A DNA stretch of 64,000 nt from an uncultured delta proteobacterium (GCA_963696385.1 CAVOKF010000005.1:608001-672000); one strand, 5' to 3'. Positions 1 through 64,000 are shown, counted from the first letter of the stretch. A program made the numbers and translations. Notes: generated by a model from the letters alone, not told the origin.

Positions 1-857
1 GTCACGCGCGACGCGATCGGCACGTACCCCCGAAGGTTGAGACTCGCTTCGCCATAACGGAAGGGCAGGATCCCATTGCCACCGGGGCTCCACTTGAATT
101 TGACCTCGTCGAACGTGCCCGAATGCGGAGTCACCTCACTGTCGCGAGTATCGACCTGCAGCCCGTAAATGAACAAGCCTACAAGGTTTGGAGCGGTCGA
201 ACCGATGAGCCTTCGGACCTCGGCGCTGCCGCTCCGCAAAGCCTGCGCCAGGCTCGCGCCCGCGGGAATATCGAGCCAGCTGCCGGTATAACGAAAGCCG
301 CTGATCGCGCCGATGTGGTCGCGGATCGCGAATCTCAGGTCGGCGAGAAAAGACGGATGAATGCGCCCGTATTCGAAATACGTCGTTGATTGTCCTGCAG
401 GAGGGAGGACGCTCGAGGCGTTGCCCATGCCGTAGTAGGTGAGGGTTTGCTCGTCCGTAAACGACGGACGGACCTCCAGTTCGATCGGACGTCCCAGAAA
501 ACGTGGCACAGTGAGCTTGCCGTAGGCATCGATATACGGCACATCGACGCTGCCGTTCTTGAGACCGAAAGAGATGAGACCGGCGCTTTCGAGGTTCCAG
601 ACGTAGGGGATGTACCGGTTTTCAATTCGTGTCAAAGCGGTGAAGTAGCCGACCGCAACGCCGATATCCGTGCTGCCTCCAGCCGCGGGGACGAGCGTCA
701 CTTCGTCCTTGGAGTCGGATGGAGGCAACTTCGTTGCTGCCGTTGACGGCTTCTCGCTCGAGTTGAGCAGGTTCTGGCCCCGTGCGGATGCCTGGACGGT
801 CAGCGATGCCGCAACGAGCAAGCTTGCCACACAGCGTGCCCCACTCGAGCGGTTCAC
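1..857 (-). CDS. BamA/TamA (Omp85, surface antigen D15) family outer-membrane protein, 3'-partial (runs off window start)
   Basis: Manually translated; absent from the ORF track because there is no stop in the window. GTG at 857, signal-like VASLLVAASLTVQASA, then LVPAAGGSTDIGVAVG, YYGMGN, YGLQVDTRDSEVTPHSG, LNLRGYVPI: beta-barrel-like alternating pattern typical of this family. Confidence 0.7.
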   Translation of the reverse strand, partial: MNRSSGARCVASLLVAASLTVQASARGQNLLNSSEKPSTAATKLPPSDSKDEVTLVPAAGGSTDIGVAVGYFTALTRIENRYIPYVWNLESAGLISFGLKNGSVDVPYIDAYGKLTVPRFLGRPIELEVRPSFTDEQTLTYYGMGNASSVLPPAGQSTTYFEYGRIHPSFLADLRFAIRDHIGAISGFRYTGSWLDIPAGASLAQALRSGSAEVRRLIGSTAPNLVGLFIYGLQVDTRDSEVTPHSGTFDEVKFKWSPGGNGILPFRYGEASLNLRGYVPIASRV

Positions 858-913
858 ACGCTACCGCTTCACGAGGCCCCTGAGATCGTGGGCTGACACG
901 CTCCGAGGCTGCG

Positions 914-1318
914 TCACCGGCCCACTTCGTAGTGGAGCGGATCGTTGCCGGCTTTCCTGGCCCCTTCGTGGGTCAAGTGGGTGTCGGTTTCCCGAAGGTG
1001 AGAGGTGACATGGTTCTGAGCGCTGCTGACGACGGTTCCGATCCGCTCGCGCAGGGGGCGCCCCTGAGGCCCGAAAAGGACCGCTGCGCCTCCCGCAGCG
1101 GCCGCGCCCGCGGCAAACCAGAGGACCGATGAGAGAGGGCTCGGCGCGCGGCGCCTCCGGAGGCCGCGCAGAAGCGAACCATAAGACTCGCGCTCTCTCA
1201 GGTCGTTCATGAGACGAAGCATTTGCGTCCCCAGTTCGACCAGCGAACCGCGAGCCATCTTCGCCGCGCTTTTGGCGCGGTCGGCCATGTGTTCCGTGGT
1301 TGACGACATAGAGCTCAT
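914..1318 (-). CDS. YtxH-like small membrane-anchored stress protein
   Basis: WFAAGAAAAGGAAVLFGPQGRPLRERI resembles the YtxH hydrophobic motif followed by G-x-x-LR; AAGGA RBS upstream. Confidence 0.55.
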   Translation of the reverse strand: MSSMSSTTEHMADRAKSAAKMARGSLVELGTQMLRLMNDLRERESYGSLLRGLRRRRAPSPLSSVLWFAAGAAAAGGAAVLFGPQGRPLRERIGTVVSSAQNHVTSHLRETDTHLTHEGARKAGNDPLHYEVGR

Positions 1319-1412
1319 CGAAAATGTCCTTTCAGGGTTGTCGGCGCGCGGGATCAGCCCCTGCGCGGGGTCGAGATCTTCACGAGGTGCGTCTCTTCAC
1401 CCCAACCGGTGT

Positions 1413-1428
1413 TGCAACCCGCGATCCA
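1413..1428 (-). promoter_or_regulatory. Putative sigma-54 -24/-12 promoter
   Basis: TGGATCGCGGGTTGCA (GG-N10-GC), oriented toward the 914..1318 gene. Confidence 0.55.
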
Positions 1429-1557
1429 GCTGGCGTCATGAAGCATCGCGGCGCGCCCGCCCGGACCCTTCGCCATAGGCAATGCCCATGCCCTCGCAAT
1501 CGCTCGCCGCGTGGTCACAAAGGCCCGACCGCCGGCAGCCACTTCCTCAGGCGGGCG

Positions 1558-1911
1558 TTAGCGTTCCCGAGGGCGCTCCTCGGTCGCCGCCTGAATCCAG
1601 TCGGCCTCCCCCCAACGGGCGTCCAACACCTCGCCCAGGTACGAGCGCCCGAGCTCGATGGCCGCATACGACGCCGCACTCGCGAGAACGGTGCGCAAGA
1701 TTCGGGAGCTCAGAAACACGCCCGCTGCTGCTCCGACGCCGAACGCAATGCCGAGCACGGCGTAAGGGCTCTGCTTGATCTCCTCGTCGAGAGTGGAGGG
1801 CAGTCGAGCGACTGCGGCTTTGGCGCGGCGCGCAAACGCGCGGCTGTCGATGCGTGCGCGGCCGTTTGAATGCGGATCCTTCGGTTGGTGGTCTGCCTGT
1901 GCGGTATTCAT
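1558..1911 (-). CDS. ElaB/YqjD/DUF883-like membrane-anchored protein
   Basis: EEIKQSPYAVLGIAFGVGAAAGVFL resembles the DUF883 C-terminal motif; start reassigned to ATG 1911. Confidence 0.55.
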   Translation of the reverse strand: MNTAQADHQPKDPHSNGRARIDSRAFARRAKAAVARLPSTLDEEIKQSPYAVLGIAFGVGAAAGVFLSSRILRTVLASAASYAAIELGRSYLGEVLDARWGEADWIQAATEERPRER

Positions 1912-1923
1912 GCGCGGACAGCG

Positions 1924-1939
1924 AGCAAACCCCGTGCCG
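1924..1939 (-). promoter_or_regulatory. Putative sigma-54 promoter
   Basis: CGGCACGGGGTTTGCT, near-consensus TGGCACG-N4-TTGC. Confidence 0.65.
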
Positions 1940-1975
1940 CAAGGAGAGTCTAACGGTACCGCCGCTTCGAGCGCT

Positions 1976-2254
1976 TCAGGCTCTGGGTTGGCGGACCTGC
2001 CGATTCCATACCGCGTGGCTGAGCAGAAGCGCGACGATCGCGCCGAGCGCAGCAAAGGGCAGGCGCGTCGCACCAACCTGGGGGCGAGGCAGGAACGCAC
2101 CACTCAGCAGACCCACGCCTAGGGCGCCGAAGACAGCCACGACGACATTCAGGAAAACGCCAACCAAGCCCCGGCGAAACGGCCATATCATCCCGCCGAG
2201 GCTGGCGGCGACACCCATCGCTGTCCAGGCCAGAATGTCGTCTGTAGAGACCAT
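1976..2254 (-). CDS. GlsB/YeaQ/YmgE-like small stress membrane protein
   Basis: Three Gly-rich TM segments (ILAWTAMGVAASLGG; GVFLNVVVAVFGALGVGLL; LPFAALGAIVALLL). Confidence 0.5.
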   Translation of the reverse strand: MVSTDDILAWTAMGVAASLGGMIWPFRRGLVGVFLNVVVAVFGALGVGLLSGAFLPRPQVGATRLPFAALGAIVALLLSHAVWNRQVRQPRA

Positions 2255-2321
2255 CGCTCCTCCATGGCTAGCGGACACAGGCCTTCGCGGAATCGCAAGG
2301 ACAAAGCGCTTTCGCTCATTC

Positions 2322-2346
2322 GCCCATACGATGACTTCGTATGGGC
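2322..2346. terminator. 10-bp perfect stem-loop between DUF1328 and GlsB-like genes
   Basis: GCCCATACGA-TGACT-TCGTATGGGC; no clear U-tract, so terminator versus UTR structure is unresolved. Confidence 0.35.
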
Positions 2347-2376
2347 TCCCTTCTTCATGGCGTATCGCGCGCCCAG

Positions 2377-2392
2377 CGCAGCCCGGGTACCG
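2377..2392 (-). promoter_or_regulatory. Possible sigma-54 promoter (weaker match)
   Basis: CGGTACCCGGGCTGCG, GG-N10-GC, upstream of the GlsB-like gene. Confidence 0.35.
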
Positions 2393-2410
2393 TTCAACGG
2401 GGCGCTGTAC

Positions 2411-2575
2411 TTAGACGAGCGTTCGCCGCCCGACGAGGAGCGAAACGGCCGTAAGGATCAGGAACACGACGAAGAGGACTTTCGCGATGCTTGCAGCTCC
2501 CGCGGCGAGTCCTCCGAAACCGAGAATCGCGGCAACGATCGCGATGACGAAAAACACAGCAGCCCAGTACAACAT
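2411..2575 (-). CDS. DUF1328 (UPF0391/YtjA) small membrane protein
   Basis: [41 protein letters not shown] is the family signature. Confidence 0.92.
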
Positions 2576-2612
2576 GGTAGGGTCTTCCTTTCCTGAACTC
2601 GAAGACGGCACC

Positions 2613-2628
2613 TGCAGCACCCATGCCG
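2613..2628 (-). promoter_or_regulatory. Putative sigma-54 promoter
   Basis: CGGCATGGGTGCTGCA upstream of DUF1328. Confidence 0.55.
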
Positions 2629-2736
2629 CAGCCATTCGCTTCGACGGTTTGCCGACTGACGCGCAAAGAAGCGGACCATGGCGCCCGGTCGAGTCGTCGC
2701 GAGCCATCGCTCGCGGCAGCGGGCGCCGGACGAGGG

Positions 2737-2988
2737 CTAGGCCACGGTTGACTTGGCTTTCTTCGCGGTCTTTGTGCCGCGCTTAGTCGCCGCTTTTCGT
2801 GGCACCTTGTCGCCTTCTTGACGCGCTTCCGCGAGACCGATTGCAACGGCCTGTTCGCGGCGGGTCACGCGTTTGCCCGGACGGCCGGACCGCAACGTTC
2901 CCTCTTTGAGCTCGTGCATGGCGTTTTCGACCTTGGCCGACGCGCGAGGTCCGTATGGCCGCGATTTTTTCACCTTGGATGCAGGCAT
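2737..2988 (-). CDS. DUF6496-type small basic protein
   Basis: [54 protein letters not shown]; Lys-rich tail. Confidence 0.8.
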
Positions 2989-3024
2989 AGGAGTCTCCTT
3001 TTGATGCGTAGTCTTATCCAACAC

Positions 3025-3040
3025 AGCACGCAGCATGCCG
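3025..3040 (-). promoter_or_regulatory. Putative sigma-54 promoter
   Basis: CGGCATGCTGCGTGCT upstream of the DUF6496-type gene. Confidence 0.5.
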
Positions 3041-3107
3041 CTGTGGCCCTTCGCGGGCCCTTCAACCAGCGTGTGCGTCTCATGTCCTGTGTCGAGCCGC
3101 AGGCAAG

Positions 3108-3123
3108 CGGCACCTTCGTTGCA
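3108..3123 (+). promoter_or_regulatory. Putative sigma-54 promoter
   Basis: CGGCACCTTCGTTGCA upstream of the holin-like/DUF3618 pair. Confidence 0.6.
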
Positions 3124-3240
3124 ACCAAGATCGTCGACGGCGAGATCGGTCGAACGCGATTCGACCAATCGGCCACACCGCTGGGGCTCGGCTGCGCGCG
3201 AGACGGCGCGGCCGAAGAGGACGAGCGAAAGGCGAGGCCC

Positions 3241-3645
3241 ATGATCGATGACATCGAAGGCAAGGCGGAAGCGGCATCTCCCAACGAAGAGCGCACCGCA
3301 CATCTGATTCGTGTGGCGCTCGACGAGACACGCGAGCTCGTGCAGCTCGAAGTGGCACTGGCACGCGAGGAATTTCGCGAAGAGGTCGCTCAGGCAAAAA
3401 TGGGGGGGATCGCCTTGGGACTGGCGGCGATGGCCGGGGTCTCGGCGTTCGCGATGTTTATGGTCACCGTCGCGCTTGCATTCGTAGTCACCTGGCTCGC
3501 CGCGTGCCTTATGGGCGGTATCCTTCTGCTGCTTTCCCTCACCGCCGGCATCCTGGGCTGGAGGGCGCTGCCGAAGCGGCCGTTGGGCGCAACTCGAGCC
3601 CGGCTCGAGTCTGGCTACAAACAGCTCAAGGAGCGCCTCGCATGA
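3241..3645 (+). CDS. Holin-like (YqjE/DUF1469-type) two-TM membrane protein
   Basis: ETRELVQLEVALAREEFREE, two TM helices, PKRPLGATRARL; ATGA overlap with next gene. Confidence 0.8.
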   Translation: MIDDIEGKAEAASPNEERTAHLIRVALDETRELVQLEVALAREEFREEVAQAKMGGIALGLAAMAGVSAFAMFMVTVALAFVVTWLAACLMGGILLLLSLTAGILGWRALPKRPLGATRARLESGYKQLKERLA

Positions 3646-4100
3646 ATGACCGATCCCGCGAGGACATCGCCCGGGAGGCGAATCGGGTCCGCGCGAAGCT
3701 CCTTTACACCGTCGAGCAGCTCGACAGGCGGCGACACAACGCACTCGACATCGGCCGCCGAATTGGCTCTCACATGGTTCCAATCGCGATCGCCAGCGGG
3801 CTCGTCGCCGTTGCCATGGTCGCGACCGTTGGAGTCGCCGCCCATCGCATCGCCACGGCACGTGCGCGCCGCCGCCGTGATCGATGGCAGCGGATCGTGA
3901 GCCTCTGGAACCATCCCGGTCGGGGACTCCAATCGCAACGACCCTCGTTTTGGTCCGAGGCGCTTCGCTCCATGGGGCTTAGCCTCGTCCAGTGGGTCGT
4001 CTCGGTGCCGGTTCGCCGGTGGGTCATCCATGGGGTCGAGTCCCCCAAGGCCCTCGCCATGCCTTCGCCCAACCGGCCGACTGCTGGGCCTGAGGCATGA
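3642..4100 (+). CDS. DUF3618-like protein
   Basis: RSREDIAREANRVRAKLLYTVEQLDRR N-terminus plus a TM segment; the usual partner of the holin-like gene. Confidence 0.6.
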   Translation: MNDRSREDIAREANRVRAKLLYTVEQLDRRRHNALDIGRRIGSHMVPIAIASGLVAVAMVATVGVAAHRIATARARRRRDRWQRIVSLWNHPGRGLQSQRPSFWSEALRSMGLSLVQWVVSVPVRRWVIHGVESPKALAMPSPNRPTAGPEA

Positions 4101-4290
4101 ACGCGCGAAGCGCCCGCATTCCGGCAACACGCGGCCCCCCACGCGGTCTTGCAGTCACGCCCGCGAGAACATCCGTCGCGCCGCCGTGCTGCCCCGGCCG
4201 GACATACGCGAAGTCGTGAATGGGAGTTTTCGCTGGATGATGCGTTTGAGCGCGAGTTCGTCTTGGGAACCCTCGGCGGGGCCCCCCGGC

Positions 4291-4932
4291 TTACCGCGTT
4301 CCCTGTTGCTCCGGCTCGATCTCCGTCGCGGCCATGGTGTCGAAGGACGTCGCGCGGCTGTGGGCGGTAAGCCTTCGCTCGCCGATCCAGAGCAGTACAA
4401 CGCTGAACGCCATGAGCCCCAGGGCGATGAGCGCCCGGGCGATGACGACCGCGGCCGATACGGTCGGAGCGATCGACGCCTTGGAGGGAGCCGCCAAACC
4501 GATGAACATCGCGAACGCGAACGTGACGAGCGCGAGAGCCGCGCTCGACACCGCGATGGGAAACTCCAAAGCTCCGTGACGCACCGCGTCCGGCGCCCAT
4601 GCCCAACCGCTCGATCGAAGCGCAGCCCGCCAAAAGCTCGTGCGCGAACCGGCCTGGGCGTCCGAATGGATCGCCCCCGGCGTTGCACGAGAGTGTTCCG
4701 GCGACGAGGCTGCGAGCGGTGGCGGGTACGACGACGCCCAGAGCCCCGCGACGGGCGGCGGCGGCCGCGCGACACAACCTTTCGGCGGAGAACGAGGTAC
4801 CGGCGGGCGTCGGGTGGTGACCGGATCACGGTCGGCCACGCCGAGGCGCGAGTCCGTACCGTCGGAAGGATCACGCATCGAATCGAAAAGGGCTTCGTTC
4901 ATGCTCCGAGTCATGAGCAATCGGTAGGCCAC
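4291..4932 (-). CDS. Hypothetical membrane protein
   Basis: Pro/Ser-rich N-terminus and two C-terminal TM helices; start uncertain. Confidence 0.5.
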   Translation of the reverse strand: MAYRLLMTRSMNEALFDSMRDPSDGTDSRLGVADRDPVTTRRPPVPRSPPKGCVARPPPPVAGLWASSYPPPLAASSPEHSRATPGAIHSDAQAGSRTSFWRAALRSSGWAWAPDAVRHGALEFPIAVSSAALALVTFAFAMFIGLAAPSKASIAPTVSAAVVIARALIALGLMAFSVVLLWIGERRLTAHSRATSFDTMAATEIEPEQQGTR

Positions 4933-4996
4933 GCCTGCGCCGTCGGGGCCTACGAACTCCGCCCGTGCCTAGGTCGTCGTTCATCGAGGCAACGAG

Positions 4997-5518
4997 TCAT
5001 TCGGGCCCGCGGGCAGACGGGTCACGGTCAACGAGGTTCCGTCCGGTGGGCACGGTGTCTCCTTCGGGGTCGAAGACGGCCTGCCCGTTGGCTTTCGCGT
5101 ACGCCAACGCGGGGGGCGGCTGCAAAGCCACGCCCTTGTCGTCTTGCCAGGAGCTCGGCGCATAAAAAGGCGTCCCGTCCGAGGCGCGCACCACGACCCA
5201 CGGCGCGTATCGGGCGCCGACCGGTGTTTGAACCCAGCGGCCCAGAAGCCAGTACCAGCGGCCATGGCGCAAGACCCACTCGCCGTCGACCCACGCGTCG
5301 GCTCGGGCCGGCCGTCTCGGAACGACTTCGATTCTTCCTGGCGGAGGACTCGAGGAAATCGCCGTAAGCGACGTCATCGCTTGAGCTGCATAGGGGGGAT
5401 GGGGCAGCGATGCGCCACAGGCCACCAGGGGAGAAGTCAACAAGAGGCCGTTCGCCGTTCGCCGCACACCGATCCCGGAAGCACAAAAAAGACCGGCTCG
5501 ATCGCCGCTGAAGCCCAA
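4997..5518 (-). CDS. YXWGXW/WxxGxW-repeat lipoprotein-like protein
   Basis: LVAC lipobox-like, PPPGRIEVVP, AWVDGEWVLRHGRWYWLLGRW; start uncertain. Confidence 0.6.
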   Translation of the reverse strand: MGFSGDRAGLFCASGIGVRRTANGLLLTSPLVACGASLPHPPYAAQAMTSLTAISSSPPPGRIEVVPRRPARADAWVDGEWVLRHGRWYWLLGRWVQTPVGARYAPWVVVRASDGTPFYAPSSWQDDKGVALQPPPALAYAKANGQAVFDPEGDTVPTGRNLVDRDPSARGPE

Positions 5519-5707
5519 ACGACAGTCGGGCCCACGCTCGCCTCAGCCCAGGGGGGGCCCGGGTGGGTCGGAGCCGTCGCGCGGATGTTCGTTCACGTCG
5601 AGGACGCCGAGCGAGGAGTTCGCCCGCCCACCGCTTCGTGGCCCAGCGGGCGTGTGCAAAGATGCGTCAGGTGTCCATTTTTGCCGCATTCGCCGTGGTT
5701 TCGAGCA

Positions 5708-5914
5708 TCAGCGCAACGATGACCCGCCGAGAGGCATGGAACGGCATATGCGTTCTCTACGGTCGAGGGAATCCTGTGCATAAGGATCCGCCGTCGACGG
5801 ATCGACGTTCGTGTTCGAAGGCATATTGGGTGGGGGCCGGCCGCCGCACGCGATGAGGGCGCACTCGGCGGTGAAGGCCGAGAATTGCGATAGCGCACTT
5901 ATGAGACGGTTCAT
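5708..5914 (-). CDS. Small putative lipoprotein, possibly degenerate
   Basis: GGAGG RBS, ALIACGG lipobox-like; sigma-54-like GGGTATCCACATTGCA at 5943-5958. Confidence 0.35.
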   Translation of the reverse strand: MNRLISALSQFSAFTAECALIACGGRPPPNMPSNTNVDPSTADPYAQDSLDRRERICRSMPLGGSSLR

Positions 5915-6000
5915 GGTACTACCCTCCGTGCCGCCGATCGGTTGCAATGTGGATACCCGCTATCGACCTCACGCCCCGGGTGCGCGAGCAACGCGCAAGA

Positions 6001-6669
6001 CTACCAAACATGCGGAATCAGCCGCCATCGAACCTTGTGGCGGTAGTCCGCGTAGCCGGCCAGGTGGCCCAGGAGAAAGCGCTCCTCATCGAGGAGGCGC
6101 CACACGATGACGGCAACGAAAGGCGGAAGCGTTACGAGACCGACAAGCGAGCCGAGCGCCAACGGGATCCCCGAGACCAGGATGAGTCCTCCGACGTACA
6201 TGGGGTGGGCTACGATCGCGTATGGTCCCGTATCGATCACCCGCTGCTCGGGAGCCACCTCGATGACCGAAGAGGTGAACGGGTTCCCGCGGAACACGAC
6301 GAAGACAACCAGGAACCCCAGGAGCACGAGTACGTCGCCGGCCATGACGAGGGCCAGTGGGACATGCGACCAGCCCAACCGATGGTCGAGCCCCGGACCC
6401 CCCACCATCGAGAGAAAGGAGAGGCTGGCCATGCCCTGGATGATCCTCTGGCTCCGCTCCTTCTCGGCAACGGGGCCGGCATGGGTTCGCCGAGCAAGGA
6501 GTGCGGGATCCGCGCGCGCGAGGTAGAGCGTGATCGCCAGGGACGCCGCCGTGAATAGCCCAAGGAACACCCATCCCTCGACGAATCGCAGGGTTCCGGC
6601 CGACCCGAAGAGCACCAGCCCGAGAACGACGACGAGGTTCGTGAGCCCCATCACCGCTTTCCACATCAT
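6001..6669 (-). CDS. Isoprenylcysteine carboxylmethyltransferase (ICMT/PEMT) family membrane protein
   Basis: QRVIDTGPYAIVAHPMYVG, EERFL, GYADYRHKVRWRLIP. Confidence 0.9.
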   Translation of the reverse strand: MMWKAVMGLTNLVVVLGLVLFGSAGTLRFVEGWVFLGLFTAASLAITLYLARADPALLARRTHAGPVAEKERSQRIIQGMASLSFLSMVGGPGLDHRLGWSHVPLALVMAGDVLVLLGFLVVFVVFRGNPFTSSVIEVAPEQRVIDTGPYAIVAHPMYVGGLILVSGIPLALGSLVGLVTLPPFVAVIVWRLLDEERFLLGHLAGYADYRHKVRWRLIPHVW

Positions 6670-6677
6670 CCTCCCGC

Positions 6678-9600
6678 CTAAGAGCCGCCGAGGCTCAGTC
6701 CTGCCAGGTTTGCGACGATCGTTACGAGCTGCGCCGGTTCGATGGGTTTCGGAACGTGCATCTGAAACCCCGCGGCGAACGCACGTTGAGCGTCTTCTCT
6801 TCGCGCGTAGGCCGTCAAAGCGACCGCCGGCGTTCGCGCGCCTCGAGCGACCGGCAACGCCCGCACCCTTCGGATGAACGCATAGCCGTCCATCTCGGGC
6901 ATGCCGATGTCGCTGACGATGCCGTCGGTCTTCGTCGTAGCGAGCTCACCGAGGGCTTCGGACGCAGACGTGGCGGTTGTCACGGTCGCGCCATGGTCCT
7001 GAAGAACCTGGCCGATGATTCCGCGTGCATCTTCCTCGTCATCGACGACGAGGACCGAGAGCCCATCCAGGCGGATGGTCGCTGGGCGGGTCGTGTTCCT
7101 CACCGTCGATGGATGCGTGGATCGGACGCTGGGAACGGCGCCGTGGGCAGGCAAGGTCACGACAAATTTGGATCCTTGACCCGGTCCTTTGCTGCTCGCG
7201 TGGATTGTGCCGCCGTGAGCCGCGACGAGCTGCTTCACGATGGCCAACCCGAGCCCGAGGCCGCCATGCCGGCGCGTCGTCGACGCGTCCGCCTGCCGGA
7301 AAGGATCGAAAATGTACCCCAGAGCCTCGGACTCGATGCCTTCGCCGGTATCCGTGACGCAAATGCAGACGTAGGAGCCCTCGCGATAGGCACGCACTGA
7401 GACGTTCCCGCCCTTGGGCGTGAACTTCACCGCGTTCGCGACCAGGTTCCATACTACCTGTTGCAAGCGATCGGCGTCGGCCCTGAGGGTCAACGAGGCG
7501 TCCACGTCGGCATGGATGTGGACCCCCTTGGCATCGGCAGCCGGTGTGACCGACTCGATCGCGCCTTCGACCCCTTCGGCGATGTTCGTCGGCGCTAGGT
7601 TCAACGACAGCTTGCCGCTGATGATGCGCGAGACGTCGAGGACGTCCTCCACGAGGCGTACCTGTCGGCGCGCATTGCGCTCGATGATCGAAAGGGCTCG
7701 ATCCAGTTCTTCGGCCGGCTTTCGCCCGCGAAGCGTCATCGTCCAGCCCAGGATCGCGTTGAGCGGCGTTCGGAGCTCATGGGATACCGTGGCGAGAAAC
7801 TCGTCCTTCATGCGGTTCGCTACGTCGGATTGTTCTCGCAACAGCCGCTCCGTCTTGCGCGCGTCCTCGGCCTGCTTCAACGCGAGCGCATTCTCCATCG
7901 CCATGGCCGCGCGGCGGGCGAACTCCTCGCAGAACGCGAGATCCTCTTCCGTATAGCGACGGCCTGAGTCCGCATAAATGAACGTCACCGCGCCTAGCGT
8001 GCGCTCGCGTCCCTTCAACGGAACGACCATCGCCGATTCGAGCCGTAGCTCGCGGAGGATGCGCAGGTGTGCTTCATCCCGAGCGCCGGCCTCGAGCAAA
8101 GAGGCCGGGATTTCTGGATAGAGTTCCGGCTTGCCGGAACGGATCACCTGCGGAGCTCCTGTGGCCGCGTTGGGATCGGGCGGATACTTCTCCCCGAGCT
8201 CGCGCGCCCACCGAACCTTCTGCGGGTCGACATGGGCGACGGCGACTTGCTGCGGGCCGTGAGCTCCGGGCTCGAGCAGGTCGACGCCGCACCAATCGGC
8301 AAGCTGAGGCACGGCAAGTTGGGCGACGCCGGCGAGGATGGCACGGTAGTCGAGCGACGAGGCGAGCGCCGCGCCGGCACGCGCGAGGAAATCGCGGCGG
8401 ACTCGTTCCCGTTTCTCGATCGTGACGTCGCGAAACACGATCACGACCCCGAAGAGGGAGCCCCTCGCGTCGCGAATGGGTGCCGCGCTGTCATCGATCG
8501 GGATCTCGATTCCGCGTCGACTCCGCAACACCGCTTGACTTGCGAGCCCGACGACCTTGCCGTCGCGAACAACCCTCATCACCGGGCTTTCGCAGGGCGT
8601 TCGGGTCTCGTCCGAGAAGATGGTGAACACGTGCTCGAGCGGCCGTCCGCGCGCTTCGGCTTCCGGCCATCCCGTGAGCTGCTCGGCGATTCCGTTCATG
8701 AACACCACGCGACCCGCTGGGTCGGTAGCGATGACGGCGTCTCCGATGCTGCGCAACGTCGTCGCCAACCAGGCCTGGCCGCGCTCTTCTCGTTCGAGGC
8801 GGACGGAACGCAGCAGCGCCTGCGCACATTGCTTTGCGAGCGTGTCTACCAATGCGCGTTCCTCGGGTGGAAAGCGCCGATCCGTATAGAAGCCCATCCC
8901 GAGCAGGCCGATGCCACGTCCTTCGACGACGAGGGGCACACTCCAGCATGCGCGCGCCTTCTCCCCGTGAGCTTTTATGGTGGCGAGCTCAGGATGCAGC
9001 CGAGCATAGTCCTCGGCGGTTTCGGTCCACGCCGTCGCACCCGAGCGGATGGCCTCGAAAGCGGCGGGGCTGCTCGCTTCCGTCAGGCGACACGTCCGCT
9101 CTATCAACTCGGGTGCGAAGCCGCGATGACCGATGAGGTCCAACGCGCTGCCCGTCTCGTCGAACATGTACAGAGAGCACGTGTCGGCCTGCGCCACGCG
9201 CATTCCTTCGTCGATGATCGCGGCCGCAACCTCTTCGGGGGTACGTGTTTGGGACAGCGCCAGCGCAAGATCCGTCAACGTCCGAAGCGAACGAGCGAGT
9301 TGCTGCCGAGTGCGATAGAGCTCCGCGAAGACAGCCACCTTCGCGCGGATGGCTTCGGGTTGGAGAGGCCTTTGGATGACGTCCACAGCCCCTTCCGCAT
9401 AGGCGCGGAGCACTTGCGAGGGCGCAGCGTCCGCGTCGGTGACGAAAAGGATGGGTACGGACCTCCCGTCGCGGGCGAACTCCTTCATCCGCATGGCCGT
9501 GTCGAGGCCGTCCATCCCGGGCATCTTCACGTCGAGCAGTACGACCGCGAAATCTCGCTGTCGAACCTCGCGCAACGCATGTTCGCCCGAGTACACGTTC

Positions 9601-9689
9601 ACGAGCTCGTAATCGCCTGAGCCGAGCACCGCTCCGAGCGCGACACGATTCGCCGGCACCTCGTCGACGAGCAGCAAAGGAACCCTCAC
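6678..9689 (-). CDS. Hybrid sensor histidine kinase (REC-GAF-PAS-GAF-HisKA-HATPase-REC)
   Basis: LLDVKMPGMDG; TLRSIGDAVIATD; FLATVSHELRTPL; NLVANAVKFT; GGLGLGL; SDIGMPEMDG. Confidence 0.95.
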   Translation of the reverse strand: MRVPLLLVDEVPANRVALGAVLGSGDYELVNVYSGEHALREVRQRDFAVVLLDVKMPGMDGLDTAMRMKEFARDGRSVPILFVTDADAAPSQVLRAYAEGAVDVIQRPLQPEAIRAKVAVFAELYRTRQQLARSLRTLTDLALALSQTRTPEEVAAAIIDEGMRVAQADTCSLYMFDETGSALDLIGHRGFAPELIERTCRLTEASSPAAFEAIRSGATAWTETAEDYARLHPELATIKAHGEKARACWSVPLVVEGRGIGLLGMGFYTDRRFPPEERALVDTLAKQCAQALLRSVRLEREERGQAWLATTLRSIGDAVIATDPAGRVVFMNGIAEQLTGWPEAEARGRPLEHVFTIFSDETRTPCESPVMRVVRDGKVVGLASQAVLRSRRGIEIPIDDSAAPIRDARGSLFGVVIVFRDVTIEKRERVRRDFLARAGAALASSLDYRAILAGVAQLAVPQLADWCGVDLLEPGAHGPQQVAVAHVDPQKVRWARELGEKYPPDPNAATGAPQVIRSGKPELYPEIPASLLEAGARDEAHLRILRELRLESAMVVPLKGRERTLGAVTFIYADSGRRYTEEDLAFCEEFARRAAMAMENALALKQAEDARKTERLLREQSDVANRMKDEFLATVSHELRTPLNAILGWTMTLRGRKPAEELDRALSIIERNARRQVRLVEDVLDVSRIISGKLSLNLAPTNIAEGVEGAIESVTPAADAKGVHIHADVDASLTLRADADRLQQVVWNLVANAVKFTPKGGNVSVRAYREGSYVCICVTDTGEGIESEALGYIFDPFRQADASTTRRHGGLGLGLAIVKQLVAAHGGTIHASSKGPGQGSKFVVTLPAHGAVPSVRSTHPSTVRNTTRPATIRLDGLSVLVVDDEEDARGIIGQVLQDHGATVTTATSASEALGELATTKTDGIVSDIGMPEMDGYAFIRRVRALPVARGARTPAVALTAYARREDAQRAFAAGFQMHVPKPIEPAQLVTIVANLAGLSLGGS

Positions 9690-9742
9690 GACGGATTCCG
9701 TGAGCGAAGGTTGTCGTCATGCCCGGTCGTCTGGATGTTCAC

Positions 9743-12700
9743 CTACCGCGCCTCCCTTACGGCCCGCTGTACGGTCGTGATCAGCGCCGTCGACTCGACG
9801 GGCTTCGAAAGGTGCTGTTGGTAACCCGCGGCAAGCGCTCGCTCGGCGTCTTCCAGCCGCGCATACGCGGTGAGGGCGATCGCCGGGACGTGTGCCGTGG
9901 ATGCCAGAGCGCGGAGCCTTCGCATGAGTGTGTAGCCGTCCATCTCCGGCATGCCGATGTCACTGATGATCACGTCGAATGGGTCGCGTGCCCGATGGAG
10001 GGCCTCTTGGGCAGAGGGAGCGACGGCGACCGCAGCGCCCGCCCCTTCGAGTACGACGCGGATGAGCTCGAGGGAGTCTTCATCATCTTCCACGACGAGG
10101 GCGCGAACCTTACGAAGAGGAAGGTTCTTTTCATGGTTATCCATCGCGGTACCGGTCGGCTCCTCCCAAGGCTCCGTCTCCGAGCGCGCCTCTGGCTCCG
10201 AGCGCGACTCCGCGTCCGGGGCCGCCTCCCCCGGCTCGACGACGGAGGTATCCACGGCGCGAATGGGCAATGAAACGGTGAAAGTCGTACCTTGCCCGGG
10301 TCCGTCACTCTCTGCGACGACGCTGCCGCCGTGGGCTTCGGACAGGTGGCGAACGATCGCAAGACCGAGGCCGAGGCCGCCGTGTTGGCGTGTGGTGGTA
10401 CTGTCCACCTGACGAAAGCGTTCGAAAATGTGCGGCAAGTGCGCCGCGGGGATGCCGGCTCCCGTGTCTTGCACGACAACGGTCATGTTCGAGCCTTGTC
10501 GCTCTGCGCGCACGGTGACCCGACCTTTCGAGGGCGTGAATCGAACCGCGTTGGTGAGCAAGTTCCACACGACTTGCTGCAAGCGGTCCGGATCGCCCAT
10601 CATGGACCCAAGATCCGGATCGACGTCGACCACCAAGCGGACGCCCTTGGCTTCCGCGGCAGGCCGAACAACGTCGGCCGCGGCGTGCATGACCGTCGAG
10701 AGCTGCATCCGCGTCACACTCAAACGCAGCTTGCCGCTGATGATGCGCGACATATCGAGAAGATCGCTCACAAGCCGCGTTTGAGTCTGCGCGTTGCGCT
10801 CGATGACGTCGAGCCCTCGTTCAAGCTTCGCTCGGTCGCGGTGATCGTGTTTCAGCATGGTCGCCCAGCCAAGCATGGCGTTGAGCGGCGTTCGAAGCTC
10901 ATGACCCATCGTCGCGAGAAATTCATCCTTCGCACGGCTAGCTTGCTCGAGTTCCCGGCGTGCGAGAACCTGATCGGTGACGTCGAACGCGCAGACCATG
11001 ACGCCATCGACGACGCCGCGCCCGTCTACGAGGGCGGCGTATACATAATTGAAGTAGGCGTCCTGCAGCTCGCCTGCGGGCCCGGTAGGCATACGTGCGA
11101 GCTGCGCTCGCCCTTCGAATGTCGCGCCCGTCCGGTAAACTCCGTCCAGTTGCTCCGGAAATGGCTGGTTACGCATCTCCGGCAGGGCGTCGAGCCAAGG
11201 CCGGCCGACGACGTTCGAGTCCTTGCCCCAGGACCTCAGAATCGCGTCGTTCGCGATCTCGATGACGTGATCGGGGCCGCGAAAGATGGCGACGGGGAAA
11301 GGCGCCTGCATGAACGCGCGGTAGAGGTTCGCCCGTTGGGTTACCGCGCCGCGCGAGGCCTTGGCCGCGGCAAGTTTCGCCGCGATCCGCGCGAAGAGCT
11401 CCCGAGCTGTGAAGGGCTTCACGAGGTAGTCGTCGGCACCGGCGCTCAGCCCCTCGGCGGTGGCTTCTTCTCCCGCACGTGCCGATAAAAGAAGGACCGG
11501 GATCCCGCGCAACGAGGGGTCGCTGCGAAGAGCCCGGAGAAGCGCGAAGCCGTCGAGCCCCGGCATCATGACGTCAGTCAGCACGAGATCGGGCGGGTTA
11601 CGCCGGATGCTCTCGAGCGCGGCTTGGCCGTCGCTCGCTGCCTCGACGTTCCAGCGTTCGCGTAGCAGGCGCGTGAGGTAGTCGCGCATGTCGGCGTTGT
11701 CGTCCGCGACGACAATGCGCTCCCGAAGTTCATTTCCGGTACGGTCGGCAACGAACGGGGGCGTGAAATGCTTGTCGTCCGTAGAAACCCAGCGCAATGC
11801 CTCTTGGACGTAGGCCCCGGCTCCGACGGTGGAGCCTTGGAGCGACCGGGCGGCTCGCAGGCGATCTTTGGGCAAATGGGCCGTTCCGTACGGGATGCGA
11901 AGGGTGAATGACGTCCCTTCTCCCGGACGGCTCTTCACTCGAAGTTCGCCGGAATGGAAGAGCACGAGCTCCTGGACGAGCGCTAGACCAATGCCCGACC
12001 CTTCGTGGCTGCGCGAGCGCACGCCCTCGACGCGATGGAAGCGATCGAAGAGGCGTGGCAAATCCCTCTCGGCGATCCCAATACCGCTGTCGGCTACCTC
12101 GAGCTCCGCGCCGCCGTCCACCTCCCGCAGTCGCACCGCAATCGTCCCTTCGAACGTAAATTTGAACGCGTTGGAGAGGAGGTTGAGGACGATTTTCTCC
12201 CACATGTCGTGATCGACATAAATCGCCTCAGAGAGTGGCGGACAGTCGACGACGAGCGTTAGGCCCGCGCGCTCCACGGCGGATCGGAAGCTGCTGGCCA
12301 GGTCCGCCGTCAGGGCGGCAAGATCCGTCGGCTCGTAGGCAGCTTCGGCCCGTCCGGCTTCGATCCGCGAAAAGTCGAGCAATGTGTTGACGAGTTTGAG
12401 GAGGCGTAGCGCGTTGCGATGCAGCAGATCGATGCGCTCGGCTTCGGCGGGATCGCGCGGACCGAGCGCTCGCATGTCTTCGATCGGTCCGAGCATCAGC
12501 GTGAGCGGCGTGCGAAACTCGTGGCTCACGTTGCTGAAGAACATCGTCTTGGCGCGATCGATCTCTGCGAGAGCTTGCACGCGGGCCCGCTCCTCTTCGC
12601 GGGCCGCGGCGTGGCTTGCCGCTTGCGAGATGCTCGCGGAAAGAAGGGTATGGAAGCGGGCATAAGGTCCGCCTCGTCGCAACATCGCGCTCATGCCCAC

Positions 12701-13567
12701 CACGAGAAACCCGAAGAGCTGCCCTCCGCCCGACCGCTCTATCGGAAGCACCGTTGCGCAGCGCGCTCCTGCGATTGGTTCATCGAGCTCGACCACCGAG
12801 GTCGTCTTCTGGCCGAAGGGCCAAGGCGACGGATGGGCGTTCGCGATGACGAGCGGGGATCGCGGCGTGCCCTCCTCGACGTTCGCGGCGGCTGTAAGGC
12901 GAAGATCGAGCGAACCGTCGTCGCGCAGATAAAACAGTGCGAAAGGTACATCGCTCGGGAAGCGAGTGATGTGCTCGGCGGCTTGCTTACAAGCCTCGGC
13001 GGGGGTCGACGACTGAGTCGCCCCGGCGAGCGCGTTGAGCAGGCGCAACCGACGCTCTTCGATCACGCGCTCGGTCGTCTCGACCACAGCGCAGAACACG
13101 CCGCCTACGGTGCCTGACTCGATGCGTATCGGGCTGTACGTAAACGTGAAGTACGACTCCTCGGGCCGTCCGCCTTCGAGCCGCGCGAGCGGAAGCATGA
13201 GATCCTCGGACCACGTCGCCTTGCCCGTTTCCATCACCCCGCGCAGCATCGGCGTGATGACCTCTCCGATCTCGGACCAGACTTCGAGACCGGGCCGCCC
13301 GATCGCGCGAGGATGCTTGCCGCTTAAGATCGGCAGATACGCGTCGTTGTAGATCAATGCGAGCTCGGGTCCCCAGAAAAGCACGATAGGAAATCGCGAA
13401 CTGAGGCAGATGCTGGCCGAGGTGCGCAGACTCTGCGGCCATCCGGCGATGGGTCCGAGTGGGGTCTTGGACCAGTCGACGGAGCGCATCAGCGCTCCCA
13501 CCTCACCGCCGTCGTCCAAGAACGACTCGGCCGCTTGAAAAGGCACCTCGAGCCGCGTCGTGGTCAT
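9743..13567 (-). CDS. Double hybrid histidine kinase (PAS/GAF-HisKA-HATPase-REC-PAS-HisKA-HATPase-REC)
   Basis: DWSKTPLGPIAGWPQSL N-terminus; two H-boxes (SHEFRTPL, GHELRTPL); two receiver domains. Confidence 0.95.
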   Translation of the reverse strand: MTTTRLEVPFQAAESFLDDGGEVGALMRSVDWSKTPLGPIAGWPQSLRTSASICLSSRFPIVLFWGPELALIYNDAYLPILSGKHPRAIGRPGLEVWSEIGEVITPMLRGVMETGKATWSEDLMLPLARLEGGRPEESYFTFTYSPIRIESGTVGGVFCAVVETTERVIEERRLRLLNALAGATQSSTPAEACKQAAEHITRFPSDVPFALFYLRDDGSLDLRLTAAANVEEGTPRSPLVIANAHPSPWPFGQKTTSVVELDEPIAGARCATVLPIERSGGGQLFGFLVVGMSAMLRRGGPYARFHTLLSASISQAASHAAAREEERARVQALAEIDRAKTMFFSNVSHEFRTPLTLMLGPIEDMRALGPRDPAEAERIDLLHRNALRLLKLVNTLLDFSRIEAGRAEAAYEPTDLAALTADLASSFRSAVERAGLTLVVDCPPLSEAIYVDHDMWEKIVLNLLSNAFKFTFEGTIAVRLREVDGGAELEVADSGIGIAERDLPRLFDRFHRVEGVRSRSHEGSGIGLALVQELVLFHSGELRVKSRPGEGTSFTLRIPYGTAHLPKDRLRAARSLQGSTVGAGAYVQEALRWVSTDDKHFTPPFVADRTGNELRERIVVADDNADMRDYLTRLLRERWNVEAASDGQAALESIRRNPPDLVLTDVMMPGLDGFALLRALRSDPSLRGIPVLLLSARAGEEATAEGLSAGADDYLVKPFTARELFARIAAKLAAAKASRGAVTQRANLYRAFMQAPFPVAIFRGPDHVIEIANDAILRSWGKDSNVVGRPWLDALPEMRNQPFPEQLDGVYRTGATFEGRAQLARMPTGPAGELQDAYFNYVYAALVDGRGVVDGVMVCAFDVTDQVLARRELEQASRAKDEFLATMGHELRTPLNAMLGWATMLKHDHRDRAKLERGLDVIERNAQTQTRLVSDLLDMSRIISGKLRLSVTRMQLSTVMHAAADVVRPAAEAKGVRLVVDVDPDLGSMMGDPDRLQQVVWNLLTNAVRFTPSKGRVTVRAERQGSNMTVVVQDTGAGIPAAHLPHIFERFRQVDSTTTRQHGGLGLGLAIVRHLSEAHGGSVVAESDGPGQGTTFTVSLPIRAVDTSVVEPGEAAPDAESRSEPEARSETEPWEEPTGTAMDNHEKNLPLRKVRALVVEDDEDSLELIRVVLEGAGAAVAVAPSAQEALHRARDPFDVIISDIGMPEMDGYTLMRRLRALASTAHVPAIALTAYARLEDAERALAAGYQQHLSKPVESTALITTVQRAVREAR

Positions 13568-13867
13568 GACTTTCCGTACCGACCGGCCGGAGAGCGAGAC
13601 CGCGCGCCCATCGGGCCCCTGACGCGCATCCCCCTCGCGGCGTCAACGTTGAGGGAATGTGCAGATGTGAGATTCACAAGCGTTACGGAACCACGATTCA
13701 CGACGCTTGACCATCGGCTCGACACGCGAAAACCTGTTTCAGTGCTTGAGTTCGTTTGCGAGGCGAACGCGCAGCCCGGACGTAGCCGTCCCCACGATGC
13801 CGATATCCGCAAATGCGCCACGCTTGGGGCGTGCGTGCGCTAGGCAAACACAGACGCCACACCCAGC

Positions 13868-14076
13868 GTGGCGGTGCTGCATTCGACATGGGCGTTTATT
13901 GCATCAACGCCGCGCGCAATCTGTTCCGGGAAGAGCCCACGCAAGTCCTCGCGGTCCAGGTGCGAGACTCGGGCGATCGCTCCCAGGGAGTGGACGAAGC
14001 CACGACGGCGATTCTCCGGTTTTCCGGCGGACGGGTTGCGAGCGCGAGTATCGACCGAGCCTGCGGCTCGAGATGA
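13868..14076 (+). pseudogene. Internal fragment of a Gfo/Idh/MocA (glucose-fructose oxidoreductase-like) gene
   Basis: GGAAFDMGVYCINAARNLFREEP...VDEATTAILRFSGGRVA with no Rossmann domain and no C-terminus. Confidence 0.7.
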
Positions 14077-14401
14077 ACTGGCCTGCTATCGGCAATGTGC
14101 GACCGGTCGACGCGCCCTCACCCAGCAAGTAAGCGGGGGCCTTTGGAACGAATGAACGCGTCTCGCCACCGCCGGCCATGAAGCCGGCGGCGACGGCCGT
14201 CCTCACTCGATCGGAGTAACGTCGCGGTCAATCATGCGAGTTCCCTAGCCGCCGAAAAAAATCGTTGGCCGGTCATCGAGGCTAATTGCGGGATGCTCGG
14301 GGGTGACTGCTTTGGGTCGGCCGCGTGACCGTCGAACGCGGGTCTCGGCGTCTTACGCCGAGGCATTGCGCCGCAAATCCGAGGCCGGGTGTCGACTGGC
14401 G

Positions 14402-15304
14402 TTAAGCGACTCGACTCGAGTCGCGCGCGTTGCCAAGGGCTGCAAGAGCCGACTCGCAGTCGCGTACCCAGGGCTGGCTTACGGGCCGGCAAGGTTGCGC
14501 GCCGACTTCGTCGGTCCAGACCCGGAAACTCGTGAGCAGGCTCGATCCGAACGAGGTGCTTATCGCGACATCGGCGGCATCGCGCCCTCTCGCGATGAGG
14601 ACGCGCCCGATGCGAGGCGTGTTGTGGCGAGCATCGAATGTGTACCATGTGCCGCCCAGGTACGCCTCGAACCACCCCGAAAAGTCCATGGGCGCGTCCG
14701 ATGCTGGCACGCCGATGTCACCGAGGTACCCCGTACAGTAACGCGCCGGAATATTCATCGACCGGCAGAGTGCAATCGCAAGGTGAGCAAAGTCGCGGCA
14801 TACACCGGCCCCTTCGTGATAGACCTCCCACGCCGTCTTTGTCGGCCGAGCGAAGCCGTATCCAAACTGGATATGGTTGTGTACAAAATCGCAGATCGCT
14901 TGGACGCGTCCCCACCCCGGGGGCGTGTTGGCGAAGAGCTGCCAGGCGATGGGCATCAGCAAATCGGCCTCGCAGTACCGGCTCGCAAGCAAAAACCGGA
15001 GGACGTCGTCGGGAAGGTCCTCCACCGGGGTCTGAGGTGCCCCGAGAGCGACGGGATCGTGCGCGCCGCTGTCGTTCACCAGGGCATCGGTGAAGACGCG
15101 CAGCGCTCCCGCCGGCGCGAGAACGCGAGTGCACCAATTGCCGAACGAATCGCGATATCCCGCGAGGGCACACGACGGCTCAGTCCCCACCGGGTCGGGC
15201 ACGACAATGTCCGAATGCCGCGAAGAATGAATGCTCAGAAGGAGAATCATCGGTGTCGGTTGCGGGCAGCGGTACGTCAATTCATAACCGACGCGAATCT
15301 GCAT
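14402..15304 (-). CDS. Transglutaminase-like family protein
   Basis: FLLASRYCE, GVCRDFAHLAIALCR, PARYCTGYLGD, WFEAYLGG, FDARHN; GGGAG RBS. Confidence 0.93.
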   Translation of the reverse strand: MQIRVGYELTYRCPQPTPMILLLSIHSSRHSDIVVPDPVGTEPSCALAGYRDSFGNWCTRVLAPAGALRVFTDALVNDSGAHDPVALGAPQTPVEDLPDDVLRFLLASRYCEADLLMPIAWQLFANTPPGWGRVQAICDFVHNHIQFGYGFARPTKTAWEVYHEGAGVCRDFAHLAIALCRSMNIPARYCTGYLGDIGVPASDAPMDFSGWFEAYLGGTWYTFDARHNTPRIGRVLIARGRDAADVAISTSFGSSLLTSFRVWTDEVGAQPCRPVSQPWVRDCESALAALGNARDSSRVA

Positions 15305-15455
15305 GACTCCCTCTGTGTCTCCGCGGCCTCACTGGGGCCATTCGGTTCAAAACGTTTAGAGAGCGAATACCCGCGCCACATTGGTGGTGCCGTGAGCTTC
15401 TTCTCGTAGCTCGACGTGCAATCACCGATCCAATGGGCGAATACGAAGAGTCACG

Positions 15456-15734
15456 ATGAGTAGGGCCGTTCTGTCGGCCTCGCTTGCAGCTTGCAATCAG
15501 CAGCCCGGACAGACTGAGACGAAAAAGGAAATCCAAGCCAACGAACAAGCCAGCAGCGCCGGAATGGAAGCGGAGCAGCGTTTCCGGAACGCACGGGCCG
15601 CGGCGGATGACCATATTGCCTCGTCCCGCATGGACTTCGTGAAAGCGGGACCTCAAAAGCTCGAACGGATATTCGAGCGCATCTTTGCCGAACGCTGCCG
15701 CACGTTCGCCCTGCGTGTTACCCCGTCGTGGTGA
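15456..15734 (+). pseudogene. Possible truncated coiled-coil lipoprotein
   Basis: SLAAC lipobox followed by a short helical segment that degrades into non-protein-like sequence. Confidence 0.3.
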
Positions 15735-15737
15735 GGC

Positions 15738-16070
15738 TCAACGCGCGACGAGGCCCGTCGCACCGACAGGCAGGGCGCTTTCGACGGGAGGCGCGAAATC
15801 CGTCGCGCCGACGCGCGTGAGCGTTCCGGTAGGCTGAATTTGAAAAATTCCGATCGACGCTACCCCCGGGTTGAGGACGTACAGGAACTGTCCATCGGAG
15901 GAAATGGTTTCGTCATTCGGGCCATTGACGACGGTACCCGCCTCCGTCGTGCTGGTCTGTCCCGTCGTGGCGATGACGGCATTGGTCGCGGTGCCGATGT
16001 CGGTGAGATCTCCGGTGGTGGAGCTCACGGTGACCCCGCTGATGTCGGAGCCTTTCGCGTTGGCGACATC
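15738..16070 (-). pseudogene. C-terminal fragment of a lactonase-like beta-propeller protein
   Basis: VANAKGSDISG...ISSDGQFLYVLNPGVASIGIF...LPVGATGLVAR; only the last blades are present. Confidence 0.6.
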
Positions 16071-16304
16071 CCCGCCGTCCGACCACATCTGCCACAATCG
16101 TGCCATACCGCCGGAAATGGGGTCGCCGTTGCGAAGGACGATTCCCCCCCCAAGCGAGATGACCGCACACGCTTCTTGCTACGGCGGGGTCTTCTCACGG
16201 AGGCAGTCATGACAGGCGAACTGAACGGACAGAAAATTGTGCCCGAGTGAATCGAACTCATGCCGGACCGATGAGATCGGTCTCGCGCCGATCGGGAGGA
16301 CGCG

Positions 16305-17528
16305 TTGAAGATCGTTTCGGCGGGGCATGCGGCTGGAATGGCGCTTGGCCGGACGCGACGGGAAACGGCAGAGGGCGCCGTTCTCGCCAGATTCATCGGG
16401 ACCTGCTCGCCCGTGCCCGCGTTTTTCTCATTGGCCGTCGCGATCACTTCGGCGTGCTCGCCCGCATCCGCGATGCCCCCGGGATTGGGTGACGGGGGAC
16501 GCGCCTCGCGCGCCGCGGCAGGCCCTATGGCGCTTGCCCGTCCCATCGGGCGCTTCGACACGCGCGATCCCGCGGGACCACGTTTTGGCTGGCCTGCAAC
16601 CGCCATTGAGGCAGCCTTCACGGGGGTGGGAATCAACGTGCGCCTTCGCGACGAAGGGGCCAACGTTTTCGCGGTGGTCATCGACGGGGCCACTCCGGCT
16701 TTGCTGGCCACGAATCGGACGACGGAGCGTTACGTCTTGGCCCGGGGCCTCGGTCCGGGCCGCCACACCGTCTTGCTCACCAAGCGCACCGAATCGAACG
16801 TCGGAGTGGTGCAGTTTCTCGGCTTCGTCCCGCACGAAGGAGTCCTGCTCAAAACGCCGGAGCCCGCCAGGACGCGCCGGATCGAGTTCGTCGGCGACTC
16901 GGTCACGTGCGGATACGGTGATCTCGCAACGGATCCGAAGGAGCACTTCAGCCCGGCAACGGAAGACGAAACAAGCGCCTACGGGGCATTGACCGCTGCG
17001 GTATTCGGCGCGCAGCGCTCTGTCATCGCGTACTCGGGCATCGGTGTGTACCGAGACCACGACGGCTCGACGCGGGACCAAATGCCCGTACGGTTCAGGC
17101 GAATCTTGGCGGACGACCCGACCAGCGTGTGGGGCTTCCGCGGCCCCGCTCCGGACGCGGTCGTCGTCCATCTCGGCGCGAACGATTTTGCAAAAGGAGA
17201 TCCGGGTGCGGTGTTCGAGCAAGCCTACGGTGGCCTGTTAAGCATGCTGCGCACGGTTTACCCGGACGCTGCCATTCTCTGCGCCGTCAGCCCCATGCTG
17301 ACGGATGCCTACCCGCTGGGAGCGAAGAATCGAACGAAGGCGGCAGGATACATACGAGCCGCAGTGAACGAGCGCAGGCTCGCGGGCGATAGGCATGTTT
17401 TCTATTTTGAATTCGACGAGATCGTCAAGGCCGACGGGTTCGGGGCCGACTATCACCCGAGCCTTTCCAGCCACCGTCGCATGGCGGCGGAGCTCGCGGC
17501 CGTGCTCCGGTCGACCTTGGGATGGTAG
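16305..17528 (+). CDS. SGNH/GDSL hydrolase, carbohydrate esterase family 2-like
   Basis: HTVLLTKRTE, RIEFVGDSVTCGYG, AYSGIG, LGANDF, DYHPS; start uncertain. Confidence 0.88.
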   Translation: MKIVSAGHAAGMALGRTRRETAEGAVLARFIGTCSPVPAFFSLAVAITSACSPASAMPPGLGDGGRASRAAAGPMALARPIGRFDTRDPAGPRFGWPATAIEAAFTGVGINVRLRDEGANVFAVVIDGATPALLATNRTTERYVLARGLGPGRHTVLLTKRTESNVGVVQFLGFVPHEGVLLKTPEPARTRRIEFVGDSVTCGYGDLATDPKEHFSPATEDETSAYGALTAAVFGAQRSVIAYSGIGVYRDHDGSTRDQMPVRFRRILADDPTSVWGFRGPAPDAVVVHLGANDFAKGDPGAVFEQAYGGLLSMLRTVYPDAAILCAVSPMLTDAYPLGAKNRTKAAGYIRAAVNERRLAGDRHVFYFEFDEIVKADGFGADYHPSLSSHRRMAAELAAVLRSTLGW

Positions 17529-17631
17529 AGGCGCCTGCGAGCACGCGCGCCCTACCTGCCTCGAAGTTCGTGGCCCGCGAGGTAGCGCCAGATTGCCGCC
17601 AACGCCGTCGTGTCCGCGAACACCTCCCCAC

Positions 17632-18423
17632 ATGGGGGTATCATGTTGCCCAATCACACCGCGCTAAAGGTCGCAGAAACCTTCCGTGTCCTGCATGCCC
17701 TCTTCCCCGGTCGCATCGATCTGGGCCTCGGCCGTGCTCCGGGTACCGATCCGCGCACCGCAGCGGCCCTCCGCCGGTCACGAGAGGCGCTCGCCGTCGA
17801 CGACTTTCCCGAGCAATTCGATGAGCTCGCGCGCTACCTGGACGACGACGCTCCGCCCCGTTCCGGTCCGACGGGAACGATTCGCGCCATCCCGACCAAC
17901 GTCCCCTCGCCGGAGCTCTGGATGCTCGGGTCGAGCGAGGCCGGCGGCGCTCTTCTCGCCGCGCAACGCGGACTGGGCTTCGCCTTCGCCCACCACATCA
18001 ACCCGGAGGACTCGGTTCGCGTCCTGCGGGGGTACCGCGAGGCGTTCGTCCCTTCCGCGCGCTGGCCGAAGCCCTGGGCCATCCTCGCGCTGGCTGTCGT
18101 CTGTGCCGAGACCGACGAGGTTGCCGAACGACTCGCCTCGTCGAGCGAGCTCGCCATGGTGCGCTTCCGACAGGGCGTTCGCGACCCCCCCCTTACCGAG
18201 TGTCGAAGAGGCGATCGCGCATCGCTACGGCCCGGCGGAGCAAGCGTTGCGACGCGGAGGCAGCGCGCATTTACTCGTTGGCGGCCCCGCGCGGGTGCGC
18301 GCACGGATCGCTGAGCTCGTGGAAGCGTCGCATGCGAACGAGGTGATGGCGCTCACCCACATGCACAAACACGCCGACAGGAGGCGATCGTACGAGCTGC
18401 TGGTGGACGCACTGCGATCTTGA
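17632..18423 (+). pseudogene. LLM-class flavin-dependent oxidoreductase (YhbW-like), N-terminally truncated and frameshifted
   Basis: [37 protein letters not shown] in one frame; PLPSVEEA...RRRSYELL in the +1 frame after a C8 run at 18185-18192. Confidence 0.85.
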
Positions 18424-18461
18424 AGGTCAACATGGGCCTCCCCGACGACAGACGGCCTCGA

Positions 18462-18477
18462 TGGAACGATCTTTGCC
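18462..18477 (+). promoter_or_regulatory. Putative sigma-54 promoter
   Basis: TGGAACGATCTTTGCC directly upstream of the DUF3309 gene. Confidence 0.6.
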
Positions 18478-18489
18478 AGTTCCCCTACC

Positions 18490-18648
18490 ATGCTGTTCAC
18501 AATCCTACTCATTGTCCTTGTCCTCGCACTGGTTGGCACGGTCCCGGCGTGGCCATACAGCCGCGGCTGGGGGTATTATCCCAGTGGAGGCCTCGGTCTC
18601 GTATTGCTGGTTGTGCTCGTCCTGTTGCTGTCCGGCCATCGCCTGTGA
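18490..18648 (+). CDS. DUF3309 family small membrane protein (52 aa, below ORF-track cutoff)
   Basis: Manual translation MLFTILLIVLVLALVGTVPAWPYSRGWGYYPSGGLGLVLLVVLVLLLSGHRL. Confidence 0.9.
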   Translation: MLFTILLIVLVLALVGTVPAWPYSRGWGYYPSGGLGLVLLVVLVLLLSGHRL

Positions 18649-18752
18649 CGGTCGCGGTATCGCCTCCCGCAAGCGGTGCAAAGCCCGCGCGGCTGGGTAC
18701 CTTAGGCCACTTGACTCGAGTTGCGCGTGCCGGCGCTTCGTAGGCGAGCTCG

Positions 18753-19676
18753 CTAGATTCCCGCCCCGTCGTTGAAGACCTCATGACGCAGCTGGGCCTG
18801 GCTGACGTGGGTGCCGGGTGCGATGCTATGCGTGAGCCATACGTTGCCTCCGACGCTCGATCCACGCCCGACCGTGATCCGACCCAGGACGGTCGCTCCC
18901 GCGTAGATGATGACGTCGTCTTCGACGATGGGGTGGCGCGGGATCCCCTTCACGGGGTTTCCGTGGTCGTCGGTCGGGAAGCTTTTGGCTCCCAGCGTGA
19001 CGCCCTGGTAGAGCCGGACGTGCTCGCCGATCGTGCAGGTCTCGCCGATCACGACGCCGGTACCGTGGTCGATGAAAAACCGCGGACCGATCGATGCTCC
19101 CGGATGGATGTCGATGCCGGTGACGGAGTGGGCGAGCTCGGAGATCATGCGTGGAATCAACGGGACTCCGAGCCGGTGCAGTTCGTGGGCGATCCGGTGG
19201 TAGGTGATGGCCGTCATCCCCGCGTACGAGAAATTCGTCTCGTCCGCGCTCGTGGCGGCCGGGTCCCCTTCGTAAGCGGCGCGCGCGTCGCTCTCGAGAA
19301 GCTCGCGCAACGCGGGAAGCCGGGATGCGAACGCGTGCACGATCGCCGTGGCGCGAGGGGCATCCGCCTCGCTGACCGCCTCCCCGTGTTGCCCCTCGAA
19401 CCGCAGGCCCACGCGAACCTGCTCCTCGAGCACGGCCAACGACGCGTCGAGCGTCCGACCGACGTAGTAGACCAGCCCTTCGCTGGACAGGTCCGATGCA
19501 CCGAAGTGCCAGGGAAACAGCGCCGCTCGGAGCCCCGACACGAGCTCGGCGACCGCCGATCGCGAGGGGAGCGGTCGCCGCCCGAACGTGCCGCTCCGGC
19601 TGCGCTCGTTCGCCCGGCAGATGGCCTCCACCACCGCGCCGAGGGGCTCCGTGGTCGTTGTTGTTCTCTCGCTCAA
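18753..19676 (-). CDS. cysE: Serine O-acetyltransferase
   Basis: AYEGDPAA, TGIDIHPGASIG, FFIDHGTGVVIGET, YQGVTLG, RHP; downstream of cysK. Confidence 0.93.
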   Translation of the reverse strand: MSERTTTTTEPLGAVVEAICRANERSRSGTFGRRPLPSRSAVAELVSGLRAALFPWHFGASDLSSEGLVYYVGRTLDASLAVLEEQVRVGLRFEGQHGEAVSEADAPRATAIVHAFASRLPALRELLESDARAAYEGDPAATSADETNFSYAGMTAITYHRIAHELHRLGVPLIPRMISELAHSVTGIDIHPGASIGPRFFIDHGTGVVIGETCTIGEHVRLYQGVTLGAKSFPTDDHGNPVKGIPRHPIVEDDVIIYAGATVLGRITVGRGSSVGGNVWLTHSIAPGTHVSQAQLRHEVFNDGAGI

Positions 19677-19697
19677 GTCGCGATTCCCTGCGCGTCG

Positions 19698-20651
19698 TCA
19701 GATCCCCTCGAAGAGGACCGTGCTGAGGTAGCGCTCGCCCGAATCCGGCAGCACGACGACGAGGGTCTTTCCTTCGTGTTCCGCCCGCGCGGCGAGCCGC
19801 ACCGCGACAGCAGCCGCCGCCCCGCTCGATATGCCGGACAGGATCCCCTCCTGGCGGGTGAGCCGGCGCGCGTAGTCGATCGCTTCCTCGTTCGTCACTT
19901 GCTCCACCTGGTCGACGATCGAAAGGTCCAGCACGTCCGGAATGAAGCCGGCGCCGATTCCCTGAATCTTGTGCGGTCCGGGTACGAGGGGTTTGCCCGC
20001 GCGCTTCTGCGAGATGACGGGACTGTTCGTGGGCTCGATGGCCACGGACAAAAGGGGCTTTCCGCGTGTCTTCTCGAAGTAGCGGGAAACCCCCGTGATG
20101 GTGCCGCCGGTGCCCACCCCGGAGACCAGAATGTCGACGTCGCCTCCCGTGTCGTCCCAAATTTCCGGTCCCGTGGTCGTTTCATGAATCGCCGGGTTCG
20201 CCGGATTCTTGAATTGCTGCAAAAGCACGTAACGAGCCGGATTCGAAGCGGCGATCTCTTCGGACTTCGCGACGGCGCCGCTCATCCCTTTGGGCCCTTC
20301 GGTCAGGACGAGTTTTGCGCCGTACGCCGCCAAGAGCTTGCGACGCTCGATGCTCATCGTCTCGGGCATGGTCAGCGTGAGGGGGTATCCGCGAGCGGCG
20401 GCGACGAACGCGAGCGCGATGCCGGTGTTGCCGCTGGTCGGCTCGATGATCTCCTTGCCGGGTCCAAGGACGCCCCGCTTCTCCGCATCCCACACCATGG
20501 CCGCACCCAGACGGCACTTGACCGAATACGACGGGTTGCGTCCCTCGATCTTGGCGAGGATCCGGGCGCGCGGTCGGTCTTGCAGGTGATTGAGGCGCAC
20601 GAGCGGCGTGCGGCCGATGGACTGAGCGTTGTCTTCGAACCAGTGGGCCAT
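19698..20651 (-). CDS. cysK: Cysteine synthase A
   Basis: [18 protein letters not shown] (PLP Lys), [40 protein letters not shown] before ATG 20651. Confidence 0.97.
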
Positions 20652-20979
20652 GACATCCTCCCACAATCGCCGCCGCCGGTGAATGCTCGATTCGGCAAGC
20701 CGGTCGGCAGCTCGCGTCGAGCGTTCGTAGCACGAGACATGCTTTCGTTCCAACGTCGCTCCCCCGGCCCGCGTGGAGGCCATGGCAATCGCCAAGTCCA
20801 TGGCGTACCACTCGGGCAGACGATTGACTTCAATCGGCAGTGCTTGGCCGAAGGCCTGGCGAACCTCGGCGGTGGCTTTTTTCAGAGCTTGCCCGGCTCG
20901 GGCTCGCTGACCCGGTCGCCGATCAACTACCAGGCTCAAGGTCACCGTCTCCCAGACGGCTTGAGCCTCGGGTTTCTTC

Positions 20980-21669
20980 CTAGGTCAGCCCGTAGCCGAT
21001 GACGTCGAGACAGCGACTCTCGTGCGAGCTCCGATTTTCGTACGAGTGCGCTGCGTTCGCCTCGAAGAAAAGCGTGTCGCCCGGCGTCAAATCGTAGTTC
21101 TGGTTGCGCACGCTGACCCGGAGCGCTCCGGTGAGCAAGATCACGGTCTCGTGCGCACCGAGTCCATGGGGCTCGCTGTGAAGAATGCCCTTGGCATGAA
21201 AGCGAAGTTCGTAGATCTCCAGCCGAGCCGAGGCTCCCGAAGGCGAGAGCAGCCGGCTCTCGACGCGGCCGTCGCTCGTACGGAGCGGGGTCGAATCCCC
21301 CGACTTCAGGAGTCGAGCCGTCTCCGACTCATCCGGTCCGAGCAGAGTGTTGAAGGGCACCTTCAGCCCGACCGCGATCTTCCAGAGGACCGACAAGCTC
21401 GGATTCGATCGGCACGTCTCAATCTGCGACAGAGCGGCGCGGCTCACGCCGCTCGCCAGCGCGAGCTCGTCCAACGACAGTCCGCGCTCCTTTCGAAGGA
21501 CGCGCAGACTGTCTGCGACGCGGCGGGCCAGCACGGCGGCGCCCACGTCGTCGCCGAGTCCGTCGACTTTGGGGCGACCGGCGGGCTTGTTCGGGAGCGG
21601 GGACGTCCGCTCCGGAGAGGGCGAAACGACTCGAGGGCCGGATTTGCGGCCGGGTGCCGGCGGGCTCAT
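20980..21669 (-). CDS. XRE-family HTH regulator with C-terminal cupin (SutR/PuuR-like)
   Basis: [38 protein letters not shown]; cupin [14 protein letters not shown]...HSYEN. Confidence 0.92.
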
Positions 21670-21865
21670 TCGATCGAATGTAATGCGAGGACCACCGGGC
21701 CCGCAAACAATTGGTGGCGGGGGGGGTTCGCCCCGGGCAGCCGTCGAGGTCGAGGTTAGGTCGAGGTCGGGGTATCGGCCGGTGGAGGTTGGCCGTGAGG
21801 CACGGTCGCATGGTCACGCAGCGTACCGCCGACCGCCGAGACGCCTCGATCCGTCTCCCGCATTG

Positions 21866-21894
21866 TAGACACTGGTCCAGTATGATAGACAATG
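21866..21894. promoter_or_regulatory. Operator-like array TAGAC-N4-GTCCA-N6-TAGAC
   Basis: TAGACactgGTCCAgtatgaTAGACaatg in the divergent region between the XRE regulator and the ribBA remnant. Confidence 0.55.
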
Positions 21895-21913
21895 GCGGCG
21901 AGGCAGGTCGAAC

Positions 21914-22262
21914 ATGCCGTATTCGAGGGTCGAAGAGGCCATCCGGAGGACCCGACGCGGCGAACCCGTCGTGGTGGTCGACGACGCGGAGCGCGAGAAC
22001 GAAGGCGATCTCATCGTCGCCGCCGAGACCGCAACGCCGGAAGTCATCCGATTCGTTCTTCGCTACACGAGTGGCGTCTTGTGCGGCCCTGGAAGGCTAC
22101 CCGTTGCGAATCGTCGAACGCGTGGCGCTCGTCACGGCCCCCAACGCTGAAAACATCGGCTATCTGTCGGCGAAGCAGTCCAAGCTCGGCCACATGCTCG
22201 GTTTGGCAGCGAAGGTCGGCCACGCGCCAGATCGGATCTCGGAACGGGTCGTCTCGAGGTAA
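21914..22262 (+). pseudogene. ribBA: Bifunctional DHBP synthase/GTP cyclohydrolase II remnant with a large internal deletion
   Basis: RibB start [19 protein letters not shown]...TSGVLC joined out of frame at about 22083-22085 to RibA end [13 protein letters not shown]...NIGYLSAKQSKLGHML. Confidence 0.88.
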
Positions 22263-22290
22263 GTTACGCGCCCGATCGGACCGTGGTGAG

Positions 22291-22313
22291 GTCTATATGG
22301 TTGACTAAGTCCA
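22291..22313. promoter_or_regulatory. Palindromic operator-like site upstream of the toxin-antitoxin operon
   Basis: GTCTAtatggTTGACtaaGTCCA. Confidence 0.45.
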
Positions 22314-22337
22314 CGAGATGGGTTATGAGTGACTGCC

Positions 22338-22565
22338 ATGGGTTCCAAGGTGAACGTCCATGAGGCCAAGACCCATTTCTCGCAGCTTCTCGAGCGCGCG
22401 CACGCCGGCGAGGAGATTGTCATCGCGAAGAGCGGCAAGCCCTACGCCCGCCTTGTGCCGTTGGCCGCACCGGCTCCCCGCGAACCAGGGCTGCTGAAGG
22501 GCAAGCTCGGCGACGCCTTCTTCGAGCCCCTGTCTGAAGATGAGCTCAGGGCGTGGGAACGGTGA
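22338..22565 (+). CDS. Type II antitoxin, Phd/YefM family
   Basis: VNVHEAKTHFSQLLERAHAGEEIVIAKSGKPYARLVP. Confidence 0.93.
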   Translation: MGSKVNVHEAKTHFSQLLERAHAGEEIVIAKSGKPYARLVPLAAPAPREPGLLKGKLGDAFFEPLSEDELRAWER

Positions 22566-22948
22566 CCGTCCTCCTCGATACGCACGTACTCATCTGGTGG
22601 CTTTTGGCTGACCGACGCCTGTCGAAAGCGGCACGCGCCATTTTGCGCGACCCGGCGAATCGGATTCTTGTGTCGAGCGCCAGCGCTTGGGAGATCGCAA
22701 CGAAACACCGCCTCGGCAAGCTCACGGGAGTCGACGTGCTGGTCCAGGACGTAGCAAGGTGGGTCGCGCAGGCGGGCTTTGGCGAGCTGCCGATCACCAT
22801 GACTCACGCGCAACGAGCGGGCACGTTCCCGCACGAACACCGCGACCCGTTCGATCGGATGCTCGCCGCGCAGAGCGAGCGAGAGGCCGTACCGATCGTC
22901 TCCGGCGACACCGTTTTTGCGACGTTCGGCGTGCACGTAGTCTGGTGA
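22562..22948 (+). CDS. vapC: Type II toxin, PIN-domain VapC family
   Basis: LLDTHVLIW, SSASAWEIATK, HRDPFDRMLAAQ, IVSGD; GTGA overlap with the antitoxin. Confidence 0.93.
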   Translation: MTVLLDTHVLIWWLLADRRLSKAARAILRDPANRILVSSASAWEIATKHRLGKLTGVDVLVQDVARWVAQAGFGELPITMTHAQRAGTFPHEHRDPFDRMLAAQSEREAVPIVSGDTVFATFGVHVVW

Positions 22949-23248
22949 GTTCGCTTGCGGGAGCGAGCAACCGTGCGCGCATCTTTTTGATGCGGGACAA
23001 GCCGCAGCCGGAATGGTGCGGCACACATTCGATCCGGAAGTGGAACGGCGCCATGTCGTCGAAGAGGCGCGGGTCCACGAAGTCGTCGGCGTCAGCGCCC
23101 GTCTCCGCGCAATGAGTGGTCACACGGTCAAGGAAGCCTCCGACGCGCTCACGGTCTGCAGCAGGCCGGTCTGAAAGAAACGAGATGCGATGAGCTCATA
23201 AATTCGGAGAACCGAGCCGCAAGGCGAGTGGCGTGAGCGCTATCCCGT

Positions 23249-23279
23249 GTCTTTTATGATAGACAGTGGTCTATAATGA
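23249..23279. promoter_or_regulatory. Operator-like array GTCTT-N6-TAGAC-N4-GTCTA overlapping a TATAAT box
   Basis: GTCTTttatgaTAGACagtgGTCTAtaatga; TATAAT at 23272-23277; upstream of the arylsulfotransferase. Confidence 0.55.
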
Positions 23280-23559
23280 AGTCATCATCCGGTGCCAAGC
23301 CCCCAAACTACAACGGAGAGCGACCCCGTGGCGACCATGCCCCCAACCCCAACATCGATGCGATCCGGTTTACACGGCCGTGCAGGACGCCAGCATCGTC
23401 GTGGGAACGCCGGTGGACATCCTCCATCCGGCGCATCGCCTTCGTCCTCGGCATCGACATGACCCATCTGCGCTGCTCCCGCTGTTCCTAGCCACGGCGT
23501 CGCAAAAAGAACGTTGCGGCGTCGCGGTTCCGGAACATTCCACGAGGAGGTTCCCAGTC

Positions 23560-25107
23560 ATGACGTTTTCCCATATGTCGTTTCGAGTGCCCTACGTTGG
23601 CGGTGCAGGGCTCGTTGCGCTCGGTCTGCTCAGCGTGTTGGCTCGCGCGGATTCTTCGAGCGCTGCGTCGTCCACGGTGGCTCCGGTCCCGATCGATCCC
23701 CCGCCGGTCACGGTGCTCCAGTCCAGCTCACGAGTGGCTCACGGGCTGATCTTCATTGCGCCGATCCGTACCGCCTCGCTCGCGATACCCAGCGGCGGCG
23801 CGGACGCCGGCGCGCCCGGCGGCGGTGTAGATGCCGCGGCGCCGGCCGCCCCGGCCGGTCAAGAGGGGCCCGAGATCCTCGACGATCAGGGCCGTCCTGT
23901 ATGGTTTTTGCCCATCACGAACGGCCAGGCCGCCGCGGACTTTCGGGTTCAAAGCTACCAGGGCGAGCCGGTTCTCACCTGGTCGCAGGGCGAAGGGTTC
24001 GGCGGTCTCGCTCAGGGCCTGACCACCGATTACATCTTCAACAGCCATTACAACGTCATCGCGACGGTCACGGCCGGCCATGGGCTCGACGCCGACCAGC
24101 ACGAGTTCAGACTGACACCGGAGGGGACGGCTCTCATCACCGTTTACGATGCCGTGACCGCTGACCTGTCGTCGGTCGGCGGTTCGACCAGCGGACTGGT
24201 TATCGACGGGGTCGTCCAGGAAATCGACATCGCGAGCGGACAGGTCCTCTTCGAGTGGCACAGCCTCGACCACGTGCCGTTGGTCGACAGCTATGAGCCC
24301 GTCCCCGCCTCGGCCACTACGCCGTACGACTACTTTCATATCAACGCCGTGAGCCCCGACGAGGACGGCAACTTGCTGATTTCGTCGCGGCACACGTGGA
24401 CCGTCTACAAGCTCAATCGACACACCGGCGACGTCATCTGGCGTCTCGGCGGCAAACAGAGCGACTTCACGCTCGGACCGAACGTGGCGTTCGCGTGGCA
24501 GCACAACCCGATTGCCGTCGACCGGGACACGATTCGAATTTTCGACAACGAATCGAACGGTACGCCCGTTCTGCCGTACTCGCGCGTCATCTGGGTGAGG
24601 CGCGATGATGCGACCAAGACTGCGACACTCCTGCGATCGTTTGTCCACCCCGACCATCTGTCGGCCGGGTCCCAGGGCGGCAGTCAGGCTCTGGACAACG
24701 GCGACACGTTCGTCGGCTGGGGTGCCGTCCCGCGAATCTCCGAGTTCGACCGCGAAGGCAATCTCCTCTTCGACGCGAGTCTCGCGGCGGGCTTCGACTC
24801 CTATCGCGCGTATCGATTCGAGTGGGTTGGAAAGCCGGAAACGTGGCCGACGGCCACGGCCCAGGCGGTTGGCGGTACGACCACCGTGCAGGCGATCTGG
24901 AACGGCGCGACCGAAGTGGCGCGCTGGGAGGTGATCGGCAGCGGCGACGGCGCGTCCGGCGACCCGCGCCTGCTGGCATCCTCACCGTGGAACGGCCTCG
25001 ACACGGCCATCGCGGTCGACGGCGATCCGAAATTCGTTCGAGTCGTCGCGAAAGACCGATTCGGCCGCGAGATCGGTCGTTCGCCCGTCACCGCCGTAAC
25101 GCAGTAA
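23560..25107 (+). CDS. Secreted arylsulfotransferase (ASST) family protein
   Basis: GAGGAGG RBS, signal peptide, DQHEFRLT, FEWHSLDHV, DYFHINAV, LISSRHT, WRLGGK, WQH, SYRAYRF, WNGATEV. Confidence 0.9.
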   Translation: MTFSHMSFRVPYVGGAGLVALGLLSVLARADSSSAASSTVAPVPIDPPPVTVLQSSSRVAHGLIFIAPIRTASLAIPSGGADAGAPGGGVDAAAPAAPAGQEGPEILDDQGRPVWFLPITNGQAAADFRVQSYQGEPVLTWSQGEGFGGLAQGLTTDYIFNSHYNVIATVTAGHGLDADQHEFRLTPEGTALITVYDAVTADLSSVGGSTSGLVIDGVVQEIDIASGQVLFEWHSLDHVPLVDSYEPVPASATTPYDYFHINAVSPDEDGNLLISSRHTWTVYKLNRHTGDVIWRLGGKQSDFTLGPNVAFAWQHNPIAVDRDTIRIFDNESNGTPVLPYSRVIWVRRDDATKTATLLRSFVHPDHLSAGSQGGSQALDNGDTFVGWGAVPRISEFDREGNLLFDASLAAGFDSYRAYRFEWVGKPETWPTATAQAVGGTTTVQAIWNGATEVARWEVIGSGDGASGDPRLLASSPWNGLDTAIAVDGDPKFVRVVAKDRFGREIGRSPVTAVTQ

Positions 25108-25306
25108 ACACAGCCGAGCTTCGGGCAAGGTCGATCGCCGGCGTCCCGGGGGCCGATCCCGGTCCCGACCGTCGGCTCGGCCTTGCGCCGAGGCGAAACG
25201 CGATCGTCCAGGCGGCGCGCCACGGAGTGTGCCTCCTCCCTTCGCCGCGACCAGGTGTCCCGGGCGACAACCGTACGGCCGTGGCGTGTAGGGCGTCGAG
25301 CGGCGC

Positions 25307-25600
25307 TCAGCGGCCTTTGCCGAGAAGGCTCAGCGCGGCGACTTGAATCGACAGAGCGCCACACATGACGGCCTCCCTCGTTTCAGAGGAAGGAGGGTGT
25401 GCGGCCCAACGGCTGATTTCGTCTCTCAGCCGTTCGGCCTGGGCCACCAGGTCACGAATCTCCGTTGCCGGCTCGATGCCGCCTAGGCAGTGGAGCGCGA
25501 GGTCGACGGCGTACCGGGCGCGGTCGACGCCGGGGTCGCGCGAGGGAAGCGAGAACAGGCGCGAGGTGTGTGGCGAGGTTCTATCGGCTTGTGTAGGCAT
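25307..25600 (-). CDS. Small hypothetical helical protein
   Basis: ORF with amphipathic helical character; no family recognised. Confidence 0.3.
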   Translation of the reverse strand: MPTQADRTSPHTSRLFSLPSRDPGVDRARYAVDLALHCLGGIEPATEIRDLVAQAERLRDEISRWAAHPPSSETREAVMCGALSIQVAALSLLGKGR

Positions 25601-25820
25601 GCAGGGGATCAACCATCGGGACGGCCATTCGATGGCGCACGTCGTCCGCGCATAGCATCGACTCGTCGGCAAAGTCGTCGAACTCGCGGCGGCGAAGGAT
25701 CAGCCAGGACACGGCGCGACCGCCCATGGCGTCGAAGCGAATGCCGCCGCATCCCGCGCTGCCGGCGGTGGCGAGAGCGCTTCGTCACCGGCGGTCGCGA
25801 TCCGACCCACGAACGACGGG

Positions 25821-26297
25821 TCAATCGGCGCCTTGCAGGGGGATCGGCAGGGTCTCGATCGGAAGCACGCCGTCTTTGAGGTCGTCGTGCGCCGTGTGGG
25901 TCGGGACCTTTACGGGCGCATGTTCGGCCACCAATCCGCGGTTTCGGCTCTCCCGATCCCGGGCCTCCGACACCGGGGCTTGATGGTGCATCCAGAGATG
26001 GATGAAGGCCGTCAGAATGAAGAAGCTCGCAATGAGCATGCCGCTGTCTGCGAAAGCCACCCGCGGGTGCAGAAGCGACGGTCGGCTGACACCCCAAAGC
26101 TCGGCAGCAACCGTCGAGAGGGCACTGGCGGCCGAGGTACCCCAGAGCAACCCCCTGGATCGTTGCAGGGCGCAAAGTGCGATGGGAAGCGTGAACAAGC
26201 CGCATCCGCAAGGCTCCGCCGCAGTGCAAAGCGCGACTGCCGCCACGAGCGCGGTGCCGGCGACGACGGTGGCTACCACCAGGGGTCTCCGATTCAT
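25821..26297 (-). CDS. Hypothetical membrane protein resembling an isolated membrane sensor module
   Basis: Several hydrophobic segments; sigma-54-like CGGGTCGGAAATTGCA at 26311-26326. Confidence 0.4.
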   Translation of the reverse strand: MNRRPLVVATVVAGTALVAAVALCTAAEPCGCGLFTLPIALCALQRSRGLLWGTSAASALSTVAAELWGVSRPSLLHPRVAFADSGMLIASFFILTAFIHLWMHHQAPVSEARDRESRNRGLVAEHAPVKVPTHTAHDDLKDGVLPIETLPIPLQGAD

Positions 26298-27224
26298 TCG
26301 TTGCCGCTGCTGCAATTTCCGACCCGAGCCACCGAGGCCGCAGCCGAGAGGGCAGGATGCCGGTCGTACGAGCCCACCTTGTCTGCGCCGAGCCCACGCG
26401 GGACTCGGTGAGCGTTGCACGCCGAAGGACCGCCTTGCGGCCTTCTGCCCGGCTGCGCAGCAGTGAGTGGCCACGTGGCTCGCGCGGTGCTGACGCCGGT
26501 CAGGCAAGGATTACGGTCCGCTCTGCGAGTCGCTCGGCGTGGATCTCGTTGGCAAGCCGCGTCGGTTCTGCCGTTCATCCTCGAACAGCGCATGTGGGCG
26601 GCCGCGTCAAGAAAGCCGGTGCCGGCGACTGGCGGTCGCTCTGGAAAGCGACCCCGGGGAAGGTGGGCGCGCTGATCCGGGGTGTCGGCCCTTCCACGCC
26701 CTTCACCGGCGTGCCTCGCTAATGGCGAAAGCAAGGGCCCACGAGGACCGGACGCGCGTCGCAGCCGACCCACGCGAACGCCCGGTGCACAGCGAGATGG
26801 GCCGGACGCCCGAATCCGGCCACCGCCGTCGCCGGGAAAACGGGGTCTCCGATTCGTCACGATCCCCTCTGATCGGGCGAAGAAGCGCGCCAAAGGAGGA
26901 TCCTCGGGCGGCGAAAACGAAAATACTGTGCATGACCTCGGGCACGCCAGCATCTGCAAGGGCAGGGGCACGTGGGAAGAGGCCCATTTGTCGGAGGGCA
27001 CGATGGACGGCAGGGCAAGACTCGTGGAATGTTGCGATCCGGCCCGACGAGGCCTGGCGGAGCTCAGCGTCGCAGGTGGGCCCGACACGACGCGGATCGA
27101 TGCGTTAGGCGACGCGGCGCGAAGCCGCCCAACCGAGACGGCACCGCGAACCGTGCGGCTCGTGGCGGGCGGTTGTGCTACCAACGGCACCTACGGCTGC
27201 CGGTCCGTCATTCTCGCCCAATCC

Positions 27225-27683
27225 ATGGCCATAGGAGTCGGTGGGACTTGGCATTCGTGCAGCACCGAATTTTTCGCGTGCCAGGCGGCGCCCCAGCCAA
27301 TCTTCGCCTTGACGCTCTCGCAACTGCATTTGTCTTTTTTGGTCTCGCGCGACGAAGAGTACGTAGCGCTTTCTGCGAGGGCGGGCAGCCGCACGTTCAA
27401 TCTGGGCGACGGGGTCTACAACTATTTGCTGCTTACGCTGGCTCGTCGGCGGCTCGCCGACGCCGCGGAGCGGCTGGCCGATAGCGCGTGCGGGTGGGTC
27501 TCGCAGGAAGAACTTGACCACGACCCGACGATGGCGCCGACACAAATTAATATCGGAGTATTCCGAATGCGGGCGCGACTGCGGGGCTTCGGCGTCGTCG
27601 ATGCCAACGCCATCGTCGAGCGCCGCCGAACGGCACGGCAACTTCGGATCGGCACGCCGCATCTGTCGGTGCTGCACGTCTAG
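27225..27683 (+). CDS. C-terminal (wHTH-like) domain of myxobacterial FHA-domain proteins, FHA apparently absent; possibly a truncated gene
   Basis: LHLSFLVSRDEEYVAL, YNYLLLTLARRRLAD, GWVSQEEL, INIGVFRMRARL, IVERRRTARQLRIG; upstream in-frame sequence does not look like FHA. Confidence 0.55.
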   Translation: MAIGVGGTWHSCSTEFFACQAAPQPIFALTLSQLHLSFLVSRDEEYVALSARAGSRTFNLGDGVYNYLLLTLARRRLADAAERLADSACGWVSQEELDHDPTMAPTQINIGVFRMRARLRGFGVVDANAIVERRRTARQLRIGTPHLSVLHV

Positions 27684-27840
27684 GTCTCGCCATGTCTGCA
27701 GTGGCCGATCGTCACGCAGATGTTGCACGCGCGACTGGAGGGCTAGACCGTCGCGGGTGCCCGGGTGGGGCAGGTGACCGTGCTCTCGCCTCGCGCCAGA
27801 CCACCCGCGGTGGGAGACATGTGGTAACGTCGCACACGCG

Positions 27841-28701
27841 ATGTCTGTTTCGGCGGGCCGGGATGAGCTCCTCGAACGCATGGCGGTGGCGGTAGAAGCC
27901 CGGTTTTCCGGATGGCGCATCGAACGCAACGAATTTATCCGACGTCTCGAGTCGATCCTCGACGCCGAGCAGGCCACGGGCGGCCCTGATCTAGACTTGG
28001 CAGCGAGAGTTGAAAAACTCAGCATCGACGACGTCTATCTGGCGTACGGCTGCCTGATAGGCATCCCCGGCGCCATCGCATCGTTCGCGCGAACCTATCT
28101 ACCGAGGATCGACGAATACCTCCGGTGCCTGCCGAGGGCCAGGCTGCACCGCGACGAGGTCCAGCGACGTCTCGAGGACCTCCTTCTTCTGCCCCAGAAC
28201 GGCGCGCCTCCACGGATTGGTCAGTACCGTGGCCGCGCGCCACTGGACCACTTCGTGGCCGCCGTCGCGCGCAACGCGGCGCTCACACTGCTCAGAAGCG
28301 AGCGGCGCGGGCAACATGTGGTTGACATCGACCGGCTTGCGCTGCCCGCGAACGGGACGGACGAGCCTGGGCGGTACGCAAGCGGCCTTTACGAAGCGGT
28401 CGTACGAGACGCAGTGCGGTCCTCGCTCGCAACACTCGATCGCCGCCAACGAACCACCGTGCGGTTGCACCTGTCCGGGGGGGTCACGTTCACGCAAATC
28501 GCGCGCATGCTCCGGGTGCACCAGTCGACAGTGAGCCGATCCTTCGACGCCGCAATGCTCAAACTCCACGCGGACGTACTGCGCCAGCTGCGGACTCACG
28601 GCCTGTGCGATGCCGAAATAGAATCCGTGATACGCGACGTCCGCAGTCATATCGATCTGAGCATTTCACGCGTGCTGCGTGACACCGACGTAGACGACTG
28701 A
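27841..28701 (+). CDS. RNA polymerase sigma-70/ECF-like factor, Myxococcales type
   Basis: DDVYLAYGCLIG...AIASF, DEVQRRLEDLLL, PRIGQYRGRAPL, region 4 LDRRQRTTVRLHLSGGVTFTQIARMLRVHQSTVSR, LSISRVL tail. Confidence 0.85.
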   Translation: MSVSAGRDELLERMAVAVEARFSGWRIERNEFIRRLESILDAEQATGGPDLDLAARVEKLSIDDVYLAYGCLIGIPGAIASFARTYLPRIDEYLRCLPRARLHRDEVQRRLEDLLLLPQNGAPPRIGQYRGRAPLDHFVAAVARNAALTLLRSERRGQHVVDIDRLALPANGTDEPGRYASGLYEAVVRDAVRSSLATLDRRQRTTVRLHLSGGVTFTQIARMLRVHQSTVSRSFDAAMLKLHADVLRQLRTHGLCDAEIESVIRDVRSHIDLSISRVLRDTDVDD

Positions 28702-28810
28702 GTCCCCTTTGCGTCTCATTCGACGAGAAGGACACCGCCCGACGCATGCCCCGCGCGGCGCTGCGTCTCGGGGTAAGCCACGAAGGACACACCGTCGAAA
28801 GGATCGCGGC

Positions 28811-30907
28811 ATGCCGCTTCAATCATCGGTACGCAGGCGCCAAAAAGTCATCGTCGTCGGTGGTGGAGTTGCGGGGCTCACGGCGGCGCACGAGCTCATC
28901 GAGCGCGACTTCGAGGTGGTCCTCTATGAGCGGCGAATGGAATTCGGCGGAAAGGCCGCGAGCAAGCGTGTGGCCGTGACCGATCCGCACGGAGGGGTGA
29001 TTGATGGCCTTCCTGCGGAGCACGGCTTTCGATTCTTTCCCGGCTGGTACCGGCACCTCCCGGACACGATGGGCCGAATCCCGATCGGCGGACGTCGAGA
29101 TCGCGAAAAAGAGCGCAGCGTTCTCGACCACCTGGTCCCGACCGATCGCAACCTGCTCGTTCGGTACGGGCGCGAGCCGATGCCCGTCGTTCTCTACTCG
29201 CCGAAGAGCGTGGCGCAGGCGCGTGCACTCGTCGCGTTCGCTCGCCAATTAGTGACGATGGGGCTCCCCGCGCGCGATGTCTCCGCATTCTTGACGCGCC
29301 TGGCCGAATTCGTCCGCACCCCCGAGGAGGATCGGGAGCGGTTGTACGACCGGACATCGTGGTGGGACTTTATCGAAGCCGACCAACGATCGGAGGCCTT
29401 CCGCGCACTTATCGTAGCGACGACGCGCACGCTTCTTGCGGCGAAGGCCGAGGAGGCCAGCGCCTACACGATCGCGCTATTGGCGGTCCGGACGCTGTTC
29501 GACTCGCCGTTGAGGTCCGATTGCGTCCTCGATGGGCCGACTTCCGAGGTCTGGATCAAGCCATGGCTGCTTTACCTCCAGGGGCGAGGGGTGCAGCTCA
29601 AGTCTGGCTACGAGCTTGACTCGATCCATTTCGACGGCAAGAGCCCGCGGATCGGGTCTCTGTCCTTCGTGCGCAGCGAGAGCGCGGTCTGCCGCCGACA
29701 ACTCCGGGAGGCCGGCCGGAGCCATGAACGAACGAGCGCGGCGCGGTTGCGGTTGATGCGCGAATATTCCGATCGGAATGGAACGAATGCTTCCGTTCGG
29801 ACCTCCGAGGCATCCCTGGAGTCCATCCATTCCATTGCGGTCGAAGAACTCAAGTCGTTTGCCCCCGACGACGAGCGCCATACAGCCGACGCGGATTTTT
29901 ATGTGTTCGCGCTGCCAGCCGAGCAAATGGCGTATTACGTGAACCGCTCGGCGACGATGACGTCGTACGCGCCGTCGCTCCGCCGCATCGTCCAGCTCAG
30001 TACCACGCTCGACTGGATGGCCGGGGTCCAGTTCTATTTCAAGTTCCCTTTGGACATCGCGCCCGGGCATATCGTGTGCGGGGACTCCGAATGGGCGCTC
30101 ACGGCCATCGAGCAGACGCAGTTCTGGCGAGACGTTCCGCTGCCGCCGGGCGTTCAGGCGATTCTCTCCGTCGATATCAGCGCCTGGGGCCAAAAGGGAC
30201 GCTTTGTTCGAAAAGAGGCATTCAATTGCACGCGCCATGAGATCGCGACGGAGGTGTGGGAACAGATCAAAGCGTCGTTCAATCGAAGCAACGAGCCCGA
30301 AGTCCTTCGTGATGAGATGCTCATCAAGGGAACTGTCGCCGGCAGCTTCAGCCTCGACGACGACATCGTCGATCGGTACGATCGCAAAAAGCACGCGGCC
30401 TACGCCCGTGGGGTGGACCAGGCGATCCAGCACGCGGCCGCGGTCGCCGAAGGGGCCCAAGCGCTTCTCGAGAGCGCGGCGGAGCATCCGGAGGCGCCGT
30501 TCGTCTTCGGAGACCGACTCGAATTCAACGCCGAGCCCCTCCTCGTGAACCGGCCCGGCTTCTTGCAGTTGAGGCCCGCCGCGCGCACGCCCATCGAGAA
30601 CATGTTCTTGGCGGCGGACTACGTAAGGACGGCCACCAACCTCGCATGCATGGAGGGCGCGAACGAAGCCGCGCGCCATGCCACGAACGCGATCCTCGAT
30701 ACCTCGGGCTCTAGGTATCCGAGGTGCAAGACGTGGTCGCTGCAAGATGGCGAAGCACTCGCCGGCATGGCTTCCGTCTTGAGCTTGGTGAACCAGTGGC
30801 CCGGCGCCGGGGCTTCGCTGGAGACCGCGAGCGGGGCGCTGGACACGCTCGGCGGCCTCGCTGGACGGGCAACGGACCACCTCAAGCAATTTTGGAAAAG
30901 ACCATGA
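28811..30907 (+). CDS. FAD-dependent oxidoreductase, HpnE/carotenoid-desaturase-like superfamily
   Basis: VIVVGGGVAGLTAAHEL, FGGKA, PAEHGFRFFPGWYRHL, LDGPTSEVWI, RTPIENMFLAADYVRT, ACMEGANEAAR. Confidence 0.85.
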   Translation: MPLQSSVRRRQKVIVVGGGVAGLTAAHELIERDFEVVLYERRMEFGGKAASKRVAVTDPHGGVIDGLPAEHGFRFFPGWYRHLPDTMGRIPIGGRRDREKERSVLDHLVPTDRNLLVRYGREPMPVVLYSPKSVAQARALVAFARQLVTMGLPARDVSAFLTRLAEFVRTPEEDRERLYDRTSWWDFIEADQRSEAFRALIVATTRTLLAAKAEEASAYTIALLAVRTLFDSPLRSDCVLDGPTSEVWIKPWLLYLQGRGVQLKSGYELDSIHFDGKSPRIGSLSFVRSESAVCRRQLREAGRSHERTSAARLRLMREYSDRNGTNASVRTSEASLESIHSIAVEELKSFAPDDERHTADADFYVFALPAEQMAYYVNRSATMTSYAPSLRRIVQLSTTLDWMAGVQFYFKFPLDIAPGHIVCGDSEWALTAIEQTQFWRDVPLPPGVQAILSVDISAWGQKGRFVRKEAFNCTRHEIATEVWEQIKASFNRSNEPEVLRDEMLIKGTVAGSFSLDDDIVDRYDRKKHAAYARGVDQAIQHAAAVAEGAQALLESAAEHPEAPFVFGDRLEFNAEPLLVNRPGFLQLRPAARTPIENMFLAADYVRTATNLACMEGANEAARHATNAILDTSGSRYPRCKTWSLQDGEALAGMASVLSLVNQWPGAGASLETASGALDTLGGLAGRATDHLKQFWKRP

Positions 30908-31578
30908 ACGAACCAGCCAAGGATCCAGCACACATGCCACCCATGTCAGGACCAGCGCTCACCGAGCACCTGCGGAGGATGCCGGTGAAGCTCGCATTTT
31001 GCTTGGCGATCACCTGCGATGGCGCGGACATCGTCTCGATGGCTCCCAGCCCAGTCCCTGGGGGTACGCGCCTGCGCGTGGCGTATCAAGGGGGCGAGGT
31101 CACCGTGGGCGAGGACAGCGCCGTGCCCAACCTTCGCGGCCAGGTGCTCAGCGGCAGCGATTGGATTCTGGTCGCCGACGACGGTGTTGCGACATTCGAT
31201 GCGCGGCTTACTTTGGGCAAGAGCCGCAACGAGGTGCTGCCCTCGAGCGATACTCCCGCCGAACACGCGTACAAACTGGGGGTGAACGGACCCCTCGACG
31301 ACTACCTCATCAACGCGCGGATCACCGGAGTGGCGGACTTCGGGACGAACGCGGCAAGCTTCGATGGCAAGCATCCCGTTGCGCTCCCCGTTGCATTCGA
31401 GGGGGCGGGGCCCTCCGTAACGTGGGCGAAGCCGCTCTTCCGGCAGCGATCCGAGAACTACGACCACTATGCGTTCCTACTTCGCCATCAGTGCATCGCC
31501 ATCGGCCATGTGCACGTGGCGGATCGCAAGGTCACCCGGGTCGAGTTGAAAGTCTTTGCCCTCGGCGTTTCACCCTGA
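30904..31578 (+). CDS. DUF3237-like beta-barrel protein 1 (most divergent)
   Basis: PGGTRLRVAYQGGEV, LRGQVLSGSDWILVADDGVATFDARLTL, YAFLLRHQCIAIG, VELKVF; ATGA overlap with the oxidoreductase. Confidence 0.65.
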   Translation: MNEPAKDPAHMPPMSGPALTEHLRRMPVKLAFCLAITCDGADIVSMAPSPVPGGTRLRVAYQGGEVTVGEDSAVPNLRGQVLSGSDWILVADDGVATFDARLTLGKSRNEVLPSSDTPAEHAYKLGVNGPLDDYLINARITGVADFGTNAASFDGKHPVALPVAFEGAGPSVTWAKPLFRQRSENYDHYAFLLRHQCIAIGHVHVADRKVTRVELKVFALGVSP

Positions 31579-31585
31579 GTGTCGC

Positions 31586-32134
31586 ATGGAACATCGAAGG
31601 TATTTCGTCGACCGGGCTCTTCTCTACCTCTTCTCGACCGACATCGAGTTTGGACTCAACTTCGAGCAACTCGGACTCGTCTCCATGGGCGCGCGCTTCA
31701 ATCTGTTCTGCGTGTCGAACAGCACGCGGGTATACAACGTTCTTCGAGAGCGGGAGGTCGGCGCGTTGGCCTACGCGGCGGTGTCGGGCAAGCTCATCTG
31801 GGGTGAGGATGCATCATTGCTGGGCTCCGATGACGTTGCGATCGCCAACGTACGCGCCACGATCCAAACGGACGATGGAGCCTTGATCGATGCGACGTAC
31901 AGGGGCGTCATGCCAACCGCACTGGGGGTATTTCGAGCGATTGCCGGGGGCGTGGACAAGATCGGCAAGCCGGAGACGCCCGCGGAGTTCCGCTTGGTCG
32001 TGACTCCCACGTATCAAACGGGGGACCAGAGATACGCGTGGCTCAATGAACTTCAGTGCGTTGGGTTCGGCCGGGTTCAGGAAGTCGACGGCACGTTTCG
32101 GCGCGTGACGTACGATATCTACGCGATGTCGTGA
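31586..32134 (+). CDS. DUF3237-like beta-barrel protein 2
   Basis: VRATIQTDDGALIDATYRG, PTYQTGDQRYAWLN, CVGFG, VTYDIY. Confidence 0.85.
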   Translation: MEHRRYFVDRALLYLFSTDIEFGLNFEQLGLVSMGARFNLFCVSNSTRVYNVLREREVGALAYAAVSGKLIWGEDASLLGSDDVAIANVRATIQTDDGALIDATYRGVMPTALGVFRAIAGGVDKIGKPETPAEFRLVVTPTYQTGDQRYAWLNELQCVGFGRVQEVDGTFRRVTYDIYAMS

Positions 32135-32141
32135 GGGACCT

Positions 32142-32726
32142 ATGGATCTCGCAAACGTTCGCAAACGATTTCTCGATCGGAACATGAAATACGCGTGCTC
32201 GTTCGACCCGCGGCTATGGTTTACTACGGACAGCATGACGCGCACCCCGACCGGCGATCGGGTCATCGTCGTCCCCCGCTCCGCGCCGCGCGGCCACACC
32301 AGGGTGGGCGAATTCTTTCACGTTCACGACGAGACCAGCGTCGCCGGCGTGGACGACAGACGGCACAACTGCCCCATTGGAACCATCGAGCATATCGACG
32401 AGTCCGTCGTCTTTTTTCACGACGATCCCCACGTCGGCACGATCGAGGGGCGATTGCTGCTGAAGACGAATGACAAGGCCGCCATCGAGGTCTCGTATGC
32501 CGGCACCCTGCGCTTCCGCGTGTCTGCCGCTGCCAGTCTGAAGTTGGATCGCCCGCTGGAGGCCAGTGCGTGGATCATTCCGGTATTCTCGACGACCGAC
32601 ACGCGGTATCAATGGCTTTGCTCCCACGCGTGCGTGGCCTTCGGCACCTGGGTCGCGTCGAAGGACGCCGAGGCGGCGCGCGGACATAATGTCGATACGA
32701 ACCTGGACGTTTACTCGAATGGCTGA
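32142..32726 (+). CDS. DUF3237-like beta-barrel protein 3
   Basis: RTPTGDRV, GRLLLKTNDKAAIEVSYAG, PVFSTTDTRYQWL, CVAFG, LDVY. Confidence 0.7.
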   Translation: MDLANVRKRFLDRNMKYACSFDPRLWFTTDSMTRTPTGDRVIVVPRSAPRGHTRVGEFFHVHDETSVAGVDDRRHNCPIGTIEHIDESVVFFHDDPHVGTIEGRLLLKTNDKAAIEVSYAGTLRFRVSAAASLKLDRPLEASAWIIPVFSTTDTRYQWLCSHACVAFGTWVASKDAEAARGHNVDTNLDVYSNG

Positions 32727-35700
32727 TGGGTGGCGGACGGTGCGTCGGCACCGACTCCGACTCCGAGACGCGCGAGGGTGCCCCTTGCGCGCGGTGCGGC
32801 GTCGTATTCGTGCGACGCAGCATGGTGCTGGACGAGAGCGAGTGTCAGGAGCGCCTCTTCGTGGGGGATCTCGAGCGAAATAGCCGCACGGCGGCCGCGC
32901 TGCCAGATCGCGATGGAACGCTTCTTCGCGCCCGACAGCCAGCATCTCGTGCCCTCGTGCAGGCAATACCGCGGCAGCGCGACCGGAAACGTGCGGGCCG
33001 CGGCGCGGAGGGTCTCACAGGAGCGGCGAGCCTTGGCCGCGTAAATCCGGTCGCGCGGTTCCGAGGCGACCCACGCCGCCAAGCGCACCTCGGCAAGACG
33101 GGCATACGGGTCGAGGCACAAGAGGTGGACCGTTTTTGCCGCTTCGATCCTCGCAGACGCGTCGTCGGCTGCGGCGAGCGCCCGGTCGCCGAATCCTTGC
33201 GAATGGAGCACGTACGCGCGCAGAGCGAACGCCCTTATTTGCTCGGGCAGGCCGAGCTGAGGGACGAGACGCTCGGCGTGGCGCAGGTTCTCCTCTGCAG
33301 CGTCGAGATCGCCGCGCGCCACGTGAACCTCCGCACGGCGGAGGAAGCCCCAGCTCGTCGTCTGGACGTCATTGCGTCGCACGGCCGAGTCAAACATCCG
33401 GTTGCACCATTCGAGGCACCGATCGAAGTCTCGACCCCACTCGACGGCGCAACGCAGGCCCGCCCCTTCCTCCCACCGCCGCCCAAAGCCGAGTTCCTCG
33501 GCGATCTGCATGACCCGATCGCCGGCTGCCGACGCGCGCTGCCAGTCGCCCAGGCCGCTCAAGTAGTGGCCATGAAGCACCTGGTAGTACGACTCGACTT
33601 CTGGATCGTAGGCCTCGCGAAGCGCACCCTCGGCTAGATCGAAGTACGCCCTCGCGAGCCTTGGAATCGGGACAATTCCCGCCGTGGCGGCCGCGTTGGT
33701 GAAGCCGACCGCTCGCATCGGCGACGGCGCACCCCGCTCGGCGAGATCCAACGTCGCGAGGTTCGCGTAGAGCAGTGGTGCGTATTCTCCGCGATAATAG
33801 TAAATCTGCGTCAAACGATCGTAGGCACGAGCGGCCTCCAGCAGAGCGGGACTCTTTCGCGGGTCCGACTCGACCCATCGACGAGCGACCGTACGGTGGA
33901 TCAGTTGCCTCGCCAGTTTCACCCCCACGCCGAGGGCCATTCGAGCCGGGCTTTCAGGCATCGGCCGAGCAAGGAGCCGGACCGCTTCCAGCAGATTATG
34001 CTTGCTGGCGGAGAGGTCGCCCAACCCCTGGAGGGCATCTCCGATGCGCCTTGCCCAATAGGCGCGCCGCTCGGCCGGCACCGGCACGTACCCCGCAGCG
34101 CTGGCGGAAACCGCCTCACGGAAGAACCGGACCGCATCGGCGTTCGCCGACGTGCGCAGGGCGTTCTCCGCAGCTCGCTCGAAATAGTCAATCGCACGAT
34201 CCCAGGCCTCGCCGTTGCGAAAATGATAGGCCATCTCGGCATGGTGGCCCGCGGCGTTCGGTCCCCCGGCGTGCTCTCTCTGCAGCGCCTCCCCCGCCGC
34301 GAGGTGCAGCGCCCTTCGGCGTCGTCGATCCATACGATCGTAAGCAAGCTCTCGAATCTTGTCGTGCACGAAGCGGAAGTCTTGTTCGCGGGCGCGCTCG
34401 ACGAGCTGTCGATCGAGCATCTCGCTCAACCACGGCGAAAGGTGGGATTCGGGCTCGCCGCTGACTTCGGCAAGCATCGATGACCTGAACTCGCGGCCTA
34501 GGACCGACGCCACTTCGGCGGCACGGCGCGCTCCCGCGCTCAGCAGCTCCAGCCGTCGGACGAGCAATTCGCGGAGCGACCGCGGTAGATCCAGGACGTC
34601 GGCGACCGATCCGACGCCGGTCAGACGATCGGACCATGTCCATCCCTCGGCCGTGTGCGCCAACAGTCCCTCGAAGGCAGCCGCCCGCAAGTACTCGGCG
34701 ACGAAAAATGGATTGCCCTGCGCCCGATCCGTCAGGGCGCGCATCACGTCGAGGGGCGCGGGCCGTGCCAGCATATCGCCCACCATGACCGTCAGCGCCG
34801 CCTCGTCGAGGCGCTCGAGCACGTGCGAGTGCACGTCCGCATGGTCGAGGAGCTTCGAGATCTCGCCCGACGCCTCTTCGAGTCGGTAAAGGCCGATGAC
34901 GAGGATCCCGGCGCTCGCAAGAACTTCACCCGCAATGGAATCGAGAACGGCGAGCGACAGGTCATCGGCCCACTGCAGATCGTCGATGACCAACAGAAGC
35001 GGGCCTCTCCGACCGAAGCGCACGATGAGCTCGCGCATCGACTCCACGGCGCGCTCCCGTTCTGCGGGCGGCGGCAGAGCACCCCAAGGGGACAGTTGCC
35101 CCTCGAACAAGTGACCCAGGGTCGGTTCGTATTGGGACAAGACGTGGAGCGCCGGCGGCGACCCGAAGAGGTCCATCGCTACGTCCCAGGTCCGGCAGAC
35201 GTCGGACGCGCGCTGCAGGAGGCCGCGGAACGGTTCGAGCGCGGTACCCGCGACCTGCGGCCCCGACTCCGAGGTGGGCGCAATCGCCACGCATTCTCCG
35301 GTCACCACCTCGAACCGGCGTCGCGCGAGCAAACGCGCCAATTCGGAGGCGAGGAAGGTTTTTCCGATGCCGCTCTCGCCCCCGATGAGAACGAAGTGCC
35401 CTTGCCCGCGCAAAGCTCCCCGTGCAAGTTCCTCGATTTCCCCGACGATGTCGTCGCGCCCTACGAGCCGCGGTCGGAACAAATACTGCGTCCGCGATGG
35501 GGAAGGCGGACGCGGAACCGTGGATCCCATCGATCCGAGAAGCTGCGCGACGATCTCCGCACTGCCGAGTCGCTCCCCTGGCCTCTTGGCCAACAGGCCA
35601 TCGAGCAACTCGTTGACCGCGTCGGGCAGGCCGGCAACCAGATCCGATGCGGGCGTCGGAACGTCGTAAAGGTGCGCGTGCAAGAGGTCGTGCGAGGTCT

Positions 35701-36670
35701 TTGCCGTGAACGGAGGACGACCCGTAAGGCTCTCGTAGAGCATGCAGCCGAAGGCATAAATATCGGCCCGAGCGTCGGGGATTTGGCCACGAATCAACTC
35801 CGGCGCCAGGTACGGCAAGGTCCCGCGCAGCCCGCCCACTTCGAGGGTCTCGCGACCGATCGCTCCGCCTGCGCGCGACATGAGGCCGAAATCGACGAGG
35901 ACGGGTTGGTCGTCGTGGCGAACGAAAACGTTCGAAGGCTTGAGATCGCAATGAACGATTCCTGCGCGGTGCACGAACGATAGGGGTTCGCACATTCGAC
36001 TGAACAGCGACAGGACCTCGTCGAGTCTCCCGGCCGCCGCGGGGACAAGCGCCTGCAGGACAGGACTGGACCCCGGCGGGCTCGCTCGTCTCGAGGCCGG
36101 GTCTCCCCAGCAAGAGCGATTGAACGTCGCGAGCGTCTGGCCTTCGAGCAACTCCATCGCGTACCACGGGTCACCGTCGACGATGCCTTCTTCATAGATT
36201 CGGACGATGCCCGAGTGCCGCGCACGTTGAAGAAACGCGATCTCGTGCCGCATCGCGGCGAGCGCCGCCGGAATGCGATGGGTGATGGTCTTGACTGCGG
36301 CCGGCCGCGAGGTGCCCTCGTCGACCGCCGAGTAGACCACACCCATGGCGCCGCGGCCGATCTCGGCGACGACGCGATAGGGTCCGAAACGGTCACGGAC
36401 TGCGCCTTGCAGCAGATCCGCCGTTGCCATTCGCTCGGACGCACGCGCAATCGCCGCGACCAAGTGAACCCAGATCGAATCCCTCTGGACGTCGGGGGCG
36501 CGCTCGGCGGTGAACGACCCCGCCGTCGCGGCGACGACGTCCAAACAACGCCCGCAGTGGTCCAGGTGCTCTTCGAATCGGGAGACGTCGGCGATCGGCA
36601 AATCGCCTCGAACGAACTCCACGACCCAGGTCTTCTCTGGACACTCCATCTGGTTCTCCGGACGATTCAT
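32711..36670 (-). CDS. Ser/Thr protein kinase with N-terminal zf-HC2 (ZAS-like) motif, AAA_16/STAND NTPase and TPR-like C-terminus
   Basis: CPE...FEEHLDHCGRC; IGRGAMGVVY, AAVK, HCDLKPSN, DFG, GTLPYLAPE; Walker A GESGIGKT, Walker B LVIDDLQWAD, GNPFF, FVHDKIRE; helical repeats; start at 36670 or 36649. Confidence 0.92.
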   Translation of the reverse strand: MNRPENQMECPEKTWVVEFVRGDLPIADVSRFEEHLDHCGRCLDVVAATAGSFTAERAPDVQRDSIWVHLVAAIARASERMATADLLQGAVRDRFGPYRVVAEIGRGAMGVVYSAVDEGTSRPAAVKTITHRIPAALAAMRHEIAFLQRARHSGIVRIYEEGIVDGDPWYAMELLEGQTLATFNRSCWGDPASRRASPPGSSPVLQALVPAAAGRLDEVLSLFSRMCEPLSFVHRAGIVHCDLKPSNVFVRHDDQPVLVDFGLMSRAGGAIGRETLEVGGLRGTLPYLAPELIRGQIPDARADIYAFGCMLYESLTGRPPFTAKTSHDLLHAHLYDVPTPASDLVAGLPDAVNELLDGLLAKRPGERLGSAEIVAQLLGSMGSTVPRPPSPSRTQYLFRPRLVGRDDIVGEIEELARGALRGQGHFVLIGGESGIGKTFLASELARLLARRRFEVVTGECVAIAPTSESGPQVAGTALEPFRGLLQRASDVCRTWDVAMDLFGSPPALHVLSQYEPTLGHLFEGQLSPWGALPPPAERERAVESMRELIVRFGRRGPLLLVIDDLQWADDLSLAVLDSIAGEVLASAGILVIGLYRLEEASGEISKLLDHADVHSHVLERLDEAALTVMVGDMLARPAPLDVMRALTDRAQGNPFFVAEYLRAAAFEGLLAHTAEGWTWSDRLTGVGSVADVLDLPRSLRELLVRRLELLSAGARRAAEVASVLGREFRSSMLAEVSGEPESHLSPWLSEMLDRQLVERAREQDFRFVHDKIRELAYDRMDRRRRRALHLAAGEALQREHAGGPNAAGHHAEMAYHFRNGEAWDRAIDYFERAAENALRTSANADAVRFFREAVSASAAGYVPVPAERRAYWARRIGDALQGLGDLSASKHNLLEAVRLLARPMPESPARMALGVGVKLARQLIHRTVARRWVESDPRKSPALLEAARAYDRLTQIYYYRGEYAPLLYANLATLDLAERGAPSPMRAVGFTNAAATAGIVPIPRLARAYFDLAEGALREAYDPEVESYYQVLHGHYLSGLGDWQRASAAGDRVMQIAEELGFGRRWEEGAGLRCAVEWGRDFDRCLEWCNRMFDSAVRRNDVQTTSWGFLRRAEVHVARGDLDAAEENLRHAERLVPQLGLPEQIRAFALRAYVLHSQGFGDRALAAADDASARIEAAKTVHLLCLDPYARLAEVRLAAWVASEPRDRIYAAKARRSCETLRAAARTFPVALPRYCLHEGTRCWLSGAKKRSIAIWQRGRRAAISLEIPHEEALLTLALVQHHAASHEYDAAPRARGTLARLGVGVGADAPSATHQPFE

Positions 36671-37034
36671 CTGCGGAACGCAGGCCGGAGTGACGGGATC
36701 GCCTACCCGTGAATCATCCGCTATCAAAGAGAGCGAGCGAGGTCAACCGTTCTTCAGCGGACGCCGTCGATGCTCTTGCGGATGCGATCCATGGGATTTC
36801 CTCCACCGCGAGAGCCGTGTTATGTTCGAGGATCCCTCCAGTCGCATCGTTCCCGAGACCGGCGGTCGTAGCCGGGCGTACCCCCCGGGTAGCGAAAGAT
36901 CGCAAACGACCCGCCCGTGGAGCCTCTGAGGAGGCGGGACGAGCTGCGATGCGGGCCGGTGCGATACCGGCGTCGACGGAGCGGCGCCGCCGGGTTAGCG
37001 TAACGCGCTTTTCCCATCGAAGGAGAAATGCCTC

Positions 37035-37805
37035 ATGGCGAATGTGAGCACTGGACGGTTCTGCTGGCACGAGTTGGTCACCACCGATCTCACTGCGGTG
37101 ACGAAGTTCTACGGAGATCTGCTCGGCTGGACGTTTCGTGACAACCCGAGCCCGGAGGGCGGGACGTACCGAATGTTCTCGGTCGGCGAGACGATGGTCG
37201 GCGGCGCCATGGTGGCGCCAGCGGGTGTGCCATCGGGTTGGCTCGTCTACGTCGCAGTCGATGACGCTGACTGGGCGGCGAGGAAGGTCGCAGATCTCGG
37301 TGGCAAGATCACGGTGCCGGCGACGACGGTCCCGGACATGCTGCGCTTTGCGTGCGGGTCGGACCCGCAGGGGGCCGCGTTCGGGATCCTCCAGCCGCTC
37401 GGTGCTGGCGCGCAACAGCACCCCTACGAAGGGCCCGCGCGCCCAGGCACGTTCTGCTGGGACGAGTTGCACACGACGGACATGGCGGCGGCGAAAAAAT
37501 TCTACGGCAGCTTGTTCGGATGGGCCGGCAAGGGCGAAGCGGACGGTGGCGAGGCGTACTGGCACTGGAAGCACGCGGACAAGGAGATCGGCGGAATGAC
37601 GTCGCATAGGGGGGGGCCGGGCGTGGCTCCGCACTGGCTCGCATACGTCGCGGTGTCAGATGTCGACGCGGTCGCGAAGAAGGTCGTGGCGTTCGGCGGC
37701 AAGGTGCTGATGCCTGCAATGGAGATCCCGAACGTGGGGCGGTTCTCGGTCGTCCAAGATCCGACAGGCGCCGTGTTCTCGCCCTTCCGCTCAGCGCGCG
37801 TCTGA
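37035..37805 (+). CDS. VOC/glyoxalase family protein with two domains (CFP32-like)
   Basis: GRFCWHELVTTD and GTFCWDELHTTD; DPQGA and DPTGA; AGGAG RBS. Confidence 0.92.
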   Translation: MANVSTGRFCWHELVTTDLTAVTKFYGDLLGWTFRDNPSPEGGTYRMFSVGETMVGGAMVAPAGVPSGWLVYVAVDDADWAARKVADLGGKITVPATTVPDMLRFACGSDPQGAAFGILQPLGAGAQQHPYEGPARPGTFCWDELHTTDMAAAKKFYGSLFGWAGKGEADGGEAYWHWKHADKEIGGMTSHRGGPGVAPHWLAYVAVSDVDAVAKKVVAFGGKVLMPAMEIPNVGRFSVVQDPTGAVFSPFRSARV

Positions 37806-38006
37806 AGGCTGCGGAAAGGCCAGGAGACGATGAAGCTCAATGGATGGGCACCCACGCGCACCCTCCGTGACAACCTTCGCGCGCAGGTTCGGTTGGACCG
37901 CCCGCCGCGTGGAAGCGAGCTTCGCTCCGATCCCGATGCCCGACAAGACCCGGCGATCGTGGGGACACGATGGCCGGAATCGGCAATCGGCGGTACCTCC
38001 TAAGTC

Positions 38007-38556
<550 letters not shown>

Positions 38557-38633
38557 CATCGGGGTCGCTGGGCGGCGAGTAGGAAGCGCAGTCGCCCGGG
38601 GAGTTCAAACGCAGCGGGACCGTAGCGCCTCGT

Positions 38634-40046
38634 CTATTTCCCGTACCCGGCGGCCACGATGTTGGCCTGGACGGCGTCAGCGGTCGCGTCCGTCGCGGCT
38701 CCGGAGGTCATGACCCCTTCGAAGAAATTTCCTTGGGCGCCGTTGGTGTTGTCACCGCCCATGCCGAGGATGATGGCGCCCTGCTTCTTCATCGGGTTGT
38801 AGCCGGTAGGACGCGCTCCGTCGTAGAAGGTCGTCAGCATCCCCGACTGTGAGTTCCCGCCTTTGAGCGCAAAGGTCCCGGATCGGCCTATCACCAGACC
38901 TGTGACGTAAGCGGAAGTCTGGGGCATGTCGGCCGCGTTGGCGGCGAAGCTCACTCCTGCGAAGATGCCGTTCTCCATGTCCGCCATGACCCAGGGGCCG
39001 GCTCCGCCGCCCTTTCCCCATTGGGACGCGGTGCCGAAATAGACCGCCTCCATGGTACCGTCGCTGTCGTCGGAATTGTTGGTCTCTGCGTTCCCGTAGT
39101 CGAAGCAGCAGCCAGAGTTGTAGAAGGTGCCGCTCGTCACCATGTACTCGGTCTCCGGCAGGTCGGCGGTAGCGGTGCCCGCAGCCTTGTCGTTCCGATA
39201 GCCGTCGCCCGCCACGATGTGGAGCCCATAGACCGGGTGGCCGCTGAGCGTGAGCGTGAGAGCCGTCGCGTCGGCCGGGTTGTCCGGCGTGGCCTTGCGC
39301 TGGCCGGGGGGCGCCGGCGTGAGGTTGTTCCCCTTGCCGGACTGGTCGTAGAGGATCGACATCGTGCACGTCGTGCCGGCGCAGAACGCGTCTTGCGTCG
39401 CCGAGTTGGCGAAGCTGCCGGCGCTCAGGACCCCGATGTCCGTGGTCGTGTTGTCCGACGCGCGCGTCACCTGGTAGAGGCTCCCGCTGTACGCGCCGTA
39501 GAGCGCCCGAACCGTGCTATGCGCGGCCATGCACGGCGTACCGCCGGAAGCGAAGATGTCGCAGACCCCGGCGCCGGCTGGCGCGACGCCGGTGTCACCC
39601 GTCGCGCCGCTATCGGCGCCTGCCAGGCCCGAGTCGGCGCCGCTGGATCCCCCGCTCGTGCTCGAGCCACTCGAACTGGAGCTCATGCCGCCGTCGCTCC
39701 CGCTCATGCCGCCGTCGCTCGGGCTCGTGCCCCCCGAACTCGAGTTCGTCCCGGCAGAGCCCGTGGTCGTGCTGCCCGAATTCGCGTTGGTCCCACCCGT
39801 GCTCGCGCCGCCCGAATTCGCGTTGGTCCCATCCGTGCTCGCGCCGCCGGTGCTAGAATCGCTGCCGGTGCTGGAGCTTCCGTTCGTCGCACCCCCTTCC
39901 AACGAGGTACCGGGTGAGGTCTCGTTGGAACCGCTCGAGCAGCCGTCCGCCGCAGCGATGGCCATCGTCGCCGCGCTCGCCAGGAATGCCGGACGGGCGA
40001 TGAGAACCACCGAACGCGAATGCAGCCTCGTCTTTGCTGGATTCAC
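38634..40046 (-). CDS. Alpha-L-arabinofuranosidase B (GH54) catalytic-domain lipoprotein with Ser/Gly/Thr linker
   Basis: CDIFASGGTPCMAAHSTVRALY, YDQSGKGN, CCFDYGNAE, GPWVMADMENG, MKKQGAIILGMGGDN, FFEGVMT, VQANIVAAGY. Confidence 0.92.
   Translation of the reverse strand: MNPAKTRLHSRSVVLIARPAFLASAATMAIAAADGCSSGSNETSPGTSLEGGATNGSSSTGSDSSTGGASTDGTNANSGGASTGGTNANSGSTTTGSAGTNSSSGGTSPSDGGMSGSDGGMSSSSSGSSTSGGSSGADSGLAGADSGATGDTGVAPAGAGVCDIFASGGTPCMAAHSTVRALYGAYSGSLYQVTRASDNTTTDIGVLSAGSFANSATQDAFCAGTTCTMSILYDQSGKGNNLTPAPPGQRKATPDNPADATALTLTLSGHPVYGLHIVAGDGYRNDKAAGTATADLPETEYMVTSGTFYNSGCCFDYGNAETNNSDDSDGTMEAVYFGTASQWGKGGGAGPWVMADMENGIFAGVSFAANAADMPQTSAYVTGLVIGRSGTFALKGGNSQSGMLTTFYDGARPTGYNPMKKQGAIILGMGGDNTNGAQGNFFEGVMTSGAATDATADAVQANIVAAGYGK
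39681..39847. repeat. In-frame tandem repeats in the GH54 linker (21-bp and 36-bp periods)
   Basis: GCTCATGCCGCCGTCGCTC x2 (SDGGMS) and GAATTCGCGTTGGTCCCA..GTGCTCGCGCC x2 (GTNANSG). Confidence 0.75.
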
Positions 40047-40170
40047 GCATGAACCATACTGCGTCCAGGCTCGGTGTCACTTGTCGAAAATGCGCGGAGC
40101 GCGAGCAGCCAAATCGGTTCGCCGTTCCAGTCACAACGAACGATTCAACGTAACTTCTGTGACGCGCTCC

Positions 40171-40260
40171 GATGCCCCCGACCGTGAGCACATCAAGCGG
40201 GTCGTCGGGCTACCCGGAGACACAGTCTCGGTCAACAGCACGGAGATTATCTTGAACGGG
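40171..40260 (+). pseudogene. About 30-codon relic of signal peptidase I (catalytic Lys box)
   Basis: PDREHIKRVVGLPGDTVSVNSTEIILNG matches the LepB KRxxGxPGD box; no flanking LepB sequence. Confidence 0.6.
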
Positions 40261-40302
40261 CCCCATGGGGCAGTCCCCCTCTCCCGGCAACCGCCACGGT
40301 GC

Positions 40303-43230
40303 TCAGTCCAGCAAAGCCAGCAGCTCGTCGCGCGTAATCCCCCCAGCCTGGGCGGCCTCGCCGAGCGCGACCTCGGCGATGCGACGCTTGCGCTCTTGCA
40401 GGCCGAGGATCCCCTCCTCGACCGTATCCTTGGTGACCATTCGATAGACCATCACGGGACGTTCTTGCCCGAAGCGGTGGGCCCGGTCTGCGGCCTGCTC
40501 CTCCACTGCGGGGTTCCACCACGGGTCCAACAAGAAGACGTGATCGGCGGCGGTCAGATTGATGCCGGTCCCGCCCGCCTTGAGCGACACGATGAGCACC
40601 GGAGGTCCCGCTTCATCCTGAAATTCGTGGACGACCGCCGCGCGATCGCGCGTCGATCCGTCGAGACGTGCGAATCGGATGCCGGAGCCGTGCAAGTGCG
40701 GCTCGACGAGGTCGAGCAGCGACGTCCACTGCGAAAAGACGAGCGCCTTGTGGCCCTCGGCGACGGCGTCCTCGAGCGCCTCGATGAGCCGCTCGACCTT
40801 CGACGACGTTGAAGCGTGCTGCCCGGGAACGAGGCCCGTGTGACAGGCAGCCTGGCGAAGGCGCAGCAGGGCTTCGAGGGCGGCGAGGACTCCGCCGCCC
40901 TCGGCGATTTTTTCCGCCACGCTCTTGCGGGTTGCGACGCGGACGGCGTCGTAGACGCTGCGCTCCGTTTCATCGAGCTCGACGTGCAGCACCGCGTCGG
41001 TGCGTGACGGCAGCTCCGGCAGCACGTCTCGCTTCGTGCGCCGCAGCACGAAGGGACGAATCTTGGCGCGCAGACGCGCGCCCGCCTCAGGGTTGCCGCT
41101 CGCGATGGGACTCACGTATCGCTCCTGGAAGTCGCTGACGCCCCCCAAAAGCCCTGGGTTTGCGAAGTGCATCGCGCTCCAGAGCTCTTCGAGTCGATTC
41201 TCGACTGGGGTACCGCTGAGAAGCACGCGAAACTTTCCTCGCAGCCCGAACGCGGCTCGCGCCGTTTGGCTGCCCAGATTCTTGATGGCCTGGCCCTCGT
41301 CGAGGACGACCACGTCCCACGATTCTTCGGCGAGCAACTCCGCATCGAGGCGAAGCACCGCATACGTCATGAGCGTCACGTCGGCGCTCCGATCGATCTG
41401 CCGCTTCGGTCCTTGGTAGATCGCCGTGCGCAGACCGGGACGGAAGCGGTTGATCTCGTCGACCCAGTTGTACACGACGCTCTTCGGGCAGACGACGACC
41501 ACGCGCCCGCGCAGCACGCAGATCGTCTGGAGCGTCTTGCCGAGGCCCATGTCGTCGGCGAGGACCGCGCCGAGCTCCGCGTCGCGCAGAAAAGCCAGCC
41601 AGTCCACTCCTTGCTGCTGATAGGGGCGCAAGGACGCGTTCAAACCGGAAGGCAGAGCCGATCGCGGGATACCGTCGAACTGTCCGAAGAGCGGCGCTAG
41701 CCGGTCGAGCAGCGGCGGACGCGGCGCTTCCAGCGCATCGCAGAGGGGGCCGATCGTCAACAGCGCGGCCGGCCCGAGCTTCTTGTCGGTCCCTCGGGCC
41801 GCGAGCAAATCGGCCACCAGATGCCCGTGTCGGGCGAGCCAGTCGGCCGGTAACGGCGCCCAGCCACCGCCTTGCAGCGGTACCAAGTCGAGCCCGTCTT
41901 GCCAGGCGCGGACGACGGCTCGGGCCTCGGCCCGCTTGGGCCCTGACTGCCGACCTTCTTCGTCGTCGCACTCGAACACGACGTCGTAGACATCGCCTTC
42001 GACGGCCAGCCGCGGCCGAAGCAGTCGTTCCGAGAACGCTTCCGAGTGCGTTTCGAAGCCGGTGTGCTTTTGCCATTCACGCAGCTTGGTGGCGAAGCGA
42101 ATCGCCTCGTTGCCGTCGAGATCGACGCGACGGCCCGGCACGAGGTTCAATTCGTCGCGAAGGCGTCGGAGAGCTTCGCGCTCTTCGCTCGGACGGCGCG
42201 TCGGTATCGAGTCACCGAGCATGACGAGCGTGTCTCCATCGACCCGGGCTACCGCCGGGTTGCCGTAAACGAGCGTCGGCAAGACGGACAAGGTGTGGCC
42301 CTGGTGCGAGAGGTCCATCTCGATGCGCGGACGCGCGTCGACCGCCGCGCGCGGGAGTCGGTCGGTTGCGATGACGACGTCGACCTTGCGCTCGAGCTCG
42401 GGCAGCACGGTCGTGACGAGATCGGCGGCTTCGGCGGGCTTGAACTTGCGCTCGAGCGGCAGCCGCTCGAGCCATTCGCCCGTCGTCGACGCTTCCCCGA
42501 TGGGGTGCAGGACATCGCCACACCGCACGACGCCTTTGGCCACGACCGCCGTGACGGCGGGGTCGCGCTCGAGACGCAGGACGAAGCCCCCCAGAGGCCC
42601 GTCTTCGACCCGAGCGTGCGGCAGGACGGTCTCGCTCGAGACGCGGATCGGGGCGCCCTGCAGGGTCACTTGCGCGTCGTTCGAGAGCGCTCCGAACAAG
42701 TCGGCGATCCTTCCCGGTTGCACGACGTCGCGCACGGGCATCCCCAGAATGCGTTCGGCACGCAGATCGTCGTGCGTCGGCGTCCAACCGGTCGGCGTAC
42801 GGCCGCGCGCTACGCTGGAAGCGATCGAGTCGACGAGTCGTTCTTCGCGTCCGTCGGCGTGCACCAGGACGCGCAGCACCGAGAGCAGCCCGTCGCGCGT
42901 CGCCAGGCGATACGCGAGCCGCGCCGGCTTTAACGAAACGGCTGAGGTGAGCGACTCGCCCCGTTCGGCGGCTTGCGACGAGGCGATGATGGCGGCCGCG
43001 ACGTGTGCGCACGGGTCGGTTTTGCCGTTGCAATCGCACGTCCACTCGGGACCCTCGGGATACAGCGTTACGGTGAGCGCGATCGCGTGCCCGGGGGCCC
43101 GCACGCGCAGCGTCATTTCGTCGGCGGTCGAACCGGCTGACGACACGGCGCCCTCCCGGGCAAGCTTCACCCCCTGGGACCAGATGCCGGGCAGGCACGT
43201 CTTCCGGATCGCTTCGAGGACCGCCAGCAT
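40303..43230 (-). CDS. SWIM zinc-finger/SNF2-family helicase
   Basis: WTCDC...[65 protein letters not shown]. Confidence 0.95.
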
Positions 43231-43620
43231 CGAACGCGAGAGATAGCGGCTCGCTCTCTTTTCTCCAGGCGCGTTCGATGTGGATGGCCGAGCCGACCGT
43301 GCCTGGATTCGGGCGCAACGGCGCGGAGCGTGGCGGGAACCCATGCTTGAGCCCGCGGCGGCGCACGGCCGCCGTCGCACGGCACGGTTCGTGGCGTTTT
43401 CGCGCGTTTGGGGCGCGAGAAGACTCGCCCCGGGCACGTCGCCGGGACGGCGGTGAACGACAAGGGTCTGGGTCGTTCGCACGAGGGGCTCGATCCCGTC
43501 CGGGAAATCGGAAAAACTACGACCGCAAAACGCGACCCATCCACGTGGCCATGGGTCGAGACAGCCATCGGGCCACAAGCTCAGGCGGATGCTCGGTTCA
43601 CCGCCAAAGGAGAAGTCACC

Positions 43621-43776
43621 ATGTTGAAATGGATCGGGGGCGTCGCGGTTCTTCTCGTTGCCCTCTGGGCGTTCGGCGTCGCGCTCCACCTGTTCGGCTG
43701 GCTCGTCCATCTCCTGCTAGGGCTGGCGGCCATTTCGGTTCTCGTTCGCTTCCTCTTGCGTCGCCGGTCCGCCTGA
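43621..43776 (+). CDS. Small two-TM protein (lmo0937/DUF5670-like)
   Basis: [45 protein letters not shown]. Confidence 0.7.
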
Positions 43777-43823
43777 CGGGTGGACCCGCTTCGCGACCGA
43801 ACCGCACCGCCGCCGGTCGGCAC

Positions 43824-46169
43824 TCACACGATCCCGAGACGCTTGAACACGGGCACTTTCGCGTTGTCGACCAGGAGCGCAAAAACGATGGATCCCACGA
43901 ACGTCCCTCCAATCGCGATCCAGGGCAGGGGAGCCATCGCGATGCCGCAACCCGCCAAGACCGAGGCGATCGAGAGATCCGTGACCGAGGAGACCACGAG
44001 CCATCGACTGGGGCGGGTCGACCACAAGCGTTGACGAGTTCGGTTCGTATAGGTCGTCGCTTGATTGCCGGCCACGATGACCACGAAGGCGAGAGACTGC
44101 AGCGTCTTGAGGGCCAGATGCAGACCGAATTGGCCAATCGCCAATACCGCGGTGCACAAAAGGAGCTCGGCGAGACCCATGAAGACCCCGGCGGCCGTCA
44201 GGTTGCCGACTTTCCATGCGCTCGGCGTGGGCGATGGCCGCACGTGGTCGGTCGTCAGGGCCATGCCGAGGAAATCGCCGGTGATCATGACGATCACCAT
44301 CAACATCGGCGTCAGGATCGCATGTCCCGTCAAGACGAGCCCCAAGGCTAGAAAGAGGACTTGGACGACCTTCTTCGTCACGGAATTGATCGTATACGTT
44401 CGGATGCGCTGAAACGTGATCCGCCCTTCCTTGATGGCGGCCACGACGCCATCGAGCCCGGGCTTGGTCAGTACGATTCCAGCCGCCGACTTGGCGACGT
44501 CGGTGGCCGTCGAAACAGCAATGCCCATCTGGGCCTGCCGCAGCGCCGGCGCGTCGTTGGCGCCGTCGCCGCACATGCCCACGGTGTGGCCGGTTTTCTG
44601 GAACGCTTGAACGAGGCGAAATTTGTCCTCGGGAAGGACACCGGCGAAGACCGCGAACGTCTCGGGACGCACGCCCTCCGGGATCGGGCCGGGGGGGCAG
44701 ATGGCGCCGTCGAGCCCGACTTCTCGCGCAATGATCCCGGCGGTCTCGGGGGCATCGCCGGTCACCATCACGGTGCGCACTCCCAACGTGGAGAGCTCCT
44801 GGATGAGCTTGGCAGCATCGGCGCGCGGCGGGTCGCTCAGGGCGATGATTCCGACGATCCGTAGCGGGGTCGTGCCGGCGGCCACCGCCAGAACCCGGAA
44901 GCCCTTTTCCTCGAGTTCACGGACCGTCTGGGCGGCCGTGGCGGCCGGCTCGGACCGCGGGGCGACGGCCGCGAAGGCGCCTTTCACGGCGTTGAACGGG
45001 GCCCCGCCGGGATCGAGGGCCGTCGCTTCGCTCATCTTCGTGCCGGGATCGAATGGCACGAAATGGGTCGGCTTCGGCAGCGGCGCGGGGCTCGCCTTCG
45101 CGCAGGCCGATCGAATGGCGGCGTCTACAGGATCCTGTCCGCCCTCCGAACTGGCGAGGGCCGCCATCTGCAGCACGTGCGCTTCGTCGAAGCCGGGTTC
45201 GGGGCGGACGGCCGTGACCGACAGCTCGTTCTGAGTGAGCGTTCCCGTTTTGTCGGAACATAGAACGTCCAACGTGGCCGCCTCGTCGACCGCCGACAAC
45301 CGGGTTGGAAGCACGCCCAGGCGCGCCAGGACATTCGCGCCGATGGCCGCGGCCAGGGTGAACGTGGCCGACAGCGCCACGGGAATGGATGCCAGCACCG
45401 CCGTCAGAACCAGCGGAATGATCTCGCGCACCGGCATGTGGCGCGCATGCGCGTACCCGACGAGCAAAGCGATGATGCCGCCGTTGAACAGGGCCAGATT
45501 GCGGACCACACGCACCACCGTTTTTTGCTGGGTGCTCTCGACGTGCGCGGTTCGCACCAGTTCCGCCGTATGCCCGAACTGGGTGCGGCCCCCGGTGGCG
45601 GTGACGATCGCGGTGGCCTCGCCGCGTCGCACCAGCGCCCCGGCATAGGTGTGGATGCCGGGGCCAGCCTCGATCGGGACCGATTCGCCGGTCAGCATGG
45701 ACTGGTCGAGCAGGATCGATCCCGCGACCAGTGTGACGTCGGCCGCCACCACCGCGCCGAGCGATAGTTTGACGGCGTCGCCGGGGACGATCTCCGAGGC
45801 GGCGACGTTCTTCCACGCACCGTCACGCCGGACGGAGGCCGTGAGCGCGAGGCGCGATTTCAGTGCAGAAAGCGTCGCCTGCGCCCGCCCCTCTTGGAAG
45901 AACCCGAGAGCGGCGTTGAAGACGAGCAGTCCCGCGACCACGGCCGCTTCGACGTACTCATGGAGGACGGTCTGCAGTACGATGGCCGCTTCGAGCATCC
46001 AGGGAACCGGTGCCCAAAACTTGGCGAGCGCCATCTGCCAGGCCCGTACCGAGCTGTCGGGCATCGCATTCGGGCCGTACGTCGCCTGTCGCGCGCGGGC
46101 CTCCTCGCTCGTGAGGCCGGCGCACGGATCCTTTTCACCGTTACCCTGCACCGAGGCGGGCGCCGTCAT
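43824..46169 (-). CDS. P-type ATPase, type IIIA plasma-membrane proton-efflux family
   Basis: GLTSEEA, PVPWMLEAA, DQSMLTGES, ASIPVAL, CSDKTGTLT, MVTGD, GDGANDAPAL. Confidence 0.9.
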   Translation of the reverse strand: MTAPASVQGNGEKDPCAGLTSEEARARQATYGPNAMPDSSVRAWQMALAKFWAPVPWMLEAAIVLQTVLHEYVEAAVVAGLLVFNAALGFFQEGRAQATLSALKSRLALTASVRRDGAWKNVAASEIVPGDAVKLSLGAVVAADVTLVAGSILLDQSMLTGESVPIEAGPGIHTYAGALVRRGEATAIVTATGGRTQFGHTAELVRTAHVESTQQKTVVRVVRNLALFNGGIIALLVGYAHARHMPVREIIPLVLTAVLASIPVALSATFTLAAAIGANVLARLGVLPTRLSAVDEAATLDVLCSDKTGTLTQNELSVTAVRPEPGFDEAHVLQMAALASSEGGQDPVDAAIRSACAKASPAPLPKPTHFVPFDPGTKMSEATALDPGGAPFNAVKGAFAAVAPRSEPAATAAQTVRELEEKGFRVLAVAAGTTPLRIVGIIALSDPPRADAAKLIQELSTLGVRTVMVTGDAPETAGIIAREVGLDGAICPPGPIPEGVRPETFAVFAGVLPEDKFRLVQAFQKTGHTVGMCGDGANDAPALRQAQMGIAVSTATDVAKSAAGIVLTKPGLDGVVAAIKEGRITFQRIRTYTINSVTKKVVQVLFLALGLVLTGHAILTPMLMVIVMITGDFLGMALTTDHVRPSPTPSAWKVGNLTAAGVFMGLAELLLCTAVLAIGQFGLHLALKTLQSLAFVVIVAGNQATTYTNRTRQRLWSTRPSRWLVVSSVTDLSIASVLAGCGIAMAPLPWIAIGGTFVGSIVFALLVDNAKVPVFKRLGIV

Positions 46170-46202
46170 GGGACCGCGATTCGCGAAGGACCCGAGCTAT
46201 TC

Positions 46203-47657
46203 ATGAACCAACTCCAGACGATTGCCCGCCGAATCATGATCGAGCGCGGTCTTTTGCCCGATGTTTCGCCTGCCGTATTGGCCGAGGTGGCCGGTGTCGT
46301 GCACGCTCCCCTCGCGCAGACACCGGATGTCCGCGATTTGCGGGGGCTTCTTTGGGCGTCGATCGACAACGACACGTCCCGCGATCTCGACCAGCTGTCG
46401 GTCGCCGAGCGCTGGACCGGCGGCGCCGTCAAGATCCGGGTCGCCATCGCCGACGTCGATGCGGTTGTCCGGCCGGGCTCGGCGATCGATCAGCATGCCC
46501 GCACGAATACCACTTCCGTTTACACGGCCGCAGGGGTCTTCCCCATGCTGCCGGAGCGACTCTCCACGGATCTGACCTCCCTCGGGCAGGGCCAAGACCG
46601 TCTTGCGATCGGGATCGAGTGGGTGGTCGACGCCGACGGCACCGTGCGCGAGTCGGACGTTTATCGTGCGCTCGTGCGCAATCGCGCGAAACTCGCCTAC
46701 GGATCGGTCGCCGCGTGGCTCGAGGGATTGGCGCCGGCGCCCGCGGCGATCGACGCGGTTTCCGGGATCGACGAGCAGATCCGAATTCAGGATCGGGTGG
46801 CGCAGTCCATGCGGACGCGACGGTTTCGCCACGGCGCGCTGAGCCTGCAGACCTTCCAGGCCCAGGCTGTGTTCGACGGCAACGATCTTGCCGACTTGAG
46901 ACCCGACGAGCCGAATCGGGCCAAGGAGTTGATTGAGGACCTCATGGTGGCCGCCAACGGGGTGACCGCGACTTTTCTCGCGCACAAGGGTTTTCCGTCC
47001 TTGCGGCGGGTCCTGCGTTCCCCCGAGCGGTGGGGCCGGATCGTGACCCTCGCCAAGGACCTGGGCGACAATCTGCCCACCGAACCGAGCGGCGAGGCGC
47101 TCGCTGCCTTTCTCACGAAGCGCAAAATCGCAGACCCCGATCGATTCGCGGATCTTTCCCTTTCCGTGGTGAAGCTCTTGGGTCGCGGCGAGTACGTGCT
47201 GCAGTGGCCCGACGCCAAGCCCGCCGGACACTTTGCCCTGGCCGTGACCGACTACACCCATTCGACCGCGCCCAATCGCCGCTTCCCAGATCTCGTGACG
47301 CAGCGCTTGCTCAAAGCGGCCGTCGCCGCCCGGCCGGTGCCCTACACCGACGGCGATTTGAGCGCGCTCGCCACGCATTGTACCGTCCAGGAAACCCAGG
47401 CGGCCAAAGTGGAACGGCACGTGAACAAATCCGCCGCGGCACTGCTGCTCGCGTCACGCATCGGGCAACGGTTTGACGCTCTGGTGACCGGCGCCTCGGA
47501 AAAGGGAACCTGGGTCCGCATTGCTCACCCCGCCACCGAAGGCAAGGTCGTGCGCGGGTTCCAGGGGCTCGACGTAGGTGATCGAACGCGGGTCGAGCTC
47601 GTATCCACCGACGTCGAGCGCGGATTCATCGACTTTGCGGGACCGGGTAGCTCGTGA
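46203..47657 (+). CDS. RNB-domain exoribonuclease (RNase II/R-like, short form)
   Basis: SIDNDTSRDLDQ, LIEDLMVAAN, YTHSTAPNRRFPDL, C-terminal S1-like GFIDF. Confidence 0.92.
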   Translation: MNQLQTIARRIMIERGLLPDVSPAVLAEVAGVVHAPLAQTPDVRDLRGLLWASIDNDTSRDLDQLSVAERWTGGAVKIRVAIADVDAVVRPGSAIDQHARTNTTSVYTAAGVFPMLPERLSTDLTSLGQGQDRLAIGIEWVVDADGTVRESDVYRALVRNRAKLAYGSVAAWLEGLAPAPAAIDAVSGIDEQIRIQDRVAQSMRTRRFRHGALSLQTFQAQAVFDGNDLADLRPDEPNRAKELIEDLMVAANGVTATFLAHKGFPSLRRVLRSPERWGRIVTLAKDLGDNLPTEPSGEALAAFLTKRKIADPDRFADLSLSVVKLLGRGEYVLQWPDAKPAGHFALAVTDYTHSTAPNRRFPDLVTQRLLKAAVAARPVPYTDGDLSALATHCTVQETQAAKVERHVNKSAAALLLASRIGQRFDALVTGASEKGTWVRIAHPATEGKVVRGFQGLDVGDRTRVELVSTDVERGFIDFAGPGSS

Positions 47658-48292
47658 GCGGCCAGCCCGCATTCGACCTCGAAGCCTGGCTCGCGGCAGC
47701 CCCCGCGAGTCCACCTATCGTGCAGGCCGGCGACCCCGTCCTTCGCCGCGGCGCCGAGGCCGTTCCCTCGTCTCTGTTTGGAACCGTCGAGCTCTCGCAG
47801 CTCGTCTCCGTCATGGTCGACGTCATGCGGGCAGCGCCCGGCGTCGGCCTGGCGGCCCCGCAAATCGGCGTTCCGCTGCGCGTCTTCGTCGCCGAAGACT
47901 CCGAAGATCGTCTGGCCCACCTGGACGCCGACGTCCTTGCCGTGCGCGGTCGAACTCCCCTTCCTTTGATGGCGCTCATCAACCCGGTCGTCGTCGCCGT
48001 CTCGGAAGACCATGCCACGTTCTTCGAAGGCTGCTTGAGCGTGCGGGGTTACGGTGCGCTTGTCCGCCGGGCGGCCTCGGTCGACGTCGCCGGCGCCGAC
48101 GTCAACGGCGGCCCCACTTCACTGCGGCTGCACGGGTGGCCTGCGCGGATCATGCAGCACGAATTCGATCACCTCGACGGAACCCTGTACGTCGACCGGA
48201 TGATCCCCCGCTCGCTGTCGTGCGACGCCGAGCTTGCCCGGTGGGGCGGCCGGCCCGTCTCGGACGTGTTCCGGGAGCTCGTCGACCGCTGA
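47654..48292 (+). CDS. def: Peptide deformylase
   Basis: GVGLAAPQIG, EGCLS, QHEFDHLDG. Confidence 0.95.
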   Translation: MSGQPAFDLEAWLAAAPASPPIVQAGDPVLRRGAEAVPSSLFGTVELSQLVSVMVDVMRAAPGVGLAAPQIGVPLRVFVAEDSEDRLAHLDADVLAVRGRTPLPLMALINPVVVAVSEDHATFFEGCLSVRGYGALVRRAASVDVAGADVNGGPTSLRLHGWPARIMQHEFDHLDGTLYVDRMIPRSLSCDAELARWGGRPVSDVFRELVDR

Positions 48293-48326
48293 TCGTCGGT
48301 GGGTGCGCGCCGATGCAGCCTGAGAG

Positions 48327-48608
48327 CTACTTGCAGGTGACCACCATCTCGCCGTTGTCTCCCGGCCTTCCGATGGGCTCGCTCATCGAGTCGGGTGACG
48401 TGTAGCGATCTTGGTTGCCTCGCGAATCCACCACGTCGTAGCCCTTCGGACACGCATCGGACGCAAGCTCGCGGCACTTGGCGCGGTCGTGGGGGCAGCG
48501 AATCGACATCCAACCGGTTTGTCCCTCGGGCCCCTTCATGGGGATCACGGATGGGGCGCTGGAACCGCAGGCGAAAAGCACGATCGAGCACGAGACAATC
48601 CATCGCAT
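48327..48608 (-). CDS. Small Cys-containing lipoprotein
   Basis: VLFAC lipobox; C...C...CPKGY...VTCK. Confidence 0.6.
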   Translation of the reverse strand: MRWIVSCSIVLFACGSSAPSVIPMKGPEGQTGWMSIRCPHDRAKCRELASDACPKGYDVVDSRGNQDRYTSPDSMSEPIGRPGDNGEMVVTCK

Positions 48609-48725
48609 GGGGCTTTTCGCTGTCTAGTGCAACCGGCAGCGCGCCGCGACCGGCCAGCGACTCGCACGGCCGCGGTCGCGTGCGCGCACCGCGGTCGAGG
48701 TCGGTGTCCATGCGAGGTCGAGGTG

Positions 48726-50267
48726 TCACGTCCCTTCCATTCGCACCTCCGCGGCCAGCCGAAGGCCCCGCGGGATGACGAGGCGATCGATCAGCGTGAA
48801 GAGTCCCTCGACGAGGAGCGCCAGAAGCGCGGCGGGGATGGCCCCTTCGAGGATGAGCGCCGAATCGTCGAGGTTCAATCCCGTGCTGATGGGCGCCCCG
48901 AATCCGCCCGCGCCCACGAAGGCGGCCAGTGTGGCGCCGCCGACCCCGATCACGGCGCTCGTGCGAATTCCGGCCAGGATGGATCGCGACGCGAGCGGCA
49001 GCTCCACGAGCACGAGCTGAGCCCAGTCGCTCAAACCGAGCGCGACGGCGGACTCGCGCAGGCCCGGGGCGATTCCATCCAGACCGGCGACCGTGTTGCG
49101 CACGATCGGCAATAACCCATAGAGAAAAAGGGCTGCGATCGCTGGCACGATGCCCGTGCCGAAGAGCGGGACGAAAAAGCAGAGCAGCGCCAGGGCCGGG
49201 ATCGTTTGAACGACGCTCGTCGCACCGAGCACGAATCGTCCGATCGCTCGGTTCCGGCAGGCGATCACCCCGAGCGGGATTCCCACGACGATCGCCAGCA
49301 AGAGCGAGATCGCCACGATCCCGACGTGTCTCGGACCTTCCGTGCCGATGACCCCGATCATGCCGGACACGATCGACGGCCGATCTCGGCGCAGGCTTGA
49401 CGCCGGATCGCCACCCCCTTTGGACCGCAAGAACTCTTGGGCGACCGAGGCGAACGTCCACCCGTCGATCTCCGCTCGCGCGTTGAGCCGGATCATCGTG
49501 GCCCCGTCGAGTGTCCCGGCCAGCGCGCGAATGGCCTGCATGGCGTCGGGAACGCGTCCGACGGCGTCGGTGCGATAGAGAAATACGGCCTGGTACGAAG
49601 GGAAGAACCGCCGATTGTCGGCGAGCACCGTGAGGTGATAACGCTCGATCTTGGCGTCGGTCGAATAGACATCCATGGCGTCGATCGATCCCCGCGCGAT
49701 CGCCTCGTACGCGAGGCCGTGCTCGATCGCCTGCACGTGCAGGTCGGATAGGCCGTAGCGCGCGGCCAGTGCGGGGAAGCCGTCGCTCCGTCCCAGAAAC
49801 TCCGGACTGAAGCCGAGCCGCAGGTCCGGACGGGACGCCAGTTCCGAAAGGGTGGAAAGGGGGCGTTCTTCGACGACTCTCGGCGCGACGGCGACGGCGT
49901 ACGTGTTGTCGAAGCCGAGCGAATCGGTCATCGCGATTCCGTGGGGCGCAAGCATCCGGCGTAGCGCAGACAGGTCCGCGCCGTCCGGCGTCTTGAGGAT
50001 CGCCTCGGCCAGGGTGCCCGTGTACTCGGGGTAGACGTCGATCGACCCTTCCTCGAGCGCTCGGAAGAGCAGAGCCGTTCCCCCCAGACCTTGCTCATGG
50101 GTGACGGTGGCTCCTCCCGCGCGACGAGCGGCTTCTGCCGCGATCTCCGCCAGGATGTACGATTCGGTAAATCGCTTCGACCCGATGCGCAGCGGGCGAC
50201 GCTCCGCGCCGCTCGCGACGGCTGCCATCGCGATCCCTCCGATCGCCCATAGGACAGTCGCCGTCAC
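48726..50267 (-). CDS. Glycine betaine/osmoprotectant ABC transporter, fused substrate-binding and permease protein
   Basis: IGSKRFTESYIL, IDVYPEYTGT, FDNTYA, YSTDAKI, QTIPALALL, GAGGFG; GTGA overlap with the ATPase. Confidence 0.92.
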   Translation of the reverse strand: MTATVLWAIGGIAMAAVASGAERRPLRIGSKRFTESYILAEIAAEAARRAGGATVTHEQGLGGTALLFRALEEGSIDVYPEYTGTLAEAILKTPDGADLSALRRMLAPHGIAMTDSLGFDNTYAVAVAPRVVEERPLSTLSELASRPDLRLGFSPEFLGRSDGFPALAARYGLSDLHVQAIEHGLAYEAIARGSIDAMDVYSTDAKIERYHLTVLADNRRFFPSYQAVFLYRTDAVGRVPDAMQAIRALAGTLDGATMIRLNARAEIDGWTFASVAQEFLRSKGGGDPASSLRRDRPSIVSGMIGVIGTEGPRHVGIVAISLLLAIVVGIPLGVIACRNRAIGRFVLGATSVVQTIPALALLCFFVPLFGTGIVPAIAALFLYGLLPIVRNTVAGLDGIAPGLRESAVALGLSDWAQLVLVELPLASRSILAGIRTSAVIGVGGATLAAFVGAGGFGAPISTGLNLDDSALILEGAIPAALLALLVEGLFTLIDRLVIPRGLRLAAEVRMEGT

Positions 50268-50992
50268 GCGCACGGCGGTCGCGCCTCGATGAACTCGCGT
50301 ACGAAGGGGTCGGCGGGCGCAAGGACCAGCTGTCGCATCGTTCCCTGTTGGACGACCTGCCCGCTTCGCATCAGGGCCACGTGGGTGCCCAGATAGGCGG
50401 CCTCGTCGAGGTCGTGCGTGACGAGCAGAACCGTCTTGCCCCAATCGAGGAAGATTTGTTTGAGGTCCTCGCGGAGCCGCGCGCGGACGATGGGATCGAG
50501 CGCCCCCATGGGCTCGTCCATCAGCAGAACGGGGGGATCGAGCATCAGCGCCCGCATGATTCCGACCCGCTGTTGCTCTCCGCCGCTCAGCTGCGCCGAA
50601 TAACGGCCGAGCAGTCGCTCGTCGACGCGAACCAGCCGCGCGAGCGCCTCGAGGCGCGAAGCGATCCGGGGCGGCGACCAGCGGAGGTGCCGCGCCAAGA
50701 GCGCGACGTTGTCGCCCGCCGTGAGGTGGGGAAATAGGCCTCCCGCTTGAACGACGTAGCCGATGCGGCGACGCACGGCCTGGACCGTCTTGGGCGTCAC
50801 GATCATCCCGTCGACCCGAACGTGACCGGCATCGGGGACGAGCAGCCCGCAGACCAGTCGCAAAATCGTCGATTTCCCGCAACCGCTGGGACCGACCAGT
50901 GCGAGTGTTTCGCCTGAACGGACAAAAAGCCGAGTGGGGTGCAAGACCCGCTTGCCATCGAGCGTCTTCGATACGCCGTCGAGTGCGATCAC
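50264..50992 (-). CDS. Osmoprotectant ABC transporter ATP-binding protein
   Basis: GPSGCGKST, IGYVVQ, LSGGEQQRV, LMDEP, VTHD. Confidence 0.93.
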   Translation of the reverse strand: MIALDGVSKTLDGKRVLHPTRLFVRSGETLALVGPSGCGKSTILRLVCGLLVPDAGHVRVDGMIVTPKTVQAVRRRIGYVVQAGGLFPHLTAGDNVALLARHLRWSPPRIASRLEALARLVRVDERLLGRYSAQLSGGEQQRVGIMRALMLDPPVLLMDEPMGALDPIVRARLREDLKQIFLDWGKTVLLVTHDLDEAAYLGTHVALMRSGQVVQQGTMRQLVLAPADPFVREFIEARPPCA

Positions 50993-51394
50993 GAAGACCG
51001 CCCGGGAACGTCGACGATCTCGACCCTCATCGACGGCGCCCGCAGCGTCGGTTTCGGCGCTCGCACGCACGAGCGAGCCGGTTCGGGGGTGCGGGGCATT
51101 CGGCGGCTGAGCATCCCGTACATAATGCCGGTCCGAGGTCATGTGTGAGACTCTCTGCGGAGTCCAAAAGCCTTTTTCATGGCTTGCGCCGCGATGCCCC
51201 AAGCGCATAATGGTTGTGTCAGTCGTCGCGGCTTCGGACGGATGATCGCAAGCGCCGGGTAACGCTTTCGCGCGCCACTGGAACGCGCCCGGCGGCGGTA
51301 CGGCCCGCTGTGGGTGCGTGCGCCAAGCGCTGACGAACTGGCAGGAAAGACATCTTTGATGGTGCGACAAAATTCGATGCAAGGTGGTGCTCCC

Positions 51395-53092
51395 ATGCAG
51401 CCGCGCCGAGGGGCCTCGGCACACCCGTCGAGGGGCGGCGGCTTCGCGTCGGTCGTCGCTCGATGTGTGGCGGCAGCGGTGGCGATGCTTCTCGCGACGG
51501 CCTGCGGTGGTTCGTCTGCCAGCAAATTCACGGGAATCGGTCCGAGCGACCTTCTTGGCAGTACCAAATCGTACTCGGCCGACGCGTCGACGAGCCAGAA
51601 TCCGAATCAGTTCGGCAATGGGGTTTCCATCCAGTGCAGTGCTGGAACGAACAATTCGTGCACGACCAATACGACATGCGCCGCGGGCAAGAGCACCACC
51701 ATCAGCGGCACGGTGTACGATCCAGCGGGAGTGAACCCGATTTACAGCGTCACGGTTTACGTCCCGGGCGTTCCTGCGAATCAGTTGCCCGATCTGAGCA
51801 CGCTGGGCGTGCCCGCGACGCTCGACGGCGCTGCGCCCGTGTGCGGGTGCGACAATTTCTATCCCCCTGTGGTCGCGAGTGCCGTGACCGACGCCACCGG
51901 CCATTTTGAGATCACCGACGCGCCGTACGGAATGCTGACCCTCGTCGTCCAGACCGGGAAATGGCGGATGGTGTACGAGAACATCACCATTACACAGTGC
52001 TCGAACAACGAGCTCGCCGACAAGAGCCTTCGTCTACCGAGAAACGCCACCGAGGGAAATCTCCCCGAGATCGCCATCTCGACCGGCGGATCCGACTCGC
52101 TCGAGTGCTTGCCGTTGCGCATCGGCGTCGACGCAACCGAGTACGCAGCCGGTGCGGCCGGTCCGGGCCACGTGCATATCTTCCAGGGCAACAACGGGGC
52201 CACGACCGCGCCGGCCGCACCGGCTTCAGGTACGGCGCTGTGGAACTCGGACGCGAACCTGGAACAGAACGACGTGGTCCTCTTCTCGTGCGAGGGTTCG
52301 GAAACACACGACATGACCGCTGCGGACCAGCAGCACTTGCTCGATTACTCGAACGCGGGCGGTCGCGTGTTTCTATCGCACTTCCACTACGCCTGGCTGC
52401 GGACCGGCCCGTTCGCCGCGTTGAACCTCGCCACGTGGCTTGCCAACACCCAAGAGGTCGATGACACGTTGGGCTTCCCCGGCGACGTCAATACGACCTT
52501 CTATGAGGGCAATCAAATGTCCATGTGGCTCGGCAATGTGGCCGCACTCAACCCGAACTCGGGCATTCCGTTGACGGCCTGCCCCGACTGCACCGTCGCG
52601 GGCACCCTTCCGGTCTTTTATGCGCGCCATAACGTCGTGACCCTCGACACACCTCCGTCCAATGGATGGATTCATCTCGATCCGAGCGTGACTCAAGCAC
52701 CGAGCGCTACCCAGTACTTCTCGTTTGACACCCCCGTGGGCGGAGCGACGACGTGCGGTCGCGTCGTGTATAGCGATCTGCACGTGAGCGGAGGCCCCGC
52801 GGAGAGCGTGCCGCCCGGCCCGACCATGGGGACGACGTGTACGGGGGCGCCCCCCGCGTGCTTTTCCCCGGACTACCCGGCGGCTGCCGCCGCGGCGGGC
52901 ATGGCGATGATGGGTGGAGGGGGAAAGGCGGGCATCGTGCCGAGCGGGTGCCGCGGTTACGGGACCGCCGCCAACGATCCCTCGCGCACGCTGTCTCCCC
53001 AGGAGAAGGCGCTCGAGTTCATGCTGTTCGACTTGTCGTCCTGCCTCGTCCCCGTCACGCAGGCGCCCACGCCCCCCGGGCCCCCTCGGTAA
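51395..53092 (+). CDS. Myxobacterial Cys-rich lipoprotein with carboxypeptidase-regulatory-like domain
   Basis: LATAC lipobox; TTISGTVYDPAG, TDATGHF, QTGKWR, DSLECL, SCEG, GGRVFLSHFHY, CGRVVYSDLHV, QEKALEFMLFDL. Confidence 0.7.
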   Translation: MQPRRGASAHPSRGGGFASVVARCVAAAVAMLLATACGGSSASKFTGIGPSDLLGSTKSYSADASTSQNPNQFGNGVSIQCSAGTNNSCTTNTTCAAGKSTTISGTVYDPAGVNPIYSVTVYVPGVPANQLPDLSTLGVPATLDGAAPVCGCDNFYPPVVASAVTDATGHFEITDAPYGMLTLVVQTGKWRMVYENITITQCSNNELADKSLRLPRNATEGNLPEIAISTGGSDSLECLPLRIGVDATEYAAGAAGPGHVHIFQGNNGATTAPAAPASGTALWNSDANLEQNDVVLFSCEGSETHDMTAADQQHLLDYSNAGGRVFLSHFHYAWLRTGPFAALNLATWLANTQEVDDTLGFPGDVNTTFYEGNQMSMWLGNVAALNPNSGIPLTACPDCTVAGTLPVFYARHNVVTLDTPPSNGWIHLDPSVTQAPSATQYFSFDTPVGGATTCGRVVYSDLHVSGGPAESVPPGPTMGTTCTGAPPACFSPDYPAAAAAAGMAMMGGGGKAGIVPSGCRGYGTAANDPSRTLSPQEKALEFMLFDLSSCLVPVTQAPTPPGPPR

Positions 53093-53177
53093 TTGGGGCC
53101 CCCCCCACGCGGGCTCAGGGGAAGGGAAGGGGCATGGTCGGTCCCGCGCGTGTGACGTTAAGAGGGCAGGCAACTTC

Positions 53178-54389
53178 TCAGCGAGGGGGAGGGATCGTAC
53201 CCTGGATTAGGAAGTGACACATCGTCGCCTCCGCCGCGTACGCGATGGCATTCTCCCAGAATTGGGGGACCTGATACGCGAACTGCACCGCCGGGTCGGG
53301 CGACCCGTCGAGGCTGCAGTAGCCCGCCGGCTGCGGACTCGGGTTCCACTGGCTCGTGTATGTCACCCACTCGTCCGTGTAGACGTACACGTGACCCTTG
53401 CCGACGTCTTCGTGGACCGCCGCGATCATGCCCCCGCTGGAACAGTCGACGATCGCGTTGGGCCCAGGGACGATCGTCCGCCCGTAGAAGGCCCCCACTT
53501 CGGTAATGCTCTGTCCGAGCGGGTCGGTCATCCCGTTGCCGAGCGTCTGAGCCCATCCCGCTACCGGATTCGAGTCGCCGAGACAGTATTCCGCGTTACC
53601 GGTCTCGACCGTGTCGAAGGTGTCGGTCTCCGTGTACATGATGTCGGTCAGCGCTTGCACGACCTGGTTGGCCGGACCGATCTCGCCCGAGGACCCCGCG
53701 GTGCATCCCGTGTTGCCGGGGCAATAGTCGAAACCGGACAAAACGATGACGCCCCCGCCGCCCTCAACCCACGTCTTTAGCGCGGTAAGTTCATCCGCGC
53801 TGAACGTCCAATAGCCTCCGCCCATGAGCGCCGGGTCTCCCGTGTAGCCGTAGGACGTGCCTTTCATCGTGACGGGGTAGACCGAGTTCGCCATCCACTG
53901 GAAAATCAGAACATCGTATTGCGCGAGGAATGCCGCCGACAAAGTCGGCTTTGCGGCGCTGGTGCACCCGACGTCGTTGCCGCACCCGAGCTGGACGGCG
54001 CCCGCGCTGCTCTCTGTGTTCAGGAACTCGACGAAAGCTTCCGTGTTGTCGGTCCCGCCTGTGCCGGCTTGAGCGCCCGTGTGCCCGCCGAGACCAAGCG
54101 AAGCGATATTGAAACAGGTGCACATGCCCGCATCGTTGCAGCGCGGGGGACGCGCGGCAGCGCCGTCGTCGTCGCCGCTCGCCGACGACCCCGAAACGAA
54201 AAGCGACGGCCCGCTCCCGGCCGAGATGGAGCCGGAGTTAGGGTTGCTGTTGCTGCCCGTGCCGGTGCCCGTGCCGCTGCCCGTTTGTCCGAACTGGTTC
54301 GTGCTCGTCGTGGACGTCGCGCAAGCGGCGACGGATCCGAGAATAAGGAGCCTCGTGAGGGCCCGAAAACCGGTGGGGCGTTGGCGCAT
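53178..54389 (-). CDS. Hypothetical lipoprotein with GATase-like/DUF4350-like fold features
   Basis: VAAC lipobox, Gly/Ser linker, FLAQYDVLIF, LKTWVEGGGGVIVL, GKGHVYVYTDEW, FWENAI. Confidence 0.6.
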   Translation of the reverse strand: MRQRPTGFRALTRLLILGSVAACATSTTSTNQFGQTGSGTGTGTGSNSNPNSGSISAGSGPSLFVSGSSASGDDDGAAARPPRCNDAGMCTCFNIASLGLGGHTGAQAGTGGTDNTEAFVEFLNTESSAGAVQLGCGNDVGCTSAAKPTLSAAFLAQYDVLIFQWMANSVYPVTMKGTSYGYTGDPALMGGGYWTFSADELTALKTWVEGGGGVIVLSGFDYCPGNTGCTAGSSGEIGPANQVVQALTDIMYTETDTFDTVETGNAEYCLGDSNPVAGWAQTLGNGMTDPLGQSITEVGAFYGRTIVPGPNAIVDCSSGGMIAAVHEDVGKGHVYVYTDEWVTYTSQWNPSPQPAGYCSLDGSPDPAVQFAYQVPQFWENAIAYAAEATMCHFLIQGTIPPPR

Positions 54390-54543
54390 AGGGTTCTCGA
54401 AACATTGCCACAACTTGTCGGCCTGTGAAGGCGTACAAAGCCGCTCCGTGACCGACCCGAGACGATTTCAGCGCCCGGTGCGCCGGGGATAGGGTGCTCG
54501 TTCCCCTGCAGCTCGATTTGTGTGCAGAGGTGCGACCGGGGTA

Positions 54544-55914
54544 TCAAAGCCCCATGGGCAAATCGAGCGTCCGGTGCTTGCGCCATGCGCGGTCGCCGCC
54601 GCCGATCTTCTTCTCGGCGAGCTCGCGCATCATCAAATTGAGCGGCCAATACGCCACGTTCTGGATCCATGAGTGCCGAACACCAAAGTCGTATCGCCGG
54701 CGAATCGAAGACATCGAGTACATCGATCGCCAGGCCCGCACCCATCCCTCGCGCAGCACTTCCCGCGACATTCGCGCGGGGCTGTAAAAAGGCGCATCGG
54801 TGTCGTGGTCGCTGCTCAGCCACCACGCGTCTTTGGTCAGCCGCTGTTCCGCCTTCAATCGTTTGTACAACGCGGTGCCGGGGTACGGCGTGAGCAGCGC
54901 GAAGAGCGCCATCGTGACCTTGGCTTCAATGCAAAATTCCACCGTGCGCTCGAACGCGTCGGGTGCATCGTCGTCGAGGCCGAAGATGAAGCTTCCCCAG
55001 ACTGCGATGCCGTGGTCGGCGAGGCAGCGAACGACCTCGCCGTATTTGTTGGGCTTGTTCTGCCGCTTGCCCGCGTGGCGCACCGCATCGTCGGCGACGG
55101 ATTCGAAGCCAATGAAGAGCGCCCGGCATCCGGCACGGGCCATGACCGCGATGTTGTCGACCCGATGCAGCGCCGCCAGCGACGCCTGCGCGACCCAATG
55201 CTTGTGCAGAGGCACCATCGCCTCGAAGAGCTCGTGGCTGTACTTCGTGTGAATCATCACGTTGTCGTCGCCGAAGAGGATCCTCGACCCGCAGGTTTCG
55301 AGCTCCGCGAGGACTTCGGGCACCGGCCGAAACCGGAACTTCGTCCCGTTGTACGTGGACACGCTGCAGAATTCGCACGGGAATGGGCATCCGCGGGTCG
55401 TTTGGACGACGTCGAACGGAACGTAGTGGAGCGACGTGAACAGGTCCCGTCTGGGCTTTGGCAGGCCGACGAGCGGCTTCCAGTCATCATGCTTGTAGAC
55501 GGCCCGGCGGATGAGCGATCGTCCGCGGCCGATCTTGCCTTCGCGCGCGTCGCGTACGACGTCTTGCCAGATCCACTCCGCCTCGCCGCTCACCACCGCG
55601 TCGGCGTGCTCGAGCCCCTCGTCGGGAAGCGCCGTCACGTGAATCCCGCCGAGGACCACGCGGCTGCCGCGCGCGCGGTAGGCGTCGGCGATCGCATACG
55701 ATCGCGCGGCCGTCTTGGATCCCACGCTGATTCCGACGAGGTCCGGCGCGTCGGTTTCGCGCTCCAGATCGATGGGATCGATCCCGTCGTCGCGGAAGGT
55801 CAACTGGACGTCGTCGGGAGTGTGCGCGGCGAGCGTCGCGGCCCAGAGAGGCTTGATGTACGTCGAGTCCTCGTTGGACGGGGCGACGAGGTGGACCTGA
55901 AAGGGGCGCGCCAT
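54544..55914 (-). CDS. B12-binding-domain radical SAM protein
   Basis: VVLGGIH, GEAE, TTRGCPFPCEFC (CxxxCxxC), FIGFES, TPYPGT. Confidence 0.92.
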   Translation of the reverse strand: MARPFQVHLVAPSNEDSTYIKPLWAATLAAHTPDDVQLTFRDDGIDPIDLERETDAPDLVGISVGSKTAARSYAIADAYRARGSRVVLGGIHVTALPDEGLEHADAVVSGEAEWIWQDVVRDAREGKIGRGRSLIRRAVYKHDDWKPLVGLPKPRRDLFTSLHYVPFDVVQTTRGCPFPCEFCSVSTYNGTKFRFRPVPEVLAELETCGSRILFGDDNVMIHTKYSHELFEAMVPLHKHWVAQASLAALHRVDNIAVMARAGCRALFIGFESVADDAVRHAGKRQNKPNKYGEVVRCLADHGIAVWGSFIFGLDDDAPDAFERTVEFCIEAKVTMALFALLTPYPGTALYKRLKAEQRLTKDAWWLSSDHDTDAPFYSPARMSREVLREGWVRAWRSMYSMSSIRRRYDFGVRHSWIQNVAYWPLNLMMRELAEKKIGGGDRAWRKHRTLDLPMGL

Positions 55915-55945
55915 GGCGCGCGATCATAGCTCAGCTGAACCCGCG

Positions 55946-56521
55946 CTACGGCGACAGGCGGATCGAGTCCCACGCGCCCTCTCGACGCTCGAAGCGGATG
56001 CGCTCGTGCAGGCAATCGGCCCCACGCGTCCAGATTTCCACCGCCGTGGCGCTCACCAGGTAGCCGCCCCAAAAATCCGGGCGGCGAACGTCTCGACCCT
56101 CGTACTCGGCGGCGATTTGCCGCGATCGCGCCCGCAGCCACTCCATGCTCTCGATGGGGCGACTCTGAGCCGACGCGAGCGCGGACACCCGGTGGCCCCG
56201 CGGCCGCTGATCGAAGTACGCGTCCGACTCGGCCGGGGCAAGTCGTTCGACGCTGCCTTCGACGCGCACCTGCGCGTCCAGAATCGGCCAGAAAAAGCAC
56301 GCGGCCGCACGCGGATTGCGGGATAGGTCGAGGCCTTTGCGACTTTCGTAGTTCGTGAAAAAGCGGATGCCGCGCGCATCCACCCCGCGGCAAAGTACGA
56401 CGCGGACCGACGGGATGCCGTCCGGCGTCGCGGTCGCGAGAGCCATCGCTTCGGGTTCGGGCGCCCCGCGCCGCCGGGCTTCGTCGATCCAATCGGCAAG
56501 ACGGCCGAGCGGATCCGTCAT
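55946..56521 (-). CDS. pdxH: Pyridoxamine 5'-phosphate oxidase
   Basis: AMALAT, RVVL, FFTNYESRKG, QVRVEG, YFDQRP, ASAQS, WGGY, RLSP. Confidence 0.92.
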   Translation of the reverse strand: MTDPLGRLADWIDEARRRGAPEPEAMALATATPDGIPSVRVVLCRGVDARGIRFFTNYESRKGLDLSRNPRAAACFFWPILDAQVRVEGSVERLAPAESDAYFDQRPRGHRVSALASAQSRPIESMEWLRARSRQIAAEYEGRDVRRPDFWGGYLVSATAVEIWTRGADCLHERIRFERREGAWDSIRLSP

Positions 56522-57096
56522 TGCGGCTTGTGCGCAACGGTCGGGCCGACGACGAGCGTTCCGGACGACCGCTGGGACTGACGGAACTCGCTGAGAATGA
56601 TTTTGCGTGTGGCTTCCGGCAGAGCGCGGACAGCGGGAAAGATGATCTCTTCTTCGAGCTGCAGGTGGCCTTCCAAGAGCGACGCGAGCGTCCTGCAGCC
56701 GGCGTGCAACGACTCGCCGATTTGCGCGAGATCCGAGGGCCGAGCCATCACCCGCGCCCAAATTTGGTCGAGGCTCGTGATGGCCTCTTCGAGCGCGCGA
56801 TGATCTCCGGCCATTCGTGCGAGCGCATGCTCGATCGCGCGTCCGGGACGAGTGTCGAGCAGGCGGGAAACGACGCAGTCTTCCTCGTCGCGATCGTGCA
56901 GCGGAAGGGCCGTGCCGAAGAATCGCCGAAGCGCCGACGCCGAGTCGGCGATCAGTCGAGGAGAGGCCTGCGGGCTGCGCGCGAGGCGCAGGCCAACCGT
57001 CGCGAAGTGCCGCGCCCGTTCGTGGCCGAGAAGCAGTGCCTCGACCGGGTCCTGGGGCTCGGGTTGCGGCCCTGGGGTGGTCCTCGACGAAAGCAT
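56518..57096 (-). CDS. Hemerythrin-domain protein
   Basis: LLLGHER, LPLHDRDEED, DHRALE, HLQLEEEIIFP. Confidence 0.85.
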   Translation of the reverse strand: MLSSRTTPGPQPEPQDPVEALLLGHERARHFATVGLRLARSPQASPRLIADSASALRRFFGTALPLHDRDEEDCVVSRLLDTRPGRAIEHALARMAGDHRALEEAITSLDQIWARVMARPSDLAQIGESLHAGCRTLASLLEGHLQLEEEIIFPAVRALPEATRKIILSEFRQSQRSSGTLVVGPTVAHKPQ

Positions 57097-57208
57097 GGGC
57101 GTCAGTTTCCCTCTTGGCTCGCGTTCACGCTACAAGAACCTAGCGCGATCGTCGCGATCTCGACGGCGGTCGCGGCAACCGCGTGGCATGGGCCGTGCTG
57201 GACCGGTC

Positions 57209-57970
57209 CTACTCCGTCGCGCCGACCGCGAAGCGGCCAACTTGGGCCCCGCTCATCTCGATGATGCCGAGCGCGGCGAATAGGCGCATCACGTGGTACG
57301 TAGGATCAATTTCGAACCAGCGCACCGCGAAGTTCGGGCTCATCGCGAACTTGTGATGATTATTTTGAAATAACTCGCCCGCTGTCAAGAAATCGACCGC
57401 CAGCGTGTTTCGCGAGGCGTCGCCGTTGTTGAAATTGCGGTATCCGTACTTGTGCCCGCACCAGTTGACGATGGCGCCGTGAACCGGACCCATTACGTAA
57501 TGGATCGGCAGGAGCGCGAACATCCACGGATGGGTGGCGAAGCGAACGTAAAAAAGCGTGTAGGCCGCTCCCCACGCGACCCGACCGGCCCACGACTGGC
57601 CGAGCCGATCGATGAGCGGCCAGCGCGGCAGGCCACCGTCGAATCGCGCTTCCGGATGAACTCGGTTGTACGCGAAATCGTCGTACCGCTTCTTGGTCGC
57701 CAGCATCATCGACACGAGACCGCAGTGGTTGAGTGGCGAATGAGGGTCCTTCGGCGTGTCGCTGAACGCGTGGTGCATCCGGTGCAAAATCCCGTACCCG
57801 CGGGGAACGAGAAAGCTCGCGCCCTGCGTCAGGTAGGTGCACAAGTAAAAAAAACGCTCCCAACGCGGGCTCATCGAGACCATGCGGTGAGCGCCGTAGC
57901 GGTGCAGAAAAAACGTTTGGAAAAATACCGAGATCTGCCAGTGCGCGACGAAGAAAATGACGATGATCAC
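57209..57970 (-). CDS. Acyl-CoA (delta-9-type) fatty acid desaturase
   Basis: His boxes HRYGAH, HRMHH, QNNHH; DPHSP; AAGGAG RBS before GTG 57970. Confidence 0.92.
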   Translation of the reverse strand: MIIVIFFVAHWQISVFFQTFFLHRYGAHRMVSMSPRWERFFYLCTYLTQGASFLVPRGYGILHRMHHAFSDTPKDPHSPLNHCGLVSMMLATKKRYDDFAYNRVHPEARFDGGLPRWPLIDRLGQSWAGRVAWGAAYTLFYVRFATHPWMFALLPIHYVMGPVHGAIVNWCGHKYGYRNFNNGDASRNTLAVDFLTAGELFQNNHHKFAMSPNFAVRWFEIDPTYHVMRLFAALGIIEMSGAQVGRFAVGATE

Positions 57971-58539
57971 CCCGGGTTCTCCTTGTTCGTCTCGCCCCCG
58001 CGAGGCCATGCGTGCACGCCGCCGCGCGGCGCGGGCCGGTGAGCGCGTCGTCGAGTGTCGTTCGCGACGCGGGCACGGTCGACTCCGCCAACATCGGTTC
58101 GAGGCCACTCGTAGCCTGGAGTCGCGCAACCGACCGTCATCGTTTGGTCATCCGATGGGCCACCAGAATCGCCCGATCGACTCCTTCGCTCTTTCGATGA
58201 GCCGGACTCGGGCATGGCGATCGGCTGCCGAGACGGGCTAGCGCGTGACATCGCTGGATCGTGGGAGTAGTTTGGTGACGCTTAGGGGTTGGGTTCGCGA
58301 TGGTCGCAATGGGCCAGCCCCGGCGCCACTTGCGGGGAGAAAGGCCGCGTAACGTGGAATGGCCCCGGACGCGCCTGAGGGGTAGGCGAAGCGTTTCATC
58401 GCCCATGAATGCGGTCGGCGCGCATTGGTCACGGTTGCGAAACGGCCATGACACGAGTGCCGTGATAAAAACGGCAGAACGAGAGTTCGATATGCCTCGG
58501 GACGATCCCTCGAATGTTGCACCGCCAGGTTGTCCAGCC

Positions 58540-58767
58540 ATGATGAATCTCGAGTTGACGGAACAAGAGGCTCGCCTGATGCGCGCTCAGCTCGTACGAC
58601 ACATCGTCGACCTCGAAGACGAGCTCGCCCGAGCCGAGCAGAGTGTGCTCGAGCGAGCCCTTGCGGTGGATATCCACGCTCTTCGCGAGCTCTACCGCAG
58701 ACTCACCTCGCTGCTCGATTCCTCGTCGCCGCCCTCGGGAGTCCACGCCGCGAAGTTCGTTCGCTGA
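58540..58767 (+). CDS. Small hypothetical coiled-coil protein
   Basis: MNLELTEQEARLMR...LEDELAR...LRELYRRL. Confidence 0.55.
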   Translation: MMNLELTEQEARLMRAQLVRHIVDLEDELARAEQSVLERALAVDIHALRELYRRLTSLLDSSSPPSGVHAAKFVR

Positions 58768-58831
58768 CGTCGCAGCGAGCGATTTTCGCGAAATTCTTCC
58801 GAATTGGCTCTCCCAGTGACAGGATCGTCAC

Positions 58832-60370
58832 GTGCGGCTCGGCATCGACTTCGGAACGACGCGGACGGTCGTGGCATGTGCCGACCGCGGCAACCACCCC
58901 GTGGTCGACTTCGTCGATGAAGCCGGCGACGCTCGAGGCTGGATTCCGACCGTTGTAGCCGAGCGTCGAGGAGAGTTTCGCTTCGGTTTCGACGCGCTGG
59001 CCGTGGCCGACGACTCGTCGTTTTCGTTGCTGCGATCGTTCAAGCGGTTGCTGTCGGGGCCGAACGCCGGTCCGGGGCAAAAGGTGGCGATCGGCAGCAG
59101 CGTCATCCCGCTGACGGATCTCATCGCCCATTTTCTTTCGCATGTTCGGGAGGCGCTTCGAACGCGCTCGAATCTTCGGCGAAAGCTCTCGCAGGACCCC
59201 GATCTGCAGACGGTCGTGGCCGTTCCGGCCAACGCTTTTGCGGCGCAGCGCCTGATGACTCTCGACGCCTTCCGACAGGCCGGCTTCACGGTCGGCGCCA
59301 TCGTTCATGAGCCCTCCGCGGCCGGCTTCGAATACACGCATCGGCACCGAAACACCCTGACGTCGCGGCGCGATGTCGTCGTCGTCTACGACCTGGGAGG
59401 CGGGACCTTCGACGCCTCTCTTGTGCGCATGGCGGGCCTTCATCACGAAATCCTCGCTACCGCGGGCGTCGCCAAGCTCGGCGGCGACGACTTCGACATG
59501 GTGCTCGCCGAGGTCGCGCTCCGGATCGTGAACCTCGAACTCGGACACTTGCCGCCCCGGGCCGCCGAGCAATGGCTCGACCAGTGCCGCGCCGCCAAGG
59601 AATCGCTGAACGCGAACTCGCGCAAGATCACGCTCGACCTCGAAGCGGCTCTCGGGGATGGGGCGCCGCGGCCGGAGATTAGCCTGCCGGTTTCAGCCTA
59701 TTACGAAGCGTGCATGCCGCTTATCGATCGGTCGATCGCCGCGATGCAACCTTTGACGGCCCGCGCCGAGAACGAGGCGGAGGCCGACGACATCGCCGGG
59801 ATTTACGTCGTCGGCGGAGCGAGCGAACTGCCCATCGTCGGTCGCGCCTTGCGCGAGCGGTTCGGACGGCGCGTGCACCGATCCCCGTACCCGTCGGCGG
59901 CCGTCGCCATGGGTCTGTCGATCGCGTCCGACGAACACGGCGACTTTCGCCTCATCGACCGGTATTCGCGCACCTTCGCCGTATTTCGCGAAGCCGACGC
60001 CGGGCGCGAGGTCGTCCTGGATCCCATCTTCACCCGCGACGCCGTATTACCGGCGGAGGCCGAGGCCGTGACGTTCACGCGCAGCTATCAAGCGGTTCAC
60101 AACATCGGCCACTTCCGTTTTTTCGAGTGCTCCGACGTCGACGACCTGGGCAAGCCGAGGGGGGATATGGCGCTCTGCGGCGATGTGGTGTTCCCCTTTG
60201 ATCCGGCTCTTGCGCATCGAGAAGACATCGCGTCGGTACCGGTCGAGCGCCGCTTCGACCGCGGACCTCGGATCGTCGAGCAATACTCGCTCGACCACAA
60301 CGGCATCGTCCGGGTGAGAATCCAGAACGCAGACGCCGGATACGAACGCGAATACCGCATCGGCGCGTAG
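58832..60370 (+). CDS. Divergent Hsp70-family protein
   Basis: LGIDFGTT, VAVPA, EPSAAG, VYDLGGGTFDAS, LGGDDFD, VVGGAS; non-canonical C-terminus. Confidence 0.9.
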   Translation: MRLGIDFGTTRTVVACADRGNHPVVDFVDEAGDARGWIPTVVAERRGEFRFGFDALAVADDSSFSLLRSFKRLLSGPNAGPGQKVAIGSSVIPLTDLIAHFLSHVREALRTRSNLRRKLSQDPDLQTVVAVPANAFAAQRLMTLDAFRQAGFTVGAIVHEPSAAGFEYTHRHRNTLTSRRDVVVVYDLGGGTFDASLVRMAGLHHEILATAGVAKLGGDDFDMVLAEVALRIVNLELGHLPPRAAEQWLDQCRAAKESLNANSRKITLDLEAALGDGAPRPEISLPVSAYYEACMPLIDRSIAAMQPLTARAENEAEADDIAGIYVVGGASELPIVGRALRERFGRRVHRSPYPSAAVAMGLSIASDEHGDFRLIDRYSRTFAVFREADAGREVVLDPIFTRDAVLPAEAEAVTFTRSYQAVHNIGHFRFFECSDVDDLGKPRGDMALCGDVVFPFDPALAHREDIASVPVERRFDRGPRIVEQYSLDHNGIVRVRIQNADAGYEREYRIGA

Positions 60371-60403
60371 ACGACCCACCGCCGCCCGGTACAATCTCGG
60401 GCG

Positions 60404-61096
60404 ATGGGCTACGAGCGCGAGGTGTGGGAGAGGCTGCATGCCGACCCCCGCTACTGCCCGGTGTATCCGCAAGACGTCGTCGTTCGCTGGGTCTTCCGCA
60501 ACTTCCCTCGCTCCCGGTCGAGCGAGTACCGGATCCTCGATGTCGGCTGCGGGGCGGGTCGCCACACGGTCTTTTTGGCGCGCGAAGGCTACCGAGTGTC
60601 GGCCTGCGACGTGTCGGTCGAAGGGGTGAACGTCACGCGAAAGCGGCTAAACGAGCAGAACGCCCACGCGGCGTGCGCGGTCTGCGAAGCGGACGCGCTC
60701 GACTATCCGTCGGAGTCGTTCGATGGGATCGTCTGCTACGGGGTCCTCTATTACTTGCCTTTCGATCGGTACGGCAACGCCGTGCGCGAGCTCCGCCGCG
60801 TCCTCAAGCCGGCAGGTCGGGCGCTCGTCGTGACGCGGACCCACCAGGACTCCCGGTGCCTGTCCGCCGAGCGCGTGGGCGAACATACGTTCCGGCTCGG
60901 TTCGCTTTCGGACGGGGCGCCGTCCAAGGTGGAAGAAGCCATGACGATGACGTTTCTCGACCACGAGGCCGTCCGGCGCTCGTTTGCGGACTTCGAGTCG
61001 GTTTCGATCGATCGAATCACGATGACCTCGGCCGCGGGAACGTTCGTGGACGACGACTGGATCGTGTGCGCCGCGCGCGGACCGGCACAATTGTGA
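60404..61096 (+). CDS. Class I SAM-dependent methyltransferase
   Basis: ILDVGCGAGRH, YPSESFDGI, RRVLKPAG. Confidence 0.9.
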   Translation: MGYEREVWERLHADPRYCPVYPQDVVVRWVFRNFPRSRSSEYRILDVGCGAGRHTVFLAREGYRVSACDVSVEGVNVTRKRLNEQNAHAACAVCEADALDYPSESFDGIVCYGVLYYLPFDRYGNAVRELRRVLKPAGRALVVTRTHQDSRCLSAERVGEHTFRLGSLSDGAPSKVEEAMTMTFLDHEAVRRSFADFESVSIDRITMTSAAGTFVDDDWIVCAARGPAQL

Positions 61097-61260
61097 TTGT
61101 TGGGGGGGCCACGATCAGAGGCGATCGGCGTGGTCGTGCGAGGTCGAGGCGCGCCCGTTCGGCGAGTCCTGGTAACCCGTGATCGTTGGGGGCCACGATC
61201 AGAGGCGATCGGCGTGGTCGTGCGAGGTCGACGCGCGCCCGTTCGGCGAGTCCTGGTAAC
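61093..61260. repeat. Two-copy 84-bp tandem duplication
   Basis: CCACGATCAGAGGCG...GTCCTGGTAAC at 61109-61176 and 61193-61260, one mismatch in the core. Confidence 0.9.
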
Positions 61261-61288
61261 GTGCCCGGATGCGACAACCCAGGGACCG

Positions 61289-63283
<1,995 letters not shown>

Positions 63284-63487
63284 AGGCGGACCATGCGTCC
63301 ACTCAGGCCCGCACCGATGCAGCCGGCTGTCAGGCCAGGACTTCCGGTTCGGGCTTCGTGCGCCGGGTGGCGTACGCTTCGATGGCGGCATCGACGATCA
63401 TGGCAAACTCTCTTTTCCGGGGCGGTCGGTGATCTTCGGCTCCGAAGCCTACCGCTGGCCGGGGTCGTCTCGGGTCGGCGCGCGCGC

Positions 63488-64000
63488 TCAGTTCACGCCG
63501 GGCGCTTCGCGTCCGGTTCGCTCGACGTACTCGGCGTAGCCCCCGCCGTACCGGTGGTGGCCCTCCGGAGTCAATTCGAGCACGCGGTTCGACAGCGCCC
63601 GTAAAAACTGCCGATCGTGGGACACGAAGAGCATCGTGCCTTCGAACGAACGCAGGGCCCGGACCAGCATCTCCTTGGTCGAAAGGTCCAAGTGGTTGGT
63701 CGGCTCGTCGAGCACCAAGAAATTGGGGGGATCGTAAAGCGTGGCCGCCAAGACAAGCCGGGCCTTCTCGCCGCCCGACAGCACGCGACAGCGCTTGTCC
63801 ACGTCGTCGCCCGAGAATCCAAACGCGCCGGCCAGGGTCCTCATCGATCCGAGGGTGGCGAGCGGGAAGGCCCGTCGGAGCGACTCGATGACGCTCTCGT
63901 CGGGGTCGAGCAGCTCCATCGCGTGCTGCGCGAAATAGCCGATCTTCACGCTGGCCCCGACCGCGACGCGCCCGTCGTCGGGCGGTGTCGCTCCGGCGAC
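63488..64000 (-). CDS. ABC-F family ATP-binding protein, 5'-partial
   Basis: IGYFAQH, LSGGEKARL, LDEPTNHLD, FVSHDR, YGGGYAEY. Confidence 0.92.
   Translation of the reverse strand, partial: VAGATPPDDGRVAVGASVKIGYFAQHAMELLDPDESVIESLRRAFPLATLGSMRTLAGAFGFSGDDVDKRCRVLSGGEKARLVLAATLYDPPNFLVLDEPTNHLDLSTKEMLVRALRSFEGTMLFVSHDRQFLRALSNRVLELTPEGHHRYGGGYAEYVERTGREAPGVN

Follow-up and report, generated by a model that had tools for sequence, protein, structure and literature searches.

What do a sigma factor, a large protein kinase, and the probable enzyme genes lying between them do together in an uncultured delta proteobacterium? The window analysed here is a stretch of 64,000 nucleotides, and these genes occupy its positions 27225 to 36670. 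The original prediction named six genes, and ORF calls with Pfam and NCBIfam scans find all six in place. Position 27225, with which its range begins, is not the start of the sigma factor gene; a separate gene encoding 152 aa starts there (27225..27683, + strand). This gene, orfU, encodes a winged-helix protein that had not been recognized and is the seventh gene of the module. It is followed on the + strand by the genes for an ECF-like sigma-70 family factor near the Myxococcales family 1 type (27841..28701, 286 aa), an FAD-dependent oxidoreductase (28811..30907, 698 aa), and three DUF3237 barrel proteins, D1 (30904..31578, 224 aa), D2 (31586..32134, 182 aa), and D3 (32142..32726, 194 aa). 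On the - strand lies the kinase gene (32711..36670, 1319 aa), whose product combines a zinc finger, a Ser/Thr kinase, an AAA_16 domain, and a TPR-like region. Comparison with orthologs offers an alternative start for this gene, and it may begin at 36649 (MECPEKTW) rather than at 36670.

The genes on the + strand had been described as tightly coupled. The ATGA overlap and the two 7-bp gaps (GTGTCGC and GGGACCT) exist, but the ATGA (30904-30907) is the junction of the FAD gene and D1, not that of the sigma factor and FAD genes, which are 109 bp apart. The last barrel gene and the kinase gene overlap convergently by 16 bp (32711-32726), as had been noted. Scans of the locus give one promoter-like site (1.2 expected) and five terminator-like sites (6.2 expected); neither these nor any motif for sigma factor binding stand out, which counts against the main reading given below. 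RNA-library contigs (X19 and X20) cover parts of orfU, the FAD gene, D1, D2, and D3 and bridge the D1/D2 and D2/D3 junctions; they match at an identity of at least 95% (mostly at least 99%), may contain DNA, and do not give strand or transcript ends. No scaffold synthase is found nearby, again as predicted: Pfam detects no polyprenyl synthase, terpene cyclase, PKS, or NRPS domain in the called ORFs of the whole window. The flanks of the window hold an arylsulfotransferase, a glyoxalase/dioxygenase-superfamily protein, an arabinofuranosidase, and a CE2 esterase. The stretch is present in DNA runs of peat, wetland, and soil metagenomes from 14 studies, and the host is a soil and peat myxobacterium.

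orfU has no match in Pfam or NCBIfam, and Foldseek finds none for it at E≤0.001. Its AF2 model has a pLDDT of 89.6, with a conserved domain at approximately residues 31 to 152. When the model is compared by VIA-align, each of ranks 1 to 19 is an OmpR/PhoB-type DNA-binding domain (Z 8.6-6.1, rmsd 2.2-3.1, 80-94 residues aligned). BaeR (Z 8.6, rmsd 2.8, 94 aligned) and GlnR (Z 8.2) are at the top, and EmbR (Z 5.3) and AfsR (Z 5.2) are among the further matches. With an N-terminal sheet, three helices, and a C-terminal hairpin superposing on solved OmpR/PhoB DNA-binding domains, orfU is by its predicted fold a stand-alone OmpR/PhoB winged-helix effector domain. Pfam Trans_reg_C matches neither orfU nor any of 40 sampled relatives, so the sequences do not fall in that family. 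The orfU family has 1482 representatives at E≤1e-3. An N-terminal FHA domain is present in 27 of the 40 sampled relatives and absent from orfU in this window. In a related locus, L009, the protein encoded upstream of the FAD gene is an FHA protein whose C-terminal domain is 42% identical to orfU.

The sigma factor is of the ECF type by TIGR02937 (45.4 bits, cut-off 42.9, residues 116-242). Its match to TIGR03001 (Sig-70_gmx1, Myxococcales family 1) spans model positions 13-244 of 244 and comes near the cut-off without reaching it (143.1 bits vs 154.6). In Pfam, the model of region 4 (Sigma70_r4) gives 22.8 bits where 24.1 are required, and region 2 goes undetected. No other strong TIGR03001-like match is found in the same genome, where the next one has 36 bits. 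The kinase starts with the HxxxCxxC motif that had been reported (HLDHCGRC), and its residues 18-42 (36545..36619, - strand) are a class I anti-sigma-type zinc finger (zf-HC2, PF13490, 24.1 bits, cut-off 22.2). It had been claimed that Myxococcales-type sigma factors commonly sit beside kinases with such a ZAS motif. The comparison made for this claim was with literature on ECF-STK groups alone, where kinase-linked ECF groups are documented in the available portions of two papers (PMC7826278, PMC4937300).

The kinase domain (residues 98-375; 35546..36379, - strand) is of the Hanks Ser/Thr type (Pkinase, 133.9 bits) and has intact GRGAMG, AAVK, HCDLK, DFG, and APE motifs. The following domain (residues 401-584; 34919..35470, - strand) is a STAND NTPase of the AAA_16/MalT type (80.9 bits, cut-off 32.6) with intact Walker A (GESGIGKT) and Walker B (LLVIDD). 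The remainder (residues 585-1319; 32714..34918, - strand) is helical and TPR-like and is presumed to be the sensor; its TPR part is weakly detected (TPR_MalT, 27.4 bits, below the cut-off of 45). The genome has 94 kinase matches and no full-length paralog of this protein. Close relatives of the sensor region are encoded by 151 of the 401 Myxococcota genomes sampled. Among these 401, a match at 54% identity is found only in G000 and G225, where the long FAD gene is also present (62% identity); behind these two, the best match is at 32-33%.

The FAD protein, encoded by a single-copy gene in its genome, matches Amino_oxidase (49.4 bits) and NAD_binding_8 (48 bits) in Pfam. Its N- and C-terminal FAD-binding segments match the models of HpnE and phytoene desaturase (PDS), but the protein stays below every curated family cut-off, including those for equivalogs: HpnE (80.9 bits vs 283), Phytoene_desat (39.7 vs 569), and zeta-carotene desaturase (43.5 vs 622). 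The best Foldseek match of its AF2 model (pLDDT 80.6) is rice PDS (5mog, E 1e-19, TM 0.81 by target, 13% identity), and oleate hydratases and NicA2/MAO come next. As modelled, the protein has an amine-oxidase/phytoene-desaturase-like fold of the COG3349 or "HpnE-like" type and resembles PDS in fold alone. This flavoenzyme family is large: of 8000 candidates scored, at least 1965 reach E≤1e-10. Active-site-like residues are invariant across 40 homologs, and the alignment fits catalysis as well as sensing. A C-terminal helical tail (residues ~640-698) is conserved and modelled with a pLDDT below 50.

All three barrel proteins belong to PF11578 (DUF3237/UPF0311, gathering cut-off 24 bits), with 32.4 bits for D1, 66.0 for D2, and 38.6 for D3. 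D2 is the best conserved (22 invariant columns in an alignment of 14 rows); D3 has 7 invariant columns. A profile search with D2 finds the UPF0311 structures 4pux (8.5e-12), 3c5o, and 3g7g, all of them uncharacterised, and PhnH at E 0.61. The genome has one barrel locus. In the tree, the D1 group (12 rows) and the D3 group (13 rows) are each one starred split (100/99), and each split spans both locus types described below. By this sequence comparison, D1-D3 are DUF3237 paralogs that diverged long ago. The predicted partner of D2 is D3: ipSAE is 0.62, 0.62, and 0.66 (best control 0.00), passing a mark that 116 of 157 solved complexes attain, as do 2 of 215 mismatched pairs, and the runs have at least 61% of contacts in common and a partner pLDDT of at least 84. 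Because the solved UPF0311 entries hold several chains, this pass cannot separate a heterodimer from homodimers, and it may reflect the general dimer geometry of DUF3237. Characterised bacterial DUF3237 enzymes, in the portions of the literature available, are confined to lignin-derived aromatics (the stereospecific decarboxylases PhcF and PhcG and the related PinX). Their substrates are thus not lipids, which counts against a lipid reading of the locus.

Is the arrangement found elsewhere? The comparison set consists of 44 public loci with an FAD homolog, all from MAGs and with heuristic gene calls. In 13 of them, all from Myxococcota-type MAGs, a long FAD gene is directly followed by DUF3237 genes, and since the same gene set is found in 13 other loci, the arrangement is more than chance. 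An orthologous kinase-AAA_16-TPR gene adjoins the last barrel gene in 11 of the 13 (in two frames in L002, ended by the contig edge in L020). L008 has Guanylate_cyc-AAA_16-TPR in place of the kinase, and L005 has no kinase-AAA_16-TPR gene within its 10-kb flank. The window's own flanking genes, such as those for the arylsulfotransferase and arabinofuranosidase, are not conserved in other loci. Six further loci (L001-L004, L010, and L011) hold an ortholog of the sigma factor, and there the enzyme genes occur together with the sigma/kinase pair, contrary to what the original prediction had named as its refutation. HxxxCxxC is found in seven of seven kinases whose locus holds the sigma factor and in none of five where it is absent. 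In L010 the sigma factor gene adjoins the kinase gene, away from the enzyme genes. This covariation and placement, read from sequence, fit a partnership of kinase and sigma factor. The two genes are convergent in the window and not co-transcribed, unlike classic sigma/anti-sigma pairs, and this counts against the main reading given below. Kinase orthologs in nine loci are 37-91% identical over ~1200-1300 aa, and the C-terminal sensor region can be aligned with orthologs from both locus types.

Membership of the sigma factor in the module stands in part. It accompanies the zinc-finger kinases but is not a fixed member, and FHA-winged-helix or FHA-sigma54 regulators are found elsewhere. An FHA-winged-helix gene lies directly upstream of the FAD gene in L007, L009, and L013, and in L006 the kinase gene is followed by one for an FHA-sigma54 activator. 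In these four loci the kinase gene is in a tightly packed, co-directional row with the enzyme genes. Because the sigma factor is absent from five kinase-bearing loci without the zinc finger, the cargo must be able to function without it. By comparison of gene content and sequence, the conserved core is the FAD gene, the three DUF3237 barrels, and the STAND protein, with a regulator that differs from locus to locus. Across the 13 loci there is no conserved exporter or transporter, and mobile-element genes are absent from the module's flanks in the loci examined.

More widely, an AAA_16 STAND gene is in the flank of the FAD homolog in 22 of the 44 loci, from several phyla (rough chance expectation ~8%, from 27 AAA_16 matches in 6.94 Mb). 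The outputs of these FAD-STAND pairs are a kinase, a cyclase, a histidine kinase (HisKA/HATPase), or a PP2C phosphatase (SpoIIE), the last three being those of the distant pairs. Related FAD genes are beside a polyprenyl synthase in L017, L024, and L036, where a DUF3237-FAD pair lies between this gene and an encapsulin-like gene, together with cNMP-linked signalling genes. Another is beside a Pyr4-like terpene cyclase (L012), and a 35%-identical cyclase homolog is beside the FAD gene of L018 (tblastn only). Other neighbours are FadL/TodX (L040), a class-3 lipase (L032), CMAS (L014), and an MpaB/Lcp-like oxygenase (L038). The proposal that the FAD protein acts on an isoprenoid- or lipid-like substrate gains support from these neighbours and from the PDS-like fold. 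For the lipid reading it has to be kept in mind that the identity to PDS is just 13% and that all curated cut-offs failed.

We tentatively read the locus as a self-contained module that senses a hydrophobic small molecule, most likely an isoprenoid- or lipid-like one, and responds to it, and we give this reading somewhat less than even weight. The data show which genes make up the set and that they are conserved, that regulators are exchanged around a constant core, which folds the models have, and that the sigma factor covaries with the zinc finger. The kinase-STAND-TPR protein would be the sensor. By analogy with STAND proteins of the MalT and PknK type, a ligand at the C-terminal repeats would switch on the NTPase and the kinase. 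The fused zinc-finger anti-sigma domain would keep the adjacent ECF-like sigma factor bound until a signal comes in, and orfU may be a second output. Once released, the sigma factor would transcribe the FAD-D1-D2-D3 operon. The PDS-like flavoenzyme would then oxidise, desaturate, or isomerise the molecule, and the three barrels, as a hetero-oligomer, would act on the product by acid-base chemistry that needs no cofactor, for instance a cyclisation, a double-bond addition, or a decarboxylation. The ligand is taken here to be the substrate, and the locus would therefore modify or detoxify this molecule inducibly and under negative feedback.

The direction of this relation may be reversed. It is possible, although unlikely, that the FAD and DUF3237 proteins turn a common isoprenoid or lipid into a signal and that the STAND protein binds the product, which would make an autoinducing (quorum- or state-sensing) circuit whose output varies by lineage (zinc finger and sigma factor, FHA regulators, or cyclase). 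The FAD-STAND pair is kept across several phyla while its output changes, the polyprenyl synthase beside FAD-DUF3237 in L017, L024, and L036 is a biosynthetic context, and the co-directional, tightly packed kinase gene of L006, L007, L009, and L013 also speaks for it. The absence of a scaffold synthase from the window's called ORFs and of a conserved exporter or transporter from the 13 loci speaks against it. Operons that are induced by their substrate and lie beside their own regulator are also far commoner than synthase-receptor circuits. Cyclase, histidine kinase, and PP2C outputs have no obvious control over the adjacent gene, and an enzyme feeding the sensor fits these distant pairs at least as well. 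In a wider form, which we regard as rather doubtful, the COG3349-like flavoenzyme and the AAA_16-TPR STAND protein would be a widespread and as yet undescribed two-part signalling unit. The enzyme, with a heteromeric DUF3237 complex in Myxococcota, would make or process an isoprenoid-derived ligand that the STAND protein reads. Lineage-specific outputs would be the zinc-finger anti-sigma domain and sigma factor, FHA-winged-helix proteins, a histidine kinase, a PP2C phosphatase, and a cyclase whose cNMP feeds a cNMP-dependent kinase and perhaps encapsulins. Alternatively, the flavoprotein and barrels may be a sensory subunit that is docked on the TPR region and reports redox or lipid-peroxidation state, so that the presumed cargo is the input. 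FAD-STAND neighbourhood with variable outputs agrees with this, TPR regions commonly bind proteins, and the conserved low-confidence FAD tail could be a docking element, but the invariant FAD residues suit catalysis equally, and we hold such a role to be quite improbable.

The substrate may also be of another kind. In lignan catabolism, the flavin oxidase would prepare a phenolic dimer, stereo-complementary DUF3237 decarboxylases (like PhcF/PhcG and PinX) would open or decarboxylate a furan ring, and the STAND kinase would sense the aromatic. These three are the sole characterised bacterial DUF3237 enzymes in the available literature, several paralogs would suit racemic substrates, and both the peat, wetland, and soil origin and the genes flanking the window agree with such a diet. 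Those flanking genes are not kept in other loci, though, and ring-cleavage or downstream aromatic genes do not accompany the module. By prediction, D2 and D3 function as a pair rather than as separate stereo-specific enzymes, D2 reaches PhnH at E 0.61 only, and the fold and neighbours of the FAD proteins point to isoprenoids or lipids. We hold lignan catabolism to be improbable. An anti-phage or conflict system, in which the STAND NTPase recognises the invader and the kinase is the effector, is very improbable indeed. STAND NTPases and Ser/Thr kinases are known from defence systems, and the PADLOC kinase models PD-T4-6 and mad6 match here, but only the generic kinase domain, not several components of one system. 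The barrels, sigma factor, and orfU have no PADLOC match, and that of the FAD protein is its N-terminal dinucleotide-binding (Rossmann) motif alone. Dedicated transcription factors and metabolic genes are unlike known defence architectures, and the lack of flanking mobile-element genes points the same way.

Every part of the module is a known protein family; no published description of the architecture was found, as the original prediction had supposed. If the sense-and-respond reading is true, the locus offers a handle on the ligands of the abundant myxobacterial kinase-STAND-TPR proteins. It would also give a clue to bacterial DUF3237/UPF0311 barrels outside lignin catabolism and to the role of the large uncharacterised "HpnE-like/COG3349" flavoenzyme family. 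The fixed enzyme core with its interchangeable regulators is a natural experiment on which parts belong together, and the compact set of 6 to 7 genes is suited to heterologous expression. FAD-STAND adjacency across phyla suggests a general principle of enzyme-coupled sensing, and a flavoenzyme-receptor pair, if true, would be a new class of small-molecule signalling.

How does the module compare with known systems? The FAD protein shares its overall modelled fold with PDS (5mog) and oleate hydratases, but it is ~200 residues longer and has a variable helical insert and the C-terminal tail. D1-D3 have PF11578 in common with PhcF/PhcG, PinX, and PhnH, a DUF3237 enzyme of intramolecular hydroalkoxylation. 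The known ones are small cofactor-free barrels performing acid-base chemistry on the product of the preceding enzyme. D2, in contrast, is nearest to UPF0311 structures that are uncharacterised, and the three diverged paralogs of this module always occur together, with a predicted pairing and a flavoenzyme partner of the amine-oxidase fold. PhcC and PhcD are oxidases of the GMC type. Three related loci (L017, L024, and L036) resemble Family 2 encapsulin operons in having an encapsulin-like gene and a polyprenyl synthase, both of which this window lacks. Polyprenyl transferases are cargo of Family 2 encapsulins, and the available part of that paper makes no mention of FAD or DUF3237 genes in their operons (PMC8346489).

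On the regulatory side, Ser/Thr-kinase-linked ECF groups (ECF43, ECFSTK1-4, and EcfK-PknS) are documented in the accessible portions of the literature (PMC7826278, PMC4937300, PMC13147305). As in ECF/ZAS pairs, an ECF-type sigma factor is found here beside a protein with an HxxxCxxC anti-sigma motif. Here a 1319-aa kinase-STAND-TPR protein carries the motif as a fused part, the genes of the pair converge and enclose the cargo, and the sigma factor is below the TIGR03001 cut-off. EmbR is an FHA regulator under kinase control according to the available part of a review (PMC4601284). orfU shares the OmpR/PhoB winged helix with EmbR-PknH and AfsR, and its relatives in related loci are fused to FHA, a domain that binds phosphothreonine, as EmbR is. 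Unlike in those systems, FHA precedes the winged helix in the related loci, BTAD is not detected, Trans_reg_C is unmatched, and the FHA part is missing in this window. PknK of Mycobacterium tuberculosis, which has no known ligand according to the same review, is a soluble Ser/Thr kinase with a STAND part and phosphorylates VirS, the controller of the mymA monooxygenase operon (PMC4601284, in the part available). The regulator there is of the AraC type and phosphorylated, whereas here the sigma factor is presumably held by the fused zinc finger, or replaced elsewhere by FHA-winged-helix proteins, and the cargo families differ, DUF3237 genes being absent from the mymA operon. Common to both systems are a kinase with a C-terminal STAND part, a dedicated regulator, and a flavoenzyme operon, which in Mycobacterium encodes a flavin monooxygenase for the cell envelope (PMC4601284, same part).

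The module at 27225-36670 of the window consists of seven genes, identified from the ORF listing and from family scans (Pfam and NCBIfam). Six lie on the plus strand: orfU (27225-27683; 152 aa; no Pfam or NCBIfam match), a sigma factor gene (27841-28701; 286 aa), an FAD oxidoreductase gene (28811-30907; 698 aa), and three DUF3237 genes, D1 (30904-31578), D2 (31586-32134), and D3 (32142-32726). A kinase gene (32711-36670, minus strand; 1319 aa) converges on them. The sigma factor exceeds the cut-off of TIGR02937 and scores 143.1 bits, just below the cut-off of 154.6, against TIGR03001 ('Myxococcales family 1'). D1, D2, and D3 all match PF11578 above its cut-off. The kinase includes zf-HC2 (18-42), Pkinase (98-375), and AAA_16 (401-584), and its C-terminal part, the presumed sensor region, has a weak Pfam match to MalT-type TPR. 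Both the kinase motifs and the Walker motifs are intact.

The gene set of the original prediction, its two 7-bp gaps, and its 16-bp convergent overlap were all verified in the window sequence. The predicted ATGA overlap exists at the FAD/D1 junction and is absent between sigma and FAD, which are separated by a 109-bp spacer. A gene does begin at 27225, the predicted start of the span; it is orfU, the seventh gene, which had been overlooked. Alignment with orthologs suggests that the kinase may start at 36649. Since ORFs, family scans, and the junction check agree, the original observation holds with these three amendments. Upstream of orfU, about 2.1 kb (25108-27224) following an arylsulfotransferase gene has no Pfam-recognised gene; a minus-strand frame within it (25821-26507), judged by eye, resembles a small hydrophobic protein. 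Two neighbouring giant hybrid histidine kinases (6678-13567, minus strand; 1003 and 1274 aa; GAF/PAS, HisKA/HATPase, and receiver domains) have no relation to the module.

With the FAD protein as query and one genome per species (GTDB), 44 public loci were returned. They were searched by tblastn with all seven window proteins; ORFs were called by a GC3 heuristic, and Pfam was run on selected ORFs. In 13 of the 44, a long FAD gene is directly followed by DUF3237 genes. By record title, eleven of these are Myxococcota, Myxococcales, Polyangiaceae, or 'delta proteobacterium' MAGs (the last being L002 and L008), and L005 is titled 'uncultured proteobacterium' only. The co-occurrence proposed for the six predicted genes is borne out: the order sigma, FAD, D1, D2, D3, convergent kinase is found again in five loci (type A: L001, L002, L003, L004, and L011). 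The FAD protein of L001 is 93% identical to that of the window. L010 keeps the convergent kinase, and its sigma gene adjoins the kinase and is divergent from it. In type B (L006, L007, L009, L013, and L020), FAD, a long D1-like DUF3237, D2, D3, and kinase genes are tightly packed on one strand. L005 has FAD and two barrel genes, and a STAND gene is absent from its flank. FAD/D1 overlap or near-overlap also occurs in L002, L003, L009, and L013. The flanking genes vary from locus to locus, and the module is therefore self-contained.

In L008, a Guanylate_cyc-AAA_16-TPR protein (14734-17952) replaces the kinase beside the FAD gene and barrels. Upstream in the same locus (4891-5247) is a cNMP-binding kinase segment 74% identical to that of L024. 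The D1 reading frame of L011 (3884-5092) opens with a PilZ (c-di-GMP-binding) domain, which could be a fusion or a pair of genes sharing the frame. Against genome contigs, D2 alone retrieved L001 and seven distant DUF3237 loci, and the sensor region retrieved the L001 contig only. A metagenome scan with the FAD alignment, using the generic GxGxxG motif and one other pattern, gave 68 loci, nearly all matching the N-terminal dinucleotide-binding segment only.

Around this fixed core the regulators are swapped: sigma with a zinc finger in some loci, FHA-type proteins elsewhere. HxxxCxxC near the kinase N-terminus is present in all seven kinases of sigma-holding loci versus none of the five type-B kinases, whose homology to the window kinase starts at about residue 85-95. 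The strongest indications in the present data that the sigma factor may have the kinase N-terminus as its partner are this covariation and the position of sigma in L010. Directly upstream of FAD, L009 and L007 encode a protein that combines an FHA domain with an orfU-homologous C-terminal domain (Pfam), and L013 has the same type of protein by tblastn (47% identity over 311 aa). In L006, an FHA-sigma54 activator lies just 3' of the kinase gene and an ordinary ECF sigma upstream; the L020 contig starts within the FAD gene. One uninterrupted frame of L007 (8265-9926) joins ECF sigma regions 2 and 4, an FHA domain, and an orfU-type winged helix; it is either a real fusion of sigma, FHA, and winged helix or an assembly artefact of that MAG.

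A phmmer search of the full library with orfU found 1482 representatives at E<=1e-3, and the match is C-terminal in every case. Among 40 sampled relatives, 27 have an N-terminal FHA domain, two of them in a SEFIR/TIR-kinase-FHA architecture, and Pfam recognises the orfU domain itself in none of the 40. The orfU domain defines a large family lacking a Pfam model, one that is normally coupled to phosphothreonine recognition. Most often the domain forms the C-terminal half of an FHA protein of about 305 aa; SEFIR/TIR-kinase-FHA proteins of 824 and 928 aa carry it too. Foldseek with the AF2 model of orfU (pLDDT 89.6) gave nothing at E<=0.001. A wide VIA-align search put OmpR/PhoB-type DNA-binding domains at every rank from 1 to 19 (BaeR, Z 8.6; GlnR, 8.2; DrrD, 7.8), and EmbR (Z 5.3) and AfsR (Z 5.2) are found at lower ranks. 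By these matches, orfU is a stand-alone winged-helix DNA-binding protein. That orfU is a decayed FHA gene was considered and rejected, because neither Pfam, applied to the longer frame 26682-27683, nor tblastn with the L009 and L007 FHA proteins, which matched orfU by their C-terminal domain only, gave an FHA remnant.

A promoter and terminator scan of 26900-37300 gave counts at shuffle level, and by eye a shared sigma-type promoter could not be called in the sigma-upstream and sigma-FAD spacers of six loci. CGAAAGG, a conserved ribosome-binding-like element, is seen by eye 5' of the FAD start in four of six type-A loci. The octamer TGCGTCTC exists in two copies in the sigma-FAD spacer (28702-28810), and L001 keeps both; an imperfect hairpin can fold around the second.

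The association of FAD and STAND genes extends beyond the module. An AAA_16 STAND gene is in the flank of 22 of the 44 loci (20 found with the window kinase, and L036 and L037 with the L008 protein), and Pfam confirmed it in 11 of the 22. The genome of the window has 27 AAA_16 matches in 6.94 Mb, from which roughly 8% of 20-kb neighbourhoods would be expected to contain one by chance, a crude yardstick since the loci are non-independent and several are short contigs. By title, these loci belong to Myxococcota, Microscilla, Rhodothermales, Paenibacillus, an Actinomycetota MAG, Lysobacterales, and a Pseudomonadota MAG. In these proteins the STAND core is joined to, among others, a kinase alone, a cyclase, kinase-GAF-HisKA/HATPase, kinase-GAF-SpoIIE, or kinase-GAF-cyclase. 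Relatives of the sensor region (25-35% identity) are found in 151 of 401 sampled Myxococcota genomes, and the kinase architecture is therefore generic. A close sensor ortholog (54% identity) is found in only two of the 401 (G000 and G225), and no others among the 401 have the long FAD gene, which both of these carry. In three other sampled genomes, FAD-homolog matches lie within open frames of 1150-1300 aa (G167:C29:51057-51677, G250:C27:203548-204327, and G376:C117:2029-4970), which may be fusions or further adjacent pairs. In G376, about 600 bp separate the FAD match from a same-strand STAND-sensor match.

In public sources the FAD protein is named only generically or automatically, as in the 'hydroxysqualene dehydroxylase family' and 'NAD-binding and Fe-S' from the atlas search, and it falls below every curated equivalog cut-off. 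Its AF2 model (pLDDT 80.6) has rice phytoene desaturase 5mog as its nearest structural match (E 1e-19; TM 0.81 by target; 13% identity), followed by oleate hydratases and then nicotine and monoamine oxidases. D2 is a clear UPF0311/DUF3237 member (4pux, 8.5e-12), with PhnH at only E 0.61. The substrate of PhnH is prenylated. When 43 barrel sequences of the loci were placed in a maximum-likelihood tree, D1 (12 rows) and D3 (13 rows) each formed one starred split (both 100/99), and the D2 rows were compatible with a single origin; the triplication is therefore older than the module's spread. In this tree, D1 has the single barrels of L017, L024, and L036 as its sister group. Complex prediction supports a D2-D3 pairing (ipSAE 0.62, 0.62, and 0.66; best control 0.00), a mark attained by 116 of 157 solved complexes versus 2 of 215 mismatched pairs, and the score does not separate hetero- from homo-dimers because paralogs can pass by likeness to the family's usual dimer. 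The runs have at least 61% of contacts in common and partner pLDDT of at least 84. The predicted interface is a reciprocal swap of N-terminal segments, which form a motif common to D2 and D3.

Distant FAD homologs (30-36% identity) have neighbours that bear on the substrate class. L017, L024, and L036 share the order cNMP-binding-domain kinase, zinc-ribbon-cyclase-AAA_16-TPR, unknown gene, encapsulin-like gene, DUF3237, FAD, and polyprenyl synthase (about 1100-13000 in each locus), and L024 has an orfU homolog in addition. The barrels of these three loci have N-terminal extensions of 68-145 aa, which might be cargo-loading regions. A Pyr4-like membrane terpene cyclase gene adjoins FAD in L012 (Microscilla). 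Near other FAD homologs are FadL/TodX (L040), a class-3 lipase (L032), a cyclopropane-fatty-acid-synthase-type gene (L014), and an MpaB/Lcp-like oxygenase (L038). The DUF3237 enzymes in print comprise PhcF/PhcG and PinX, which decarboxylate lignin-derived dimers, and PhnH, a hydroalkoxylase in phenalenone (herqueinone) biosynthesis. Together, the neighbours and these enzymes favour a hydrophobic, probably isoprenoid-type substrate for the cargo, i.e., the FAD protein and D1-D3.

The source genome (6.94 Mb in 8 contigs; estimated 96.4% complete) has a Polyangiaceae MAG as its nearest public relative. In it, FAD, barrels, and sigma each occur as a single copy or at a single locus, and none of 94 kinase matches is a full-length paralog of the module kinase. 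The stretch is present in 20 sequencing runs of 14 studies, mostly peat, wetland, and soil metagenomes, with two RNA libraries. Contigs of these two libraries cover parts of orfU, FAD, D1, D2, and D3 and run across the D1/D2 and D2/D3 junctions, a weak hint of in-situ expression, as RNA libraries may carry DNA and contigs reveal no strand or transcript ends. The contigs listed cover neither the sigma body (27968-28701) nor most of the kinase, and no conclusion is drawn from the gaps.

We tentatively favour a ligand-gated module. The PknK-like STAND kinase would sense a hydrophobic small molecule and signal to a dedicated transcription factor: in the window to sigma, via the fused anti-sigma finger, and perhaps also to orfU; at other loci to FHA regulators. 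The flavoenzyme and barrel complex would transform the molecule. With the substrate as ligand, the module would therefore be an inducible modification system, a reading held at somewhat under even odds. The main rival is that the FAD enzyme and barrels make the ligand; the distant FAD-STAND pairs with variable, non-transcriptional outputs speak for it, and we consider it rather unlikely. Lignan catabolism as the role of the module is improbable, and a flavoprotein acting as sensory subunit still more so. A defence system is very improbable, as PADLOC gives no membership in any defence system. Two consecutively numbered PADLOC candidate models have matches here: 'C3a186 C-3',4' desaturase' to the FAD N-terminus (28811-30907; weak, 29.7 bits) and 'C3a189 kinase' to the kinase (32711-36670; 134.8 bits, residues 100-495).

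In open-access article text, the literature on DUF3237, COG3349, UPF0311, and ECFSTK1 holds no description of the gene set, in line with the original statement that none was known for the architecture. Within the same scope, the specific module, its constant DUF3237 paralog trio, the FHA-winged-helix family lacking a Pfam model, and the FAD-STAND adjacency across phyla are undescribed. All components of the module are members of known families. PknK-VirS-mymA, kinase-linked ECF sigmas, and EmbR are precedents for its logic.
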